From an uncultured SAR86 cluster bacterium (lineage in GTDB: Bacteria; Pseudomonadota; Gammaproteobacteria; Magnimaribacterales; AG-339-G14): a DNA stretch of 64,000 nucleotides. The position numbers and the translations under genes are program-made. A model generated the notes under the pieces. The model had not been told where the DNA came from. It searched no databases and saw only the letters and a list, made by a program, of their open reading frames with translations. This document shows, piece after piece, positions 1-64,000 of this stretch; position 1 is the first letter of the stretch; every line of letters begins with the position of its first letter. Where the stretch lies: contig CACFIK010000006.1 in NCBI GenBank assembly GCA_902566305.1, positions 1,731 through 65,730 of the forward strand, in the 5' to 3' direction.

Positions 1-834
1 TCTGGAAATAAGGGTGTAACTAGAGAATATCCCCACACACCTGGAATAGACGCTGTTGGTGAAGTAATTGATAGCAATTCTTCAGATTTTAAAACCGGTG
101 AAAAGATTATAGTTACTGGTTATGACCTTGGCATGAATACATATGGTGGCTTCGGTCAATATATTTCAATTCCAGCTAATTGGGCCATACCTCTTCCTAA
201 AGAATTGACCGAAGCTGAAGCTATGTCAATTGGTACAGCTGGGTTAACTGCTGGACTATGCGTAAGAAAGTTACTGATGAATGACCTTACGCCAGATTCC
301 GGAGATGTTTTGGTCACCGGAGCATCAGGAGGGGTTGGTTCAGTTGCTGTCATGGTTTTATCAAAACTAGGTTTTAAAGTTGTCGCACTAACCGGAAAAA
401 AAGATCAAGCTGATTATTTAGAGTCATTGGGTGCATCCTCGGTAATTATGAGAAGTGAAATGGAAGAACAAGGGAAGCCCCTTCAAAAAGGGATTTATCA
501 AGGAGGAGTCGATACAGTCGGCGGAAACATTTTATCCAATTTCATAAGCCAAACATCTCAAAGAGGGGCAATAACTTGCTGCGGTAATGTAGCCAGCGAT
601 AAACTGCAAACTAGTGTTTTTCCTTTCATCCTTAGAGGGGTGACTTTAATAGGCATTGATTCAGCTGAATCTTTATTAGAAGTTAAAAAAGAAATTTGGA
701 ACCATTTTTCTAATGATTGGAAGATAGATTTAGAAAAAATTACCAAAGAGGTTCAACTCGAATCTTTATCTGAAGAAGTAGATAAGATTTTGAAAGGAGA
801 GCAAATTGGTAGGATTAGAGTGAACTTAGGATAA
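1..834 (+). CDS. YhdH/AcuI-family MDR oxidoreductase (acryloyl-CoA reductase-like), 5'-partial
   Basis: Frame is open from base 1 (SGNKGVTREYPHTPGIDAVG); motifs GTAGLTA, VTGASGGVGS, PFILRGV. Confidence 0.9.
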   Translation, partial: SGNKGVTREYPHTPGIDAVGEVIDSNSSDFKTGEKIIVTGYDLGMNTYGGFGQYISIPANWAIPLPKELTEAEAMSIGTAGLTAGLCVRKLLMNDLTPDSGDVLVTGASGGVGSVAVMVLSKLGFKVVALTGKKDQADYLESLGASSVIMRSEMEEQGKPLQKGIYQGGVDTVGGNILSNFISQTSQRGAITCCGNVASDKLQTSVFPFILRGVTLIGIDSAESLLEVKKEIWNHFSNDWKIDLEKITKEVQLESLSEEVDKILKGEQIGRIRVNLG

Positions 835-837
835 ATT

Positions 838-960
838 ATGAACGACGAATTTTATGAAAAAAAGACCGATAAGGAAGATAGCAAATTTGATGCAATCGTA
901 TCTGTAGTTGTCATCTTGGCTGTAACTGCAGCAATCGTTCTTTATGTTTCATCTCAATAA
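838..960 (+). CDS. Small (40 aa) single-pass membrane protein, hypothetical
   Basis: Not in ORF track; MNDEFYEKKTDKEDSKFDAIVSVVVILAVTAAIVLYVSSQ fills the gap between two co-oriented genes; charged N-terminus then a hydrophobic helix. Confidence 0.7.
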   Translation: MNDEFYEKKTDKEDSKFDAIVSVVVILAVTAAIVLYVSSQ

Positions 961-977
961 ATTAAAGGAGAAATTTA

Positions 978-1949
978 ATGGAAGTAAAAGAATTACTTAA
1001 AGATTTAAGAATCCCAGTCATAGGAGCACCATTGTTTACAGTTTCATATCCGGAGCTTGTAATTGCTCAATGCAAAGCAGGTATTGTTGGAAGTTTTCCT
1101 GCTTTAAATGCTAGACCTGCTGAAGAATTAGAAAAATGGTTTCAAAGGATATCTGCAGAACTAGAACAACATACAAGAGATAATCCTGATTCACCTGCAG
1201 CACCTTTTGCAGTAAATCAAATCTGTCACAAATCTAATGATAGGTTAGAACATGATGTTGAAGTATGTGTTGAATATAAAGTTCCAATGATTATCACAAG
1301 CTTGAGAGCACCAAAATTCGTTGTGGATGCCGTTCACAGTTATGGCGGAGTCGTTATGCATGATGTAATCAATATCAGACATGCTAAAAAGGCAATTGAT
1401 GAGGGTGCTGATGGATTAATTTTAGTTTGTGCTGGGGCTGGAGGGCATGCAGGCACATTAAGTCCTTTTGCATTAGTAAGCGAAGTAAGAGAATTTTTTG
1501 ATGGGCCAATTGCATTATCAGGATCAATATCTCAAGGATCATCAGTATTATCAGCTCAAGCGATGGGTGCTGATTTTGCTTATGTTGGCACAAGATTTAT
1601 TGCTACTGAGGAAGCAAATGCTTCAGAAGGCTACAAACAAATGATTGTTGAAAGTGCTGCTAACGATATTATGTATTCTTCAACCTTTACAGGAGTTCAT
1701 GGAAATTACTTAAAGCCAAGCGTTGTTAAAGCTGGATTAGATCCAGACAATCTTCCGGTTTCTGGAAAAGATGATATGAATTTCGGTTCATCTGGTTCTG
1801 CTATGAAAGATAACTCTTCCAAAGCCTGGAAAGACATATGGGGTTCTGGCCAAGGTATTGGAACGATCAAAAATGCTCCACCTGTTAAAGAGGTGGTTGA
1901 TCAGATGGTAGAAGAATATCAAACCATGAAAACAAAATTAGCTGTCTAG
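978..1949 (+). CDS. Nitronate monooxygenase / 2-nitropropane dioxygenase family flavoprotein
   Basis: PVIGAPLF, AGAGGHAG, AYVGTRFIAT, DIWGSGQG; AAGGAG RBS. Confidence 0.9.
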   Translation: MEVKELLKDLRIPVIGAPLFTVSYPELVIAQCKAGIVGSFPALNARPAEELEKWFQRISAELEQHTRDNPDSPAAPFAVNQICHKSNDRLEHDVEVCVEYKVPMIITSLRAPKFVVDAVHSYGGVVMHDVINIRHAKKAIDEGADGLILVCAGAGGHAGTLSPFALVSEVREFFDGPIALSGSISQGSSVLSAQAMGADFAYVGTRFIATEEANASEGYKQMIVESAANDIMYSSTFTGVHGNYLKPSVVKAGLDPDNLPVSGKDDMNFGSSGSAMKDNSSKAWKDIWGSGQGIGTIKNAPPVKEVVDQMVEEYQTMKTKLAV

Positions 1950-2666
1950 ATAATTTTGAGTTAATAAAAATTGATCATAATCCATATGCATTATTGCTAG
2001 TGCATCGTGGAAAGCTAGAACATTTATACTTCTTTTTATCATTTGAGAAGCTAAAGGAGATTTCGATTTAAATTTCTTGATCCACTTATTAATAACTTCA
2101 ATTTTTTTATCCCCATCAAACAATTCATCAAAAAAATTATATTTTTCTAATTCTTTCGTTGAGTAATTTGAACCAGATATGACCATTTCTTTTGTTTTTG
2201 ATGACCCTACTAGATTTTGTAATAAAGGAAGTCCAAGCCAATTTAGGTTCATTCCTAAAATAATTTCTGGATAGCCAATAATTGTATCTTTGTTACCTAT
2301 CCTAAAATCACAAGCTGTTGCTATGACTGCAGCACCGCCCAAGGTATACCCATTGGTAACACATATTGTTATTTGAGGAGTAGAGAGAATAGCTTCAATA
2401 CATTCTTTTCCATAATTCTTTTGCCATCTTTCTAAGTTATTTTGTTTCTTTTGTTTTTCTTTTATATCAGCTCCAGCTGAGAAATTTTTTTCATTAGAAT
2501 GAAGAACAATTATTTTAACTTTACTGTTCTTTGAAGCATCTAAAAAAACCCTTTTCAACTCATCTAAAGTTGCAGTATTTAAAGCATTCATAGATTTCTT
2601 TCGAGTTAGTTCAATATAGAAAACGCCACTTTTAAGTTCAGTTTTTAAATATTTGTACTTATTCAT
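1938..2666 (-). CDS. Enoyl-CoA hydratase/isomerase (crotonase) family
   Basis: MNALN, FSAGADI, GYTLGG, ACDFRI, YPEI.LG motifs. Confidence 0.88.
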   Translation of the reverse strand: MNKYKYLKTELKSGVFYIELTRKKSMNALNTATLDELKRVFLDASKNSKVKIIVLHSNEKNFSAGADIKEKQKKQNNLERWQKNYGKECIEAILSTPQITICVTNGYTLGGAAVIATACDFRIGNKDTIIGYPEIILGMNLNWLGLPLLQNLVGSSKTKEMVISGSNYSTKELEKYNFFDELFDGDKKIEVINKWIKKFKSKSPLASQMIKRSINVLAFHDALAIMHMDYDQFLLTQNYLDS

Positions 2667-2689
2667 TTATTAATTACTTTGAGAGAGAT

Positions 2690-3631
<942 letters not shown>

Positions 3632-3665
3632 CTATCTTTAAAAATGTTAAAATACTTAAAAACTA

Positions 3666-6029
3666 GTGAACAAACGCAAATCAAAAAAAAGATCTTTTAA
3701 CGGATTCAATTCTATATCTTTAAGCCCATCAATAAAAACTTACTTAATTGATGCTTTTATACTTTTTTTACTTTTAGTAGCTATTATAAGCACAATCGCA
3801 CTGGCTTCTTTTACTAGAGAAGATGCTGCCTGGACAACTCAAAATATAGTTGGAGAAACTTCTTATCAAAATGCAATAGGATTGATAGGTGCGTGGATAA
3901 GCGATCTTCTCTATTCTTTTTTTGGTGTTGTAGCATGGATAGTTCCTTCATTATTTTATTTAGTTGCCTTTGCCTATTTATTTAATAAAGAAACTAAAGA
4001 GGTAGTAACGCAATCTTCATGGGTGAGATTCTTTGTGGCGATGCCTTTTGGTTTGGTGTTAATAGCTATTTCATCGAGCGCTCTTGTAGCAATTCATTTC
4101 AACTTCGGAGGAAATTATTTTCCTCAAGGCTCTGAAGGAATTTTAGGAAAAATCATCTCATCTCCATTAATTTTGTACTTAAATAAAGTTGGTGCATCTA
4201 TCTTTGTATTATTTTTATTTCTTTTAGGCATAACAGCTTTTTTCAAAATAAATTGGAAAAATTTTGTTTCAAATTTTTTAGACTTTATTGTTAATTCATC
4301 CTTTTATATCAAACAATCATCACTGTCTTTAAGAGAAAACCTTCAAGTTTTTTTAGAAAAAAGAAAAGAAAAAAATAGTAGACAAAAATTTCTTGATGAA
4401 CACAAAGCTAAGATTAAGGAAATGCCAGAACCTAAAATTGTTGAATCAGAGAAAAAAGTCGAAGAGGGAAAAAAGGTTCATAAAGAAAAACAACAAGAAT
4501 TGTTTAACGATCCTGCTCCAGGCGATATGCCTAAGATTGGATTACTTGATGAAAAAGAAACATTAGGAAAAGAAATATCTTCAAAAGAGAAGTATGAGCT
4601 TGAGATCTTAAAGGAAGCTTTAATTACCAAGCTGGCAGAATTCAAAATTACTGGCCCTGAGGGTGAATATGCAGTTGTCAAAGAGACTATGCGAGGGCCG
4701 GTTGTGACAAGGTTTGAAGTTGAATTACCAAAAGGCATAAAGGTTTCACAAGTATCAAACTTAAATAAAGATTTAGCTAGATCTTTAGGCGTTGGAAGCA
4801 TCAGAATTGTTGAAGTTATAGAAGGTAGGGAAACCATTGGTATAGAGGTTCCTAATTCGGAGAGAGAAAATGTTCTGCTTAGCGAGATAATTGCTTCAAA
4901 ATTATTTGAGGATGCAAAAAGTTCTGTTTCTTTGGCCTTTGGTAAAAATATCGAAGGTGTTCCGGTAGTTGAAGATCTTGCCGGACTTCCACACATGTTG
5001 GTAGCCGGTACAACAGGTTCCGGAAAATCTGTTGCTCTAAATTCAATGCTGATGAGCATCCTCTACAAAGCAACTCCTGAACAAGTTAAATTAGTTCTTA
5101 TTGATCCTAAAATGCTAGAACTTTCTGTTTATGAGGATTTACCTCATTTACTCTGTCCAGTTATAACCGATATGTCTGAAGCAGCCAATGGCCTTAGATG
5201 GTGCGTAAATGAAATGGAAAAAAGATACAGACTAATGGCATCACTTTCCGTTAGAAATCTTAACGGTCTTAATTCTAAAATAAGAAAAGCTAGAGAAGAT
5301 GGAGAACCTTTAACGGATCCTCTTTGGAAGAGAAATCCAGAAAAAGAAGATGACAATCCGCCTGAATTAGAGGAATTACCTTTAATAGTTATCGCTGTAG
5401 ATGAATTAGCTGATCTTATGATGGTTGTTGGTAAAAAAGTAGAACACCTGATAGCGCGTCTTGCACAGAAAGCTAGAGCGGCCGGGATTCATATGCTTTT
5501 GGCTACGCAAAGACCTTCTGTTGATGTAATTACCGGTTTAATTAAGGCAAACATCTCTGCAAGGATGGCTTTCAATGTTGCCTCTTCAATGGATTCAAGG
5601 GTTGTATTAGATCAAGTAGGTGCAGAGCAGCTGCTTGGAAAAGGAGATATGCTTTATATAGGTTCAGGCACCTCAATTCCTTTAAGAGTCCATGGTGCTT
5701 ATGTTGGCGAGGAAGAAATCATTAGAGTGGTTGAGGATTGGAAAAATAGACAGTCAGTTAGTTATTTAGAAGAGGTTACTAAAGCACCAGAATCATCTGA
5801 AGGTCCAAACGGCGAGTCAGATGAAGAGAAAGATGAATTTTACGATCAGGCAGTTGCATTTGTAATAGATTCTAGAAGAGCATCTATATCAGCTGTGCAA
5901 AGAAAATTTAGAATTGGATACAACAGAGCAGCAAGATTAATTGAAACTATGGAAAGCGCAGGTATTGTCAGTGAAATGAACTCTAACGGAAATAGAGAAG
6001 TCCTATCTCAAAAAGTTGAACTTGATTAA
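3666..6029 (+). CDS. ftsK: DNA translocase FtsK
   Basis: N-terminal TM domain, Walker A GTTGSGKS, DELADLM, ATQRPSVDVITG, C-terminal gamma domain (RIGYNRAARLIE); GTG start. Confidence 0.97.
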   Translation: MNKRKSKKRSFNGFNSISLSPSIKTYLIDAFILFLLLVAIISTIALASFTREDAAWTTQNIVGETSYQNAIGLIGAWISDLLYSFFGVVAWIVPSLFYLVAFAYLFNKETKEVVTQSSWVRFFVAMPFGLVLIAISSSALVAIHFNFGGNYFPQGSEGILGKIISSPLILYLNKVGASIFVLFLFLLGITAFFKINWKNFVSNFLDFIVNSSFYIKQSSLSLRENLQVFLEKRKEKNSRQKFLDEHKAKIKEMPEPKIVESEKKVEEGKKVHKEKQQELFNDPAPGDMPKIGLLDEKETLGKEISSKEKYELEILKEALITKLAEFKITGPEGEYAVVKETMRGPVVTRFEVELPKGIKVSQVSNLNKDLARSLGVGSIRIVEVIEGRETIGIEVPNSERENVLLSEIIASKLFEDAKSSVSLAFGKNIEGVPVVEDLAGLPHMLVAGTTGSGKSVALNSMLMSILYKATPEQVKLVLIDPKMLELSVYEDLPHLLCPVITDMSEAANGLRWCVNEMEKRYRLMASLSVRNLNGLNSKIRKAREDGEPLTDPLWKRNPEKEDDNPPELEELPLIVIAVDELADLMMVVGKKVEHLIARLAQKARAAGIHMLLATQRPSVDVITGLIKANISARMAFNVASSMDSRVVLDQVGAEQLLGKGDMLYIGSGTSIPLRVHGAYVGEEEIIRVVEDWKNRQSVSYLEEVTKAPESSEGPNGESDEEKDEFYDQAVAFVIDSRRASISAVQRKFRIGYNRAARLIETMESAGIVSEMNSNGNREVLSQKVELD

Positions 6030-6603
6030 ACCATCTATCTTTTTATTTTTAATTTTAAATTCATTAAATTTAATATCCTGTGATGTTTCAAAAATAGAAA
6101 AATTTTTGGATGAAAATGTAAGATTCCAAGTATCTTATGAACAAAACTTTAGTGATTCCTCTGATTCCATAGAAGGCAATATTTACAGAGATTATGACAA
6201 TATAAAGGTTTTTTCTTTATCCCCAAGAGAAGAATTACTAATCAATGGCAAACAGATCTTTAGGCACGATCTTGAAATGGATCAATTAATAATTCAAGCA
6301 TCCAATGAATCTATCAATCAATCACCAGCCTTTTTATTATTTAACAAGCCAAATGCAATTTGTGATTTTTTTTCTGCAACCAATTGTACTGATCAATCTT
6401 GTAAATATTCTGACCCGTTAGATAATTTTTATTTAAAAAAAATTGAGATTGATTTTGTAAATCAAAAAATTAAAAAAATTGTTTACGAAGATATATTTGA
6501 AAGGATATCAACGATAATTTTATTTAAATACGAACAACTGGATAAAAAGGTATCATTTCAACCAGAAGTTTCAGATAAAACAGAAAGAATATTCCTAAAT
6601 TAA
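6016..6603 (+). CDS. lolA: Outer-membrane lipoprotein carrier LolA (divergent)
   Basis: Conserved position after ftsK; signal peptide; LLINGKQIFRHDLEMDQ..SPAFLL resembles the LolA core. Confidence 0.75.
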   Translation: MNLIKPSIFLFLILNSLNLISCDVSKIEKFLDENVRFQVSYEQNFSDSSDSIEGNIYRDYDNIKVFSLSPREELLINGKQIFRHDLEMDQLIIQASNESINQSPAFLLFNKPNAICDFFSATNCTDQSCKYSDPLDNFYLKKIEIDFVNQKIKKIVYEDIFERISTIILFKYEQLDKKVSFQPEVSDKTERIFLN

Positions 6604-6605
6604 AG

Positions 6606-7832
6606 ATGTTAGATAAAAAGCTATTAAATAAATCCCCGGAATTAGTTAAAAAAAATTTATCTTCCAGAGGTTACGTTCTCAATATTGATCAATGGAAAAA
6701 ACTTGAAGAAGAAAGAAAAATTGCTCAAGTTAATTTAGAAACAAATCAAGAGAATTTAAATAAATTATCAAAAGAAATTTCTAAGTCTAAGGATGATGCT
6801 AACTTAAAAGATCAGGCTTCATCCTTATCAACACTCGTAAAGCAAGATAAGGAAATACTTCAATCTATTCAAGATAATATTGACGAGTTTCTTCTGGATA
6901 TACCTAACATTTTAGATGAGTCTGTTCCAATTGGAGAGGATGAAACTTCAAATCAAATTATTGAAGAAACAGGCGATGTACCTAATTTCTCTTTTGAGCC
7001 AAAACCTCATTCTTTTTTTATAGAAAAAACTGATCAGGGTAGGGGAGTAAAAATTGCCAAAAGTCGTTTTACAGTTCTAAGCGGAGAACTTGCAAAATTA
7101 CATAGAGTTATCGGGCAGTTTATGATCGATACACATACTAACCTTCATGGTTATGAGGAATTGTATGTCCCTTATATTGTAAATAAGACCTCATTGATTG
7201 GCACAGGACAACTTCCTAAATTTGAAGAAGATTTATTTAAACTGACCGAAAGTTCTGATCTTTATTTAGCACCAACAGCAGAAGTGCCAGTTACTAATCT
7301 CCACAGAGATGAAAAACTAAATTCAGAGAAATTACCAATTAAATATGTGTGTCATTCGCCATGTTTTCGAAGTGAGGCAGGCAGTTATGGCAAAGATACC
7401 AAAGGTTTAATCAGACAACATCAATTTGATAAAGTTGAGCTCGTGAAGATTTGTCACCCAGACAATTCAGAAGATGAACACAAAAAATTAATTGATGATG
7501 CAAGTAAAATTCTAGAATTACTTGAGTTGCCGTTCAGGAAAGTGATCCTGTCCTCTGGAGATACGGGTTTTTCTGCTTCCAAAACTGTTGACCTTGAAGT
7601 TTGGTTTCCAAGTCAAAATACCTATAGAGAAATTTCTTCCTGCTCTAACTTTACTGATTTTCAATCAAGAAGAGCTAATTTGAAGTTTAAATCCGATAAA
7701 GGTAATGAATATTGTCATACACTAAATGGATCTGGCCTTGCTATAGGCAGGACTCTAGCTGCGATACTTGAAAATTATCAAACAGAAGGCGAAAATTTTA
7801 TATATCCAGAAGTTCTTAAAAAGTATATTTAA
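6606..7832 (+). CDS. serS: Serine--tRNA ligase
   Basis: GTGQLPKFEEDLF, PTAEVP, FRSEAG, REISSCSN, TLNGSGLA. Confidence 0.98.
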   Translation: MLDKKLLNKSPELVKKNLSSRGYVLNIDQWKKLEEERKIAQVNLETNQENLNKLSKEISKSKDDANLKDQASSLSTLVKQDKEILQSIQDNIDEFLLDIPNILDESVPIGEDETSNQIIEETGDVPNFSFEPKPHSFFIEKTDQGRGVKIAKSRFTVLSGELAKLHRVIGQFMIDTHTNLHGYEELYVPYIVNKTSLIGTGQLPKFEEDLFKLTESSDLYLAPTAEVPVTNLHRDEKLNSEKLPIKYVCHSPCFRSEAGSYGKDTKGLIRQHQFDKVELVKICHPDNSEDEHKKLIDDASKILELLELPFRKVILSSGDTGFSASKTVDLEVWFPSQNTYREISSCSNFTDFQSRRANLKFKSDKGNEYCHTLNGSGLAIGRTLAAILENYQTEGENFIYPEVLKKYI

Positions 7833-7929
7833 TATAAATAAAAAATTGAACCAATAAATTTTCTAAGTTGTAACATAGTTAAGTTAATTTTAAATTAAGA
7901 TTCTTCATTAAATAAAGGAGCGAATAAAC

Positions 7930-10900
7930 ATGATCCCCAATAATATTTTAAAATTAGTGGCAGTTGCTTTTTTAAGTAGTGTTCTCTTTTCTGTAGAAAC
8001 AACCTCAGATTTCAAAGGTAAGGTTACAGATAACTTTGGGAACGCACTTAGCGACGCTGAAATTACCATTACAAATACTTCAACGAATAGATCTAGTTCT
8101 ACTTCTGCGAATGAATCTGGTAACTTTGTTCTTTCAAATCTTCCGGTAGGAGGACCTTATACAGTTTTAGTCAGATCCTCGGCAGGATCTCAAAGATACA
8201 CGGACGTATACCTCAATTTAGGTCAAACTCTGTCTTTGAATGTAGTGCTAACTGATTTTGAACAATTAGTTGTTACCGGAGATCAAATTCTCGGTTCACA
8301 AGTAGCTTTAGGTCCAAGTAAAGTTTTTGATACTGCTGATCTTGATGCAGCTGTTGCTTACAACAGAGATATTAAAGAAGTGTTAGCTGAAGATCCAAGA
8401 CTCTACGTAGATGTTACTTCATCAGAAGCATACAGCGGTTTGCAATGTAATGGTCAGAACCCACGATACAATTCTTTCTCTTTAGATGGAATTGCAATGA
8501 ACGATGGTTTTGGTCTTAACAGTAACGGTTACCCAACAAACAGGTTACCTTTCTCATATGATTCGATTCAACAGGTATCTGCTGAATTCGCACCTTTTGA
8601 TGTTAAATATGGTGGTTTCTCTGCTTGTGTAGTTAACGCGGTTACCAAATCAGGTACGAATGAAGTTACAGGTAGTGCCTATTACGAATACACTGATGAT
8701 GGCCTGCTCGGTACAGAAATTGAAGGCAACAAGGGAATGATGGTTCCTTTTGAAGAGTCAAAAATAGGTTTCACTGTTGGTGGACCACTGGTAAGAGACA
8801 AAGCTTTCTTCTTCATTTCTGCTGAAAGATACGATGATGTCGATGTTGATCCATTTGGTCCTTTAGGATCCGGGGCTCCTTCAGAACTAGGTTTTTTAAG
8901 AGCATCCGATTACGACAGAATTATTGATATTGCTAAAAATAAGTATGGCTTTGACCCGGGCGGAATAGGCGGAGCACTAGATAGTTACGATAACAAGTTC
9001 CTCGCTAGATTTGATGTAGAGGCTGACGATAACAATTCTTTATCCATAACTTTCAATTACAACGATGGTTTCAATAACCAAGCTTCTGATTCATCCCCAA
9101 GCGAATTTGAATTTAATAAGCACTTCTATGAAAGAGGTCACGAAATGATGGCCTTAAACCTAGAACTTTTTTCTCAAATTACTGATAGCTTAGATAGTAA
9201 ATTAAGAGTTGGTTACAGAGATGTTGATAACAGACAGATCGGTATTGGAGGTCCTTTTGGAGATTTTCAAATTGATGTTGTAAATCCTGATAACAACGAA
9301 GAAGGTACTGTTTACCTTGGAGGAACTGATGACTCCAGACAGGCCAATAAAATGGATTACTCTACAACTGTTGTTCAATACTCATTAAACCAATTAGTTA
9401 ATAATCATTTGATTACTTACGGTGTTGAAGTTGAAAATACAGATATATTCAACTTGTTTATGCAACACTCTCTTAATGGTGAGTGGGATTTCTACGGCGG
9501 CATAGATGATTTTGATAACGGTCTTGCAAGAGTGTATTTTGGAAATACTCCTTCTTTAGACGAAAATAAAGCCGCAGCAGATTGGGGCTACGGACTAACT
9601 ACTCTTTTCATCCAAGATGAAATTCAAGCTTCTGATAGTGTTGAAGTAGTAGTTGGTCTAAGGTATGACACTTACTCAGTTAGTGGACAGCCTGCAGAAA
9701 ATGCCACTTTTAGAGCAGCTCATGGATATTCAAACACCATCACTCACGATGGCGCTGATGCATTAATGTTCAGATTAGGTTTTAACTGGGATATTGATGG
9801 CGATTCTCAGTTATACGGTGGTTACGGAGGTTTCTCTGGAGGTAATCCAAACGTTTGGTATTCAAATATGTTTTCAAACGACGGTGTTACTGCTATCCAA
9901 ACTAATGCGAGAAACTTAGAAATCTTTGATATACCAATGTGTAACAGTGATACTGGCGCTCCTTCGGATGCTGGCCCAGGTTTTGCTGTGCCATGTCAAT
10001 TAGTAGAAAAAGTTCAAAGCGGCAGTGCTGATAGTGATACCAACACGACTGATGCTAATTTTGAAGTACCAATTGTTCACAAAGTTGCTTTAGGATTTAA
10101 TTCTAGCTTTGGAGTAGAAGACTTACTTTTCAATGCAGACATTATCTACACTGAAGTTGAAAATCCTGCCATTATCAGAGATGTAAATAACGTTCCTACA
10201 GGAGAAACTGATTTTACAGGCAGACCTCTTTATAGCTGTGCTGGAGGAAATAAAAGAGATTCATTCACATGTTTCGGTCCTTTTGATTTTCAATTAACTA
10301 ATTCACAGCTTAAACCTGAGGGATTAACTTATTCAGCTTCTCTGAGCAAACTTTGGAGAGAGCACGATGTAAGAATAGCTATTGGTTATGCCAATACTTC
10401 CATGGAAGATGTCAGTCCAATGACTTCAAGTGTTGCGTATTCAAACTACACAGGAGTTGCGGTAACAGATAGAAACAATCCTGCTTTAGGTAATTCTAAT
10501 CACACCATTCCTGAGAGAGTTACTGCATCGTTGAGATATTCACCGGTAACTATTGAGGGTGGTTATAGATTGAAAGTTTCTTTATTCTTAAATCACTTCC
10601 AAAGCAGATCTTATTCATATGTTTACGATGGAGAAGTGCACGGACAAACTCCAGCTTTCACGGATCAAAGTTTGTTATATGTTCCGGTTAATGCAGCTGA
10701 TCCAAATGTAGTGTTCGATGGAATAGATCCTGCAGCTTTCTTTGCATTAACTGATGCCGCTGGATGTCCAAGAGGACAATACTGTCCTAGAAACTCAATT
10801 GATGGTTCTTGGAACACCATGGTTAATATGAAAGTTGCTCAAGAATTCCCTGGTTTTGTAGCTGGTCATGAAGCTGAGCTCTACATGGTTATCAGAAACT

Positions 10901-11097
10901 TAGGAAACCTTCTGGACTCTAATTACGGAGTATTCAGAGAGCCAGGTTTCCCTCTTATGCAAAGAGTTGCAAGGATGAGTGAAATTGATGATGATGGCAG
11001 ATATGTTTATGACAGACTATATTCTCCAAGAGGTTCAAGTATTTCTCCTCGAGGAAGTGTGTACGAAGTCAAGTTTGGTTTTTACTACAGATTCTAA
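7930..11097 (+). CDS. TonB-dependent receptor (Oar-like, N-terminal carboxypeptidase-regulatory-like domain)
   Basis: Signal peptide; NLPVGGPYTV domain; plug motifs DGIAMND.FGL and INAVTKSGTN-like; C-terminal Y-R-F; AAGGAG RBS. Confidence 0.93.
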   Translation: MIPNNILKLVAVAFLSSVLFSVETTSDFKGKVTDNFGNALSDAEITITNTSTNRSSSTSANESGNFVLSNLPVGGPYTVLVRSSAGSQRYTDVYLNLGQTLSLNVVLTDFEQLVVTGDQILGSQVALGPSKVFDTADLDAAVAYNRDIKEVLAEDPRLYVDVTSSEAYSGLQCNGQNPRYNSFSLDGIAMNDGFGLNSNGYPTNRLPFSYDSIQQVSAEFAPFDVKYGGFSACVVNAVTKSGTNEVTGSAYYEYTDDGLLGTEIEGNKGMMVPFEESKIGFTVGGPLVRDKAFFFISAERYDDVDVDPFGPLGSGAPSELGFLRASDYDRIIDIAKNKYGFDPGGIGGALDSYDNKFLARFDVEADDNNSLSITFNYNDGFNNQASDSSPSEFEFNKHFYERGHEMMALNLELFSQITDSLDSKLRVGYRDVDNRQIGIGGPFGDFQIDVVNPDNNEEGTVYLGGTDDSRQANKMDYSTTVVQYSLNQLVNNHLITYGVEVENTDIFNLFMQHSLNGEWDFYGGIDDFDNGLARVYFGNTPSLDENKAAADWGYGLTTLFIQDEIQASDSVEVVVGLRYDTYSVSGQPAENATFRAAHGYSNTITHDGADALMFRLGFNWDIDGDSQLYGGYGGFSGGNPNVWYSNMFSNDGVTAIQTNARNLEIFDIPMCNSDTGAPSDAGPGFAVPCQLVEKVQSGSADSDTNTTDANFEVPIVHKVALGFNSSFGVEDLLFNADIIYTEVENPAIIRDVNNVPTGETDFTGRPLYSCAGGNKRDSFTCFGPFDFQLTNSQLKPEGLTYSASLSKLWREHDVRIAIGYANTSMEDVSPMTSSVAYSNYTGVAVTDRNNPALGNSNHTIPERVTASLRYSPVTIEGGYRLKVSLFLNHFQSRSYSYVYDGEVHGQTPAFTDQSLLYVPVNAADPNVVFDGIDPAAFFALTDAAGCPRGQYCPRNSIDGSWNTMVNMKVAQEFPGFVAGHEAELYMVIRNLGNLLDSNYGVFREPGFPLMQRVARMSEIDDDGRYVYDRLYSPRGSSISPRGSVYEVKFGFYYRF

Positions 11098-11106
11098 GAG
11101 AAAAAA

Positions 11107-12096
11107 CTACAAAAACGCCGCTTTTGCGGCGTTTTTTGTTTTAAGAAGGCTTGAAAATTTAAGACAGGCATTGTTTTGTTGAACAGAGACATAAGAAAAA
11201 TAATTAGCTACGTCACCTGAGTATTGGATATCTTCTGTTTCCATATAGCAGCCAACAAAAGCTCCCAAAAAAGTGTCTCCAGCTCCATTTAATGATGTTA
11301 CTTCTGCGGGTATGGCCTCGGATACATATTCAATACCTTTATGAAGAATCAGTGAACCTGAACTGCCCTTGGTAGTAATATATAACTTATTATTTTTTTT
11401 AGATGCAGAAATCAGACTGCTATTCATGGCTTGTTCTAGATATTTCATCTCATCTTCATTCCCAGCAATAATTTTTATTTGGTCGGAATATTTTTTAATA
11501 AAATCCATGTGTTTTTTCATGACGCTTATATCTGAAAGGCTCAAAATCAAACCTTTACTTGATGATAAAAGATGACTGATTGTTTTTTTATTGATAATTG
11601 AATTAAGAGAATAAAGGTCTGAAAAAATAAAATCAAAATGCTCCGTCTCAGTAAAATTAGCCAGAGTAAGTTGACTGCTTGCTCCAGGACAAGCTGCCAT
11701 TGTTCTTTCTTTATCGGGAGTTAAAAATATTAAGCAGCAACCTGTATTTTGAGGATCAACATTTAAGAAGGTCTTTATCGGGTAAGTATTCATAATATCT
11801 ATCAAAAATTTTGAATTATTATCTTTGCCAACTGAGCCCAAAAAAAGGTTATTTATTTTGAAGATAGATGAAGTAGCTGCGGTAGTAAAAATTGACCCAC
11901 CAAGATATTGATCAGTGATTTGAGATTTGTATTTAGAAAGGTAAAAAGATAATTCATCTGAATTAATTTCAATAGCTCTCCCTTTTTGAATCGGTATCTC
12001 AGATAGTTGCTTGTTTGATATAGATATTTCAATATCTACTAAAACATTTCCAACATTCAAGATTGAAACATTTTTGTTGCTATAATCTTCGGACAT
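11107..12096 (-). CDS. PfkB family kinase, adenosine kinase-like
   Basis: GNVLVDI, LGGS, GSVGKD, TG.C.I.LTPD.ERTM, NEDE, GAGD.F. Confidence 0.85.
   Translation of the reverse strand: MSEDYSNKNVSILNVGNVLVDIEISISNKQLSEIPIQKGRAIEINSDELSFYLSKYKSQITDQYLGGSIFTTAATSSIFKINNLFLGSVGKDNNSKFLIDIMNTYPIKTFLNVDPQNTGCCLIFLTPDKERTMAACPGASSQLTLANFTETEHFDFIFSDLYSLNSIINKKTISHLLSSSKGLILSLSDISVMKKHMDFIKKYSDQIKIIAGNEDEMKYLEQAMNSSLISASKKNNKLYITTKGSSGSLILHKGIEYVSEAIPAEVTSLNGAGDTFLGAFVGCYMETEDIQYSGDVANYFSYVSVQQNNACLKFSSLLKTKNAAKAAFL
11111..11140. terminator. Bidirectional intrinsic terminator between the TonB receptor and PfkB kinase
   Basis: AAAAACGCCGC-TTTT-GCGGCGTTTTTT hairpin with A/T runs on both sides. Confidence 0.88.
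12078..12086 (+). promoter_or_regulatory. Extended -10 promoter for the 2OG-oxygenase/CNT operon, lying inside the 5' end of the pfkB ORF
   Basis: TGcTATAAT 11 nt upstream of ATG 12098. Confidence 0.6.
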
Positions 12097-12097
12097 T

Positions 12098-13009
12098 ATG
12101 ATTTCAAATAAAGAAAGTATTCCTCATCTAGATTTTGACTTATTCAATAAGGATAAAACATCTCTCGCAAAAGATACCATAAATGCATTTCATGATTATG
12201 GTTTTTGTGTATTTTTTAATCATACTATTGATAAAGATTTAATCGCACATTGTTTAGGTATGTATCAGGAGTTTTTTAATTACCCTGATAATGTAAAAGA
12301 GTCATTTATAGTTCCAGACATTGGAGGAGCTAGAGGTTTTACTAAATTCAAAACTGAAACGGCCAAAAATTATGATTCCCCAGATTTGAAGGAATTTTGG
12401 CATGTCGGGAGAGATAATTTAGATAACCCAAAAAATATATGGATCGACGACTTAAAAAACCATAAAAAACTTTCTTTAGATTTATACAATCAGTTTGATT
12501 CATTAGGTCGAGATATTATGGAACTCATAGGAATTGGCTTAGGTTTAGAAAGTAATTTTTTTAATGAGATCATTGAAAACGGTAATAGTATTATGAGGGT
12601 AATCAATTACCCTAAAATTGAAAATTTTAATACTAAATCTTTAAGAGCTTCACCTCATGAGGATATTAATTTCATAACTCTTCTAATAGGTGGGCATCAA
12701 CCTGGACTTGAAGTGCTTAATGGAGATAAGTGGCTAAAAGCAGATTTCTCAAGGGATGAAATAGTAGTTAACGTAGGAGATATGTTGCAAAGATATACCA
12801 ATAAATACCTTGTCTCAGCAACTCACAGAGTAACAAATGGAGAAGAGATGAATACTCAAAGAATATCTATCCCATTTTTTCTTCATCCAAGATCCGATTT
12901 TCTAATAAAACCTCTTGAATCTTTACTTGGCAGTCATAATCACTATCCAGACCCGATAACAGCTGATGATTACTTAAATCAAAGATTGGCTGAGATTAAA
13001 TTGAAATAA
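12098..13009 (+). CDS. Isopenicillin N synthase-family 2OG-Fe(II) dioxygenase
   Basis: DIOX_N-like start (YGF...NH.I), HED...HRV...RIS iron/2OG motif, VNVGDML. Confidence 0.92.
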   Translation: MISNKESIPHLDFDLFNKDKTSLAKDTINAFHDYGFCVFFNHTIDKDLIAHCLGMYQEFFNYPDNVKESFIVPDIGGARGFTKFKTETAKNYDSPDLKEFWHVGRDNLDNPKNIWIDDLKNHKKLSLDLYNQFDSLGRDIMELIGIGLGLESNFFNEIIENGNSIMRVINYPKIENFNTKSLRASPHEDINFITLLIGGHQPGLEVLNGDKWLKADFSRDEIVVNVGDMLQRYTNKYLVSATHRVTNGEEMNTQRISIPFFLHPRSDFLIKPLESLLGSHNHYPDPITADDYLNQRLAEIKLK

Positions 13010-13011
13010 AA

Positions 13012-14253
13012 ATGATTATTCAATCACTTATAGGAATTGTTGCATTAATTTTAATTGCTATTCCGTTTAGTGAATCTATACAAAAAATAAAGGTTAAATT
13101 CATAATTTACGCTTTATTAATTCAAACATCTTTAGCCTTTATCCTTCTGGAAATCCCTTTCATATCTTCTTTTTTTGATGTGATGAGTATGGCTGTAGAG
13201 TCGTTAAGATTATCAGCAATAGAGGGGAGTTCTTTTGTTTTTGGTTATCTGGGAGGAGGGGATGCACCATTTGAAGTTTCGAATAATCAGAATTTACCAA
13301 TCTTCGCATTTACTTTCTTGCCAATGTTAATCTTCTTATCAGCTCTTTCTGCTTTGTTGTGGCATTGGAAAATATTACCTTTTCTGATAAAGCTTTTAGC
13401 AAAATTATTTGAGAAACCTTTAGATGCAAAAGGACCTATTGGCCTAGCTGCTACAGCTAATATATTTCTAGGACAATTAGAGGCTCCTCTATTGATTAAG
13501 CCTTATTTGAATAAAATGAATCAGAGGGATTTGCTTATTATCATGACTGTCGGAATGTCGACAATTGCAGGAAGCGTTATGGTTTTATACATTACTTGGT
13601 TAGATGATAAATTTACTGGTGTCATTGGTCATTTTTTAACTGCATCTATTTTATCCGTTCCCGCAGCAATTATGTTTTCGAATATATTGATACCTTCTGC
13701 ACAAACTGAATTAAAAACAGCCAAAGAAGATTTGAAAATGTATGAGAGTTCAATGGATGCTATTAGCGTTGGCACAAAAGATGGATTAAATATGTTCCTA
13801 TCTGTGATTGCCTCTCTTATAGTTTTTTTAAGCTTAGTAGCTTTGGCAGATTTTATTTTAGGTATCTTTCCAAACGTATATGGCGAGCCTATATCTCTTC
13901 AAAGGATAGCAGCTTTTATTTTTGCTCCTATTGCATGGTTAATGGGAATACCTTTTGCTGAAATTATTCCTGCTGGAAACCTTCTTGGTACAAAAACAAT
14001 TTTTAACGAACTAATTGCTTTCAATGATTTGAGAGATTTAGATACAAATGTATTAAGCGAAAGAAGTCAGTTAATTATGCTTTACGGAATCTGTGGTTTT
14101 GCAAATATATCTAGTGTAGGAATTCTTCTTGGAGGTCTTTCAGCAATTTGTCCAGATATTAGAGGCACGTTATTAAAAATTGCTTTCAGAGCACTTTTTG
14201 CTGCTACACTTGCCTCCTGCCTAACCGGAACAGTAGTCAGTCTTTTTATATAA
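13012..14253 (+). CDS. Concentrative nucleoside transporter (NupC/CNT family)
   Basis: FVFG.LG, ANIFLGQ.EAPL, MSTIAGSV, GTKT.FNE.IAF, CGFANISS.GI. Confidence 0.93.
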   Translation: MIIQSLIGIVALILIAIPFSESIQKIKVKFIIYALLIQTSLAFILLEIPFISSFFDVMSMAVESLRLSAIEGSSFVFGYLGGGDAPFEVSNNQNLPIFAFTFLPMLIFLSALSALLWHWKILPFLIKLLAKLFEKPLDAKGPIGLAATANIFLGQLEAPLLIKPYLNKMNQRDLLIIMTVGMSTIAGSVMVLYITWLDDKFTGVIGHFLTASILSVPAAIMFSNILIPSAQTELKTAKEDLKMYESSMDAISVGTKDGLNMFLSVIASLIVFLSLVALADFILGIFPNVYGEPISLQRIAAFIFAPIAWLMGIPFAEIIPAGNLLGTKTIFNELIAFNDLRDLDTNVLSERSQLIMLYGICGFANISSVGILLGGLSAICPDIRGTLLKIAFRALFAATLASCLTGTVVSLFI

Positions 14254-14256
14254 ATT

Positions 14257-15279
14257 ATGGAAATCTTATTTGAGTATTTAATCTTCTTATTAAAAGCACT
14301 TACAGTAGCCGTAGCTATCGTTATACCGATTTTAATTGTTATTAGTTCCATAAAATCTAATTCCGGTTCTTCTTCTGGAGGGTTACGTGTTAAAAATCTT
14401 TCAACTAAGTATGCTAATACTGCTGATGACTTAAAACTTTCAGTTTTATCTGCTAAAGAGAGAAAAGTTTTAGAAAAAAACATAAAAAAAGAAAATAAGA
14501 ACAAAAAAAAGGAAAAGGTTTCTAGAAAACATATTTTTGTTTTAAATTTCAATGGTGACATTGAGGCATCTCAAGTCGAAGAGTTAAGAGAAGAAATATC
14601 ATCAATCCTTAATGCAGATACCAAATGCCAGGAAGTGGTATTGAAATTAGAAAGTGGAGGAGGGACAGTTATAGGATATGGACTTGCAGCTGCTCAGTTA
14701 TCTCGTCTTAAAGATTCAAAAATTAAATTGACTGTTTGTATTGATAAGGTTGCTGCTTCAGGCGGTTACATGATGGCATGTATAGCAGATAAAATAATTG
14801 CTTCACCATTCGCACTTATTGGTTCTATTGGAGTTATAGGGGCTGTTCCAAATTTTAATAAATTGCTTAAGAAAAATAACATTGAATATGAAATGCATAC
14901 CGCCGGTGAGTACAAAAGAACAATAACTATGTTTGGAGAAAATACTGACGAAGGTAGAGAAAAATTTAAAGATGACTTGGCAAATATTCATGAGCTATTT
15001 AAAAATCATGTCGCTAAATATCGTCCAACCTTGGATGTTAATAAAGTTGCTACCGGAGAAGTTTGGCAAGGTATTGAGGCTATTGATGTTGGTTTAGTTG
15101 ATAAAATTCAGACTAGTGATTCTTACTTAATCGAGCAAAATAAGAAATTTGATATTTTTGAAGTTTCTTTTAAACCTAAAAAAAATATGCAGGATAGATT
15201 TTCTAGATTCTTAAGTTTTTCCATTACTAGGACCATTAATAAAATTTTTGAAAATTTTTCAAAACAAAAATTTATGTAA
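14257..15279 (+). CDS. sohB: S49 peptidase SohB
   Basis: F.GDI.AS.V..LREEI, ESGGG.V.GYGLAA, VAASGGYMMAC, TAGEYKRT. Confidence 0.93.
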   Translation: MEILFEYLIFLLKALTVAVAIVIPILIVISSIKSNSGSSSGGLRVKNLSTKYANTADDLKLSVLSAKERKVLEKNIKKENKNKKKEKVSRKHIFVLNFNGDIEASQVEELREEISSILNADTKCQEVVLKLESGGGTVIGYGLAAAQLSRLKDSKIKLTVCIDKVAASGGYMMACIADKIIASPFALIGSIGVIGAVPNFNKLLKKNNIEYEMHTAGEYKRTITMFGENTDEGREKFKDDLANIHELFKNHVAKYRPTLDVNKVATGEVWQGIEAIDVGLVDKIQTSDSYLIEQNKKFDIFEVSFKPKKNMQDRFSRFLSFSITRTINKIFENFSKQKFM

Positions 15280-16735
15280 TTAGAGAAAACTGTTTTTCTA
15301 ATTCACTTAAAGCTTCCTTTAATTCCGAGTTGGTTTTCGATCTAGAAAATAGGTATTTATCTGGCCTTATTAATAAGTAGTTAGCATCCTTGAAATAATT
15401 TTTAAGTTTAGGATGATTGACTATTAGAACTTTAATGTTCAATTTTTTTAAAATTAAATCTATTTCTTTTGTTAGTTTTTTTTTGGAAATCAATCCAAAA
15501 TCCCATCCAAAATATCCATCGCTATCTTTTTTAGAACCATCTAAATTAAATCTACAAAATGGAGTTGCGATGAGTCCATCAGATGGATCACCATAATATC
15601 CATTTGTTAAATGAGGGAAAACTTCACCATAGCCGGTATTAGAGGGAATATATTTTTCTCCTTTTTCTCTATAAGAATATTGCTCCATCATTTCACCAAT
15701 TATTTTAGCTTGTTGAATAGTCCAATTTGCATGAGGTTCTCTTTCTAGTTGATAAGTTTCAAGAAGGTTCTCACCAGCCTTGCCTTTTATTACTAAAAAA
15801 ATTTTCCAGGCTAAATTAAATGCATCTCTTATACCTGTTCCCATTCCAGCACCAAGAAATGGAGGCATTTGATGTGCAGCATCACCTACAATAAATATAT
15901 TTTTATCTCTCCATTTATCTGCAATACAGGCATGAAATTTATAAACCACGGCTCTTTCTATTTTGCTGTTATTTCTATTTATCCAAGGAGATAAAAGTTC
16001 CCATACTTTCTTTCTTGTGAAATCTTTTTCAGATTCTCCCTTTAGAAGCTTAAATTCAAATCTTTCATGATTTCTTCTGCCAGGAACATACGTCTTTAAT
16101 CTGTTTGGATCACATATTTGCTGCACTTCATTCTTAGAAATACTTAATTTTTTTGTTGTATGAGCATCGATAACAATCCAATCTTGATCAAAACCAAAAT
16201 CAATCAACTTTGCTTTAATGTGTTTTCTAACAAAACTATTTGCACCATCACAACCAATAAGATATTTACAATAAATTGATGAATATTCTCTACAATTTCT
16301 AATATTTAATTTTATGGGATTTGTGTTCTCAACATTTATTAATTCAGTATTTTCTAAAATTTGTAACTTTTTGTATTTTCTATTGTTTGTTCTAATTATG
16401 GTCTCGAGTTCTGGTTGGTAAAAAAGAAGAGTAGGAGGCCAACCTAAAATATCTTCTTTGGGAACATTAATCGTTGAATAAGGATTGAACTCTGAATCTG
16501 TAAAATGAACTCTGTGGACTTTTCTCGAATTAGAAATAATTTTAGATGCAATATTAAGAAAATTAAATGTTCTTAGTTGCTCAGAATCAGTGTTAATTGC
16601 TCTAGCTGTTGGACTAACTCCTTTATTTTTTTCTATGACTACCACATTGAGCCCAAGTGAGGATAGTAAGGCAGATAAAGTTGCACCTACTGGACCGTAA
16701 CCAATAATTCCAATATCAAAAATTTTGTCGGACAT
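15272..16735 (-). CDS. FAD-dependent aromatic hydroxylase (MhpA-like)
   Basis: GYGPVG, FYQPELE, GCDGANS.VR, GDAAHQMPPFLGAG.GTGIRDA.NL.WK, C-terminal LIRPD. Confidence 0.9.
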   Translation of the reverse strand: MSDKIFDIGIIGYGPVGATLSALLSSLGLNVVVIEKNKGVSPTARAINTDSEQLRTFNFLNIASKIISNSRKVHRVHFTDSEFNPYSTINVPKEDILGWPPTLLFYQPELETIIRTNNRKYKKLQILENTELINVENTNPIKLNIRNCREYSSIYCKYLIGCDGANSFVRKHIKAKLIDFGFDQDWIVIDAHTTKKLSISKNEVQQICDPNRLKTYVPGRRNHERFEFKLLKGESEKDFTRKKVWELLSPWINRNNSKIERAVVYKFHACIADKWRDKNIFIVGDAAHQMPPFLGAGMGTGIRDAFNLAWKIFLVIKGKAGENLLETYQLEREPHANWTIQQAKIIGEMMEQYSYREKGEKYIPSNTGYGEVFPHLTNGYYGDPSDGLIATPFCRFNLDGSKKDSDGYFGWDFGLISKKKLTKEIDLILKKLNIKVLIVNHPKLKNYFKDANYLLIRPDKYLFSRSKTNSELKEALSELEKQFSLIT

Positions 16736-16758
16736 TTAAAATATTTTAGAATAAAAAG

Positions 16759-17730
16759 ATGATTAAAGTTATAGATGTTGCATACCCTATTTTGCAAGTA
16801 CCAAGTTTAAATAAGCAGGAAGCATTTCTTAAAGATTTTGGATTAGTTACTACAAAAAAGACTAATACTGAACTTTACATGCAAGGATTGGGTCCACATA
16901 AATTTATACACAAGACAAAAAAAGGAAAAAAGAAATTTATTGGTTCTGCTTTTTATGCAAAATCAATAAACGACTTAAATAAATTATCTAAGTCAGAAGA
17001 TTTCAGCGAAGTAAAAAAATTAAAATCTCCGGGAGGAGGTTTTGTGGTTGAAGCCCTCGATCCAGATGGCTTAAAAGTTGAAGTGATATTTGGCATGAAA
17101 ACGAAAAAGTTTAATAAGAAAGATCTCATTGCAGAACCATTTAATTCTGGCGGTATTGGCAAAGAAACTAGCCCAAGAAAAAACCAACCAAGAAGAGTTG
17201 GTAAGCCTCGAAGTTCTAAAATAAAAAAACTGGGACATCTAGCAATCAACGTTAGTGATCCATCCGTTTCTTTTGATTGGTATAACAAACATTTAGGTCT
17301 TATTCCTTCCGATAAAGTGGAACTTGGTAAAGGCTCTGGTATTTATGTAGCTTTATTTTGTAGATGTGATCTTGGAAAAAAATTAACTGATCATCATTCA
17401 TTTTTACTGCAGAGTAATCTTTCATCAGATCTCAAAAGTGGATTAAATCACTGCGCCTATGAAGTTGTTGAAGTGGATGACATTTTTCTAGGTCATGAAG
17501 CTCTAAAAGATAAAAGTTATAAACATGAATGGGGTATAGGAAGACACTATGCAGGAAGTCAAATTTTCGATTATTGGCGTTCTCCTTATGGACATGTTCA
17601 TGAACATCAAACTGATGGTGATTTGTTTGACAATCAAATAAAACCAGGAGTAATAGACATTTCAGAAGCTGCAGGAATGCAATGGGGACCAGATATTACT
17701 AAAACATTTGGTAATTCAGAGGGCGTTTAG
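16759..17730 (+). CDS. VOC-family two-domain extradiol-type dioxygenase
   Basis: LGH, DHH, NHCAYEV, WGIGRHYAGSQIFDYW.SP.G..HEH.TDGD. Confidence 0.85.
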   Translation: MIKVIDVAYPILQVPSLNKQEAFLKDFGLVTTKKTNTELYMQGLGPHKFIHKTKKGKKKFIGSAFYAKSINDLNKLSKSEDFSEVKKLKSPGGGFVVEALDPDGLKVEVIFGMKTKKFNKKDLIAEPFNSGGIGKETSPRKNQPRRVGKPRSSKIKKLGHLAINVSDPSVSFDWYNKHLGLIPSDKVELGKGSGIYVALFCRCDLGKKLTDHHSFLLQSNLSSDLKSGLNHCAYEVVEVDDIFLGHEALKDKSYKHEWGIGRHYAGSQIFDYWRSPYGHVHEHQTDGDLFDNQIKPGVIDISEAAGMQWGPDITKTFGNSEGV

Positions 17731-17743
17731 TTGGTTTTTAGGA

Positions 17744-18124
17744 ATGAAATATTTAATTCTTCTTTTATTCACACCCTTTCTTTTTTCAATGGATATGAAA
17801 TTAAATTGTGAGAATGTTCAAAGTATCCATTACGAGAAAGGAAAAAAAACCATTGACCAGACTAGGATGGTATTAATTTATGAAATAGATTTTAAAAAAA
17901 ATGAAATTCTAAAATACCCTCAAAAATTTAAACTGACACCTTTGAAATACAAAATAACAGGAAAGAGTAAAACATTTATTAAAGCTAATAAAAAAATTGC
18001 CAATTTAAATAATTCTTATGGCAATTGGAATTTGATGCTGAATATTGAAAAGGGAGAGTTAAAGGAAACATTTGACTCAGGTAAGCACAAAAGCCAAATT
18101 ACTTACAGATGTCTGACTTATTAA
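17744..18124 (+). CDS. Hypothetical secreted protein
   Basis: ATG at 17744 gives signal peptide MKYLILLLFTPFLFS; two Cys near the termini. Confidence 0.6.
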   Translation: MKYLILLLFTPFLFSMDMKLNCENVQSIHYEKGKKTIDQTRMVLIYEIDFKKNEILKYPQKFKLTPLKYKITGKSKTFIKANKKIANLNNSYGNWNLMLNIEKGELKETFDSGKHKSQITYRCLTY

Positions 18125-18126
18125 AT

Positions 18127-18747
18127 CTAGTTGGTTCTGGCTGTTCCCCAATAATTAAAACCAGCAATCCTAGGCGTGCCTGGAAGGAACATTGTCTCTA
18201 AATCTACAATTTCTAATTTTGAGTTAGAAATTATTTCAGGTATGTCCCTATTGATATTGCATCCGCCCATTAACCTTTTCCAAATAGGATTTATCCTGTT
18301 TTGCCAATTTTTTGTTTTTAGGTCAGGAGCAATCCCGTGTTCACAGAAAAATAGAGTTCCATCATCCTTCATCACTCTTCTTATTTCCTTCATCGAATCG
18401 TCTAAGTTTTCAATAGAACACAAGGTATAAGTAACAAGTATTGAATCAAAGGATTTTGATTCTAGTGGAATTTCTTCAGCTCCACAGTTTATTACATCAA
18501 TATCAAGGTCTAATTCAGAAATTCTTTTTTTTGCGATATCAGTTAATTCTTCTGCTGGATCTAAAGCAGTTATGTTGCTTATATTAGATACGTTGTAATG
18601 CGGAAGATTCAATCCAGAGCCAATTCCAATTTCAAGAACATTGCCACTTACTTTAGGAACAATTTTTTTTCTCTGATAATTAATAGGGGATGATCCGCAA
18701 AGCAAATCAAGAACCTTAGGCAATATTTTTTTTTCGTAAAAACTCAT
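18127..18747 (-). CDS. Class I SAM-dependent methyltransferase
   Basis: VLEIGIGSGLN, FD.I.VTYTLCSI, FCEHG, GGCNINR. Confidence 0.9.
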   Translation of the reverse strand: MSFYEKKILPKVLDLLCGSSPINYQRKKIVPKVSGNVLEIGIGSGLNLPHYNVSNISNITALDPAEELTDIAKKRISELDLDIDVINCGAEEIPLESKSFDSILVTYTLCSIENLDDSMKEIRRVMKDDGTLFFCEHGIAPDLKTKNWQNRINPIWKRLMGGCNINRDIPEIISNSKLEIVDLETMFLPGTPRIAGFNYWGTARTN

Positions 18748-18782
18748 TAATTCAATTATATTGTATTTTTAACCTTTTAGAC

Positions 18783-19361
18783 TTGGCTAAATTATATTTT
18801 AATTATTCATCAATGAATGCTGGTAAATCTACGGCATTGCTCCAGGCTAGTCATAATTATCAAGAAAGAGGGATGCATACTCTTCTTATCACATCAAAAA
18901 AAGACAATAGATCAGGCAAGGGCAATATTACCTCAAGAATAGGACTTACAAAAAAAGCAAAAATCTTTGATGAGGGTACAAATATATTAGATTTATTTCA
19001 TAGAGAAAATTATAAAAAGAATATTTCATGTGTCTTAGTTGATGAAGCCCAATTTTTAAAAAAAAAGCAAATCAAACAACTATCTGAAATTGCTGATAAT
19101 TTAAATATTCCTGTACTGACATTTGGTATTAGAACTGATTTTAGAGGTGAGCTGTTTGAAGGCAGTAAATTTCTTTTAGCGTGGGCAGATAATATTAAAG
19201 AAATTAAGACAATATGCTGGTGCGGAAGAAAAGCTACTATGATTGTTAGAGTTTCAAAGGATGGAAAAATTATTACAAAAGGCGATCAAATAATGATCGG
19301 TGGGAATGAATCTTATGTTTCTTTATGTCGGAAACATTTTTTTCTTAAACAGCTTAAATAA
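18783..19361 (+). CDS. tdk: Thymidine kinase
   Basis: YSSMNAGKST, SRIG, VDEAQFL, GIRTDF, CWCG...SLCRKH; TTG start. Confidence 0.96.
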   Translation: MAKLYFNYSSMNAGKSTALLQASHNYQERGMHTLLITSKKDNRSGKGNITSRIGLTKKAKIFDEGTNILDLFHRENYKKNISCVLVDEAQFLKKKQIKQLSEIADNLNIPVLTFGIRTDFRGELFEGSKFLLAWADNIKEIKTICWCGRKATMIVRVSKDGKIITKGDQIMIGGNESYVSLCRKHFFLKQLK

Positions 19362-19363
19362 TT

Positions 19364-20140
19364 ATGACTTCAAAAATAAGAATTTTTTCCTATCTACCTA
19401 ATCCAAGGGTTTGGAAATCTTTAATTACTGCAAAATTTACAAACGTAGATGTTGAAGTAATAGGAGATAAACCAAAAAATCTTGCTAATTGGTTATGGGA
19501 TTACGATGCTAAAGCTCTATCTGATAATGAAAAATCAGTTAGTCCACACGCTCGAAAAGGAAAAAGAGGATTTTCAGGAAATCTTTACAAGACGGACGAA
19601 TTTTTAGAAGCTCATCCATTTGGAACCGTTCCCGCGGCTTTTGTAGGTGATGATAAAGTCGGAGTTTTTGAATCTAACAGTATTATGAGGTCGGTAGCAA
19701 GATTAGGTAACTCAGACTCTCTCTACGGTAAAAACGATCCATCCTTAAGTTCAAGAATCGATAGTTTTTTAGATGCAAATTTAGTTTTTTCTAGAGAGCA
19801 CCAAGTCTATATCCTCTCTATTGAATCTTTAAGTGAATATACTTACGACAGAATGAAGTCAGCTTATGAATTTTATTTAGATGGAATTGAATCAGCTCTC
19901 TCTAAATCAGAATATATCTCAGGGGATTGTTTAACTTTGGCTGATATTTCTTATGTTTGTGATTTTTCTCAATTTTTAAGGGAAGGAAAATATCAAGAAA
20001 TTTTAAAAAAACAGGGATTCAATATAATTTCTCAAGATATCAAAGATACTCATCCTAAATCCATTAATCATTTACTCAATCTATCAGAGCAAGAGGAGTT
20101 CTCTTCCGTAATGGGATCTTATTTAGATTGGTATAAATGA
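19364..20140 (+). CDS. Glutathione S-transferase family protein
   Basis: HPFGTVPA, FESNSI, GD.LTLADI. Confidence 0.85.
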   Translation: MTSKIRIFSYLPNPRVWKSLITAKFTNVDVEVIGDKPKNLANWLWDYDAKALSDNEKSVSPHARKGKRGFSGNLYKTDEFLEAHPFGTVPAAFVGDDKVGVFESNSIMRSVARLGNSDSLYGKNDPSLSSRIDSFLDANLVFSREHQVYILSIESLSEYTYDRMKSAYEFYLDGIESALSKSEYISGDCLTLADISYVCDFSQFLREGKYQEILKKQGFNIISQDIKDTHPKSINHLLNLSEQEEFSSVMGSYLDWYK

Positions 20141-20143
20141 TAA

Positions 20144-21592
20144 TTATTGAAAGTTGGGAGGAATCCTAAATCCTCCTCTCAGATCTCTAATCATTTTTGC
20201 CACCTCAATGCACGTTAAGTCATGTAAGTAGGGACCAATTATTTGAAGATTTACAGGTAAACCACTCGAAGTGAGCCCAATTGGTGTGCTTGTACTAGGT
20301 AAATTGGCTGTAACAACAGGCCCTGCCCAGATGGTAGTATGCCAATACTGCTTTTCTTTTCCATTAACATTAATGGTTCTTTCAATTAAAGGATCATGAT
20401 TATGTTTGAACGCAGGAACAGCGCAAACAGGAGATAGCATCACATCATAATGTTCAAAAAACTTTAACCATTTCTGCTTAATAAAATGCCTTCTTGCATT
20501 GTTAACAACGTAATCTCTCGCCCTCAGAGAAACGCCTCTGGTAATTTTTGCAAGCTCAGATAAGTCTGAATCATCCAACTCTTCAGCTAAAGCATCTGCA
20601 GTTGCCAGAGTTTCTTTATCTCCACCTGCAGACATAATTGGGTGCACCAATTTACTGTATAAGTCATCTACTTCATCAAAAGTAAAAGGAGGCGCAACTG
20701 TTTCCACTTTTGCCCCTGCTGATCTCAAATCTTCTGCCGTATCACTGATTAACTTGTTTATTTCTTCATCAACTTCTGCTGATTTTTCCTCAGGCCAAAC
20801 TGCAACTTTAAGTTTAGTTATATCAGTCACTTTAGGTTTTGGTAACTTAATACTCCAAGCTATCTCATCTTGACCTTGAGGTGCTGCCAAAACATTCATT
20901 GCTATTTCAAGGTCTTCTGGACTTCTAGCTAATGGTCCAGCTACTGATAATCCATTTCCAGTCAGAATAAAGCCGGGTGGAGGAGGTAGATGTCCAACTT
21001 CTGAGACAATATTGTAGGAAGGTTTATGCCCAAACACTCCACAAAAATGAGCAGGAGTCCTAATTGAACCTCCTATATCTGATCCAAGCTCAAGTGGAGT
21101 CATACCAGCAGCGAGTGCTGCCGCTGACCCACCAGAAGATCCCCCAGGAGTTCTTTCCAAATCCCATGGATTGTTTGTTACTCCATAAATATCGTTGTAA
21201 CTTTGAATATCAGCTGAGTGATACGGTACGTTTGTTTTTCCAAAAATTATTGCTCCCGCATTAACTAATCGTTGAACTGCTTCAGCATTTTTAGAGGGAA
21301 CGTTATCCTTCCAATTTGGATCTCCTCCAGTAGATACCATGCCTTCAACTTCATATGCATCTTTTATGGTCATCGGTATGCCGTGAAAAGGACCTAAAGA
21401 TTTTCCTTGCTCAGTTAATTTGTCAGCCTCTTTGGCTTTATCCATAGCTGTCTCTGCATCTAGAGTAACCACGGCATTTACATCAGAGTTTTTTGCATTT
21501 ATTTGAGTTAATAAATTTTCTAGAATTTCTACTGAAGTTATCTCTTTATCCCTAATTAAACCGATTAATTCATGTGTATTTTTATAAATCAT
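20144..21592 (-). CDS. Amidase (amidase signature family)
   Basis: GIPMTIKD, GKTNVP, GGSSGGSAAA, GSDIGGSIR; ATG 21592 has a GGAG RBS (alternative start 21604). Confidence 0.93.
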   Translation of the reverse strand: MIYKNTHELIGLIRDKEITSVEILENLLTQINAKNSDVNAVVTLDAETAMDKAKEADKLTEQGKSLGPFHGIPMTIKDAYEVEGMVSTGGDPNWKDNVPSKNAEAVQRLVNAGAIIFGKTNVPYHSADIQSYNDIYGVTNNPWDLERTPGGSSGGSAAALAAGMTPLELGSDIGGSIRTPAHFCGVFGHKPSYNIVSEVGHLPPPPGFILTGNGLSVAGPLARSPEDLEIAMNVLAAPQGQDEIAWSIKLPKPKVTDITKLKVAVWPEEKSAEVDEEINKLISDTAEDLRSAGAKVETVAPPFTFDEVDDLYSKLVHPIMSAGGDKETLATADALAEELDDSDLSELAKITRGVSLRARDYVVNNARRHFIKQKWLKFFEHYDVMLSPVCAVPAFKHNHDPLIERTINVNGKEKQYWHTTIWAGPVVTANLPSTSTPIGLTSSGLPVNLQIIGPYLHDLTCIEVAKMIRDLRGGFRIPPNFQ

Positions 21593-21680
21593 TGAATCTC
21601 CCATTACTTCAGTGATTAGTTTATTTTACATATTGATTATTCATTTTCTTTATGTCAATTTAAGTTACACGGAGGATATT

Positions 21681-22070
21681 ATGTTTAGTCATGTAATGGT
21701 GGGTGCTAACGATATAGAAGCATCAAAAAAATTCTACGATAAAGTCATGGGGGTTTTAGGTGCAGATGAAGGTAGGTTGTTTTCAAATTTAACAGGTCAA
21801 AAAAGATATTTTTATTTTTTAGAAGGAATGACCTTTTGTGTTTCTGAACCTATCGATAATCAACCTGCCACTTCAGGTAACGGATCCACTATAGGTTTTA
21901 ATATAAAAGATGAAGCTATGGGCGATGAATGGCACAAGGTTGGTGTAGAAAATGGTGGAGTATCCATTGAAGAGCCACCCGGAATCAGACAATACGAAGA
22001 GATTAAAATTTATTTAGCTTATCTAAGAGATCCATCTGGAAACAAATTATGTGCGATTAAAAGATTGTAA
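21681..22070 (+). CDS. VOC/glyoxalase family protein
   Basis: MFSHVMVG.ND...S..FYD, GNGST, YLAYLRDP.GNK; GGAGG RBS before ATG 21681. Confidence 0.9.
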   Translation: MFSHVMVGANDIEASKKFYDKVMGVLGADEGRLFSNLTGQKRYFYFLEGMTFCVSEPIDNQPATSGNGSTIGFNIKDEAMGDEWHKVGVENGGVSIEEPPGIRQYEEIKIYLAYLRDPSGNKLCAIKRL

Positions 22071-22081
22071 TCACTTCGATC

Positions 22082-23017
22082 ATGAAAGCTGTTTCATATG
22101 CACAGGGAAAGGTAAACTTTAACGCTAACGCACCAACTCCAAAAGGTGACGGTGTTTTAGTTGATATCGTTGCGGCTGGAATTTGTGGTAGTGATCTACA
22201 TTTATTACATTCAGGAGCACATTCCCCTCACGTTGCAGGACACGAAATAGCTGGGATAACTCCTAATGGTAAGCATGTTGCAATTGAACCTATCATTCCT
22301 TGTTGGGATTGTGATTTATGCCATAAAGGTGACTATCATATTTGCAAAAATAATTCTGAGGGTCTAGGCATATCATCAAATGGGGGGATGGCTGAACAAA
22401 TACTTGTTCCTGAACATTGCTTGTTTGAGCTGGATAAGAAAGTTCCTTTGCAAGATGGATGTCTTGTTGAACCATTGGCAGTATCCCTTCATGGCTTAAT
22501 AAAAACCAATACAAACGAAAGACATAAAGTAGCAGTTATTGGAGGCGGCACAATTGGTTTATGTACTGTTCTTGCCGCTAAACATTTAGGCTGTCATGTT
22601 GATCTGTATGCAAAGTATGATCATCAAAAGGAAGCAGGACTTAAATTAGGAGCAGGAGAATTATCAGGACAATATGATCGGGTAGTTGATTGTGTCGCAA
22701 ATGATCAAACCCTAGAATTATCTGCAAAAACTGCCAAACCTGGATCCTGGGTCATTCTTTTGGGAATTCCTTTGAACGGGATAAATTTACCTGGAATGAG
22801 AATGATCATGAACGAAATTCAAGTATTTCCTTCTATTATGTACAGTTCTACGAATGGGGTAAGAGATTTTTCTGTTGCAGCAAAATTAATATCTCAAAAC
22901 ACAGATATAGGAAAAACTATCATTTCTCACAGATTTAATCTGGAAGATGCCAAAGAAGCCTTTCGTATAGCTGATGATAAAAATTCTGGCAGTATTAAAG
23001 TAGTTTTTAATAATTAG
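22082..23017 (+). CDS. Zinc-dependent alcohol dehydrogenase (MDR)
   Basis: GICGSDLH, GHE, C..C..C.......C structural Zn site, EPLAV, GGGTIG. Confidence 0.92.
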   Translation: MKAVSYAQGKVNFNANAPTPKGDGVLVDIVAAGICGSDLHLLHSGAHSPHVAGHEIAGITPNGKHVAIEPIIPCWDCDLCHKGDYHICKNNSEGLGISSNGGMAEQILVPEHCLFELDKKVPLQDGCLVEPLAVSLHGLIKTNTNERHKVAVIGGGTIGLCTVLAAKHLGCHVDLYAKYDHQKEAGLKLGAGELSGQYDRVVDCVANDQTLELSAKTAKPGSWVILLGIPLNGINLPGMRMIMNEIQVFPSIMYSSTNGVRDFSVAAKLISQNTDIGKTIISHRFNLEDAKEAFRIADDKNSGSIKVVFNN

Positions 23018-23022
23018 AAAAG

Positions 23023-23679
23023 ATGAATCTATTAGCAGGCTCAACAGGATTTTTAGGAAACGAAATACTAAATGAATTAAGTTCAACAAATAGTAAGACC
23101 ATAGCTATAAGCAGAAGAAATATAAATTACTTACCAGTTGACGCTGAACAGTTGATTGTTGATTTCAATAAACTATCAGAATTAGATTTACCCAAAATAG
23201 ACAATCTATTTCTTTCCTTAGGGTATCCACTTTATTTTCACAACGTAATGGGCGTTATGAATGAAAACCTAAAGAATAATTTATGCTTAGTAGACTTTAC
23301 TTATCAACTTGAAATAGCAAAAAAAGCAAAAGATGCTGGTGCTAAAAATATATCGATTATTTCAGCAGTTGGCGCCAATCCTCATTCTTGGAATTATTAT
23401 TTAAAAACCAAGGGTCGCGTAGAGAATGAAATTATCAATATTGGATTTGATTCTACAAATATATTCCAACCTGGACATTTAAGAGGGAATAAATATCGAT
23501 TTGATATTCTTTTAGCCGATTTGGCTTCAATTTTTTTTGATCCTTTTTTACATGGATCTTTAAAAAAATTTAGAAGCATCTCAGCCAAAGCAGTTGCAAA
23601 GCAAGTGGTTAACAATTCTTTAAATAGTAAATCTGGAATCAATTATTTCGATTTCAAAGATTTTGATTCCTGGAGATGA
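23023..23679 (+). CDS. NAD(P)-binding Rossmann protein (YraR/TIP30-like)
   Basis: AGSTGFLG, VDF.Y, ISAVGAN, Y.KTKG.VE, IFQP. Confidence 0.8.
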   Translation: MNLLAGSTGFLGNEILNELSSTNSKTIAISRRNINYLPVDAEQLIVDFNKLSELDLPKIDNLFLSLGYPLYFHNVMGVMNENLKNNLCLVDFTYQLEIAKKAKDAGAKNISIISAVGANPHSWNYYLKTKGRVENEIINIGFDSTNIFQPGHLRGNKYRFDILLADLASIFFDPFLHGSLKKFRSISAKAVAKQVVNNSLNSKSGINYFDFKDFDSWR

Positions 23680-23680
23680 T

Positions 23681-24046
23681 ATGCAAAAAAATATATTTAA
23701 CGAAGATATAGAAGAATGTTGTACAAATCCAATAACAGGTTTTTACAGAGATGGATTTTGTAATACTGATCAATTAGATTTTGGAACGCATACAGTTTGC
23801 ACGTTGATAACTAATGATTTTTTAGAATTTTCAAAAAGTATGGGAAATGATCTATCCACGCCTAGACCAGAATTTGATTTTCCAGGATTAAAAGAAGGCG
23901 ATAAGTGGTGTGTCTGTGCAAATAGATGGCTTGAAGCATACGAAAATGGAAAGGCACCTATGGTCTACTTAAGAAAAAGCCATCAAAAATCTACATCAAT
24001 AATTGATATTGAGATTTTAAAAAAATATGCATTAGATTTAGAGTAG
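23681..24046 (+). CDS. DUF2237 family protein
   Basis: P.TGFYRDG.C, GNDLSTPRPE..FPGL..GD.WC.CA.RW; GGAG before ATG 23681. Confidence 0.88.
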   Translation: MQKNIFNEDIEECCTNPITGFYRDGFCNTDQLDFGTHTVCTLITNDFLEFSKSMGNDLSTPRPEFDFPGLKEGDKWCVCANRWLEAYENGKAPMVYLRKSHQKSTSIIDIEILKKYALDLE

Positions 24047-24052
24047 AAGTTT

Positions 24053-25285
24053 ATGCGAGTCTTACAAGATATTTTTCAAAAAAACAGCATTAATTATGGT
24101 TGGGTTATGGTCGTTGTTGTTTTTACTCTGAGTGGGCTTGCTTTTGGATCTATGGCTTCAATATCCGTGTTTTTAAAGCCAGTGTCTCTTGAATTTGACT
24201 GGTCTAGAGGACAAACCTCTTTTGCTTACACAGTGGCATCTTTTTCATCAGCTGCATTCGGTGTTTTTTGGGGTTACGTGGCAGATAAATATGGAACTAA
24301 ATGGTTTGGTCTAGCAGGCGCTGTAAGCATGGGCTTTATTCTATTCTCATTAAGTTCACTCGATTCAATTTATAAGTTTTACCTTTTATATTTTTTATTT
24401 GGAGCTTTTGGATCAGCTCTGTTGTTTTCACCTTTGTATGCAAATGTCGGATTCTGGTTCAGAGAGAATCCTGGTCTTGCATTAGGTATTGCTGCATCTG
24501 GCGGCGCTGTTGGGCAGGCATTTATTCCTCACATAAGTGGTATATTGATAGAAGCATCAGGGTGGAGAGATGCGTATATTTATTTAGCTTTAATATACTT
24601 GGCAATATCTTTACCTATTGCTTTATTAATTCAGGAATCACCATGGAGGGAAGGAGCGAGACAAGATGCAGAAATAGAAGAAAGGGATTTTCCCTTATCT
24701 GAAAAAGCAGTCGTAGTATGGATAAGTTTTGCAGTTATTTTTTGTTGTGTGTGCATGTCAGTACCGATAATGCATCTAGTTCCACTATTAACCGATAAAG
24801 GTTTCTCATTAGAATTTTCCACATTTGTGTTAATGCTCTTAATGATTTGTGGAGCTTTTGGAAGAATTTTTGGGGGTATGCTTGGAGATTATATTGGAGC
24901 ATTGCCCGGCTATATATTAATGTCATTGGGGCAAACTATTTTTGTGGTTTGGTTCCCACATTTAGTTTCACCTTTCGGCATCTATTTAATTGCCGCTTTG
25001 TTTGGATTTACCTATTCTGGCGTCATGTCTAGTATTTTAGTCTGCACAAGAATGATGGTATCAGCAAAGTTTGGAGCCAGAGCCATGAGCATCACTTCAT
25101 TTTTTGGTTGGATAGGAATGGGCCTGGGAGGTTTTCTGGGAGGCTATCTCTTTGATATTTACGGAGATTACACTTTAGCATTCACTATCGCAGGCATATC
25201 TGGAATTATAAATCTGATTTTTCTTACAATTTTCTTTTTGCAAATCAGAAGAAACAGTAATCCAGCTATAGAATTTCAATCTTAG
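24053..25285 (+). CDS. MFS transporter (MCT/OFA-like)
   Basis: About 12 hydrophobic segments; G..ADKYG, WF....GLA.GI, GG.LFD..G.Y. Confidence 0.9.
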   Translation: MRVLQDIFQKNSINYGWVMVVVVFTLSGLAFGSMASISVFLKPVSLEFDWSRGQTSFAYTVASFSSAAFGVFWGYVADKYGTKWFGLAGAVSMGFILFSLSSLDSIYKFYLLYFLFGAFGSALLFSPLYANVGFWFRENPGLALGIAASGGAVGQAFIPHISGILIEASGWRDAYIYLALIYLAISLPIALLIQESPWREGARQDAEIEERDFPLSEKAVVVWISFAVIFCCVCMSVPIMHLVPLLTDKGFSLEFSTFVLMLLMICGAFGRIFGGMLGDYIGALPGYILMSLGQTIFVVWFPHLVSPFGIYLIAALFGFTYSGVMSSILVCTRMMVSAKFGARAMSITSFFGWIGMGLGGFLGGYLFDIYGDYTLAFTIAGISGIINLIFLTIFFLQIRRNSNPAIEFQS

Positions 25286-25310
25286 TTGGAAAAATTATAA
25301 TTGCTTCCTT

Positions 25311-25400
25311 TAAAATCTTTCATCGATCTGAAACTCATATAGAATAAGCAAACCAAAAAGGAGGGGTGGCAGAGTCTGGTTGAATGCACTGGTCTTGAAA
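25311..25400 (+). repeat. Direct repeat copy 1 (attL-like): tRNA promoter + tRNA-Ser 5' half
   Basis: 90 bp identical to 27069-27158 except two substitutions in the upstream part; ends exactly at the end of the anticodon loop CTTGAAA. Confidence 0.95.
25360..25400 (+). pseudogene. Truncated tRNA-Ser(TGA), 5' half only
   Basis: GGAGGGGTGGCAGAGTCTGGTTGAATGCACTGGTCTTGAAA followed by unrelated sequence. Confidence 0.93.
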
Positions 25401-25516
25401 TTTTTACTCCACCTTTTACTTAAATCACTCCATTTCACAAAAACCCTTATAAAACCTACGGTTTATTTAATATTTACAAACAAGCTGTAACATTTAGAAA
25501 TACCCAGAAATAATTT

Positions 25517-25531
25517 ATTGGGGTACAAATT
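25517..25531 (+). repeat. 15-bp repeat, putative integrase arm-type site (left)
   Basis: ATTGGGGTACAAATT, identical to 27037-27051. Confidence 0.6.
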
Positions 25532-25708
25532 GTTAACTTTAATTCAATGCTGAAAAGGGGAGTCTAAAAGAACACTAAGCTCGCGAATCACCCACTAGAT
25601 AAGTTGCTAGACAGTACCTTTGTATAGGGGGTTAAATATAAAAATGGAATTATGGATGATTGGCATAGGGATATTGGTGATCTTCGTAGCATCATTTTTT
25701 GGAGAAAA

Positions 25709-26914
25709 ATGTTAAAAAAAATATTAGCTCTACTGACAATCATTGCTTTGATTGTGATCTTTATGTACAAAGATTTGTATACTCGAGTGACAGTTCTCGG
25801 GACTCTTTTTTCAGGAGAAGAGCAGTATGAAAATTTAAATAGGTTCTATAAATTCATTGATTCATCAACTTTATCGCCCTCTTCTAATCCTTTAAATTTT
25901 AAATCCAGTAAAACTATATCTTTACCATCAAGCTTTAATTTCAATGATGCAGTAATTGGAACTGAGAATTTTCTCCAGCGAACAGACACTAGCGCTTTAT
26001 TGATTCTACAAAATGGAAGAATTCAATTTGAAAAGTACTGGTTAACTGGAGGAGAAAATGTTCAGTGGATGTCTATGTCTGTTGCCAAAAGCTTTATTTC
26101 TGCTCTAGTTGGCATTGCAATAAGAGATGGTCATATCAACAATATAGAAGAGGCAATTTCAGATTATGTGCCTGAATTAAAAAATTCACCATATAACAAC
26201 GTGCGTATAAAAGATGTGCTACAAATGTCTTCCGGCGCATCATGGAACGAGGATTACAGTGATCCTGAATCAGATATAAATCGATGGGCTAAAATTTTTG
26301 CTTTGGGCGGTTCGTTCGATGAATTTATTCAAACCTTAAGTGATGACTTCAAACCTGGAACAAGAAATCGTTACAATTCCATGGATACTCAAGCTCTTGG
26401 CATGTTAGTTAATCGGGCTACGGGAAAAACAATTACTAACTACATGACAGAAATGCTCTGGCATCCGATGGGTGCTTCTAATGAGGGTTATTGGCTACTT
26501 GATTCTGAAGGCATGGAAATGGCATTTGCTGGACTAAATATCACAGCAAGAGATTATGCAAAATTTGGAGAGCTTTACCGTTTAGATGGCAAATTAAATG
26601 GACAACAAATTGTTCCTAAATCTTGGGTAAAAGATTCGATCACCCCAGATGGACCTCATCTAACTCCAGGGGATAATCCTCTTTCTGATTACCCCTTGGG
26701 ATATGGCTATCAGTGGTGGGTGCCTGGAGGTGACAAAGGTGAATTCATGGCAATTGGGATTTACAACCAAATGATTTATGTTGCACCAGAATCCAACATG
26801 GTAATTGTCAAATTATCTGCTAACAGCTCATATGGGACTGCTGAAGACACAGGTATTGCGAGCGAACTTGAGACAATTGAATTTTTTAGAGCTATTGCAA
26901 ACAAGAGCCTTTAA
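25709..26914 (+). CDS. Serine hydrolase, beta-lactamase/NylB (6-aminohexanoate-dimer hydrolase)-like, N-terminal anchor
   Basis: SVAK (SxxK), YNS, YGYQWW, AIGIYNQ; GGAG RBS before ATG 25709. Confidence 0.9.
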   Translation: MLKKILALLTIIALIVIFMYKDLYTRVTVLGTLFSGEEQYENLNRFYKFIDSSTLSPSSNPLNFKSSKTISLPSSFNFNDAVIGTENFLQRTDTSALLILQNGRIQFEKYWLTGGENVQWMSMSVAKSFISALVGIAIRDGHINNIEEAISDYVPELKNSPYNNVRIKDVLQMSSGASWNEDYSDPESDINRWAKIFALGGSFDEFIQTLSDDFKPGTRNRYNSMDTQALGMLVNRATGKTITNYMTEMLWHPMGASNEGYWLLDSEGMEMAFAGLNITARDYAKFGELYRLDGKLNGQQIVPKSWVKDSITPDGPHLTPGDNPLSDYPLGYGYQWWVPGGDKGEFMAIGIYNQMIYVAPESNMVIVKLSANSSYGTAEDTGIASELETIEFFRAIANKSL

Positions 26915-26918
26915 TTAA

Positions 26919-27032
26919 TTTACTCTTTATTTTATAAATAAAGATTTAAAAACAGTCCAAAGCATCCAAAACCATATGGATGGTTCAAACAGCGAATATT
27001 TTAATAAAATAAGAAAGCGATCACTAAACTGA
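26919..27032 (+). pseudogene. Possible C-terminal remnant of a tyrosine recombinase/integrase
   Basis: Start-less frame FTLYFINKDLKTVQSIQNHMDGSNSEY.. resembles Xer/Int box II (DLR.VQELLGH.DISTT.IY); ends at the arm-like repeats. Confidence 0.45.
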
Positions 27033-27051
27033 ACAAATTGGGGTACAAATT
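27031..27051 (+). repeat. Tandem G(A/T)ACAAATT repeats (12-bp period), putative arm-type sites (right)
   Basis: GAACAAATTGGG GTACAAATT; includes the 15-mer shared with 25517-25531. Confidence 0.6.
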
Positions 27052-27068
27052 CCTATTTATTCCCCAAG

Positions 27069-27158
27069 TAAAATCTTTCATCGTTCTGAAACTCATATAG
27101 AATAGGCAAACCAAAAAGGAGGGGTGGCAGAGTCTGGTTGAATGCACTGGTCTTGAAA
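27069..27158 (+). repeat. Direct repeat copy 2 (attR-like), overlapping the intact tRNA
   Basis: Matches 25311-25400; contains -10 TAGAAT at 27098-27103. Confidence 0.95.
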
Positions 27159-27209
27159 ACCAGCAGGTCAGAAATGGCCTCGTGGGTTCGAATCCCACCC
27201 CCTCCGCCA
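27118..27209 (+). tRNA. tRNA-Ser (anticodon TGA)
   Basis: Acceptor stem GGAGGGG/CCCCTCC + GCCA, anticodon arm CTGGT-CTTGAAA-ACCAG, long variable arm, GTTCGAATCC T-loop. Confidence 0.98.
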
Positions 27210-27216
27210 TAAAAAA

Positions 27217-27747
27217 ATGAATATTTGCGTCTTTCTAGGTTCATCAATTGGTAAGGATCCTCTCTATGCCGAAACAGCCTTTGAATTAGGTAAACAAATT
27301 GCTATGGCTAATCATAAGCTTGTTTATGGAGGAGGAGGGCTAGGATTAATGAATGAGCTTGCAAACGGCTGCCTTTCTGCAGGAGGTGACATATATGGTG
27401 TTATTACTGAGAGATTACTTGATATGGAGGCTGGCCATGAGGGTATCCAAGAATTAAAAATTGTTCAAACGATGCATGAAAGAAAAAAACTTATGTCAGA
27501 CGCTGCTGATTGTTTTATTTTGTTACCAGGAGGAGTTGGATCATATGAAGAGATCTTCGAAATCATGGCATGGAATCAACTTCAAATTATAGATAAGCCA
27601 ATTTTTATTCTAAACACGAACGGCTTTTATGATTCTTTAAAAATATTTCTTAAGAATGCAAAAGATGAAGGTTTTTTTAATGAAAAAACATTCAATATGT
27701 TCAATTTATATGACTCAATTGAAGAAATCTTATCTAAAATTGATTAA
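27217..27747 (+). CDS. LOG family nucleotide phosphoribohydrolase (TIGR00730)
   Basis: ICVF.GSS, LVYGGG..GLM, MHERK, LPGG.G..EE. Confidence 0.93.
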   Translation: MNICVFLGSSIGKDPLYAETAFELGKQIAMANHKLVYGGGGLGLMNELANGCLSAGGDIYGVITERLLDMEAGHEGIQELKIVQTMHERKKLMSDAADCFILLPGGVGSYEEIFEIMAWNQLQIIDKPIFILNTNGFYDSLKIFLKNAKDEGFFNEKTFNMFNLYDSIEEILSKID

Positions 27748-27835
27748 AAATTAACCAATTTGCTTTTTTATTTTATATATAAATATAAAAAATTTTTTTA
27801 ATAATTAATTAATCTTAAAAAGTGCATTTTGGGTA

Positions 27836-27863
27836 TTGAATCGAACAAAAAAATCATTAGTAT
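27836..27863 (+). promoter_or_regulatory. Putative sigma70 promoter with a very AT-rich upstream tract
   Basis: TTGAAT-16 nt-TAGTAT preceded by ~80 bp that is almost all A/T. Confidence 0.55.
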
Positions 27864-27869
27864 AGATAT

Positions 27870-28055
27870 CAGTCTTTTAACAAAATTTAATTAACTCGAG
27901 ACGATTAAACAGAAGTAAAAGATGAGAAGAAGAAGGGTGAGAAGAACTGAGGAAACTCAGCCACCTGCAGGGAGAAGGGTCAATCGCCTGCATCAGTAGA
28001 ACCCACTGAACCCCTTCAACTTCGATAAAACACCACTTTTGTGGTGTTTTTTTTT
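27870..28055 (+). ncRNA. Putative structured non-coding RNA of unknown family
   Basis: GC-richer island with three hairpins closed by a long-range stem, between a promoter and an intrinsic terminator; 5' end approximate. Confidence 0.65.
28027..28055 (+). terminator. Intrinsic terminator
   Basis: AAAACACCAC-TTTT-GTGGTGTTTT plus a T run. Confidence 0.9.
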
Positions 28056-28066
28056 ATACTTACACT

Positions 28067-29050
28067 ATGGATTCCTCTCTTACAGGTATTACAACTACTG
28101 GAACGCCTCATTTAGGTAATTACGTTGGAGCTATAAAACCTGCTATACAACTTAGTAAGAAATTTAAATCCTATCTCTTTCTAGCTGACTATCATTCTTT
28201 GATAAAAGTTAACGATCCTGACGCAGTGAAAGAATCTTCCATGAAGATAGCTGCGACATGGTTAGCATGCGGACTTGATAGTAAAAACTCTCTTTTTTAC
28301 AGACAATCAAAAGTTCCACAAATACTTGAATTAAATTGGATCTTATCCTGTATGGCTCCTAAAGGACTCCTTAATAGAGCGCATGCATACAAAGCTGCAG
28401 TTGATCTAAACAAAGAAAATAAAAACGATGAGGATTTCGGTATATCTCATGGTTTATTTAGTTACCCAGTGTTGATGTCAGCAGATATTTTGATGTTCAA
28501 TCCTAAGTATGTTCCTGTAGGAAAAGACCAAAAACAGCATTTAGAGATTACTCGTGATATCGCAGATAAATTTAACAAAACTTATAAAAATTTTTTTCAA
28601 TTACCTGAACCCATTATTGATGAATCGCTTGATTTATTGACTGGTACAGACGGTAGAAAGATGAGTAAAAGTTACAATAACTCAATTGATTTATTTTCAT
28701 CTGAAAAAATTTTACAAAAATCTATCAATAAAATTAAAACCGATTCGAAAGAACCTGGCGAAAAGAAAGAAACAAAAGATTCAATTATTTTTCAGTACTT
28801 TAATCACTTTTCCGATGAAGAAGAAATAAATGAGATAACAAAAGAATTTGAAGAGGGAATTGGTTGGGGGGATGCCAAGAAAAAGTTATTTACAAAAATT
28901 AATCAAGAAATATCTCCTCTTAGAGATAAATATTTTGATTTAATAAATAATCCTAAATTGATAGAAGATACATTAGAGGCTGGAGAAACTAAGGCCAGAG
29001 ATGAGGCTAATAAAAATTTAGAGAAAATTAAGGAAAAAATTGGAATTTGA
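28067..29050 (+). CDS. trpS: Tryptophan--tRNA ligase
   Basis: HLGNY (HIGH), YPVLM.ADIL, VPVGKDQ.QH, KMSKS. Confidence 0.96.
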   Translation: MDSSLTGITTTGTPHLGNYVGAIKPAIQLSKKFKSYLFLADYHSLIKVNDPDAVKESSMKIAATWLACGLDSKNSLFYRQSKVPQILELNWILSCMAPKGLLNRAHAYKAAVDLNKENKNDEDFGISHGLFSYPVLMSADILMFNPKYVPVGKDQKQHLEITRDIADKFNKTYKNFFQLPEPIIDESLDLLTGTDGRKMSKSYNNSIDLFSSEKILQKSINKIKTDSKEPGEKKETKDSIIFQYFNHFSDEEEINEITKEFEEGIGWGDAKKKLFTKINQEISPLRDKYFDLINNPKLIEDTLEAGETKARDEANKNLEKIKEKIGI

Positions 29051-29606
29051 AAAAAGTAAAAAATCTGCTTCACATAAAAGTGAAGATTTACTTTTAAATG
29101 GTACTGACTATCTTAGATTGGGTACAAATTTCCAATGTTTAATTTCTTTCTTCTCTATAAATAATAATAAAACTTATTCATCAAAAAAATTATTAGAAAT
29201 ATACAAGGCTAGTCCTTTTTTTAATTTTCAATTAACTGGGAATTTTTTTAATTATCTGCCTAAATATCATGGGCCTTTTCTATCTAAAAATGTTCAAGTA
29301 GATAATTATCTTGAAATTCCGCCCAACAATTCTTTTTTTAAATCGCTTGATTCAGTAGTTAATGCAAAATCTAAATACAAGAATCTTATTAATAATGAGG
29401 CAATAGGAAAATTTAATGAAAGAGTAAATAAAATTTATTCTGATTGCTATAAATTTGTATTTTTAGAAAATTCTGAGTCTTTTAAAGACATCAAGCCAAT
29501 TAAATATGAGCATGAGTGGTCTCATGCACTAGTTTCTTATGATGAATTTATCTGCTTTACCCACAGCAAAAATTCTTTCTTCCTTATCTCTTTAGCAAGA
29601 GATTAA
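29040..29606 (+). CDS. Hypothetical protein
   Basis: 188-aa ORF filling the gap in a co-oriented run; no family recognised; start uncertain. Confidence 0.6.
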   Translation: MEFEKSKKSASHKSEDLLLNGTDYLRLGTNFQCLISFFSINNNKTYSSKKLLEIYKASPFFNFQLTGNFFNYLPKYHGPFLSKNVQVDNYLEIPPNNSFFKSLDSVVNAKSKYKNLINNEAIGKFNERVNKIYSDCYKFVFLENSESFKDIKPIKYEHEWSHALVSYDEFICFTHSKNSFFLISLARD

Positions 29607-29613
29607 TAATCCT

Positions 29614-30843
29614 ATGCAATCGAATAATAGCGCACCTCGATCAATATGGTTGTTAGCAATAGCTTTGGCGTTTGTTGGTGCGGGGCAATCAACGATGTTT
29701 ATTTTAATTCCTCCGGAAGTCAGAAATTTAGGCTTTAATGAGTTCCAAGTAGGTTTAATTTTCTCTATTTCTGCTGTTGCATGGATGATTTCCAGTCCAT
29801 TTTGGGGTGATTTAAGCGATAAATTCGGTAGACATTGGATTTTTTTAATAGGAATGATTGGATTCGCAATCTCTCTTATCTTGATCACGACATTAATTGA
29901 ATCTGCGAGACAATTAATAATCCCACTCTATCTTGTACTTCCCTTATTAATATTAACAAGATTAATAAATGGACTTTTTGGGAGCGCCGTTCGACCAGCA
30001 GCAGGAGGTAGGATTGCAGATATTACTACTCCTGAACTACGAACAGCTGGATTTGCCCGTTTTGATGCAGGCTGGCAATTTGGTGTGATTGTAGGTCCAA
30101 TTTTTGTTGGATTAGTGCTATGGCTTAGTGATGGAGATTTCTCGCTTCCATTCTTAATCATTGGTCTTGCTGGCTTGATTGCTGGATACATGAATTTTAG
30201 ATTAATGAAGAACTCACATGTTGATACAGAAGTCGATAAAACCGTTAAAAAAATAAATTATCTAGATGAAAGAATTTGGCCGTCGATGTTCGTTGCCGCT
30301 TTTATGGGTATGTCGAATGCAACCATGGTACTTACAGCATCTCTTTATTTTCAAGATTTAAGTCCTGAAATTGAGAATATATATCCTTACGTAGCATTTG
30401 GTTTTTCATTAATAGCAATATCTGGTCTTTTAACTCAATTATTTTTAGTTGATAGGTTAAGACTATCTCCTTATTTATTATTAAGAGCAGGACCTCTGAT
30501 AATGTTAGTTTCATTTTTAGGAATTGCTTTTGCGCCGAGTATTTACGTTTTGTTTGTGTATCTAACTTTACATGGAGTGGGCTCTGCTCTCACACGTTCT
30601 GGAAATGTAGCGCAGTTGTCTTTATCGGTAAATAAAAATGAACAGGGTTTAATAAACGGGTTGTTAGGAGGCGTAATGCCATTGGGTCATCTTCTGACAC
30701 CTATCATAACCATGCCTTTGTATATGATTGCGCCAAATTATCCTTTTATATTTATTGCCATTCTTTCTGTACTCATTATCATGTTTATTAACTTTTCTAA
30801 AAAGTTTACTAACAAGCTTCATGCGGGAGAAATTAATGTTTGA
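29614..30843 (+). CDS. MFS transporter (TetA/DHA1-like)
   Basis: WGDLSDKFGR motif A, R...G.FG, IADIT....R; about 12 TMs. Confidence 0.9.
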   Translation: MQSNNSAPRSIWLLAIALAFVGAGQSTMFILIPPEVRNLGFNEFQVGLIFSISAVAWMISSPFWGDLSDKFGRHWIFLIGMIGFAISLILITTLIESARQLIIPLYLVLPLLILTRLINGLFGSAVRPAAGGRIADITTPELRTAGFARFDAGWQFGVIVGPIFVGLVLWLSDGDFSLPFLIIGLAGLIAGYMNFRLMKNSHVDTEVDKTVKKINYLDERIWPSMFVAAFMGMSNATMVLTASLYFQDLSPEIENIYPYVAFGFSLIAISGLLTQLFLVDRLRLSPYLLLRAGPLIMLVSFLGIAFAPSIYVLFVYLTLHGVGSALTRSGNVAQLSLSVNKNEQGLINGLLGGVMPLGHLLTPIITMPLYMIAPNYPFIFIAILSVLIIMFINFSKKFTNKLHAGEINV

Positions 30844-31729
30844 TAAAAATGTATTAAAAGGAAAAAGAATCTTAGTAACCGGAGGAGGATCGGGTCTAGG
30901 TAAAGAAATGACTAGGCACTTCGTCAAGCACGGAGCGGAAGTTTACATTTGTGGTAGAAGGGAAAACGTTCTTAAGGATACTGCTGAAGAAATTATGTCT
31001 GAGCATGGTGGAAAAGTTAATTATTTCCCTCTTGATATTAGAGACGCAATGTCAATTGAAGAAAACATTGAAAATGTTTTTAATGAAGGACCGCTTGATG
31101 GATTAGTAAATAACGCCGCTGGAAATTTTATTTCAAGAACTAAAGATTTATCTCCAAATGGTTTTAATGCAATTGCATCAATTGTCTTTCACGGTACCTT
31201 CTATATTACTAATGCTGTTGGTAAAAGATGGTTAGAACTTGGTCATAAAGGAAGCATTGTCTCGATTCTAGCAACATGGGTTTGGACTGGATCACCATTT
31301 GTTGTTCCATCTGCGATGTCAAAGTCAGGTATTAATGCCATGACAAAGTCATTAGCAGTTGAGTGGGGACCTCACGGTATAAGATTAAACTCTATTGCTC
31401 CAGGTCCATTTCCAACAGAAGGAGCTTGGGCAAGGTTGATGCCTCAAACAGGGGACAAAAAATCTGATATTTCTGAGGATGCAGAGAGAAGTAATGTTCC
31501 GTTAGGAAGAGTAGGAAAAATGGATGAGCTTGGTAATTTAGCAACTTTCTTAATGGCAGATGGCTGTGAATACCTTACAGGTCAAACTATTGCTATTGAT
31601 GGAGCACAATATATTACTGGTGGGGGTACTTTTTCGATGATGAGCTCTTTCAAGGATGAAGATTGGGAAGCCATCAAAAGCACAATAAAAGGCTCCAACG
31701 AGAAAGACAAAAAACAAAGAACTGTTTAG
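30836..31729 (+). CDS. SDR, 2,4-dienoyl-CoA reductase-like
   Basis: TGGGSGLG, NNAAGNF, SAMSK, SLAVEWG, IAPGPF; GGAG RBS before ATG 30836. Confidence 0.9.
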   Translation: MFDKNVLKGKRILVTGGGSGLGKEMTRHFVKHGAEVYICGRRENVLKDTAEEIMSEHGGKVNYFPLDIRDAMSIEENIENVFNEGPLDGLVNNAAGNFISRTKDLSPNGFNAIASIVFHGTFYITNAVGKRWLELGHKGSIVSILATWVWTGSPFVVPSAMSKSGINAMTKSLAVEWGPHGIRLNSIAPGPFPTEGAWARLMPQTGDKKSDISEDAERSNVPLGRVGKMDELGNLATFLMADGCEYLTGQTIAIDGAQYITGGGTFSMMSSFKDEDWEAIKSTIKGSNEKDKKQRTV

Positions 31730-31752
31730 AATTGTAATGTACAGGAGGAAAT

Positions 31753-33204
31753 ATGACTGATTCTGTTTTTGATGAAATGAAGGAAGTTTTAGCTTTGCAA
31801 AAAAAGGCTCATATCGATGAAGGACCTGCAAGTTATGAATTACGTTTAGATAGATTAAATAGACTCTCTCAGATGTTAAAAAAATATTCTGATGAGATAG
31901 TAGATACAATTAGTGAAGATTACGGAACTAGAGATAAAAACAGTACTTTTTTATCAGAAGTTATGTCTAGCTTAGGAAGTGTTGATTATTCAATCAAAAA
32001 TCTTAAGAAGTGGATGAAGTCTGAAACCAGACAATCAAATTCAAGTCAGCCCTTTGTAGCAAGATTAATGATGCGTTTATTGGGTGCTAAGACGGAAATT
32101 CAATATCAACCACTTGGAACCATTGGAATGATTAAACCATGGAATTTTCCAATAAATTTAATTATTTCCCCGATAGCACAAGCATTTGCTGCCGGAAATA
32201 GAGTAATGATTAAACCCTCTGAAATAACTCCGAAAACATCAGATCTAACTAAAAAGATGTTTAATGAATTTTACGACAAAGCAGAAGTTGAAGTTTTTCT
32301 AGGCGGTCCTGATGTGGCTGAGGCTTTTGGAAATTTAGACTTTGATCACTTACTTTTTACTGGATCAACTAACAACGGTAGAAAAGTTATGCAATCCGCC
32401 GCGGGAAACCTTGTTCCAGTTACACTGGAGCTAGGAGGCAAATCTCCAGTAATTATGGATGATACTGCTGATGTTTCTTTATCCGCTACAAGATTGATGC
32501 GTGGTAAAACCATGAATGCAGGTCAGATCTGCATTGCTCCTGATTACATGATGATGCCTAAAGGTAAAGTTGACGAATTTATAGATGAGAGCACTAAAGC
32601 TGTTTCTGAAATGTATCCAGATATGAAATACAACGAACACTACACTTCAATTGTTAATCAAAGACATTTTGAGAGGATTAATAGTCTTATCGAAGATGCA
32701 AAAGAAAAGGGCGCTGAAATTAAAACAATTAATCCTGCAAATGAAGATTTTGAGCAACAAGAAGGACATAAGATTCCTCCAACTTTTGTCTTAAATCCTA
32801 CTGATGATATGAAAATCATGCAGGAAGAGATCTTTGGGCCTGTTATGCCTATTAAAGAATATGAGGATATTGATGAAACCATAAGCTACGTTAATTCAAA
32901 ACCTAGGCCTTTAGCTCTATATTATTTTGGTAAAAATAAAGATACCCAAGATAAAATTCTTAATAGAACCACATCTGGAGGAGCAACTATTAATGATGTT
33001 GTGTGGCACTACGGTCAGGAAGATATGCCTTTTGGTGGAGTTGGAGACAGTGGTATTGGTTCTTATCATGGTCATGAAGGTTTTAAGAGATTCAGTCATC
33101 AAAAATCAGTTCTAACTCAGTTTAGTTCTGACTTATTGAAAAACATGATGCCTCCTTACAAAGGTAAAATGTTTGAATCAGCTAAAAAGAACGCTCTTAA
33201 ATAA
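31753..33204 (+). CDS. Coniferyl-aldehyde dehydrogenase-like ALDH
   Basis: PWNFP, FDHLLFTGST, NLVPVTLELGGKSP, NAGQICIAPDY, EEIFGP, PFGGVG.SG.G.YHG. Confidence 0.88.
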   Translation: MTDSVFDEMKEVLALQKKAHIDEGPASYELRLDRLNRLSQMLKKYSDEIVDTISEDYGTRDKNSTFLSEVMSSLGSVDYSIKNLKKWMKSETRQSNSSQPFVARLMMRLLGAKTEIQYQPLGTIGMIKPWNFPINLIISPIAQAFAAGNRVMIKPSEITPKTSDLTKKMFNEFYDKAEVEVFLGGPDVAEAFGNLDFDHLLFTGSTNNGRKVMQSAAGNLVPVTLELGGKSPVIMDDTADVSLSATRLMRGKTMNAGQICIAPDYMMMPKGKVDEFIDESTKAVSEMYPDMKYNEHYTSIVNQRHFERINSLIEDAKEKGAEIKTINPANEDFEQQEGHKIPPTFVLNPTDDMKIMQEEIFGPVMPIKEYEDIDETISYVNSKPRPLALYYFGKNKDTQDKILNRTTSGGATINDVVWHYGQEDMPFGGVGDSGIGSYHGHEGFKRFSHQKSVLTQFSSDLLKNMMPPYKGKMFESAKKNALK

Positions 33205-33210
33205 AATCTA

Positions 33211-34443
33211 TTGAGACAAAACCTTCCTTTTTTTATTGCTCTAAGATATTTCAATTCTAAAAAGGAAGGATTCTTATCCTTTGTTTCTAAGTTATCCTTG
33301 GGTTCAGTATCTTTGGGTGTAGCTGTTCTCATAATTGTTTCCTCGGTATTTAATGGATTTGAAAAAGAGTTAAAGGAGAAAATATTAAATTCAATTCCTC
33401 ACGGAAACATTTACGGTTACTCATCAATTTCTAATCCAATCGAACTAATTGATTCGTTATCTGATATGGATAGACTTGAAGGAGTAGCACCATATGTAGA
33501 GACTCAGTCACTTATTGGCTCTAAATCAAAATTAAAAGGAACTCTTATTTATGGAGTTGATCCTTCTTATGAATCGAATGTTTCTAATGTTCCAAACAAT
33601 ATGTTTGTTGGATCATTTGATGATTTAAGAGAAGGAAGTTTTAACTTAATTTTAGGTGATTTATTAGCAAGACAGCTATCTGTTTCTATTGGAGATAAAG
33701 TAACTTTATTATTACCAAATCCCAAAGTTTCTCTAACCGGAATTTATCCAAAAATGAAAGTTTTTTCTATTTCTGGAATTTATAGCATGGGATCTAATGA
33801 TCTAGATTCAAATTATGCTTTCATAAATATTAATGATGCCTCAAAACTTCTTTCACTGTCAGGAAATGTGACAGGCATAAGACTTAAATTTGATGATCTT
33901 TTTGATGCTCCAGATTTAACTTACGATGCTTTAATAAAAGCTCAGAATTATTCTGAACAACCTTTAAGAGTTAATGATTGGAGTTCTCAGTTTGGGACTC
34001 TTTGGAGAGCTGTTGGCATGGAAAGAAGTTTAGTTTTCCTGCTAACTAGTTTAATCATAGTTATCGCAGCCTTTAATGTAGTTGCAATGTTAATGATGAT
34101 GCTTAATGAAAAAAAGGAACAAATTGCAATCCTAAAAACAGTAGGCATGAGTGATATGAAAATTATTCAAATATTTTTATATCTTGGTTTGATAATCTCT
34201 TTTTGGGGAATATCTATTGGAACCCTTTTGGGTTTGTTTATGTCATTTTTTATAGCCTCATCATATTTTGATGTCATTATTTCTGGTTATTTGCAGTGGT
34301 ATTTCATAAGTTATCTTCCTACAGACTTAAGAATTGAGTGGATTATTTCAATTATATTAGGATCATTATTGATAACATCTTTTGCAAGTATCTATCCCGC
34401 AAGATCAGCTTCAAAAATTATCCCAGCTAAGATATTAAGATAA
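33211..34443 (+). CDS. Lipoprotein-releasing ABC permease LolC/E
   Basis: IALRY, LGVA.LI.V.SV.NGFE.EL, IAAFNVV, IAILKT.G, YPA..A. Confidence 0.9.
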   Translation: MRQNLPFFIALRYFNSKKEGFLSFVSKLSLGSVSLGVAVLIIVSSVFNGFEKELKEKILNSIPHGNIYGYSSISNPIELIDSLSDMDRLEGVAPYVETQSLIGSKSKLKGTLIYGVDPSYESNVSNVPNNMFVGSFDDLREGSFNLILGDLLARQLSVSIGDKVTLLLPNPKVSLTGIYPKMKVFSISGIYSMGSNDLDSNYAFININDASKLLSLSGNVTGIRLKFDDLFDAPDLTYDALIKAQNYSEQPLRVNDWSSQFGTLWRAVGMERSLVFLLTSLIIVIAAFNVVAMLMMMLNEKKEQIAILKTVGMSDMKIIQIFLYLGLIISFWGISIGTLLGLFMSFFIASSYFDVIISGYLQWYFISYLPTDLRIEWIISIILGSLLITSFASIYPARSASKIIPAKILR

Positions 34444-35114
34444 TGAGCTTAGTTAAATTACAAGACATTGGAAAAGATTATCAAACTGGAGACAATGTCA
34501 TTTCTCCTCTTATTAACCTTAACCTTGAAATCAATGTTAACGACAGAATAATTATTTATGGAAAGTCAGGTTCTGGAAAAACTACTCTCTTAAATATTTT
34601 AAGTACTCTAGAGATTCCTTCTAATGGTTCAATGATTTTTGCAGACAAACTTATAGAATCTTTATCCGATAAAGAGCTCTCAAATTTAAGGCTAAATGAT
34701 ATTGGTGTAGTTTTTCAATCTCATCATCTCTTAGAAGAATTTTCTCTTCATGAGAACATCATTCTCCCAGGATCTATAGCTCATAATCTTGATAAAGATT
34801 TTGCAAATTTTCTTATTGAGAAATTAAAAATTTCTGACAGAAAAGATCACTTACCTGATCAACTATCTGGCGGAGAAAGACAGAGATGTGCAATTGCAAG
34901 AGCATTAATTAATAAACCGAAATTATTAGTCATGGATGAGCCGACAGGAGATTTAGATAGAAATACATCTGATGAAGTCATGGAATTGATAGACGATGTA
35001 TTTAATGAGATTGATATTTCTGTGGTTATTGCTACTCATGATGAAAATTTGAAATTTAAACCAAATTCAAAATATTTACTCGAACAAGGTAAGCTCAATT
35101 TAATACAGGGCTAA
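34443..35114 (+). CDS. lolD: Lipoprotein-releasing ABC ATPase LolD
   Basis: GKSGSGKTT, FQ.HHLL.EF, LSGGERQR, DEPTG; follows lolC/E. Confidence 0.88.
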   Translation: MSLVKLQDIGKDYQTGDNVISPLINLNLEINVNDRIIIYGKSGSGKTTLLNILSTLEIPSNGSMIFADKLIESLSDKELSNLRLNDIGVVFQSHHLLEEFSLHENIILPGSIAHNLDKDFANFLIEKLKISDRKDHLPDQLSGGERQRCAIARALINKPKLLVMDEPTGDLDRNTSDEVMELIDDVFNEIDISVVIATHDENLKFKPNSKYLLEQGKLNLIQG

Positions 35115-35159
35115 GAGATAAAATTCTTCTAAAAAGGTAAAATAATCCTTTTTTTAGGC

Positions 35160-37931
35160 ATGAAAAGCAATACTTCATATCTTGCACGTCTTTTTGGCTA
35201 TGTTTCTTCGAGCATTCCTTATTTCTTGATCAGTTTTTTTGGATTTGTATTATTTGCTGCGGCTCAAGTAGGAGCAGCGGAATGGTTAAGAAGAATAGTT
35301 GATTTTATAGAAAATCCAAATCAAACAGTTCAAACAATCTTACCTCTTGCACTTATAGCAATAGCCCTAATAAGAGGAATCGGTTTTTATCTTTCAAATT
35401 TTTTTATGGCCTTTATTTCGAATAAATTAATTCACAATTTGAGAGTAGATTTATTCAAATCATTGATTTCAATGCCAGTGAGTTTTTATGATAAATCCTC
35501 CAGTGGACATTTATTATCCAGAATTACTTTTAATGTTATGCAGGTAAGTAGTGCAGTTACTGATGCAGTCAAAATTATTATAAGAGAAGGGTTGATAGTA
35601 ATCGGACTATTAGGTTACTTAATTTACTTAAATTGGAAATTAACCCTGGTATTAATTATTGCAGCACCCTTGATTGGCTTCATTGTTTCTATTGCTGGGA
35701 AAAGATTAAGACGTCTTAGTAAAAAAATCCAATCTGCTATGGGTGATGTTACTCATGTTAGTTCAGAATCTATAAACGCTCATAAAGAATTAAAAATTTT
35801 TGGTAATGAAAATCTTGAAATTGATAAATTTAATGAAGCAAGCGATGCTAATAGAATTCAAAATTTGAAATTAGAATCAACAAACTCAATTGCTTCTCCG
35901 CTCATTCAATTAATTATATCTCTGGCATTAGCTCTAATCACTTGGTTTGCCTTAGATCCCTCTGTAATTACATCAATGTCATCAGGAACATTTATAGCTT
36001 TTTTTGGTAGTGCAGGAATGCTAGCAAAACCTATCAGACAATTATCTTCTACTAATGTTATGTTCCAGAAAGGTATTGCAGCAGCAGAAGATATTTTTAA
36101 GCAAATTGATGAAACTCCAGAAAAAGATGATGGCTCAAAAATTATTAAGAATTCTGAAGGAAAAATAAAATTTGATAATGTCTCTCTTAAATATCCAAGT
36201 TCAGAAGAATATTCCCTCAAGAATATAAATTTTGAGTTACAAAAAGGTTCTAATTTAGCTATTGTTGGAAGCTCAGGTGCAGGAAAAAGCAGCATCATTA
36301 ATTTGATCCCTAGATTTTATGATGCCACAGAGGGCGGAATTTCTATAGATGGAACAAGGATTGAAGAACTTTCTCTGGAATCATTGAGAGATCAAATTTC
36401 CTATGTAGGACAAGAGATAACTCTATTCAATGACACAATTTTTAATAATATTTTTTATGGAGATATCGATACCAGTGAAGAAGATGTCTATGAAGCTGCA
36501 AAAAAAGCGAATGCTCATCAATTCATAGAATCTTTTCCTGACGGTTATAAAACCGTTATTGGCGACAATGGAACATTATTATCCGGAGGGCAGAAACAGA
36601 GAATCGCCATTGCAAGAGCCATCTTAAAAAATTCACCTTTTTTAATATTGGATGAAGCAACCTCTGCTTTAGATTCTGAATCTGAAAGATTGATAACAGA
36701 TGCGATTGCTAACTTAAAAGAAGGTAAAACTACAATTACTATTGCTCATAGACTTTCAACGGTAGAGCAAGCAGATGAAATATTAGTTCTTCAAAGTGGA
36801 GAAATAGTTGAAAGAGGTAAGCATAGCCAACTAATATTATCTGAAGGTCCTTATTTTCAACTCTATCGAAATCAATTTGATTTTGATGATGGTGCAGTAA
36901 ATATTGATGCTGAATCAAATTCTAACCTCCTCGTAAATATTGATGCATCAAAATCCTATGTTTCAAACTTAGAACAAGCATGGTACGAAAATAGTCTCTG
37001 GCCTAAACTTCTTATTCCATTTTCATGGATATACCAATTTCTCTTTAATAGACAAAAAAGATATCAAATTTCTAATTCATGGAAACCCAATCTTCTTACG
37101 ATAGTTGTTGGTAACCTGACAGTTGGCGGCACAGGAAAAACTCCTATAATTATTTACCTTGCTAAATTACTTAAAAAACAAGGTCTTAAACCAGGAATAA
37201 TTTCAAGAGGTTACTTGAGTAAATCAAAAACCTATCCATTGCTACTAAACTCAGAAACCCCAATTGACGAATCTGGAGATGAACCGGCAATTATGTTTAA
37301 GAATTCTCAGTGTCCAGTGGTCATCGGACCCAATAGGATACAAGCTGCTAAATATCTTATGGAAAATACAGATAGCAATGTCATTTTAAGCGATGATGGT
37401 TTGCAGCACTTTTCTCTTGGAAGAGATATAGAAATATTAATGATTGACGGAAATAGGAAGTTTGGAAACGAACTTCTGCTTCCAGCAGGACCACTTAGAG
37501 AGCCAAAATCTAGAATTAAAACAGTCGATTTTACAATCAGCTCAAATAGAAAATGGCCCTCAGTTGCAAAATATGAAATGAAATATCGTCCTTTCAAATG
37601 GGTTCATATGAAAAGCCAGAAGGAATATGATATTTTCGAATGGCCCTTAAAAAAAGAAGTAAATGCAGTCGCAGGAATTGGAAACCCATCTAATTTTTTT
37701 AATTTATTAAAACAACTGGGTTTTGACATATCTGAATACGCTTTTCCTGATCATCATGACTTTCACAGCGTAGATTTTGAAATTATGGATAATCAACCTA
37801 CTGTAATGACAGAAAAAGATGCAATAAAATGCTCATTTCTAGACCATACGAATTATTGGTATTTAAAGATAGAAGCTGAAGTTTCAGATAACTTTGAACA
37901 AGATTTTTTAGCCGAAATTAAATCTAAATGA
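35160..37931 (+). CDS. msbA: Fused lipid A flippase MsbA and tetraacyldisaccharide 4'-kinase LpxK
   Basis: aa ~1-575 are ABC TMD+NBD (GSSGAGKS, LSGGQKQR, DEATSALD); aa ~600-923 are LpxK (VGNLTVGGTGKTP, SRGY, GDEP, DDGLQH, LLPAGPLREP, FPDHH, TEKDA.K). Confidence 0.93.
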   Translation: MKSNTSYLARLFGYVSSSIPYFLISFFGFVLFAAAQVGAAEWLRRIVDFIENPNQTVQTILPLALIAIALIRGIGFYLSNFFMAFISNKLIHNLRVDLFKSLISMPVSFYDKSSSGHLLSRITFNVMQVSSAVTDAVKIIIREGLIVIGLLGYLIYLNWKLTLVLIIAAPLIGFIVSIAGKRLRRLSKKIQSAMGDVTHVSSESINAHKELKIFGNENLEIDKFNEASDANRIQNLKLESTNSIASPLIQLIISLALALITWFALDPSVITSMSSGTFIAFFGSAGMLAKPIRQLSSTNVMFQKGIAAAEDIFKQIDETPEKDDGSKIIKNSEGKIKFDNVSLKYPSSEEYSLKNINFELQKGSNLAIVGSSGAGKSSIINLIPRFYDATEGGISIDGTRIEELSLESLRDQISYVGQEITLFNDTIFNNIFYGDIDTSEEDVYEAAKKANAHQFIESFPDGYKTVIGDNGTLLSGGQKQRIAIARAILKNSPFLILDEATSALDSESERLITDAIANLKEGKTTITIAHRLSTVEQADEILVLQSGEIVERGKHSQLILSEGPYFQLYRNQFDFDDGAVNIDAESNSNLLVNIDASKSYVSNLEQAWYENSLWPKLLIPFSWIYQFLFNRQKRYQISNSWKPNLLTIVVGNLTVGGTGKTPIIIYLAKLLKKQGLKPGIISRGYLSKSKTYPLLLNSETPIDESGDEPAIMFKNSQCPVVIGPNRIQAAKYLMENTDSNVILSDDGLQHFSLGRDIEILMIDGNRKFGNELLLPAGPLREPKSRIKTVDFTISSNRKWPSVAKYEMKYRPFKWVHMKSQKEYDIFEWPLKKEVNAVAGIGNPSNFFNLLKQLGFDISEYAFPDHHDFHSVDFEIMDNQPTVMTEKDAIKCSFLDHTNYWYLKIEAEVSDNFEQDFLAEIKSK

Positions 37932-38623
37932 ATTATGTAGTGATCCCTGCTAGATGGTCCTCATCTAGATTACCCGGTAAACCGTTAAAGAAAATTGGTA
38001 GCAAGCCAATGATCCAATGGGTGTATGAATCTTGTAGAAAATCTGATGCTGATTTTATATTTATTGCAACAGATTCTGAGAAGATAAGAGATCAAGTTCT
38101 AGAATTTAACGGACAAGTGATTATGACTTCAGTAGATCATAAAACAGGTACAGATAGAATCCACGAAGCAATAACAAAAATAAATTGTCATGAAGAAGAT
38201 TTAATAATTAACGTTCAAGGAGATGAACCATTTATATCTCATAATGATATCAATACTTTGATACACAATTACAACGATGATTTCGAAATGGCAACCTTAT
38301 ACAAAGAACTTAAAAAAGAAGATATAGATGATACTAATACAGTGAAAATTAGTGTGACTGACAATATTGCAACCTCATTTTCAAGAAACTTTAAATCATC
38401 AGATTCTATTTATCATCATCTTGGAATATATGCTTATAGATGTGAATTTTTAAAAAAATTCGTTAATTATGAGCAATCTGAAAACGAGATTCGAGAAAGT
38501 TTAGAACAATTGAGAGCTCTAGATAACGGCCATCAGATTAAAGCATTTAAATCATCTTCTACGAGCAGCTTTGGAATAGATACTGAAGAAGATTTGATTA
38601 GAGCTAATGAAACTATCAAATAA
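37928..38623 (+). CDS. kdsB: CMP-KDO synthetase
   Basis: IPAR..SSRLPGKPL, GTDRI, NVQGDEP, H.GIYAY, ESLEQLRAL. Confidence 0.96.
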   Translation: MNYVVIPARWSSSRLPGKPLKKIGSKPMIQWVYESCRKSDADFIFIATDSEKIRDQVLEFNGQVIMTSVDHKTGTDRIHEAITKINCHEEDLIINVQGDEPFISHNDINTLIHNYNDDFEMATLYKELKKEDIDDTNTVKISVTDNIATSFSRNFKSSDSIYHHLGIYAYRCEFLKKFVNYEQSENEIRESLEQLRALDNGHQIKAFKSSSTSSFGIDTEEDLIRANETIK

Positions 38624-39599
38624 AATAAAAAAATCCTTTAGCTTAAAAGAAAATAATCTTTTAAAAATTGATTCTACTGCAAAGTTTTTTATAGAAATCT
38701 TTGATCTTGAAGACTTAAAAAATATTCAAAATTTTACCTCAACAAAAAAAATTAATTTTTGTATCCTTGGAGAGGGATCCAACGTTGTTCTGCCTAATTT
38801 GCTTAACAAGTTTGTAATAAAAATTTCATTTAATGAAATATCAATCGAGGATAATTTAATTACAGTTGGAGCGGGTAAAAATTGGGATGATTTTGTGCTC
38901 TGGTCCTTAGAAAATGGTTATTATGGATTAGAGAATTTATCAGGTATACCTGGAAGCATTGGAGCTGCACCTATTCAGAATATTGGAGCTTATGGGAGCG
39001 AAGTATCTGATTTTATTGATGAAGTCATTTGTTTTGATATGGATTCAAACAGTTTGGTTAGCTTTACTAATAATGATTGCAAATTTTCATACAGACAAAG
39101 CATATTTCAAGATAAAGATTCTCTAATTGTCATAAAAGTTAAATTCAAATTAACCAAAGATTTTCAACCCAACTTAGAGTATGAAGATTTAAACTTTTTA
39201 AAAGAAGAAGAGATTACTCCGTTTATCATCAGAAAACATATCCTAAAAATAAGAAAAGCTAAAATATCAGACCCAAAAGAACATCCAAATGTTGGCAGCT
39301 TTTTTAAAAATCCTATTATCTCATTGGATGAATTGGAAAAAATAAAACAAATTCTTCCAAAGATTAAATTTTATTCATACATTGATAATAAAGTAAAAAT
39401 ATCAGCAGCTTTTTTAATTGAATCATTAGGCCTAAAAGGTTTTGTATTGAATAATGCAAGAGTGTCTGAAAAACACTCGCTAGTGCTAGAAAATAAATCT
39501 GAGAAATCGGAGGATATTCTTGATCTTGCCTCGCATATCCAGGCCTCTGTGTTGGAGAATTACAACATTAATTTAGAATTAGAACCCCAAATATTTTGA
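38607..39599 (+). CDS. murB: UDP-N-acetylenolpyruvoylglucosamine reductase
   Basis: GEGSNV, GLENL.GIPG, PIQNIGAYG, F.YRQS.F, PNVGSFFKNP, LELEP. Confidence 0.95.
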   Translation: MKLSNKIKKSFSLKENNLLKIDSTAKFFIEIFDLEDLKNIQNFTSTKKINFCILGEGSNVVLPNLLNKFVIKISFNEISIEDNLITVGAGKNWDDFVLWSLENGYYGLENLSGIPGSIGAAPIQNIGAYGSEVSDFIDEVICFDMDSNSLVSFTNNDCKFSYRQSIFQDKDSLIVIKVKFKLTKDFQPNLEYEDLNFLKEEEITPFIIRKHILKIRKAKISDPKEHPNVGSFFKNPIISLDELEKIKQILPKIKFYSYIDNKVKISAAFLIESLGLKGFVLNNARVSEKHSLVLENKSEKSEDILDLASHIQASVLENYNINLELEPQIF

Positions 39600-40186
39600 C
39601 TGAATTTCTTTTAATTGCTTCCATTCATCTTGTAGCGGTTATAAGTCCTGGACCTGATTTTGCTGTTGTACTGAGACAATCTCTATCATCTACAAGGAGA
39701 GCATCTATTTTTACTGCCTTAGGTATTGCTACCAGTGAATTTTTTCATTGTCTTTATTCTATTTTTGGAATGGAATTAATTATGAGATATCAAGAAAATA
39801 TATTTCTTGTTCTCAAACCCATAGCTATTTTATATTTAATGTATTTAGGAATTTCTTCTTTTTTTACTGACCGACCATCAGAAACAGTAACACGTTCAAG
39901 CTCTAAAAACTTTACCCTTGGATTTATGACAAATCTTCTTAATCTTCAGGCAAGTACATTTACTGTTACCTTATTTTTTGCAATTGTGAGTATCGATACT
40001 CCTTTAAGTATCCTAATTCTTTATGCTGTGTTTATAGCAGTTAGCACTTTTATGTGGTTTGCATTTTTGTCTTTATTGCTCACAAGTAAAGGATTTTTAT
40101 ATAAATTTAATAATTTCATTCCATGGATATACAAATTTACTGGTATCGTTTTTATAATTAGTTCTTTTTATTTATTAACTTTGTAA
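39596..40186 (+). CDS. LysE/RhtB family exporter
   Basis: ISPGPDFAVV, GF.TNLLN; hydrophobic. Confidence 0.88.
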   Translation: MTEFLLIASIHLVAVISPGPDFAVVLRQSLSSTRRASIFTALGIATSEFFHCLYSIFGMELIMRYQENIFLVLKPIAILYLMYLGISSFFTDRPSETVTRSSSKNFTLGFMTNLLNLQASTFTVTLFFAIVSIDTPLSILILYAVFIAVSTFMWFAFLSLLLTSKGFLYKFNNFIPWIYKFTGIVFIISSFYLLTL

Positions 40187-40749
40187 TGGAATCTGGCCCA
40201 AAAACATCTGCTCAATTATTTAGTGATATCTTGAAGCTTCAAAATGAAGGTTCACTTCCTCCTGTCGATGATTGGAATCCTCCTTTATGTGAAAACGTTC
40301 AGATGAAAATATCCAGAGATGGAAAATGGTATTTTATGGATTCTCCTATAGGCCGCGAAAAAATGGTTAGCTTATTTAGTACGGTTCTTAGATTCGATGA
40401 GGATGGAAATTACTACCTTGTTACCCCAGTAGAAAAAATTAGGATTGAGGTTGAAGATAAGCCTTTCGTTATCGTTACCTACCAAAAAGAAATTAAAAAC
40501 GATAAAGAAGTTTTTTTGTTCAAGACCAATGTTGGCGATATTGTACTTTTAGATACTCTAGATAAGTTAAGAGTTGAAATTGATAAAGATACACAAGAAC
40601 CTTCACCATATTTAAAGGTAAGAAAAAACTTAGAAGGGCTGATCAGTAGAAATGTTTTTTATCAATTAGTAGACGAATCCTACGAAAGGGATAAAGAATT
40701 ATTTATTAAAAGTAACGATAAAGAATTTTCGCTTGGAAAATTGGACTGA
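40186..40749 (+). CDS. DUF1285 family protein
   Basis: LPPV..WNP, I.RDG.W, SPI.R..MV.LFS.VLR, LVTPVEK..I.VED.PF. Confidence 0.88.
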   Translation: MESGPKTSAQLFSDILKLQNEGSLPPVDDWNPPLCENVQMKISRDGKWYFMDSPIGREKMVSLFSTVLRFDEDGNYYLVTPVEKIRIEVEDKPFVIVTYQKEIKNDKEVFLFKTNVGDIVLLDTLDKLRVEIDKDTQEPSPYLKVRKNLEGLISRNVFYQLVDESYERDKELFIKSNDKEFSLGKLD

Positions 40750-42405
40750 CTACATATTTGGATAGTTAGGACCACCCATACCTTCTGGGGTTATCCAAAC
40801 TATATTTTGGCTAGGGTCTTTGATATCACAAGTTTTACAATGAACACAATTCTGAGCATTAATTTGAAATTTGTGTTCTCCGTCTTTCTCTACAACCTCA
40901 TAGACACCAGCTGGACAGTATCTTTGAGCCGGCTCATCATAAGTCGGTAGATTTACATTTATCGGAATAGAAGAATCTTTAAGAGTTAAGTGACAAGGTT
41001 GATCTTCTTCATGATTGGTATTTGAAAGAAAAACAGAAGATAGTTTATCAAAGCTAATTTTTCCATCGGGTTTTGGATAATCAATTTTTTCACACTCACT
41101 TGCTTTTTTCATACATGCATAGTCAGGTGTTTTATGAGTCAATGTGAATGGATAACGACCTCTAAATAAGAATTGCTCGATAGCCATTAAAATTCCTCCG
41201 ATCCACGTTCCATATTTATGGAGAAGAGGCGTCATATTTCTTGATTTATACAAATCAGTTTGTATCCAAGATGAATCAAATTTTTCTTCATAGGACTCTA
41301 AATCAGCATCTAGATTATTATTTTGAACTGCATCAAATACTGTTTCTGCAGCTAGCATTCCAGACTTCATTGCCGTGTGAGTTCCTTTAATCTTGGTGAA
41401 AACTAGTGTTCCAGCATTGTCACCGACAATGAGTCCACCAGGAAAAGTCATTTTTGGTCTAGATTGATAACCTCCTTTGATGAGTGCTCTAGCTCCATAA
41501 GCTACTCTTGTTCCACTCTCTAGGATCTTTTTTATATCTTTATGTTGTTTCCATTGCTGGAATTCATCAAAAGGACTTAAATGTGGATTTGAATAATCCA
41601 GTGGAACAACTAGGCCTATGTAGACTTGATTATTCTCTCCATGGTAAAAATATGAACCAGCTTTTGATTTACTCGGCCAACCAAAAGTATGCATCACGGT
41701 ACCTTCTGAATGTACTTCAGCTGGGACATCCCATACTTCTTTGAATCCAATACCATAATGTTGAGGATCTTTATCTTTATCTAGCTCATATTTTGCAATA
41801 AGTTTTTTCCCTAAGTGACCTCTACATCCTTCTGCAAATATTGTGTACTTAGCTCTTAATTCCATAGAGGGTTGGTAAGAAGCTTTTTTCTCACCGTCTT
41901 TAGATATTCCCATTTCACCGGTAAGAATTCCTTTAACAACATCGTTTTCTAAGATCACATCCGCAGCTGTAAATCCTGGAAATATCTCTACTCCTAAATT
42001 TTCTGCCTGAGTACCAAGCCATCTACATAAGTTAGCCAGACTCATCACATAGTTGCCATGATTATTGAAATTAGGCATTAAAAAAGAGGGAAAAGGAATG
42101 TTGAATGATAAATTTTCGTTAATCAGGAATTTCACAACATCTTTTGTTGCTGGAGAATTCAAAGGAGCTCCTTTTTCTTTCCAATCAGGAATAAGCTCAT
42201 CAAGAGCTCTTGGCTCAAAACAGTTCCCAGACAATATGTGTGCTCCTATTTCAGAGCCTTTTTCAATAAGACATACGCTTAATTCTGCATTTTTTTCAGC
42301 AGCTAATTGTTTTAACTTAATTGCAGTGGATAGGCCAGATGGACCTCCACCTACGACAACGACATCATATTCCATGACGTCTCTTTCAACTTGATTTTCT
42401 TCCAT
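40750..42405 (-). CDS. ETF-ubiquinone oxidoreductase
   Basis: GGGPSGL, GAHILSG, KIKGTH.AM, CPAGVYE, CVHCKTCDIKDP; ATG 42405 preferred over the upstream TTG. Confidence 0.96.
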   Translation of the reverse strand: MEENQVERDVMEYDVVVVGGGPSGLSTAIKLKQLAAEKNAELSVCLIEKGSEIGAHILSGNCFEPRALDELIPDWKEKGAPLNSPATKDVVKFLINENLSFNIPFPSFLMPNFNNHGNYVMSLANLCRWLGTQAENLGVEIFPGFTAADVILENDVVKGILTGEMGISKDGEKKASYQPSMELRAKYTIFAEGCRGHLGKKLIAKYELDKDKDPQHYGIGFKEVWDVPAEVHSEGTVMHTFGWPSKSKAGSYFYHGENNQVYIGLVVPLDYSNPHLSPFDEFQQWKQHKDIKKILESGTRVAYGARALIKGGYQSRPKMTFPGGLIVGDNAGTLVFTKIKGTHTAMKSGMLAAETVFDAVQNNNLDADLESYEEKFDSSWIQTDLYKSRNMTPLLHKYGTWIGGILMAIEQFLFRGRYPFTLTHKTPDYACMKKASECEKIDYPKPDGKISFDKLSSVFLSNTNHEEDQPCHLTLKDSSIPINVNLPTYDEPAQRYCPAGVYEVVEKDGEHKFQINAQNCVHCKTCDIKDPSQNIVWITPEGMGGPNYPNM

Positions 42406-42508
42406 ACCTACTAATCTATGAGAGTATTCTAAAGACTTACTTTCAAGTAGCAAATCCTTTAGAATATGTAGTTCTTGTAATATTCCGCCTTAACACTATA
42501 TAAAAATT

Positions 42509-43261
42509 ATGAAAATTTTAGTTCCAATAAAGAGAGTTGTTGATTACAACGTTAAAGTTAGGCCAAAAGCTGATGAATCGGGCGTTGACTTAAATAACGT
42601 AAAAATGGCTATTAATCCTTTTTGCGAGATTGCTGTAGAAGAAGCTGTCAGATTAAAAGAGGGAGGTACTGCTACTGAGATTATTGCTGTGACAGTAGGG
42701 TCTTCAGCTTCTCAAGAACAATTAAGAACTGCCTTAGCCCTCGGTGCCGACAGAGCTATTTTGGTAGAAACTGACATTGAGGTTGAACCTTTAGCTATTG
42801 CAAAACTTTTAAAAGGAGTTGTTAAAAAAGAGTCTCCAGACTTAGTAATACTGGGTAAGCAAGCTATAGATGGTGATAATAACCAAACCTCTCAAATGTT
42901 GGCAGCTCTTACTGGGTATGCTCAAGCAACATTTGCCTCTGAATTAAAAATTGAAGGAGAAAAGGCTCTTGTAACGAGAGAAGTTGATGGTGGTTTGCAA
43001 ACAATTTCTGTCAATCTTCCTTGTATAGTATCTACAGACTTAAGGTTGAACGAACCAAGATATGCTTCTTTACCGAATATTATGAAGGCAAAGCAAAAAC
43101 CTCTCGATGTAATAGAGGCTGGATCTTTAGGAGTAGATATTGAGCCAAGGAATAAAACTTTAAAAGTTTCTCCTCCTCCAGTTAGAGAAGCTGGAATAAT
43201 TGTAGAAACTGTAGATGATTTAGTAGATAAACTTAAAAATGAAGCAAAGGTAATAACATGA
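42509..43261 (+). CDS. etfB: Electron transfer flavoprotein beta subunit
   Basis: [31 protein letters not shown]. Confidence 0.97.
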
Positions 43262-44184
43262 GCATACTTGTAATAGCTGAACACGATAACGAAGAAATTA
43301 AAGCATCAACTAATAATGTTGTAACTGCTGCAACTAATCTGGAAGGCGATATTCACGTTCTTGTTGCCGGATCAAATTGTTCTGGAGCAAAAGATCAAGC
43401 TGCAAAGATATCCGGAGTAGCAAAAGTATTAGTAGCAGATTCTCCAGAATACGAGCATTGTCTCGCTGAGAATATTGCAGACCTAATTGTTGCAATTTCT
43501 GCTGACTACAGTCATATACTTTCCCCAGCAACAACTAATGGTAAAAATTACATGCCAAGAGTTTCCGCTCTTTTAGATGTCGCTCAAATTTCTGATATCA
43601 CCGCAATTGAGTCTAGCGATACCTTTGAGAGACCAATTTATGCTGGAAATTGTATTGCAACCGTTCAAAACAGCGACTCAAAAAAAGTCATCACTGTTAG
43701 AACGACTGCTTTTGATGCCGCACAAAATGATGGAAGTGCTGAGGTTGTTGATCTTCAAGAAAGTCATAACCTTGGAATATCAGAGTTCATAAAAGAAGAA
43801 ATTGCTGAGTCAGATAGACCTGAATTAACTTCTGCAGATGTAATTATTTCTGGTGGCAGAGGCATGCAAAATGGAGATAATTTTAAAATTCTGGAATCTG
43901 TAGCTGATAAATTAGGTGCTGCTATAGGTGCTTCAAGAGCAGCAGTAGATTCTGGTTTTGTTCCGAATGATTACCAAGTTGGACAAACAGGAAAAATTGT
44001 TGCACCAAACCTATACATAGCCGTTGGAATATCAGGAGCTATTCAACATTTAGCAGGAATGAAGGATAGTAAAGTTATCGTAGCGATTAATAAAGATGAG
44101 GACGCACCTATATTTCAAGTAGCAGATTATGGGCTGGTTGCTGACTTATTTACAGCTGTCCCTGAACTTGATGCAAAACTTTAA
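43258..44184 (+). CDS. etfA: Electron transfer flavoprotein alpha subunit
   Basis: [30 protein letters not shown]. Confidence 0.97.
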
Positions 44185-44774
44185 TGTCAAATATTGTTGA
44201 AATCACAGAGGGCGCAGAAGAATATTTAGGTAATCTTCTAAAAGATTCTGAAGAAAAAGACACGAACATAAGAATCTTTGTTTCCGATCCTGGTTCAAAT
44301 AGGGCAGAAACTTGCATAGTTTATTGCAAACCAGGCGAACAAGACCCAACTGATTTTTCTCAAACCTATAAATCATTTAATGTTTTTCTAGACGAGAAAA
44401 GTCTTCCATACCTAGAGGATGCTAAAGTTGATTACCATCCAGATAAATTTGGAGGTCAACTGACAATTAGAGCACCGAAATCAAAAACTCCATTTTTATC
44501 GGATGAAAGCTCCATTGAAGACAAGATTAATTTTTATTTACATAGTGAAATTAATCCTGCATTAGCATCGCACGGAGGAGAGGTTAGTCTGGTTGAAGTT
44601 CTTGATGACAATAAAGCGGTTCTTCAATTCGGTGGCGGTTGTCAGGGTTGCAGCATGATTGACGTCACGCTAAAAGATGGCGTTGAAAAAACTCTTATAG
44701 AAAATGTACCTGAAATTACCGGAATCATAGATTCAACTGATCATTCACATACAGAAAACGCTTATTTTAAATAA
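44184..44774 (+). CDS. nfuA: Fe-S biogenesis protein NfuA
   Basis: Degenerate A-type N-domain plus NifU C-domain INPALASHGG, FGGGCQGC. Confidence 0.93.
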   Translation: MSNIVEITEGAEEYLGNLLKDSEEKDTNIRIFVSDPGSNRAETCIVYCKPGEQDPTDFSQTYKSFNVFLDEKSLPYLEDAKVDYHPDKFGGQLTIRAPKSKTPFLSDESSIEDKINFYLHSEINPALASHGGEVSLVEVLDDNKAVLQFGGGCQGCSMIDVTLKDGVEKTLIENVPEITGIIDSTDHSHTENAYFK

Positions 44775-44776
44775 TC

Positions 44777-46183
44777 ATGCCTGAAAAGAATGTCTCATAT
44801 GTTTTCAATGACACTGAGACAACGGGTTTAAATATCAATTTTTCTCAAATTATCCAAATTGGGTCAATTTTAACGTCTGAAAATTTTGATCAAATTGATA
44901 CTATTGATGATGAATGTCAAATTTTGCCATGGATAGTTCCAGATCCGGGAGCTTATTTCACTCATAAAAAGATTTCTACTCTTAACTCAAATTGCAACAA
45001 GACTCATTACGATCTGATAAAAGAGATCCACTCAACTTGGCTGCAATGGTCAGATTCTTCGAATTTGGTTCACATAACTTATAACGGTCACAAGTTTGAT
45101 GAGGAATTGCTTAGACGACAATTCTATTGGTATTTATTGGATCCATATATAACTAATACAAATAATAATGGTAGAGCAGATATGTATGTATTGTTTCAGT
45201 TATTAGCAAACTTTTATTCTGATGAAATTAAAACAGGTAAAAATGAAAATGGTGATTTAAGCCTCAAACTGAGTGATTTAGCAGAAGCAAATGGTATTTC
45301 TGCTGAAGGAGCACACGATGCTTTAGAGGACTGTATCTTGATGGTTGAACTTGGAAAAATTATTAAGGACAAGGCTCCCGAAGCATGGAAAATTTTCATT
45401 CAAGGTTCATCTAAGAAAGGAAACTTAGATATATTAAGATCTGAAAAATTTTGCCTATTAGGTGAGGTGTTACGCAGAAATAAATACGTTTATCCTATCT
45501 ACCCATGCGGACAAAATAATTCGAATCAAAATCAAATAATTGTTTGTGATTTATATTTCAATCCAGAAGAATTATTTAAACTTAAGGATCATGAACTTTT
45601 AGAACAATTAGGAACTCAAGGTGGAGCTTTCAAATTAGTTTCAATAAATAAAAGCATGCCAGTTACTCCGTTAAGCAGTATCTCTAAACCTTCATCATAT
45701 CTTGATTTATCAATCAAAGAATTAACGAGAAGGGCAAACTTATTAAAAGAAAATTTCGAATTTTCAGAAAGACTCTCCGAACTTTTAATAAAAAAACAAA
45801 AAAGTTATCCGCCTCCAAAATATGTAGATCAAGCAATATATGAAAGATTTCCTAGTGATTCAGATAGGCTTTGGATGGAAAAATTTCATATTTCAACTTG
45901 GCAAGATAAAACAAAATTAAAGGAAGGATTTGAAGACAGCAGATACAGAGAATTAGCATCTAGAATTATAGCTTTAGAGAAACCCGATTTATTATCTGAC
46001 GATGAAAATGAAGATTTTTCTCAATTTATTAACGAACGATTATTCACAAAAGGACCTTGGCTAAATTTAAGTCAAGCTATACAAAAATTAGAAAAATACG
46101 ATTCGGATGACCCAGATCATTTAAAGATCAAAAGCGCACTTAAAGAACATCTTCAGAACTTAGAAAAAACTAACTCGGCTTAG
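44777..46183 (+). CDS. sbcB: Exodeoxyribonuclease I
   Basis: DTETTG, YNG..FD.E..R, AHDAL.D (DEDDh), DQAIY..F. Confidence 0.85.
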   Translation: MPEKNVSYVFNDTETTGLNINFSQIIQIGSILTSENFDQIDTIDDECQILPWIVPDPGAYFTHKKISTLNSNCNKTHYDLIKEIHSTWLQWSDSSNLVHITYNGHKFDEELLRRQFYWYLLDPYITNTNNNGRADMYVLFQLLANFYSDEIKTGKNENGDLSLKLSDLAEANGISAEGAHDALEDCILMVELGKIIKDKAPEAWKIFIQGSSKKGNLDILRSEKFCLLGEVLRRNKYVYPIYPCGQNNSNQNQIIVCDLYFNPEELFKLKDHELLEQLGTQGGAFKLVSINKSMPVTPLSSISKPSSYLDLSIKELTRRANLLKENFEFSERLSELLIKKQKSYPPPKYVDQAIYERFPSDSDRLWMEKFHISTWQDKTKLKEGFEDSRYRELASRIIALEKPDLLSDDENEDFSQFINERLFTKGPWLNLSQAIQKLEKYDSDDPDHLKIKSALKEHLQNLEKTNSA

Positions 46184-47006
46184 TTATTAAAAGAAGTAAT
46201 CCAAATTTTGGATGATCAAAATAATTAATTTCTCCTGATCTAAGTCTTCTAGATTCATTTAATTGGAAAATAGGCATTAGCTCTTCTTCTTGTAAATTTG
46301 GCAGACTTTTCTTTTGTAATTCTAGGCCTGTATTATTGAATAAATAACCTTCTATATTTGGATTAGTATTATCTAATTCTTCGATACTTAAGATTTCATT
46401 TTCTTGGATTTTTTCTGCTAAAAAAATCTCGATATCAGTGTGCAAATATCTTCCTTTGTAAGGTCTTAAAAAACCATAAATCCTTGAACCTCTTTCAATA
46501 CTTGAATCAATAAAGATTTCAAATGAATTATCTTTTGTTGGTATAGGTTGATACCAAGATTGTTCCCCAATGAATCTAAAGTATCTACTTCTCCTAATGA
46601 GATCCTTAAATTCTTTCATTAAATTATCGTCTCTTTTGTCTATCTGAAATATTTCTCTAGGAAACTCTCTTTTTCGAGTGATTATATTTTTTTCTATAGT
46701 CTTTTTTTGTGTTTCTTTCTTTATAAAAGGAATATCAATGGATTGGTTTTCTTTAGGAATTTCAAAATTTGTAGGGACGATATCTAAATTTGGATATTGG
46801 AATTCATTAAGAGCAACAAAAAATCTTTCAAAATTTACTTCTGGTTTCTGAAAGTTTTCTTTTAAGTCCTCATCTTTTAAATACTTAATAAAAATTAAGT
46901 CAATTCTGTACTCATCATCGCTAAGAAAATCAACATCTAATTGATCTCGCTCAACCGAAATCAGATTAAAAGATAACAAAAGAATAAAAAAATTAGCTAG
47001 CTTCAT
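46170..47006 (-). CDS. CsiV-family peptidoglycan-binding protein
   Basis: Y.I.LIF start, SWYQP, RYLH, ESRRLRSGE..YFDHPKFGLL; downstream of mfd. Confidence 0.8.
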   Translation of the reverse strand: MKLANFFILLLSFNLISVERDQLDVDFLSDDEYRIDLIFIKYLKDEDLKENFQKPEVNFERFFVALNEFQYPNLDIVPTNFEIPKENQSIDIPFIKKETQKKTIEKNIITRKREFPREIFQIDKRDDNLMKEFKDLIRRSRYFRFIGEQSWYQPIPTKDNSFEIFIDSSIERGSRIYGFLRPYKGRYLHTDIEIFLAEKIQENEILSIEELDNTNPNIEGYLFNNTGLELQKKSLPNLQEEELMPIFQLNESRRLRSGEINYFDHPKFGLLLLITKPS

Positions 47007-49905
47007 CTAATTTTAGGTTGGATATTATGGTCGAGAATGTATCTTGTAAAAATAAAATTGAATTATCTTCTTGAGGATTAAAAACTAATACATTGTTAGT
47101 TTTATTATCAGCCAGGATCGGAGATTCGGAATCAAACGTACATTCAATTCTTTTATTTGTACCTATTATTCTCTTAATCATCAGTGGCATAGAAATAATC
47201 TTTAGTTTGGTCAGTTCTATAAGGTTTTGGAAAGTTTTAGAGAATGGGCCAAATCTATCAACAATTTCATTTTTTAAAATTTCCAATTCATCCAGTGTTT
47301 TACATTCTGCTAATCTTTTATACATTTCTAGTCTAAGTTCAGCTTGAGGAAGATAGTCGTTATCTATATATGCTGGAACGTTCAATTTAATTGATGTATC
47401 TATGATTTTATCCTCAGGCATACCTTTCAATAAATGTTTAGCTTTTTTTATCATTTCACTAAAAAGATTTAAACCAACATCATGAACTAAACCGCTTTGT
47501 TTTTCTCCTAAGATTTCTCCTGCGCCTCTTATTTCAAGATCCCTCATTGCTAAGGCTAGCCCAGCATTAAAGGAATCCGTTGATTGCAAAGCTGTGATTC
47601 TATCTTTTGCTTTACCTTTTATATCTTTGAATTCACTGGTAAAAAAATATGCATATGCCTGTGTCGGAGATCTACCAACTCTTCCTCTTAATTGATGAAG
47701 TTGGGATAAGCCAAAATTATCTGCATCTTTCACTATAAGTGTATTTGCGTTGGGAATATCTATTCCGCTTTCTATAATAGTTGTGCAGATAAGAACATCA
47801 ATATTTCCTTCTTTAAAATTATCTAATATTTCCTTTATCTTGAGTGGATCCATTTGACCATGAACAATATCAATATTTTTTTCAGGAAATATTTGAGTTA
47901 ATTTATATTTTTCTTCTTCTAATTTATGGATTCTATTGCAGACATAAAATGTTTGCCCACCTCTTAATGTTTCACGCCGTATTGCTTCTTTGATGAAAGA
48001 CTTTGATTCTCTTGAAACAATTGTTTCAACCGGTTTTCTGCCATGAGGGGGAGATGCAATGATAGAAAAATCTTTTAAGTCAGTTAAGGCTAGATTTAAT
48101 GTTCGTGGAATAGGCGTCGCTGATAAATACATGACATCTATTTGTGCCTTTAATGATTTGATTTTTTCCTTTTGTTTAACTCCAAATTTATGTTCCTCAT
48201 CAATAATTAAAAGACCAACATTATTGAAATCTAATTTATTGTTCATTAACGCATGAGTGCCAATCACAATTAGGTTAGGCTGATTCAAGATCTTTGAGTA
48301 AACATCTTTTTTTTCTAGAGTGGATAGATTTCTAGTTAATAAAACCACATCAACATCGTATTCAGAAAATCTTTTTGTAAAGGTTTCATAGTGTTGCTCC
48401 GCAAGAATAGTAGTGGGGACCATCAAACAAACTTGAAAACCATTCATGTAAGAAATATACGAAGCTCTCAATGCCATCTCCGTCTTACCGAAACCAACTT
48501 CACCGCAAATTAATCGATCCATCATTTTGGGAGAATGAAAATCGTTTATCAGAGAATGAGAACATTTAAGTTGATCTGGTGTAAGTTCATATGGAAAATT
48601 TTCAATAAATTTTTGAAAACCTTCTTTATTTATCTCCAATGGAGATCTTTTATAATTTGATCTTTTAGCTTCTGATTCTATTAATTCAGCAGCAAAATCA
48701 TATGCTTTTTCAAATGTCTTTTGTTTTTTCTGATTCCATTTACTCTTTCTTATTGAGTCTAATTTTATCTCGTCCATTCCAATATAAGCCGAAAGCAAAT
48801 TCATAGAGTGAACAGGCAAATATATTAAATCTCCTTGATCAAATTCAATGATCAAACATTCCGTATTGTTTAATTTTTTCAATCCTCTGTAAATTCCAAT
48901 TCCATGATCTAAATGAACTACTTTAGAATCAATTTCAAAAGCAATATTTTCTGTTATCGAGAATCTTTCATAGGAGTAATCGTCTTTTGTATCTATTTCA
49001 TCTTTATTTTTCTGGATATTTAAAATTAAATTCTCAGAACTTAATGAAGAAATTTCATCCAATGAATTAAATAAAATTTCAGGGGGGAGGGGAGGCCTGT
49101 CTAGGTCTAATTTAAAGTCTTCATATCTCTCATTAATTAAGTCCCAGTATTCCGATAGATATTTTTTTGCCTCATTGATATAGATAAGTTTGTAATTTTT
49201 AAAATAATCTTTAAAAAATGTTCTTTCATAAAAAAACAAAGGTAAATAATGTTCTAGTCCTTCCAAATTTTTACCTTTCAAAATACTATCGAATACTGGC
49301 CCGTCTGACTGAAATGTATTTCTCCAGTTTTTTTTAAAGATATTAATCGATTCGTTTGTTAATTCGTATCCTTTAGCTGCAATACACTTATATGAATCAA
49401 TTTCTTTGAATGTAATTTGATCTTCATTTTTGAAATACTTTATTGATATGACCTCATCATCAAAAAGATCAATTCTAATTGGTAGTTTTGAATTACTTGG
49501 AAAGATATCTATTACAGAACCTCTAACTGCGTATTGCCCATTCTTTACGACTAAATCTGCTCTTTCGTATCCGGAGTTAATTAAAAATTTTATTAATCTT
49601 TTTAAGTCAATTTGTTGATTTTTTGATATTTCGAATGTTTTTTCAAAAATATACTTTTTATCAAATAAAGGTTGAATGATTGATGATGCAGTACAGGCAA
49701 GGCTAACTTCATCCTCTATTAATGATCTAAGAGTTTCAATACGCTTACCTAAAAGCGATGGATCAGGAGAAAAATTATCATAAGGAAGAATTTCAAGATC
49801 TGTTAAAACTTCTAGATCTTCAAAAAAAGAAGGATTAGATACTTTATACCTCTCCAATTGGTATTTGCTTTCAAAAATTATTATATTTTTTTGATCTAAA
49901 TTCAT
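46993..49905 (-). CDS. mfd: Transcription-repair coupling factor (compact, 970 aa)
   Basis: LPYD.FSP, VRG..IDIFP, VVH.DHGIG, CG.VGFGKTE, DEEH, SATPIPRT, QLRGRVGR, DLEIRGAG. Confidence 0.95.
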   Translation of the reverse strand: MNLDQKNIIIFESKYQLERYKVSNPSFFEDLEVLTDLEILPYDNFSPDPSLLGKRIETLRSLIEDEVSLACTASSIIQPLFDKKYIFEKTFEISKNQQIDLKRLIKFLINSGYERADLVVKNGQYAVRGSVIDIFPSNSKLPIRIDLFDDEVISIKYFKNEDQITFKEIDSYKCIAAKGYELTNESINIFKKNWRNTFQSDGPVFDSILKGKNLEGLEHYLPLFFYERTFFKDYFKNYKLIYINEAKKYLSEYWDLINERYEDFKLDLDRPPLPPEILFNSLDEISSLSSENLILNIQKNKDEIDTKDDYSYERFSITENIAFEIDSKVVHLDHGIGIYRGLKKLNNTECLIIEFDQGDLIYLPVHSMNLLSAYIGMDEIKLDSIRKSKWNQKKQKTFEKAYDFAAELIESEAKRSNYKRSPLEINKEGFQKFIENFPYELTPDQLKCSHSLINDFHSPKMMDRLICGEVGFGKTEMALRASYISYMNGFQVCLMVPTTILAEQHYETFTKRFSEYDVDVVLLTRNLSTLEKKDVYSKILNQPNLIVIGTHALMNNKLDFNNVGLLIIDEEHKFGVKQKEKIKSLKAQIDVMYLSATPIPRTLNLALTDLKDFSIIASPPHGRKPVETIVSRESKSFIKEAIRRETLRGGQTFYVCNRIHKLEEEKYKLTQIFPEKNIDIVHGQMDPLKIKEILDNFKEGNIDVLICTTIIESGIDIPNANTLIVKDADNFGLSQLHQLRGRVGRSPTQAYAYFFTSEFKDIKGKAKDRITALQSTDSFNAGLALAMRDLEIRGAGEILGEKQSGLVHDVGLNLFSEMIKKAKHLLKGMPEDKIIDTSIKLNVPAYIDNDYLPQAELRLEMYKRLAECKTLDELEILKNEIVDRFGPFSKTFQNLIELTKLKIISMPLMIKRIIGTNKRIECTFDSESPILADNKTNNVLVFNPQEDNSILFLQDTFSTIISNLKLDEAS

Positions 49906-49984
49906 TAGTTTCTGCTTATTAAGATCCAGCTACATTGTGTATAATGACGTCGTCTATTTTGCCCTAAACTACAGAGGTGTTTTA

Positions 49985-51178
49985 ATGAATTTATCATTTT
50001 CTAAAGAAGATCAAGAATTTCAACAAGAGGTCAGAAGTTTTATTGAGCAGAATTATCCTTCTGAAATTAAAGAGAAGCAAGATCAAGGTATTCCTTTAAG
50101 TAAAGAAGATACTGTTAAATGGCATAAAATCTTAAATGACAAAGGTTGGCTAGCAGTAAATTGGCCTGAGGAACTTGGTGGAACTGGATGGACAATTACT
50201 CAAAAACATATATTTCAAAATGAATTAGCTGCAGCTAATACACCTACGCTAATGCCTTTTGGTGTGAACATGTGTGGGCCAGTAATTTATACTTTTGGTT
50301 CCGATGAACAAAAGGAATTTCATCTTCCAAAAATCCTCAATGGAGATATTTGGTGGTGTCAAGGTTACTCTGAGCCAGGATCGGGATCTGATTTAGCTTC
50401 CCTGAAGACAAAAGCAGAAAAAAAAGGTGACGTTTACGTAGTTAATGGCGCTAAAACTTGGACAACTTTAGCTCAACATGCTGACTGGATTTTTTGTTTA
50501 GTAAGAACAGATGGAAGTGGAAAAAAACAAGAAGGTATAAGTTTCTTGCTGATAGACATGAAGACTCCTGGAGTAGAAGTTAAACCTATCATAACTATCG
50601 ATGGAACTCATGAAGTAAACATGGTCTATTTTGATAATGTTGAAGTTCCAGTAACCAATTTAGTTGGTGAAGAAGGGTTTGGATGGAGCATTGCTAAATT
50701 CCTTTTAGCTCATGAAAGAACTGGTATTGCTGGGATACCTTCACTAAAAAGGGAACTAGATAGATTGAGAGACATCACTACTCAAATTCAAGTAGGCGAG
50801 GGATCTTTAAAAGATGATGCAATGTTCATGTCCAAGCTTGATAGATTAGAAATCAAATTAACTGCAGCTGAATATACTGAACTAAGAACTCTTGCTGCAA
50901 TGTCAGCAGGAGGTCATCCTGGACCAGAATCATCAATCCTAAAAATTCTAGGAACTGACCTTCAACAAGAATTATCTGATTTATTCGTTGAAGCGGTAGG
51001 TTACTATGCTCATCCTTTTATGACCGAAGAAGATTTGGCTTCAAATGAATCAAGAATTGGTCCTGACTTTGCTGCACCAGTCATGCCTCATTACTTAAAT
51101 TACAGAAAAGTATCTATTTACGGTGGTAGTAATGAAATTCAAAGGAATGTAATTGCTAAAGCAGTTTTAGGTTTATAA
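49985..51178 (+). CDS. Acyl-CoA dehydrogenase (PimC-like large subunit)
   Basis: WCQGYSEPGSGSDLASL, KQ.GISFLL, SIYGGSNEIQR; AGAGG RBS before ATG 49985. Confidence 0.92.
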   Translation: MNLSFSKEDQEFQQEVRSFIEQNYPSEIKEKQDQGIPLSKEDTVKWHKILNDKGWLAVNWPEELGGTGWTITQKHIFQNELAAANTPTLMPFGVNMCGPVIYTFGSDEQKEFHLPKILNGDIWWCQGYSEPGSGSDLASLKTKAEKKGDVYVVNGAKTWTTLAQHADWIFCLVRTDGSGKKQEGISFLLIDMKTPGVEVKPIITIDGTHEVNMVYFDNVEVPVTNLVGEEGFGWSIAKFLLAHERTGIAGIPSLKRELDRLRDITTQIQVGEGSLKDDAMFMSKLDRLEIKLTAAEYTELRTLAAMSAGGHPGPESSILKILGTDLQQELSDLFVEAVGYYAHPFMTEEDLASNESRIGPDFAAPVMPHYLNYRKVSIYGGSNEIQRNVIAKAVLGL

Positions 51179-51196
51179 GTAAATCAGGAAAGAGAT

Positions 51197-52324
51197 ATGG
51201 ATTTTTCATTAACAGAAGAACAACAGCTTCTTCAAGACAGTATCAACCAATTTATTGAAAGAGAATATACTTTTGATGACAGAAAGAAATTCTTAGATTC
51301 TGAAAAGGGTTTCAATGAAGAAAATTGGAAAACTTTTGGTAGTTTAGGCTGGCTGGGAATGCCATTTTCTGAAAATGATGGCGGCTATAACGGTGGTCCA
51401 GTTGATGTAATGGTCATTATGGAGAATTTAGGTAAAGGTCTAATCGTAGAACCATACGTCCCATCAATTCTTTTGTCTGGAAAAATTCTTGCTGATTTAG
51501 GTTCTGACGACCAAAAATCAAATTATTTGCATCCTATGATAAGTGGAGAAAAAATAATTACTTTTGCTTACATAGAGCCTCAAAGTAGATTTACTTTATC
51601 GGACTGTTTGACCAAAGCCACAGCATCTGATGATGGCTTTGTCTTAGATGGTTATAAAGCATTGGTTCATAATGCATCTGCTTCAGATACTTTAATTGTT
51701 TCCGCAAGGACTTCAGGCAATCAGTGTGACGAAAAAGGTATTTCTCTTTTTCTGGTAGATACAAATGCTAAAGGAGTTTCCCTTAGAAATTATTCAACTA
51801 TTGACGGCGGTAAAGCTTCTGAATTGACTCTTGAGAATGTATCAGTTTCTAAGGAATTTTTATTAGGTGAAATGGATGAAGGTTTTACTGCAATTGACAA
51901 TGCTATAGATCTTGCCACATTAGGCATATGTGCAGAGGCGGTTGGCATTATGGGTAAAATGAATGAAATGACCCTTGAATACACCAAAACCAGAGAGCAA
52001 TTTGAACAAAAACTCAGTCAGTTTCAAGCTCTGCAGCATCGAATGGTAGATAATTTTATGCATTACGAACAATCTAAATCCTTATTAGTAATGTGTGCCG
52101 CAAAGATGAATGATAATACCGAGGACAAAAAGAAAGCATTAGCCTCATTAAAATATCAAATCGGACTATCCGGCAAACACATAGGAGAAGAATCAATTCA
52201 ACTTCACGGTGGAATGGGAGTAACGGATGAGATGCACATTGGTCATTATTTTAAAAGACTAACCACAATAAGAACTTTATACGGAAATTCTGATTATCAT
52301 TTAAGCAACTACGCATCTTTATAA
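51197..52324 (+). CDS. Acyl-CoA dehydrogenase (PimD-like small subunit)
   Basis: R.QF...L..FQALQHR, IQLHGGMGVT.E. Confidence 0.9.
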   Translation: MDFSLTEEQQLLQDSINQFIEREYTFDDRKKFLDSEKGFNEENWKTFGSLGWLGMPFSENDGGYNGGPVDVMVIMENLGKGLIVEPYVPSILLSGKILADLGSDDQKSNYLHPMISGEKIITFAYIEPQSRFTLSDCLTKATASDDGFVLDGYKALVHNASASDTLIVSARTSGNQCDEKGISLFLVDTNAKGVSLRNYSTIDGGKASELTLENVSVSKEFLLGEMDEGFTAIDNAIDLATLGICAEAVGIMGKMNEMTLEYTKTREQFEQKLSQFQALQHRMVDNFMHYEQSKSLLVMCAAKMNDNTEDKKKALASLKYQIGLSGKHIGEESIQLHGGMGVTDEMHIGHYFKRLTTIRTLYGNSDYHLSNYASL

Positions 52325-52336
52325 ATCTTAATATAG

Positions 52337-53824
52337 ATGGCTTCTACAAAATCTGATCAAAATCCAGATAAGAGAGATAGATCCAAACCAAAAGACTATC
52401 TTTCCGATTGGATCAAAAGACAATCTCTAGTAGAGAAGATGATTCCAATGATTGGAAATCTTCATAGGGAACAAAACGTTAGAATTCTACTTTACGGCAA
52501 TCCTTTAATTACCCTATCTGTATCTCAAATTATGCAAGAACATAGATTGGTAAGAGAAACAGAAAAAAATGAACTCAGTGAATTTGAAACCTACGAAGTT
52601 TTAAATATTCTAAAAGATCTTGATCTGGGGCCTTGTGAAATAGATGTAGGAATTATCTCAGCAGGGTACATGTTCGATTCCAAATCCTTATCTCTTGAAG
52701 AATTTGTTAAAGAACAAGTTGCAGATGCTATTGGTAATAAAAATCCGGTTCTTCAGGAACCTCAAGATCTTGTTCTTTTTGGCTTTGGAAGAATTGGTCG
52801 ATTAATTACTAGGCTTTTACTTGAGGATACTGGATCAGGAGAAACTTTATTGTTGAAGGCAGTTGTTGTCAGAAAAAAAAGCGATGATGACTTATTCAAA
52901 AGAGCTGAATTAATGAGAAGAGATTCTGTTCATGGAAATTTCAAAGGGACCATTAGGGTTGATTTAGATGAATATGGATTAGTAATTAACGGAAATCTCA
53001 TTAAATTCATTGATGGAGATCCATCCAATATTGATTATAAAAAGTATGGAATAGATAACGCTGTAATTATTGATAATTCAGGAGCCTGGAGAGACGAGAA
53101 AGGTTTATCTGCTCATTTAAAATCCAAAGGAGCTAATAAGGTCTTGTTAACTGCTCCGACTAAATCTCCTCTAAAAAATATTGTTTATGGTGTAAATGAA
53201 AATGATCTAAATGATAAGGATAAGATTATTGGTGCTGCTTCATGCACAACAAATGCAATTGTTCCTCTTTTGAAAGCACTCGACGATGATTATGGAATTA
53301 TAAATGGACATGTTGAAACAATTCATTCTTATACTAATGATCAAAACCTAATTGATAATTATCATTCAAAATCCAGAAGAGGAAGAAGTGCTGCTTTGAA
53401 TATGGTAATTACAGAAACTGGAGCTGCCTCAGCCGTAAGTCAGATCCTTCCAAACTTAAAAGGTAAATTAACGGCAAATGCTATAAGAGTTCCTACTCCA
53501 AATGTTTCATTAGCAATTCTTAAACTTTCCTTGAATAAATCTCTTAGCGATAAAGAAACAGCTAATGAATATTTCAGACAATTAGCGTTTCATTCTATAT
53601 ACAAAGACCAAATTGATTTTACGAATTCTTCCGAAATTGTTTCATCTGATTTAGTAGGAAGTAGATACGCTTGTGTCATTGATTCTGAAGCAACTATTTG
53701 TGATGACAAACAAATAGTGATTTATGCTTGGTATGACAATGAATTAGGTTACTGCGTACAACTCCTAAGAGTTATTAAAAGCCTTGCAGGAATAAAATAT
53801 AATCGCCTTCCTTACTTTTTGTAA
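52337..53824 (+). CDS. gap: Glyceraldehyde-3-phosphate dehydrogenase, long N-terminal-extension type
   Basis: GFGRIGR, ASCTTN, HSYTNDQ, RVPTPNVS, WYDNE.GY. Confidence 0.95.
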   Translation: MASTKSDQNPDKRDRSKPKDYLSDWIKRQSLVEKMIPMIGNLHREQNVRILLYGNPLITLSVSQIMQEHRLVRETEKNELSEFETYEVLNILKDLDLGPCEIDVGIISAGYMFDSKSLSLEEFVKEQVADAIGNKNPVLQEPQDLVLFGFGRIGRLITRLLLEDTGSGETLLLKAVVVRKKSDDDLFKRAELMRRDSVHGNFKGTIRVDLDEYGLVINGNLIKFIDGDPSNIDYKKYGIDNAVIIDNSGAWRDEKGLSAHLKSKGANKVLLTAPTKSPLKNIVYGVNENDLNDKDKIIGAASCTTNAIVPLLKALDDDYGIINGHVETIHSYTNDQNLIDNYHSKSRRGRSAALNMVITETGAASAVSQILPNLKGKLTANAIRVPTPNVSLAILKLSLNKSLSDKETANEYFRQLAFHSIYKDQIDFTNSSEIVSSDLVGSRYACVIDSEATICDDKQIVIYAWYDNELGYCVQLLRVIKSLAGIKYNRLPYFL

Positions 53825-55176
53825 TGAGAAATATCACTATATCCAAAGGTTTAGATATTCCTATTTCCGGAGAAGTTACCGATTTAGAAATTACTAAACA
53901 GATCACTAATAAAGTTGCTGTTTTAGGAAAAGACTATCATGACTTGAAACCGACAATGTTAGTAAAGGTTGGTGATAATGTAATAAAAGGGCAAAAATTA
54001 TTAGAGGATAAAAAAATCCCAGGTTTATTTTTAGTTGCTCCTATTTCAGGTGAAGTCATAGAGATAAATAGGGGAGAAAGGAGAGCCTTTGAATCGCTCG
54101 TAATTGAAACTGACAACAATGATGAAGAAAAAGTTTTTATAGAAAACCTTTCTAGCTTTCATGCTAACAATGAAAACGTAAGAGATATTTTGATTGAAAG
54201 CGGATTATGGACTAATTTTAAGAAAAGACCCTTTTCAAAAGTTCCAAACATAGACGAAAACGTAGAAGAGATATTCATATCTTGCTTGGATACTAGTCCT
54301 CTATCAGTTGATCCAGAAATATTTATTGAACAAAATCTTGATGATTTTAATAAAGGAATCGAAATCATATCTTTAATAACATCTAAATATGTGCATATTT
54401 CTTCAAAAATAGGGTCTAATTTATTTGTCGAAAGCGAAAAAGTTAGATTATACGAGTTGAATAATTTACATCCCGCTGGAAACGTAGGTACACAGATTCA
54501 TTACATTTCACCATTAGGAAGAAATAAATCTGTTTGGACAATAAATTATCAGCATGTTTGTCATATTGGGCATATGTTTAATTTCGGTAGGTTATCATTC
54601 AAAAAGCTAGTAAGTGTTGCAGGACCTCAAGTTAAGGCTCCTTTTCTTCTTGAAACTATAAGTGGCGTTGATTTAATTGAAGTTTTGAAAGATAAACTTC
54701 TTGAAGGGACTAATAGAATAGTTTCTGGATCAGTTTTATCCGGTCGAAATGCTGCTGAAAACGAATCTTTTTTGGGCCACTTTCATAACCAAATATCTGT
54801 TTTAAGGGAAGTCGAAGATGTTGATAGAGAATTGTTTAATTGGTTTAGACCTGACTTAAAAAAACATTCTTTCTTACCAGTCTTCTTTACAAAGTTTTTT
54901 GAAAAAATTAATCCTCTTAGCTATACAACCTCCATGAATGGAGCAGATAGAGCCATCGTTCCTATAGGGGTGTATGAAGATGTTTTACCTTTCAATATTA
55001 TGGCAACTCAATTACTCAAAAGTATCGTTCTTAGGGATACAGAGGAAGCGCAAGATTTAGGTATTCTTGAACTTGATGAAGAAGATTTAAGTCTTGCTAC
55101 TTATGTGTGTCCTAGCAAATATGATTATGGATCTATCTTAAGGGAAAATTTAAAACTAATTGAGGACGAAGGATAA
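53824..55176 (+). CDS. nqrA: Na+-NQR subunit A
   Basis: I.KGLD.PI.G, RPFSKVP, HPAG.VG, SGSVLSG, ELDEEDL.L..VCPSK. Confidence 0.95.
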   Translation: MRNITISKGLDIPISGEVTDLEITKQITNKVAVLGKDYHDLKPTMLVKVGDNVIKGQKLLEDKKIPGLFLVAPISGEVIEINRGERRAFESLVIETDNNDEEKVFIENLSSFHANNENVRDILIESGLWTNFKKRPFSKVPNIDENVEEIFISCLDTSPLSVDPEIFIEQNLDDFNKGIEIISLITSKYVHISSKIGSNLFVESEKVRLYELNNLHPAGNVGTQIHYISPLGRNKSVWTINYQHVCHIGHMFNFGRLSFKKLVSVAGPQVKAPFLLETISGVDLIEVLKDKLLEGTNRIVSGSVLSGRNAAENESFLGHFHNQISVLREVEDVDRELFNWFRPDLKKHSFLPVFFTKFFEKINPLSYTTSMNGADRAIVPIGVYEDVLPFNIMATQLLKSIVLRDTEEAQDLGILELDEEDLSLATYVCPSKYDYGSILRENLKLIEDEG

Positions 55177-55180
55177 ATAA

Positions 55181-56407
55181 ATGTCTGATCCGTTAAGAAA
55201 TTTTTTAGATAAAACCAAGCCAAATTTTCAAAAAGATGGTGCATGGTCAAAATATTTTCCTTTATTTGATGTCTTTGAAAATCTCTTTTATTCGTCTTCA
55301 AGAAAAACCTCTGGAATTACTCATGTAAGAGATGGTTCTGACATTCAGAGAGTCATGGCAATTGTATGGATGGCAACTTTTCCAACAATGTTTTTTGGAA
55401 TGTATAACCTAGGTTATCAATCTTTAATTGCGATAGAGGCTTTAAATGCTGCGGGTCAAGAATTTACAAAAGATTGGCATTGGCCAATCATTGAGCTCGT
55501 TTCCGGTTTAAATCCTAACAACATTTTTGATTGTATTGCTTACGGCGCGGTATTTTTCATGCCTATTTACATAGTTACCTTCATTGTTGGAATTTTTTGG
55601 GAAGCTGTTTTTGCTGTTGTGAGAGGTCATGAAATTAGTGAAGGTGCCTTCGTTACAACGGTTTTATTTGCATTATCATGTCCTCCGGATGCACCTCTAT
55701 GGCAGGTTGCTTTAGGTATATCGGTAGGATTAGTTATTGGTAAAGAAATTTTTGGCGGCACAGGTAAGAATTTTTTGAATCCTGCCCTAACAGGCAGAGC
55801 TTTCTTGTATTTTGCATATCCTGCTTCTTGGTCTGGTGATCTATCATGGGTTGCTGTTGATGGTTATTCTGCTGCAACTATATTAGGTCTTTCAGCCGAG
55901 TCCGGTTATCAATTTCTTCCTGATTCTTATAGTTGGTCAAATGCTTTTCTAGGTTTTATTCCCGGATCTATTGGTGAAACTTCGACATTAGCCATATTAA
56001 TTGGTTTAGCAATCCTTCTTTTCACGAGAGTTGCATCATGGAGAATAATTGCAGGAGTTTTAATAGGCACTATAGCTACTTCTTATCTTTTCAATATCAT
56101 TGGAAGTGAATCCAATCCAATGTTTTCTATGCCATTTTGGTGGCACATGGTGGTAGGTGGGTATGCTTTTGGCATGGTTTTTATGGCAACAGAACCCGTT
56201 TCTGGATCTCATACAAATAAAGGACGCTGGATCTATGGAATGATTATAGGAGTTTTGGTTGTTCTAATTCGCGTTGTGAACCCAGCTTTTCCCGAAGGAA
56301 TGATGTTAGCAATTTTATTTGCAAATTTAACCTCTCCGTTAATTGACTACTTTGTTGTTAAACAAAATATAAATCGAAGAAACAAGGTAATTTATGCAGA
56401 AAGATAG
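55181..56407 (+). CDS. nqrB: Na+-NQR subunit B
   Basis: KEIFGGTGKNFLNPAL.GRAF, DGYSAAT (FMN Thr), GSIGETS. Confidence 0.96.
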   Translation: MSDPLRNFLDKTKPNFQKDGAWSKYFPLFDVFENLFYSSSRKTSGITHVRDGSDIQRVMAIVWMATFPTMFFGMYNLGYQSLIAIEALNAAGQEFTKDWHWPIIELVSGLNPNNIFDCIAYGAVFFMPIYIVTFIVGIFWEAVFAVVRGHEISEGAFVTTVLFALSCPPDAPLWQVALGISVGLVIGKEIFGGTGKNFLNPALTGRAFLYFAYPASWSGDLSWVAVDGYSAATILGLSAESGYQFLPDSYSWSNAFLGFIPGSIGETSTLAILIGLAILLFTRVASWRIIAGVLIGTIATSYLFNIIGSESNPMFSMPFWWHMVVGGYAFGMVFMATEPVSGSHTNKGRWIYGMIIGVLVVLIRVVNPAFPEGMMLAILFANLTSPLIDYFVVKQNINRRNKVIYAER

Positions 56408-57176
56408 CATTCTAAATATTATTCTCGTTGGTGTTGGTTTATGCATTGTATGCGGTGCTGTTATATCCACTGTAGCTGTGTCCCTGAAAGATCAACAAGA
56501 ACAAAATGTAATCTTTGATCAGCAAAGTAAAATTATTGATGCAGCAAGATTGCTTGAGGTTTATCCTTCATCTCAAGAAGCATTAGCTTCGATTGAGGAG
56601 GTGGTTGTTAATCTTAACAATGGACAACCCTCTGGCTTTCCTCCAGATCAATATGATCTAGACTCTATATTAAGAGACTCTTCTCAACACACAGTTCTTA
56701 ATGGCTCAGATGATATCGCTATGATAAGCGTAAGAGAAAATCTCTCTAAGGTTTACATTGAATACAGAAATAATGAACTAAAAACCTTAATTCTACCGGT
56801 AAGGGGATATGGATTATGGGGAACTTTATATGGTTATCTCGCTCTAGATTCTGACTTAAATACGATAGTAGGTTTAGAGTTTTATAAACATAAAGAAACT
56901 CCTGGATTGGGAGCAGAAGTGGATAATCCTAATTGGAAAAAACTTTGGAATGGAAAAAAAGTATTTGATGAAAATGGTTTAGTACAGATTTCGGTTATTA
57001 AAGGTTTTTCAAATCCACAAAATGCAGAATATTCCTATGAAGTTGATGGTTTATCGGGAGCAACTATTACAAGTAAGGGAGTTTCAAATCTTCTTGCTTT
57101 TTGGTTAGGTAATGAGGGATTTGGTCCCTTCATAAATAATTTAAAAAATAAAGAAATTAAATTAAGCGATGTCTAA
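56394..57176 (+). CDS. nqrC: Na+-NQR subunit C
   Basis: [23 protein letters not shown]. Confidence 0.95.
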
Positions 57177-57840
57177 GTTTAAAGAAATATTATTAACACC
57201 TATCTTCAAGGATAATCCGATTGCCTTACAAATATTAGGCATTTGTTCAGCATTAGCTGTCACCAGCAAGCTTTATCCGACACTTATAATGTGTGTTGCT
57301 TTAACTATCACTGTTAGCCTATCAAATTTTTTTATTTCCCTTATAAGAAACATAATCCCAACGAATATAAGAATTATTGTTCAAATGACCATTATTTCTT
57401 CTTTAGTTATTTTAGTAGATCAATTCCTTAAAGCTTACGATTATGAAACTAGTAAAACTTTATCTGTCTTTGTTGGATTAATTATCACTAACTGTATTGT
57501 AATGGGAAGAGCAGAAGCATTTGCCATGCAAAATACTCCTGGTGTAAGTTTTTTAGATGGTTTAGGAAATGGATTAGGCTATAGCCTCATTTTAATTGTT
57601 GTTGGAGCTATCAGAGAATTACTAGGTTCTGGTCAATTGCTTGGTATTGATATTTTAACTACTACTCAAAATGGTGGATGGTATGTTGGCAATAATTTCT
57701 TTCTATTGGCTCCAAGTTCATTTCTGATAATCGGATTATTTATATGGGCACTTAGATCATGGAAAACCGAACAAGTTGAAGAAAAAGAATTTTTGATGAG
57801 TAAAAATGCTCCTAAAGAGGTGGAAACGCATCATGCTTGA
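57169..57840 (+). CDS. nqrD: Na+-NQR subunit D
   Basis: [32 protein letters not shown]. Confidence 0.96.
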
Positions 57841-58444
57841 GCACTATCTGTCTATTTTTATATCTTCAATTTTCATAGAGAACTTAGCATTATCTGTTTT
57901 TCTTGGTATGTGTACATTTTTAGCCATTTCTAAAAAAATTGAAGCTGCTATAGGTCTTGGAATTGCAGTAATCGTTGTATTAGCAATAACAGTTCCTCTA
58001 AATAATATTATTTATAACTTTTTACTTAGAGATGGAGCTTTAACCTGGCTTGGCTACCCAGATGTATCCTTAGAATTTGTTGGATTAATTAGTTACATAG
58101 GAGTTATTGCTGCATGCGTACAAATTCTTGAGATGTTTTTAGATAAATTTGTTCCTAAACTTTATACTGCTCTTGGAATATTCCTTCCTCTTATAACCGT
58201 AAATTGCGCAATTCTTGGCGCATCACTGTTCATGGTAGAAAAGAATTTAGACTTTGGTGAAAGTGTTGTTTATGGCCTTGGTGGCGGAGTAGGTTGGGCT
58301 CTAGCTATTGTTCTCTTAGCAGGCATCAGAGAAAAATTAAAATACAGTGATATTCCAGACGGTCTTGAAGGATTAGGTATTACCTTTATAACTGTTGGTT
58401 TGATGACCTTTGGATTTATGTCATTTGGAGGAATAATACTTTAA
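57833..58444 (+). CDS. nqrE: Na+-NQR subunit E
   Basis: [22 protein letters not shown]; ATG 57833. Confidence 0.96.
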
Positions 58445-59674
58445 ATGATTAATCTAGATCTCATATTCGGAATTGCTACGTTTACATTAATAGTAAACCT
58501 GATGATATTTGTAATCTTATTTGCTAGATCAAGATTGGTATCCACTGGTGATGTTACTATCGAAATTAATGGAGATCAGGATAAAGCAATAAAAGTTCCC
58601 GCTGGAGGAAAATTGTTGCAGACCTTAGCATCAGAGAATTTATTTCTTTCATCGGCATGTGGAGGAGGGGGCACTTGCTCTCAATGTCGTTGCCAAGTAT
58701 TCGAAGGCGGCGGATCAATACTTTCAACTGAAGAAGCTCACTTTAATAATAAAGAGAAAAGAGAAGGCTGGAGGCTCTCTTGTCAAGTACCAGTAAAGGC
58801 TGACATGAAGATTACAGTACCAGATGAAGTTTTTGGAGTTAAAAAATGGGAAACAACCGTTATCTCGAATGATAATGTGGCAACTTTTATTAAAGAATTA
58901 GTCTTGAAATTACCTGAAGGAGAGAATGTTGGTTTTGAAGCTGGTGGCTACGTTCAGATGGAAATACCTCCTTATGAGGCAGATTACAAATCTTTTGATA
59001 TTAAAGATATATACAAAGGTGATTGGGAAAAATTTAAAGTTTTTGAAAATGTAGCTACAGTTGGTGTTCCTGTTATTAGAGCGTACTCAATGGCTAATTA
59101 TCCTGAAGAAAAGGGGATAATGAAATTTAACATTAGAATAGCAAGTCCACCTCCTGGTACAAATTTTCCACCTGGCGAAGCTTCTTCTTATTTATTTAAT
59201 TTAAAACCAGGTGATAATTTAACCATCTTTGGCCCATTTGGAGAATTCATGGCTAAAGATACTCCAAACGAAATGGTATTTATCGGTGGTGGAGCCGGTA
59301 TGGCACCTATGCGATCTCATATATTCGATCAACTTCTGAGATTGGATTCTTCTAGAAAAATTACTTTTTGGTACGGAGCTCGAAGTTTAAAAGAAATGTT
59401 TTATGTAGATGATTTTGATAAATTACAGGATAAATATGAGAACTTTACTTGGCATGCTGCATTATCAGATCCTTTACCAGAAGATGATTGGAACGGTATG
59501 ACTGGATTTATCCACCAAGTTTTATTTGATAACTACCTAAAAGATCATCCAGCACCTGAAGATTGTGAATATTATATGTGTGGCCCACCGATGATGATGG
59601 ATGCATGCTTTACTATGCTAGATAGTCTAGGTGTAGAGCCTGAGAACATCATGTTTGATGACTTTGGTGGTTAA
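58445..59674 (+). CDS. nqrF: Na+-NQR subunit F
   Basis: [44 protein letters not shown]. Confidence 0.97.
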
Positions 59675-60626
59675 ATACCTTTTTTTATTTTTATTTCTTC
59701 TAACAGGTTGTGTTTCAGAAGAAAAACAATACCAAGGATTTATATTTGGTACCTACTACAACATAAAAATTACAGATTCTTTAAATTCAAATAATCTTCA
59801 TGACTCTATCGATTCAAAACTTCATGAAATAGATATGTTGTTTTCTAACTACAAAAACGATTCCTTTTTAATGAAATTTAATCGGAAAGAAAATCAATAT
59901 ATGGATACTGAATTTGAGAGCTTACTTAGTCATTCAACTGAAATATGTGATTTTGTAGGTCAACACTTTAATGTTTTTTCTGGAAGTTTAGTAAATCTTT
60001 GGGGTTTCGGGCCTTTAAAGAGAGAAGATATACCAAAAGCCACTGAAATAGAAAAAGTTATTCCAAGCGGATGTAGCTATGATTTAAATAACCATCTTGA
60101 TATAGACTTTTCTGCAATAGCTAAAGGTTACGCAGTAGATGAAATTTCTGAATTGTTAGATGATCAAAATTTTAATAACTATTTCATAGATATTGGTGGA
60201 GAAATACTTATCAAAGGTAAAAAGAAAAAAAATCCCTGGATCATCTGTATAGAAAATCCTGATATCAATAACAGCAAACCTATTGAGTGTTTATCAAAAA
60301 AAGAAAATGAAAAATATATGGCTATTGCCACTTCTGGTGATTACAGGAATTATTTTATTTTTGATAATAAGCGCTATTCCCACACTATTAATCCAAAGAG
60401 TGGATATCCCATTTCAAATAATTTAACCTCTGTTTCAGTAGCCTTACCAGGTCAATTTCGTCACACTGGCGATGCAGATGCATTAGCTACTGCATTGAAT
60501 GTTATGGGGCTAAAGAATGGTTTTGACTTTGCGCTAGAAAATTCGATTGCTGCTTTATTTGTTTTTAAATCAGGAGATGAATTTTCTATTAGAATGACAC
60601 CATTATTTAAAGATATAATTCACTAG
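59655..60626 (+). CDS. apbE: FAD:protein FMN transferase (lipoprotein)
   Basis: Lipobox [39 protein letters not shown]; exact start uncertain. Confidence 0.93.
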
Positions 60627-60628
60627 TT

Positions 60629-60802
60629 ATGGCTACTTTTATATTTGCATCAATCGTTGTAATTCTCTCAATACTAGGTCTTAGTATCGGATTAATTATC
60701 AACAATAAACCTCTTCAAGGATCTTGCGGAGGTATGAGCAATCTCGATAGCGATTTAGAATGCAGTATATGTGGCGGTAATCCAAACAAATGTCCTAAGT
60801 AA
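60629..60802 (+). CDS. nqrM: Na+-NQR maturation protein NqrM (57 aa)
   Basis: Not in ORF track; MATFIFASIVVILSILGLSIGLIINNKPLQGSCGGMSNLDSDLECSICGGNPNKCPK: TM helix, GSCGG and four Cys, directly after apbE. Confidence 0.92.
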   Translation: MATFIFASIVVILSILGLSIGLIINNKPLQGSCGGMSNLDSDLECSICGGNPNKCPK

Positions 60803-62407
60803 TTAGAACTGATTCATCGTATTATCCTTACCACCTGCTTTAAGGGCTTTATCACCGGAAAAATACTCTTTGTGAGTGTCACCAATTGTTGACCCAGCAA
60901 GATCTTGGTGTTTCACAGATGACATATCTCTTCTAATTTCTTGTCTTTGAATACCTTTGACATAAGCTAGCATTCCTTCGTCACCAAAATAACCTTCAGT
61001 TAATGTTGCAGTTCCCAAAGCTGTTTCGTGATAAGTGGGCAGAGTTATTAGATGATGGAAAATTCCTGCTTCTCTAGAAGCATCTTTTTGGAAAGTTTGT
61101 ATAAGGTTATCTGCTTCTAAAGCCAATTCAGAATCGTCAAACTTTACATCCATTAAACCTTTAGGATTCGAAGAAGGATCTGGATATGCCGAAACATCCT
61201 TACCTGCATCAACCCATTCTTTGTAAACTTGTTCTCTGAATGACAAAGTCCAATTAAAAGATGGAGAATTGTTATAGACTAGCTTAGCCTTAGGTTCGAC
61301 TTTTCTGATTGCATTAACCATGTCAGCAATTTGCTGTACGTTCGGTTTTTCTGTCTCAATCCATAAAAGATCAGCTCCATTTTGTAAGCTTGTAATACAA
61401 TCAAGGACTACTCTGTCAAAACCTGTGCCTTCTTTAAATCTGTATAGGCCATTAGGAAGACGAACAGGTTTAACTAAAACACCGTTTTGATGGATAGTTA
61501 TATCGTTTTCATCTAGTTCTTCAAGGTTAGTAATTTCTTCGGTTTCAAGAAAAGAATTATATTTATCTGCCAAGTCGCCTTGTTCTTGCATTACTGGTAC
61601 TTTCTGAGTAAGTCCTGCTCCCAAAGAATCAGTTCTAGCAACTATCAACCCGTTTTCTACACCTAGCTCTAGAAATGCATACCTAACTGCATTAATTTTA
61701 TGCAAGAAATCTTCGTGAGGAACAGTAACTTTTCCATCCTGATGTCCACATTGTTTTTCATCAGAAACCTGATTCTCAATCTGAATGCAACACGCTCCAG
61801 CTTGAATCATTTTCTTTGCTAATAAATAGGTTGCTTCTTCATTACCAAAACCCGCATCGATATCTGCAATTATTGGAACTACATGAGTTTCAAAATTATC
61901 TATTTTGGATATAACTTCTGATTCATCCCCACCATTCTCTCTAACTTCATCTAATTCGTTAAATAGATGTTGTAACTCAACAGCATCAGCCCTTTTTAAA
62001 AATGTATATATCTCTTTAATTAGGTTTGGAACGGCTAATTTCTCATGCATGCTTTGATCTGGAAGAGGGCCAAAGTCTGATCTTAGAGCAGCCACCATCC
62101 ATCCGCTTAAATATACATATCTTTTATTAGTTGTTTCTCTGGATTTTTTTATCTCCATCATCATTTGTTGAGCAGTAAAACCATGCCAACAACCTAACGA
62201 TTGAGTATAAACAGATGAATCTCCGTCATATTCAGACATATCTTTATGCATGATGTCTGCAGTATATTTAGCTATATCCAAACCTGTTTTGAATCTATTT
62301 TGTAAATCCATTCGAGCTGCGTTTTCAGCAGAAATATTTTTGTATAAATCTCCACCTTTAGCTATTAATTGCTCAAAATGTTCTACAGTCTTTTTATAAT
62401 CAAGCAT
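60803..62407 (-). CDS. aceA: Isocitrate lyase (Pseudomonas-type, 534 aa)
   Basis: YLSGWM, PIIADIDAGFG, EKQCGH, ARTD, WIET, YNNSPSFNW. Confidence 0.96.
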   Translation of the reverse strand: MLDYKKTVEHFEQLIAKGGDLYKNISAENAARMDLQNRFKTGLDIAKYTADIMHKDMSEYDGDSSVYTQSLGCWHGFTAQQMMMEIKKSRETTNKRYVYLSGWMVAALRSDFGPLPDQSMHEKLAVPNLIKEIYTFLKRADAVELQHLFNELDEVRENGGDESEVISKIDNFETHVVPIIADIDAGFGNEEATYLLAKKMIQAGACCIQIENQVSDEKQCGHQDGKVTVPHEDFLHKINAVRYAFLELGVENGLIVARTDSLGAGLTQKVPVMQEQGDLADKYNSFLETEEITNLEELDENDITIHQNGVLVKPVRLPNGLYRFKEGTGFDRVVLDCITSLQNGADLLWIETEKPNVQQIADMVNAIRKVEPKAKLVYNNSPSFNWTLSFREQVYKEWVDAGKDVSAYPDPSSNPKGLMDVKFDDSELALEADNLIQTFQKDASREAGIFHHLITLPTYHETALGTATLTEGYFGDEGMLAYVKGIQRQEIRRDMSSVKHQDLAGSTIGDTHKEYFSGDKALKAGGKDNTMNQF

Positions 62408-62432
62408 TTACAGTCCTCTTCTCAATGAATAC

Positions 62433-63797
62433 TTATTTTAATTTTGCTAGATAGCTAGTTAAGCCGGTGTATTGTATAGGAGTTAGCTTAAGAAGTTTAG
62501 TTTTATCTACTTCATTAATAGGAAGATTTTCTATTAAGTTGCGGTAACTTTCTTTATTTAGTTCTTTCCCTCTAGTTAATTTTTTTATGGTGTTATAACT
62601 ATTAGAAATTTTATTTTTTCTCATTACGGTCTGTATTGCTTCTGCTAAAACTTCCCAACTTTCCTGCAACTCCTCTTTAATTTTTTTCTTATTTGGTTCG
62701 AGTTTTTTAAGCCCTTTATTCAATGAATTAAGAGAAATTTCTAAATATGCAAAACAAAGACCAATATTTCTGCTCACTGTTGAATCGGATAAGTCTCTCT
62801 GTAATCTAGAAATTTGTAATTTATTTTTGATAGCAGGAATTAAGCTATTTGATAAAGATAAATTTCCTTCAGCATTTTCGAAATCAATAGGATTGACTTT
62901 GTGCGGCATAGTTGATGAGCCTACCTCGGTCGAAGAAATTTTTTGTTTAAGATAATCTTTAGATATATAAAGCCAAGTGTCCTTTGATAAATCTAGTAAT
63001 ACATTATTTAAATTTTCTACGTTAGATAATAAGAATACCAGATTATCTTTAAACTCAATTTGAGATGAAATTAGAGAATATTCAAGATTGAATGAAGAAA
63101 TAAATTTTTTAGTAATTTTTGGCCAATCGATTTTAAAGTCTAGTACATAATGAGCATTAAAATTTCCTACAGCCCCATTAAATTTTGCAGATTGTTTAGA
63201 TTCATTAATTTTATTTTGATGAAAGGAAATTCGATGATAAAAATTCTTAAATTCTTTTCCTAGGGAAGTAGGACTAGCTTTCTGACCGTGCGTGAAGGAA
63301 AGCATAGAAATATTTGCCCATTTGACAGCCATCTTATTAATTTCTTTATTAAAAGACTTTAGATTTGGCAATAAACATTCAGTTCTATATCTTTCAACCA
63401 TTAAAGCATAAGATAGGTTATTGATATCTTCAGAAGTACAACAAATATGCACAAATTCACTCAGTTTGGATAATCCCAATGATTCAAGCTGCTTTACTAT
63501 ATAAACTTCTACGGCTTTTACATCATGATTTGTAATTTTTTCTATATATTTAACTTTTGAAGCTTCCTTCAGATTAAAATTTAAATAGATTTTCTCAATT
63601 TTTTTATGTTGATTTTTATTAGTCGAAGGTAAAAATTTAAAACTTTTTGTATTTAATAAAAATAACAACCATCTTATTTCTACTTCAACTCTCGTTTTGA
63701 TGAGAGCAAATTCAGAAAAATAATTTTCAAGTTCCTTTATTTTATTTTTATATCTTCCATCAATAGGAGATATTGATAAAAGCGATTCTTTAGTCAT
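62433..63797 (-). CDS. purB: Adenylosuccinate lyase
   Basis: ISPIDGRY, TNHDVKAVE, TSEDIN, GSSTMPHKVNPIDFENAEGN. Confidence 0.97.
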   Translation of the reverse strand: MTKESLLSISPIDGRYKNKIKELENYFSEFALIKTRVEVEIRWLLFLLNTKSFKFLPSTNKNQHKKIEKIYLNFNLKEASKVKYIEKITNHDVKAVEVYIVKQLESLGLSKLSEFVHICCTSEDINNLSYALMVERYRTECLLPNLKSFNKEINKMAVKWANISMLSFTHGQKASPTSLGKEFKNFYHRISFHQNKINESKQSAKFNGAVGNFNAHYVLDFKIDWPKITKKFISSFNLEYSLISSQIEFKDNLVFLLSNVENLNNVLLDLSKDTWLYISKDYLKQKISSTEVGSSTMPHKVNPIDFENAEGNLSLSNSLIPAIKNKLQISRLQRDLSDSTVSRNIGLCFAYLEISLNSLNKGLKKLEPNKKKIKEELQESWEVLAEAIQTVMRKNKISNSYNTIKKLTRGKELNKESYRNLIENLPINEVDKTKLLKLTPIQYTGLTSYLAKLK

Positions 63798-64000
63798 GAC
63801 TTATAAATTTCTCCACCACCTAAACAAACATTATCCTGATAAAAGACAATTGATTGACCTGGAGTTATGGCTCTTTGAGGTTTTACAAATTCTACACTAA
63901 ACGTTTTACCTTTTTTCGATAGGATGCACTCTTGATCATCTTGTCTGTATCTAATTTTGGCTTCCAGTTTTATAGGTTTGGTCAGATTAGGTTCACAGAT
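63794..64000 (-). CDS. mnmA: tRNA 2-thiouridylase MnmA, C-terminal part (5'-partial)
   Basis: Minus-strand translation ..AKIRYRQ..VEFVKPQRAITPGQSIVFYQDNVCLGGGEI*; ATGA overlap with purB. Confidence 0.93.
   Translation of the reverse strand: MCEPNLTKPIKLEAKIRYRQDDQECILSKKGKTFSVEFVKPQRAITPGQSIVFYQDNVCLGGGEIYKS

What the first reader, a model, noticed from the sequence alone, without database searches (positions are those of the whole stretch)
25311..27209. One-gene cassette integrated 'backwards' at tRNA-Ser: it duplicates the tRNA promoter and 5' half, not the 3' end
Seen: 25311-25400 and 27069-27158 are a 90-bp direct repeat with 2 mismatches, both upstream of the tRNA. It consists of 49 bp of upstream DNA (with -10 TAGAAT) plus the first 41 nt of tRNA-Ser, and stops exactly at the end of the 7-nt anticodon loop. 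Between the copies are 1.67 kb with a single intact gene. Established: tyrosine integrases often cross over in the anticodon loop, but elements usually sit downstream of the tRNA and restore its 3' end. Inference: this element carries a replacement promoter and 5' half, so cargo accumulates upstream of the tRNA. With no intact integrase it may be a non-autonomous mini-element exchanged in trans, an integron-like single-gene slot in a streamlined genome.
Basis: partly seen in the sequence, partly recalled or inferred. Interest (0 to 1): 0.85.

Follow-up and report, generated by a model that had tools for sequence, protein, structure and literature searches.

The report
Integrase-less phage-cos cassette at tRNA-Ser
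A 1.8-kb one-gene insert in front of a serine tRNA gene of a small marine bacterium is a real, swappable cassette that rebuilds the tRNA's promoter and front half, encodes no mobility protein, and carries a phage packaging (cos) site, so it may move between cells inside phage particles.

Summary
A 90-nt direct repeat with 2 mismatches (49 nt upstream plus tRNA-Ser(TGA) nt 1-41, ending at the last anticodon-loop base) flanks 1668 nt holding one intact gene, a PF00144 serine hydrolase.

It is a true insertion polymorphism. Among the 15 other species of the genus, 8 have the empty site and 1 has the same cassette. One metagenome contig has the same ends around a different single gene. Two genomes of a second genus carry homologous ends at the same tRNA nucleotide with other cargo.

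The tRNA-proximal repeat copy carries the incoming alleles, so the element supplies the promoter and 5' half. This reversed orientation is rare but known. Matching arm-like repeats lie on both sides, as in an integrase-bearing tRNA-Phe element of the same genus. I found no integrase for the tRNA-Ser type.

New here: the cassette backbone holds about 75-105 nt homologous to the cos site of about 32-kb phages with a lambda-gpA-type terminase. Phage contigs from both genome arms end in this block and overlap by 12 nt.

Best reading: a cis-only (att plus cos) hitchhiker cassette. The recombination, the packaging and the helper are inferred, not shown.

The parts
25311..25400 (+). Left repeat copy (attL-like): host-derived 49 nt of tRNA upstream DNA (TAGAAT at 25340-25345) plus a dead tRNA-Ser fragment, nt 1-41 (25360-25400).
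   Evidence: The 49 upstream nt are identical to the empty-site alleles of G003 and G007.
25401..25561 (+). Left end of the element (P'-arm-like). It is conserved in all five tRNA-Ser cassettes. It holds the arm-like repeat ATTGGGGTACAAATTG at 25517-25532, which is tandem in environmental variants.
   Evidence: Alignment A1; the repeat finder family D2; 12-nt insertion ATTGGGGTACAA behind 25516 in contigs of runs X1, X2 and X6.
25562..25634 (+). Phage cos-like block. The 12-mer TCGCGAATCACC at 25581-25592 corresponds to the phage cohesive end. It is followed by TTGCTAGACAGTACCTTT from 25604.
   Evidence: blastn to phage contigs L096 (90.7% over 54 nt) and L097 (83% over 65 nt); alignments; phage contig ends; positions.
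25652..26914 (+). The single cargo gene, a beta-lactamase-family (PF00144) serine hydrolase with an N-terminal hydrophobic segment. The likelier start is 25710. It has the same orientation as the tRNA.
   Evidence: No PADLOC defence family hit.
26915..27068 (+). Right end of the element (P-arm-like), with the second copy of the arm-like repeat, ATTGGGGTACAAATTC, at 27037-27052.
   Evidence: Homologous 'solo' right ends stand upstream of tRNA-Ser in G014, G002, G013 and G062.
27069..27158 (+). Right repeat copy: element-derived promoter region plus tRNA nt 1-41, now the working front half of the gene. The inferred crossover lies in the anticodon loop, 27152-27158.
   Evidence: Carries both variant bases (27084 T, 27105 G). 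The same alleles occur in L088's right copy and in G014.
27118..27209 (+). Intact tRNA-Ser(TGA). It is the only tRNA with this anticodon found in the assembly.
   Evidence: ARAGORN on the window and on the whole genome; Rfam RF00005, 59.6 bits.

Best explanation
The stretch 25401-27158 (1758 nt) is a non-autonomous integrative cassette. Its backbone of about 0.4 kb holds only cis-acting sites. The first is an attP-type site made of arm-like repeats on both sides of a core equal to the tRNA-Ser(TGA) promoter region plus nt 1-41. The second is a copy of the cos site of a family of about 32-kb phages with a lambda-gpA-type terminase. The cassette carries one cargo gene for an envelope or secreted protein. 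It entered by site-specific recombination in the anticodon loop, in the rare reversed orientation. The incoming DNA therefore supplies a new promoter and 5' half for the tRNA, and the old promoter plus a dead 5' half is left upstream, pointing into the cargo. The recombinase, presumably a tyrosine integrase that reads the arm repeats, must be supplied in trans. The cos site would let the helper phage's terminase package the cassette, plausibly as concatemers, so that single genes are exchanged at this slot between cells. SHOWN: the repeat; the insertion polymorphism; alternative cargo between the same ends; which repeat copy is incoming; the matched arm-like repeats; the absence of any mobility gene; the homology to a phage site that behaves as a 12-nt cohesive-end cos. 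INFERRED: the integrase type and its action in trans; the crossover point; packaging by the phage; expression of the cargo from the duplicated tRNA promoter.
For: (1) Polymorphism. Among the 15 other genus genomes, 8 have the empty site, 1 (G009) has the cassette at 96% identity, 4 have other upstream content and 2 lack the locus in incomplete assemblies.

(2) Same site, other cargo. L088 has an identical left junction and one 677-aa lipoprotein gene. G073 and G023, in genus g3, have a junction at the same tRNA nucleotide, with small signal-peptide or membrane ORFs and a lipoprotein respectively. The five left ends align over about 300 nt at 70% column identity.

(3) Direction. The left copy matches the empty-site allele and the right copy carries both variant bases.

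(4) Arm-like repeats match within each element and differ between elements. G000 has GGGGTACAAATT on both sides. G009 has tandem GGGTCACAAATT on both sides. G073 has tandem GGTGACYTTT on both sides. An 8.5-kb element at tRNA-Phe in G004, with a 461-aa PF00589 integrase, has the same layout with its own repeats.

(5) cos. The conserved block occurs in 7 IMG/VR contigs. Five of them start 4-5 nt before GAATCACCC and one spans the block about 200 nt upstream of terS, followed by terL (GpA_ATPase plus GpA_nuclease) and portal. Of 30 contigs with a terS relative, 13 start at the reverse complement of ..CGAATCACC, 3 start 12-21 nt further in and 4 span the block. One record rated 100% complete (32,326 nt) begins and ends with the same 12 nt, CCTCGAAACACC.

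(6) Conservation. All 8 bacterial copies keep the 12-mer and the flanking core unchanged while their surroundings diverge. Copies in genus g1 resemble the phage L096/L135/L136 variant, and copies in g3 resemble the L097 type. No RNA structure is predicted, which fits a DNA site.

(7) Plausibility. Small marine satellites packaged as 8-17-copy concatemers in full-size capsids, about 20% of them without an integrase gene, are described in PMC9618062 (passages read).
Against: No cognate integrase was found. There is none in the cassette. G000 has a single PF00589 hit, a 307-aa frame on another contig. None lies beside tRNA-Ser in the 50 family genomes, nor among relatives of the G004 integrase in 266 order genomes; those sit beside 3' fragments of tRNA-Phe or tRNA-Pro. 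None of 5 phage records has one, including two that are 100% and 91% complete.

There is no evidence of an excised circle or of packaged cassettes. The left-junction pattern has 0 hits in IMG/VR, and every motif-bearing viral contig is phage, not cassette.

The cassette has no replication function, so it is unexplained how concatemers long enough for a 32-kb head would arise. L088 lacks an obvious right-side arm repeat.

Both SNPs lie in the left 37 nt of the repeat, so a RecA crossover anywhere to their right fits as well as an anticodon-loop crossover. Precise loss by recombination between the 90-nt repeats could also produce empty sites. The islands next to tRNA-Ala and tRNA-Arg that carry the same cos block have arm repeats only on the tRNA side, as one-ended relics would.
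Confidence: 0.6

Rival explanations
1. The cassette is a decayed, now immobile remnant of a larger integrase-bearing element, such as a phage satellite or a tycheposon-like island. That element once integrated at tRNA-Ser in reversed orientation. Deletions removed the integrase and other genes, and the att and cos sites are relics.
For: Decay is visible. In G023 the left tRNA fragment is shortened to about 20 nt. G009 lacks about 97 nt of the right end. G035 carries a half copy of the cos block. G014, G002, G013 and G062 have solo right ends. The tRNA-Ala and tRNA-Arg islands keep arm repeats on one side only. The tycheposon preprint describes degenerate remnants and partial tRNAs in islands (passages), and the IME review describes CIME formation by decay (passage).
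Against: Four different cassettes (G000/G009, L088, G073, G023) would each have had to lose everything except one to three cargo genes while keeping both ends. No full-length parent turned up in 266 order genomes or in IMG/VR. The cos core is invariant in 8 of 8 copies across two genera, and the arm repeats match left and right within each element. That pattern suggests selection on the sites rather than decay.
Confidence: 0.25
2. No dedicated recombinase is involved. Gain, loss and cargo swapping happen by homologous (RecA) recombination: Campbell-type insertion of a circle through the 90-nt homology, and allelic replacement through the conserved flanks, as in replacement flexible genomic islands.
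For: The 90-nt homology is long enough for RecA. The SNP pattern fits any crossover to the right of repeat position 37. The region upstream of tRNA-Ser varies in gene content across the genus: the MFS gene is present or absent, and G005 has polysaccharide-export-like genes there. G003's flanks are 99-100% identical to G000's although it is a different species representative, which suggests recent recombination.
Against: It does not explain why the homology ends exactly at the last anticodon-loop base in two genera whose promoter regions differ (85% identity over 74 nt in G073). It also does not explain why matched tandem repeats sit about 100-120 nt on each side of that point, as in the integrase-bearing tRNA-Phe element.
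Confidence: 0.1
3. The repeat is an assembly artefact or chimera of a single-cell or metagenome assembly.
For: The genome is a 33-contig draft, 72% complete. No Logan contig bridges either junction with at least 31 nt on both sides.
Against: The same architecture appears in independent assemblies: G009, L088, G073 and G023. The cassette interior is a single contig at 99-100% identity in runs X1 and X2, and 20 rows from 11 studies hold the stretch or part of it.
Confidence: 0.01

Closest known systems
tRNA-targeting integrative elements that recombine with the 5' part of the gene ('reversed target orientation'; Zhao and Williams 2002, J Bacteriol 184:859, and archaeal cases)
   Same: The direct repeat is the 5' part of a tRNA gene, and the element must bring a replacement promoter and 5' half. 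PMC6563490 (passage read) says 5'-distal recombination is 'considerably less frequent' than 3'-distal and lists such cases, one of them at a tRNA-Ser.
   Different: Those elements encode their own integrase, whereas this cassette encodes none and is only 1.76 kb. The 2002 paper itself is not held. I know it only from its title in reference lists and from recall.
CIMEs (cis-mobilizable elements)
   Same: They are defined as elements that have lost their integration and transfer genes but keep attL and attR (PMC5704250, passage read). That is the state seen here.
   Different: CIMEs are described as decayed ICEs or IMEs moved by conjugation after accretion with an incoming element. Here the transfer signal is a phage cos site, and no parent element is known.
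Phage satellites that carry their helper's cos site (P4, cos-type PICIs; marine VEIMEs of PMC9618062)
   Same: The cassette is a chromosomal, att-flanked element with a packaging site homologous to that of a phage. Marine satellites are small, are packaged as concatemers in full-size heads, and about 20% have no integrase gene (passages).
   Different: Known satellites carry replication and regulatory genes and often integrase and interference genes, with monomers from under 5 kb to 16.8 kb. This cassette has none of these and is 1.8-2.5 kb. No cassette copy was found in IMG/VR.
Tycheposons of Prochlorococcus (bioRxiv 10.1101/2020.12.28.424599)
   Same: They are cargo-carrying elements and their remnants next to a small set of tRNAs, including Ser-tga and Ala-ggc, in a streamlined marine bacterium. 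Partial tRNAs mark successive integrations, and the islands grow from the tRNA (passages).
   Different: Tycheposons are defined by their own tyrosine (or serine) recombinase, often with a replication module. No such gene is present here. The passages I read say nothing of a 5'-half orientation or of cos sites. I could not see the supplements or the journal version.
Integron gene cassettes
   Same: Both have one promoterless-looking gene per cassette, inserted at a fixed site downstream of a resident promoter. Here that promoter is the duplicated tRNA promoter, and the cargo is co-oriented with it in all four cassette types.
   Different: There is no attC-type imperfect inverted repeat (one search shows no such pair in the cassette), no attI and no IntI. 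The recombination site is a tRNA half with arm-like repeats.
iOriT elements (integrative elements carrying only an oriT; PMC11389934)
   Same: They follow the same logic: a hitcher that carries only the cis signal recognised by a helper's transfer machinery. The essay proposes pairing hitchers and helpers through shared oriT, cos or pac motifs (passages).
   Different: Their route is conjugation, not phage packaging. I found no description of an integrative element with cos as its only transfer function in the searches listed under Tried and rejected.

Membership tests
tRNA-integrating tyrosine-integrase element (genomic island or prophage type) | Direct repeats made of a tRNA segment, with one end at the anticodon loop or another canonical sublocation | tested here: met
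   The 90-nt repeat ends at tRNA nt 41, the last loop base. The same nucleotide is used in G073 and G023.
tRNA-integrating tyrosine-integrase element (genomic island or prophage type) | Integrase gene inside the element | tested here: not met
   The only long ORF is the PF00144 gene. G000 has one PF00589 hit, elsewhere in the genome.
tRNA-integrating tyrosine-integrase element (genomic island or prophage type) | Arm-type repeats on both sides of the core | tested here: inconclusive
   Matched repeats lie about 100-120 nt on each side and resemble the layout of the G004 tRNA-Phe element. Binding by an integrase was not tested, and L088 lacks the right-side repeat.
tRNA-integrating tyrosine-integrase element (genomic island or prophage type) | Empty target site in relatives | tested here: met
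   8 of 15 other genus genomes.
Phage satellite (P4 / PICI / VEIME kind) | Packaging site homologous to that of a helper phage | tested here: met
   The cos block at 25562-25634 matches phage contigs whose ends define a 12-nt cohesive end.
Phage satellite (P4 / PICI / VEIME kind) | Own replication, regulation or interference genes | tested here: not met
   There is one cargo gene only. PADLOC gives no hit.
Phage satellite (P4 / PICI / VEIME kind) | Found packaged in virus particles | tested here: not met
   0 IMG/VR contigs carry the cassette junction. IMG/VR is an assembly collection, so this is weak evidence. Long-read virion data were not available.
CIME | attL and attR kept, integration and transfer genes absent | tested here: met
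CIME | Derived from an ICE or IME and mobilised by conjugation | not tested
   No conjugation gene or oriT was looked for beyond the ORF list. No parent element is known.
Integron cassette | attC recombination site and IntI integrase with attI | tested here: not met
   There is no inverted-repeat pair within the cassette and no integrase nearby. No attC covariance model was run.
Tycheposon | Element-encoded tRNA-specific recombinase (hallmark gene) | tested here: not met
Phage cos site of a gpA-type terminase (for the conserved block, in the phages) | Genome ends at a fixed site upstream of terS, with a short terminal overlap | tested here: met
   5 of 7 right-arm contigs and 13 of 30 left-arm contigs end in the block and overlap by 12-13 nt. 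One complete 32,326-nt record has the same 12 nt at both ends. terL is PF05876 plus PF20454.
Beta-lactamase / serine hydrolase family PF00144 (cargo) | Pfam score above the gathering cut-off | tested here: met
   112.5 bits against a cut-off of 27, residues 113-391. Substrate and any resistance activity were not tested.

The most novel reading that the evidence does not exclude
These are protein-less 'natural integrating cosmids': a backbone of about 0.4 kb made only of an att site and a phage cos site. It shuttles single envelope-protein genes among streamlined marine bacteria inside the heads of an integrase-less, probably virulent 32-kb cos phage. It then inserts at tRNA-Ser through an integrase supplied in trans, and the displaced tRNA promoter drives the cargo. 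This would be a phage-borne functional analogue of an integron slot, and the phage counterpart of iOriT elements.
Probability: 0.3. Interest if true: 0.88.

Novelty: new variant of a known kind. Interest (0 to 1): 0.72.

Why it matters
Streamlined ocean bacteria show large gene-content variation, yet few of the classical vehicles of gene transfer are found in them. A cassette holding only cis sites, an att site and a helper phage's cos, would be about the smallest conceivable hitchhiker. It would link a defined phage to defined chromosomal slots (tRNA-Ser, tRNA-Ala, tRNA-Arg) through a shared 12-nt cohesive-end site. The PLoS Biology essay PMC11389934 describes exactly this kind of helper-hitcher pairing as hard to obtain.

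It also gives clean natural examples of the rare reversed tRNA orientation, in which the element has to carry a working promoter. The claim is testable with existing long-read virome methods.

Tried and rejected
**Structured RNA.** Rfam at E<=1 finds only the tRNA and sub-threshold noise in 24900-27400. RNAalifold on 9 copies of the conserved block predicts 0 pairs. I dropped this idea.

**Promoter reading of the block.** Only weak hexamers with wrong spacing can be found by eye, and the scan flags nothing there. The phage copies lack any -10-like hexamer. I did not pursue it.

**Prophage remnant.** In 8 of 8 copies the homology to phage is limited to about 105 nt, with no phage gene on either side. 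I rejected this as the origin of the whole cassette.

**Helper-phage integrase.** 0 of 5 phage records have PF00589. Phage ORFs scanned with PHROGs and Pfam show none.

**Other integrases.**
- G061:C31 lies next to guaA, with a resolvase.
- G027:C12 and G011:C2 show no tRNA-Ser fragment.
- IMG/VR relatives of the G004 integrase: 1 distant hit.
- IMG/VR hits to the arm pattern (5 contigs) come from unrelated GC-rich or other hosts and were set aside as chance or convergent.

**Collection scans.**
- Genome contigs: 0 hits for both patterns. The tool says close relatives may be left out, so this says little.
- INPHARED phages: no DNA match to the cos region. The best terL relatives are Roseobacter CRP phages at 49% identity.

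**Reads.** Logan contigs break at the repeats. No contig bridges a junction and no skip or back joint spans the cassette, so nothing can be said about empty-site or circular forms in those samples. I do not use depth as a share of cells.

**Closed or unavailable sources.** Supplements of the tycheposon and VEIME papers, which list elements by host and tRNA, were not available and could hold related cases.

**Literature searches for a prior description.** I ran (0 papers). From I read only the listings. I found no description of a cos-only integrative cassette or of these elements, but most subscription journals are not searched.

**Taxon.** No tool named it.
Full report
**1.
The repeat finder gives 25311-25400 and 27069-27158 as a 90-nt direct repeat with 98% identity. 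The two differences are at repeat positions 16 and 37. ARAGORN finds a single tRNA in the window, tRNA-Ser(TGA) at 27118-27209, and Rfam agrees. The repeat is 49 nt of upstream DNA plus tRNA nt 1-41. Nt 35-41 are the anticodon loop, so the repeat stops at the last loop base, after which the two copies are unrelated.

The 1668 nt between the copies hold one long ORF (25652-26914), a PF00144 serine hydrolase with a hydrophobic N-terminus. The window lies in a 1.06-Mb, 33-contig draft that is 72% complete, at about 33% GC.

**2. It is a real insertion polymorphism.**
A 3.2-kb query across the locus was searched against 60 relatives and the loci were then inspected. The 15 other species representatives of the genus split as follows:
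- 8 (G001, G003, G004, G006, G007, G010, G012, G015) have the MFS gene joined through one copy of the 90 nt to an intact tRNA-Ser. G003 is 99-100% identical in both flanks.
- 1 (G009) has the same cassette at 96% identity, with both repeat copies.
- 3 (G002, G013, G014) lack the MFS gene and have other DNA up to the tRNA.
- 1 (G005) has about 4 kb of polysaccharide-export-like and lipoprotein genes there.
- 2 (G008, G011; 71% and 88% complete) show no tRNA-Ser.

In Logan contigs of seawater metagenomes the cassette interior is a single contig at 99-100% identity in runs X1 and X2. Twenty rows from 11 studies hold the stretch or part of it.

**3. The element brings the promoter and the 5' half.**
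The 49 upstream nt of the left copy are identical to the empty-site alleles of G003 and G007. The right copy, which is the working one, has T at position 16 and G at position 37. The same two alleles appear in the right copy of the independent contig L088 and upstream of the tRNA in G014. The exchange therefore took place to the right of position 37. The shared end point of the homology makes the anticodon loop the likely crossover, but this is inferred.

About 70 nt further upstream of the right copy (26995-27068), the cassette resembles the DNA upstream of tRNA-Ser in G014, G002 and G013. In G062 (genus g4) a tandem arm-like repeat stands there with no left fragment within 16 kb. I read these as solo right ends left behind after older insertions lost their left parts.

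**4. The slot takes other cargo, and the element family spans two genera.**
One scan of metagenome contigs with the left-junction pattern returned a single hit, L088 (2512 nt). It has an identical left junction, the same left end, a right repeat copy joined to the tRNA 3' half, and one different gene, a 677-aa lipoprotein.

In the family-wide search (50 genomes), partial copies of tRNA nt 1-41/42 occur in 3 genomes: G000, G009 and G073 (genus g3). In G073 a 1.88-kb insert with three small ORFs lies between the fragment and the intact tRNA. G023 (g3) has the same left end behind a further shortened fragment, followed by another lipoprotein gene, and its contig ends inside the cassette. The five left ends align along about 300 nt with 70% mean column identity.

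In every case the first cargo ORF starts 15-33 nt after the conserved block, on the tRNA's strand. All but one (truncated by a contig end) begin with a signal-peptide-like or lipobox-like sequence. Pfam and PADLOC recognise none of them except PF00144.

**5. Arm-like repeats, but no integrase.**
Each cassette has a short repeat about 100-120 nt on either side of the junction point. The repeat matches between the two sides of one element and differs between elements:
- G000: GGGGTACAAATT on both sides. The left one is tandem in contigs of runs X1, X2 and X6.
- G009: tandem GGGTCACAAATT on both sides.
- G073: tandem GGTGACYTTT on both sides.
- L088: a tandem on the left only.

The same layout surrounds a classical 8.5-kb element in G004. 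That element is integrated at tRNA-Phe with a 3'-half repeat and a 461-aa PF00589 integrase, and its own repeat (TGTGAACC..) stands on both sides.

For the tRNA-Ser type I found no integrase:
- PF00589 in the 50 family genomes gives mostly about 300-aa frames. I take these to be Xer-like from their size and number.
- It also gives four other places, none near tRNA-Ser.
- G000 has one hit, on another contig.
- Relatives of the G004 integrase occur in 5 of 266 order genomes. Where a tRNA fragment is nearby, it is a 3' fragment of tRNA-Phe or tRNA-Pro.

**6. The backbone carries a phage cos site.**
A conserved block (GAATCACCCA, 9 nt, TTGNTANACAGTACC) occurs 7 times in 5 of 266 order genomes, all in family f1, genera g1 and g3. 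Four copies are in tRNA-Ser cassettes. Three lie just downstream of intact tRNA-Ala(GGC) (G000 contig C8, G035) or tRNA-Arg(CCT) (G073), each behind its own tandem repeats.

The same block occurs in 7 IMG/VR contigs. These are phage contigs:
- L097 has terS (phrog_57), terL (PF05876 plus PF20454, the lambda gpA type), portal and head-tail joining genes.
- Others carry primase-helicase, lysozyme, a tail fibre, Mom and Dam.

Five of the seven contigs start 4-5 nt before GAATCACCC. One starts 76 nt before it, and L097 spans it about 200 nt upstream of terS.

I then fetched 30 IMG/VR loci encoding terS relatives. Of these, 13 contigs begin at (T)GGTGATTCG.., the reverse complement of ..CGAATCACC. 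Three begin 12-21 nt further in, 4 span the block and 10 have other arrangements or arbitrary ends. The two sets of contig ends overlap by 12-13 nt.

One record rated 100% complete by CheckV (32,326 nt, 'linear') begins with CCTCGAAACACC and ends with the same 12 nt. This is what filled-in 12-nt cohesive ends look like, so the block is the phages' cos.

The homology between phage and cassettes covers about 105 nt in g3 and at least 54-65 nt in G000 (25562-25634), with no phage gene on either side. All 8 bacterial copies keep the 12-mer and the core. g1 copies share the ..TCGCGAATCACC.. variant with phage contigs L096, L135 and L136, and g3 copies share ..CTTCGAATCACC.. with the L097 type. No RNA structure is predicted.

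**7. How it most likely works.**
The cassette has the two cis signals a hitchhiker needs and no gene for either process. I infer three steps:
- A cognate integrase encoded elsewhere recombines the cassette's attP with the anticodon loop of tRNA-Ser in reversed orientation.
- The 32-kb phages' terminase recognises the cassette's cos. About 13-18 copies would fill a head, a copy number of the order reported for marine satellites (8-17; PMC9618062).
- The displaced tRNA promoter reads into the cargo.

None of these three steps is shown. The two near-complete phage records have no PF00589 integrase, so the helper for packaging and the source of the integrase would be different elements.

**8. Rivals.**
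- A decayed, immobile remnant (0.25) fits the visible decay. It fits less well with four independently minimal cassettes, matched arms and an invariant cos core.
- RecA-only insertion and replacement (0.1) fits the SNP pattern and the variable neighbourhood, but not the shared end point and the arm layout.
- An assembly artefact is excluded (section 2).

**9. Relation to what is known.**
- Recombination with the 5' part of a tRNA gene is documented as rare (PMC6563490 passage). The founding paper, Zhao and Williams 2002, is known to me only by title and recall.
- att-flanked elements without mobility genes are called CIMEs (PMC5704250 passage).
- Tycheposons use an overlapping set of tRNAs in Prochlorococcus and leave remnants (preprint passages).
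- Marine satellites can lack integrases and travel as concatemers.
- cis-only hitchers are recognised for conjugation as iOriT elements, and shared cos or pac motifs are proposed as a way to pair hitchers with helpers (PMC11389934 passages).

What seems undescribed is the combination: an att-plus-cos backbone of about 0.4 kb, single cargo genes and reversed tRNA orientation. The searches are listed under Tried and rejected, and the supplements were closed. I therefore rate it a new variant of a known kind.

**10. Limits.**
- The genomes are drafts, and mobile elements often fail to assemble.
- Logan contigs cannot show junction heterogeneity.
- The taxon was not named by any tool.

Noticed in passing
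G000 contig C8, about 31400-32170 (minus strand); outside the window: A second copy of the cos block sits about 275 nt downstream of intact tRNA-Ala(GGC), behind tandem repeats TTGAGTCCCACTTTGAGTTCCAC. It is followed by a run of small lipoprotein or signal-peptide ORFs. No distal arm repeat or partial tRNA was found within about 8 kb. G035 has the same layout, plus a half copy of the block in front of a second gene.
   Followed up: partly
L073 (G004:C14) 2027-10648: A classical 8.5-kb integrative element at tRNA-Phe(GAA). It has a 51+ nt 3'-half repeat, a 461-aa integrase, an HNH-HIT fusion protein and several unknown ORFs. Relatives of its integrase in other families of the order also sit beside tRNA-Phe 3' fragments.
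   Followed up: partly
G266 (IMG/VR record behind L126, L141, L142), 32,326 nt: An apparently complete cos phage genome with identical 12-nt ends and no PF00589 integrase. Related contigs encode Mom-family and Dam proteins, and an endonuclease VII/HNH gene lies close to the genome end. Its host is unknown. The shared cos variants suggest it infects the bacterial family of the window.
   Followed up: partly
L038 about 1925-2000 and L084 about 10815-10900: A conserved hairpin-containing stretch (GAAGGACAGAYCGG..GRTCTGTCCTTCAGTAAAGCGACTGAAG..) follows the first cargo gene both in the G073 tRNA-Ser cassette and in the G035 tRNA-Ala island. It may be a shared terminator or another cis module.
   Followed up: no
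window 26628-26698: Contigs of three metagenome runs (X1, X2, X6) skip 69 nt inside the cargo gene, which would be an in-frame 23-codon variant. Only 25 nt lie on the shorter side of the joint, so confidence is low.
   Followed up: no
window 22082-25285 compared with L033-L036: The genes upstream of the slot (alcohol-dehydrogenase-like, NAD-binding-like, DUF2237, MFS) are themselves present or absent across the genus. G014, G002 and G013 lack the MFS gene. G002 and G013 have a small Trm112-like ORF instead. G005 has Wza/Wzc-like export genes. The whole region upstream of tRNA-Ser behaves as a flexible island.
   Followed up: partly
L074 (G061:C31) 1314-3154: A 411-aa tyrosine integrase and a 202-aa serine resolvase/invertase-like gene lie directly downstream of the guaA 3' end. 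This is another integration hotspot in the family.
   Followed up: no

Follow-up and report, generated by a model that had tools for sequence, protein, structure and literature searches.

The 319-nt gap between a LOG-family gene and trpS in this genome encodes a structured RNA, at 27874-28024 on the + strand, which is a member of the already catalogued IMES-5 family (Rfam RF02995). We believe, with a probability of roughly 85%, that it is a single-copy, stand-alone RNA with a two-domain fold, that it is a paralogue of IMES-1 and specific to one order of bacteria, and that it acts in trans. The window, by which we mean the whole 64,000-nt stretch of DNA that was analyzed, is the frame for all coordinates. 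The upstream neighbor encodes a LOG-family protein (Lysine_decarbox/SLOG; 27217-27747, + strand; Pfam PF03641, E = 7.5e-36) and has its stop at 27747, and the downstream neighbor is trpS, for tryptophanyl-tRNA synthetase (28067-29050, + strand; PF00579, E = 2.6e-58), with its ATG at 28067. Within the gap lies an island of higher G+C: about 0.44, where the spacer on either side has 0.16-0.19. The genome as a whole is streamlined, at about 1.1 Mb.

When we scanned the entire window with Rfam 15, we obtained just two matches: a tRNA-Ser(TGA) at 27118-27209 and IMES-5. The IMES-5 match scores 141.2 bits in cmscan, where the family's gathering score is 96.1 bits, with E = 4.7e-28 for the whole window and E = 3.3e-30 in a local search. 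It spans model positions 1-150 of 150, so it is not truncated, and every helix is present. Rfam types the family as "Gene; sRNA". The first-pass annotation, made from the sequence alone, had proposed a novel RNA, had suggested a cmscan against Rfam as a check, and had named a strong hit to a known family as the refuting outcome. The full-length, high-scoring match to RF02995 is that outcome, so the RNA is not novel. The rest of that description fared better: the RNA is indeed small, discrete, structured, and conserved, and it comes with a promoter-like site and a terminator of its own in a streamlined genome. Also, a permissive cmscan of 27700-28150 at E <= 1 returned IMES-5 alone, with no match to T-box, riboswitch, 6S, tmRNA, SRP, or RNase P models, which agrees with the original judgment that the RNA was not tmRNA, RNase P, SRP, 6S, or a T-box.

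The first listing of IMES-5 is reportedly in the supplement to Weinberg et al. 2017 (NAR 45:10811). The main text of that paper has no mention of "IMES." We found no experiment or paper about the function of IMES-5 in the literature that we searched, and the term "IMES-5" occurred in none of it; searches for "IMES-1" and other IMES terms returned unrelated papers only. Some of the points that we make here (the host order, the copy number, the promoter and terminator, the synteny with trpS, and the pseudoknot) may already be stated in the supplements of Weinberg 2009 or 2017. What we add to the Rfam entry is the host order, the paralogy with IMES-1, the covariation of the pseudoknot, the absence of Hfq and ProQ, the co-distribution with CsrA, the presence in RNA libraries, and the swap in a palindrome. 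The finding of the RNA itself is not novel, but these additions may be useful.

IMES-5 has one copy in its own genome, and we found a single match in 36 of 61 relatives and in 64 of 151 genomes of the order. The order contains four families, which we call f1 to f4, and its genomes are 0.9-1.8 Mb in size. IMES-5 is common in f1 (33 of 40 genomes) and f2 (29 of 40); the only match in f3 (1 of 40) is a cross-match to IMES-1, and there were none in f4 (0 of 30). IMES-1 (RF02034) has another distribution, with 4 of 40 genomes in f1 (all of these are cross-matches on IMES-5 loci), 31 of 40 in f2, 35 of 40 in f3, and 24 of 30 in f4. Outside the order, a sample of 150 genomes of the class had no match to either family. 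When we searched species-representative genomes for the pattern of invariant letters, we found 15 stretches, of which 14 were in metagenome-assembled genomes (MAGs) of marine Gammaproteobacteria. The fifteenth, in Verrucomicrobiaceae (L037), has no IMES match at E <= 1, and we treat it as chance. Similarly, the pattern CCCTTYA(N)ACTTCG has stray matches across the order beyond the known loci, and those that we fetched (L088-L091) have no IMES match at E <= 1 and are taken as chance too. Given the sizes of these genomes and the context of IMES-1, this order of streamlined marine Gammaproteobacteria is probably SAR86.

The minimum-energy fold of 27874-28055, as computed by ViennaRNA, is also the centroid. 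It has an energy of -50.2 kcal/mol and a z-score of -3.5, and 1 of 200 shuffled sequences folded as well. This fold agrees with the consensus structure of IMES-5 in Rfam, including the helices P1-P4, and it also contains the terminator. All of the elements are on the + strand. Both the Rfam structure and the minimum-energy fold have a 5' domain at 27874-27921, which is a two-tier hairpin with an outer stem (27874-27879 with 27916-27921) and an inner stem (27886-27892 with 27903-27909). Then the 5' strand of P1, GAAG-AA-GAAGGG (27926-27937), pairs with its 3' strand, CCCUUC-AA-CUUC (28012-28023); both strands are supported by the Rfam structure and the minimum-energy fold, and the 3' strand by the alignment of homologues as well. 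Within P1 lie three hairpins. P2 (27947-27960) has a GAAA tetraloop and P3 (27966-27992) has a loop with GGGU at 27977-27980, and both are in the Rfam structure and in the minimum-energy fold. P4 (27993-28009), as placed by the minimum-energy fold, has ACCC at 28001-28004 in its loop, and these letters make a pseudoknot with the GGGU of the P3 loop. P1-P4 and the terminator had been described from the sequence alone with the same positions as in the minimum-energy fold, and P1-P4 match the Rfam consensus. The two-tier hairpin, which is the first third of IMES-5, was absent from that description.

Comparison of homologues supports most of this structure. Using 31 distinct sequences, we made a covariance model, and with it we aligned 96 matches (78 of them distinct), which came from genomes, named MAG contigs, and metagenome contigs. 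In the alignment of the 78 distinct homologues, which was fitted to the structure model for every helix except the loop 3/loop 4 pseudoknot, 88.7% of the cells form standard pairs, as compared to 70.3% in shuffles, and 32 of 46 pairs have double changes; 0 of 500 shuffles reached the observed values, and all of the slid controls had at most 49.5% paired cells. So the covariation that had been proposed as a check is present. Double changes occur in 7 of 7 pairs in the first helix of the 5' domain, in 5 of 6 pairs in its second helix, in 5 of 5 pairs in P2, and in 8 of 10 pairs in P3. P1 is paired in 100% of the cells, and the one pair that varies is GC in 61 rows, AU in 9, and GU in 8; the case for P1 is mostly one of energy rather than of covariation, because the other nine of its ten pairs are invariant. 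The kissing of loops 3 and 4, which had been proposed from their complementarity, has held up as well. GGGU and ACCC can pair in 98.4% of the cells across the 78 homologues, and this helix lies outside the alignment model. The four pairs are GC in 72 rows and AU in 3; GC in 78; GC in 77 and UA in 1; and UA in 66 and UG in 10. The compensatory changes, AU in three rows and UA in one, give modest but real support for the pseudoknot.

An alternative pairing had also been suggested as a switch, in which GGTG at 27936-27939 would pair with CACC at 27962-27965. Both motifs do exist and GGUG is invariant, but CACC varies without compensation, and all four pairs are possible in just 46 of the 78 distinct rows, so the switch did not survive as a conserved feature. 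We also considered a small ORF: in one genus (g1), a frame of 25 codons starts with an ATG at 27923, and other genera lack this ATG, so we rejected the idea that the ORF is conserved.

How is IMES-5 related to IMES-1? IMES-1 is said to come from Weinberg et al. 2009 (Nature 462:656) and to be very abundant in ocean metatranscriptomes. Its model has a cut-off of 81 bits and has no match in the genome of the window, so the RNA that we studied is a relative of IMES-1, not a member. Nevertheless, the two models find each other's loci. The IMES-5 model gives 31.6 bits against a true, full-length f3 IMES-1 (188 bits with its own model), and the IMES-1 model gives 31-35 bits for four IMES-5 loci of genus g2 and 30.5 bits for one IMES-5 locus in f2. 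Furthermore, the two RNAs have the same architecture. Like IMES-5, IMES-1 has a two-tier 5' hairpin whose loop, AACU-NN-AGAC, holds a 6-nt palindrome; a purine-rich linker; a multi-stem junction that is closed by P1 and has GGGUGA.A and CCACC; and, as its last two hairpins, a pair whose loops complement each other. Both are found in the same bacterial order and nowhere else that we searched. IMES-1 differs in its length of about 190 nt, in a P2 that is much longer than that of IMES-5, and in a conserved CUCGAA tail. The pseudoknot letters differ too: they are GAGA/UCUC-like in IMES-1 and GGGU/ACCC in IMES-5.

Given the reciprocal cross-matches and the common architecture, we take IMES-5 to be a paralogue of IMES-1, even though Rfam has no clan that joins them. 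Judging from these searches, the two form one superfamily that is specific to the order and nearly universal in it, with each of the four families keeping at least one of the two. The contexts of IMES-1 vary: in f2 it follows ETF-QO, in f3 it has an IDO-like gene on one side and pyruvate kinase on the other, and in f4 it precedes pheA. Where f2 genomes have both RNAs, they are about 13.7 kb apart (for example, in genome G043). A passage in Dupont et al. 2012 (PMC3358033) places an abundant metatranscriptomic ncRNA, from Shi 2009, in a carbon-metabolism region of SAR86. The position of the f3 IMES-1, upstream of pyruvate kinase, fits that account.

IMES-5 also appears to have its own signals for transcription. 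A promoter-like site at 27836-27863 (+ strand), with a -35 element TTGAAT (27836-27841), a 16-nt spacer, and a -10 element TAGTAT (27858-27863), ends 10 nt 5' of the first position of the IMES-5 model. This site had been noticed in the first reading, and it is a weak match (8 of 12 consensus positions, which is below the threshold of our promoter scan; the scan listed none on the + strand), but its position is conserved: TTGnnn, 16-17 nt, and TAnnAT, located 9-10 nt before the RNA, are kept in 36 of 36 loci from 8 genera. On the other side of the RNA is an intrinsic terminator (28027-28055, + strand), with a 10-bp stem (AAAACACCAC / GUGGUGUUUU) at 28027-28050, a UUUU loop, and a T-run to 28055. 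It is the sole terminator-like site that our scan listed in 27400-28400, and the minimum-energy fold includes the hairpin at 28027-28050. The terminator is present in 31 of 36 loci. All 29 f1 loci retain ACACCAC/GUGGUGU in the stem (one of these has CAUCAC), two loci of genus g8 have a compensated change (CGC/GCG), and the hairpin is absent from five other loci, all in f2. The letters of the stem are oddly conserved in both IMES-5 and IMES-1, beyond the needs of a plain terminator.

Contigs of very high depth show that IMES-5 is present in marine RNA libraries from several studies. Fourteen runs of marine or seawater RNA contain 43-74% of the sampled words of 27750-28250, and we mapped four of the runs, from four studies, on 27300-28700. 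For these we used Logan contigs rather than raw reads, and the runs were chosen with the IMES-5 stretch itself. Across the four runs, many short contigs lie over 27877-28032, with per-contig depths of up to 21,020. For example, run X7 has contigs at 27916-27970 (depth 21,020) and at 27947-28001 (depth 17,760), while its contig into trpS has a depth of 21.7. The summed word depth is 84,644 to 1,722,503 for 27911-27957 and 7.6 to about 300 for trpS, but contig depth cannot be used to rank genes or their expression, and the sums include relatives with the identical RNA. Adapter letters are present at contig ends (before 27885-27908 and behind 28005-28032), which indicates that very short inserts were assembled. 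The bins from 27488 to 27863 lack contig cover in all four runs, which is not evidence for a transcript start. The first-pass annotation had suggested a check of metatranscriptomes, and marine assemblies from four studies do contain the RNA.

Because IMES-5 lies just before trpS, we considered whether it might be a cis-acting leader of that gene: a riboswitch, a T-box-like element, or an attenuator that binds TrpRS. Its fold would permit the terminator to form, and an alternative pairing, such as GGUG (27936-27939) with CACC (28031-28034) of the terminator, would permit read-through. The arrangement of the genes is suggestive. In 30 of 30 loci that we tested with tblastn, trpS follows IMES-5 directly and has the same orientation, with TrpS identities down to 56%, and the terminator abuts the start of trpS in 29 of 29 f1 loci. 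Also, the conserved CACC/GGUG letters of the terminator resemble the junction motifs, the junction with its conserved unpaired letters looks like an aptamer, and in three of the RNA runs, contigs bridge from inside the RNA, through the terminator, and into trpS (X3, 28000-28431; X6, 28003-28557; and X7, 28003-28368).

The f2 genomes argue against a leader. A cis leader should always be directly 5' of trpS and in one transcription unit with it; this is so in 29 of 29 f1 loci but in none of the 7 f2 loci, where a convergent gene for a LigT-like protein (a 2H phosphoesterase, PF02834, of 181-194 amino acids) lies between the RNA and trpS. The terminator hairpin is missing from five of these seven loci, yet the RNA is no less conserved there. 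Because the convergent gene intervenes in f2, the adjacency to trpS reflects synteny rather than a leader role. It also weakens the earlier suggestion that the RNA is "riboswitch-like," as the RNA in f2 is not followed by any gene that it could control. Furthermore, trpS seems to have its own upstream signals. In f2 it has its own leader with AGGAG. In f1, trpS starts 12 nt after the T-run of the terminator, and an invariant TTTTTTTTTATACT is followed by 6-9 nt and then the ATG in 29 of 29 loci; in the window, TATACT (28055-28060, + strand) overlaps the T-run and is 6 nt before the ATG of trpS. We suspect that TATACT may serve as the -10 element for a trpS mRNA without a leader, which fits with trpS having its own promoter. 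In f3, the corresponding layout is TATAAT, 8 nt, and ATG. The trpS genes of f3 and f4 are in another context, 33-40 nt from a divergent gene, and have no such RNA upstream; we also looked for a divergent IMES-5 upstream of them and found none. The paralogue IMES-1 precedes unrelated genes, there is no match to a T-box or any other riboswitch at E <= 1, and the alternative pairing of GGUG with CACC of J2/3 is uncompensated.

So we consider a leader role to be unlikely. IMES-5 is a stand-alone gene and not a trpS leader, although in f1 a certain amount of read-through might affect trpS as a side effect. Its adjacency to trpS reflects an inherited gene order (LOG, RNA, LigT-like gene, trpS) in which the middle gene was lost in f1.

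If IMES-5 acts in trans, it is natural to ask if it is a base-pairing sRNA that depends on Hfq or ProQ, with an A-R-N tract and a loop as its seeds. The RNA does have conserved unpaired letters, an intrinsic terminator with a U-tail, and the A-R-N tract AGAAGAAGAAGG at 27924-27935, which had been proposed to bind the distal face of Hfq. But most of this tract is base-paired in P1. Also, we did not find a gene for Hfq (PF17209) in any of 5 genomes of the order, which are 72%, 94%, 97%, 95%, and 96% complete, although 5 of 14 control genomes responded; nor did we find ProQ (PF04352) in any of the 5, four of which are 94-97% complete, and the controls responded. Because the Hfq gene was not found and the tract is mostly paired in P1, we abandon the idea of binding to the distal face of Hfq. 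When we searched the genome for 8- to 9-nt complements of the unpaired segments, we obtained many unranked matches and nothing usable. We view a role as an Hfq- or ProQ-dependent sRNA as very improbable.

Another candidate partner is the regulator CsrA (PF02599), which IMES-5 might sequester as a sponge, as an analogue of CsrB or RsmZ. Among genomes that are at least 85% complete, CsrA is present in 24 of 25 from f1 and 15 of 15 from f2, and it is absent from all 48 from f3 and all 15 from f4, which at the level of families is the same distribution as that of IMES-5. We know of no other Csr-type RNA in the genomes of this order. However, the common distribution corresponds to one phylogenetic split and so amounts to about one observation. 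Csr/Rsm sponges are defined by several GGA motifs in hairpin loops or in single-stranded linkers. The GGA triplets of IMES-5 are found only in P2 (in genus g1), in the stem of P3, and in the 5' linker, and none is conserved across genera. Also, IMES-1 thrives in f3 and f4, which both lack CsrA. A CsrA sponge strikes us as quite unlikely, and we regard the co-distribution of CsrA and IMES-5 as a weak lead.

For the mechanism, the most suggestive part of IMES-5 is the loop of its 5' domain. This 10-nt loop, AACUCGAGAC (27893-27902, + strand), is almost invariant and contains the palindrome CUCGAG (27895-27900). The CUCGAG loop was invariant in the 31 sequences of our first alignment, and when we searched metagenomes for a pattern whose center was left free, 56 of 56 matches had CG at the center. 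Among the 78 distinct rows there is one exception, CUAGAG in genome L242, which breaks the palindrome. The loop is predicted to be unpaired, with a probability of 0.72-1.0. In IMES-1, the hexamer is CUGCAG in all of the f3 and f4 loci that we read and CUCGAG in f2, as in IMES-5, so a swap of the two central letters preserved self-complementarity. Self duplexes are computed at -9.5 and -9.9 kcal/mol, as opposed to -1.1 kcal/mol for the cross between CUGCAG and CUCGAG.

Two molecules of the RNA might pair through this loop to form a kissing dimer, which is our best guess at a mechanism. The swap, the predicted unpaired state, and the energies are as such a dimer would lead one to expect, yet we think that it is somewhat unlikely. 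The swap of the palindrome is a single evolutionary event, and of random double changes, about 1 in 3 would leave the hexamer palindromic. We had wondered if the IMES-1 and IMES-5 of f2 might be orthogonal paralogues with different palindromes, but both have CUCGAG, so there is no sign of mutual insulation. We also sought a partner for the loop within the molecule: the CUCGAA tail of IMES-1 complements the f2 loop, yet the tail is unchanged in f3, where the loop has CUGCAG, so there is no covariation and we rejected this pairing. A broader and similarly tentative proposal, against which we would bet, is that the superfamily consists of very abundant, order-specific RNAs that work as symmetric kissing-loop dimers (homodimers, or IMES-1:IMES-5 pairs in f2) and serve as a compact scaffold or sensor without Hfq or ProQ. 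Under that proposal, and with the same doubts about the whole of it, the terminator hairpin and the junction letters might be part of the functional particle.

Returning to the stand-alone, trans-acting RNA that we prefer, we envision that transcription of IMES-5 starts at a sigma-70-like promoter of its own and stops at an intrinsic terminator of its own; the product measures about 150 nt, or about 180 nt if the terminator hairpin is counted. The 5' domain displays the nearly invariant, self-complementary CUCGAG loop on its two-tier hairpin. The 3' domain is a four-way junction of P1-P4, with the conserved letters GGGUGA and CCACC, that is locked by the pseudoknot between the loops of P3 and P4. 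We infer that this structured RNA works in trans with neither Hfq nor ProQ, and that it most likely binds a partner through its conserved unpaired letters. If two molecules do pair, which we doubt, the palindromic loop would join them as a kissing dimer.

Why does this RNA matter? In the marine RNA samples that we examined, the contig cover of IMES-5 is among the deepest. Its host lineage is one of the commonest bacterial lineages in the ocean, and the function of the RNA is a real gap in our knowledge. For experimenters, the placement in an order, the paralogy with IMES-1, and genomes without Hfq and ProQ provide some handles.

Comparisons to better-known RNAs may also help. Like 6S RNA, IMES-5 is an abundant, single-copy, stand-alone bacterial RNA, but its fold is different. 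It does not replace 6S either, which is ruled out by a separate 6S gene (RF00013) in its own genome (C13:28186-28356) and in 58 of 61 relatives. The aptamers of purine riboswitches are "tuning-fork" junction RNAs with a loop-loop contact, and IMES-5 is like them in having a junction that is closed by P1, hairpins that are joined by their loops, and conserved letters in the junction; unlike them, it has a four-way junction, an extra 5' domain, and no consistent downstream gene across families. Finally, the dimerization initiation site (DIS) of HIV-1 genomic RNA is a kissing loop. As in the 5' domain of IMES-5, it is a hairpin loop of 9-10 nt with a 6-nt self-complementary sequence that is flanked by purines. 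In both, different palindromes would not be expected to cross-pair. The two RNAs are not related. The likeness is in how they might work, by the pairing of two copies of one RNA through a single exposed loop, which for IMES-5 is a putative dimer.

The two paralogous RNA families, IMES-5 (Rfam RF02995) and IMES-1 (Rfam RF02034), each keep the sequence of their own terminator stem, which is ACACCAC/GUGGUGU in IMES-5 (window 28027-28050) and CAGAGC/GCUCUG in the flanks of the IMES-1 loci, and this conservation spans genera whose proteins are only ~60% identical. One metagenome contig (L230) carries an IMES-5 copy at 13-160 that ends within P4, the last hairpin of the junction, and then continues into unrelated sequence that looks coding. 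This break probably reflects chimeric assembly at a k-mer node of very high depth.

In the window, a scan with Rfam placed a tRNA-Ser (anticodon TGA) at 27118-27209 on the forward strand, and the start codon of the LOG-family gene (27217) lies 8 nt past its end. On the other side of IMES-5, the end of trpS is overlapped by 11 nt by a forward-strand ORF of 188 amino acids (29040-29606), for which Pfam gave no match at E <= 0.001. Judging from the promoter-like motifs near its start codon, trpS seems to be leaderless both in f1, which is the window's own family, and in f3: the layout is TATACT, 6 nt, and ATG in f1 and TATAAT, 8 nt, and ATG in f3, and a leader with AGGAG precedes the gene in f2 (window 28055-28069, and the sequences 5' of trpS in loci L052-L054). 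In f3 and f4, divergent genes are separated by spacers of only 33-40 nt.

Several f3 genomes have two copies of IMES-1. For example, locus L258 (G038:C2) contains a tandem pair (4486-4677 and 4801-4992) that is flanked by pyruvate kinase on one side and a gene resembling indoleamine-2,3-dioxygenase on the other. We also note that aromatic amino acids are a common theme among the neighbors of IMES-1 and IMES-5 in three families: trpS in f1, the dioxygenase-like gene in f3, and prephenate dehydratase (pheA, 5138-5950 of L259) in f4. This may be a coincidence.

We know of no Csr-type sponge RNA for these genomes of ~1.1 Mb. Among genomes that are at least 85% complete, CsrA was not found in f3 (0 of 48) or f4 (0 of 15), and it is present in all 15 genomes from f2 and in 24 of 25 from f1; the window's own genome encodes it on the reverse strand (G000:C8:2465-2608).
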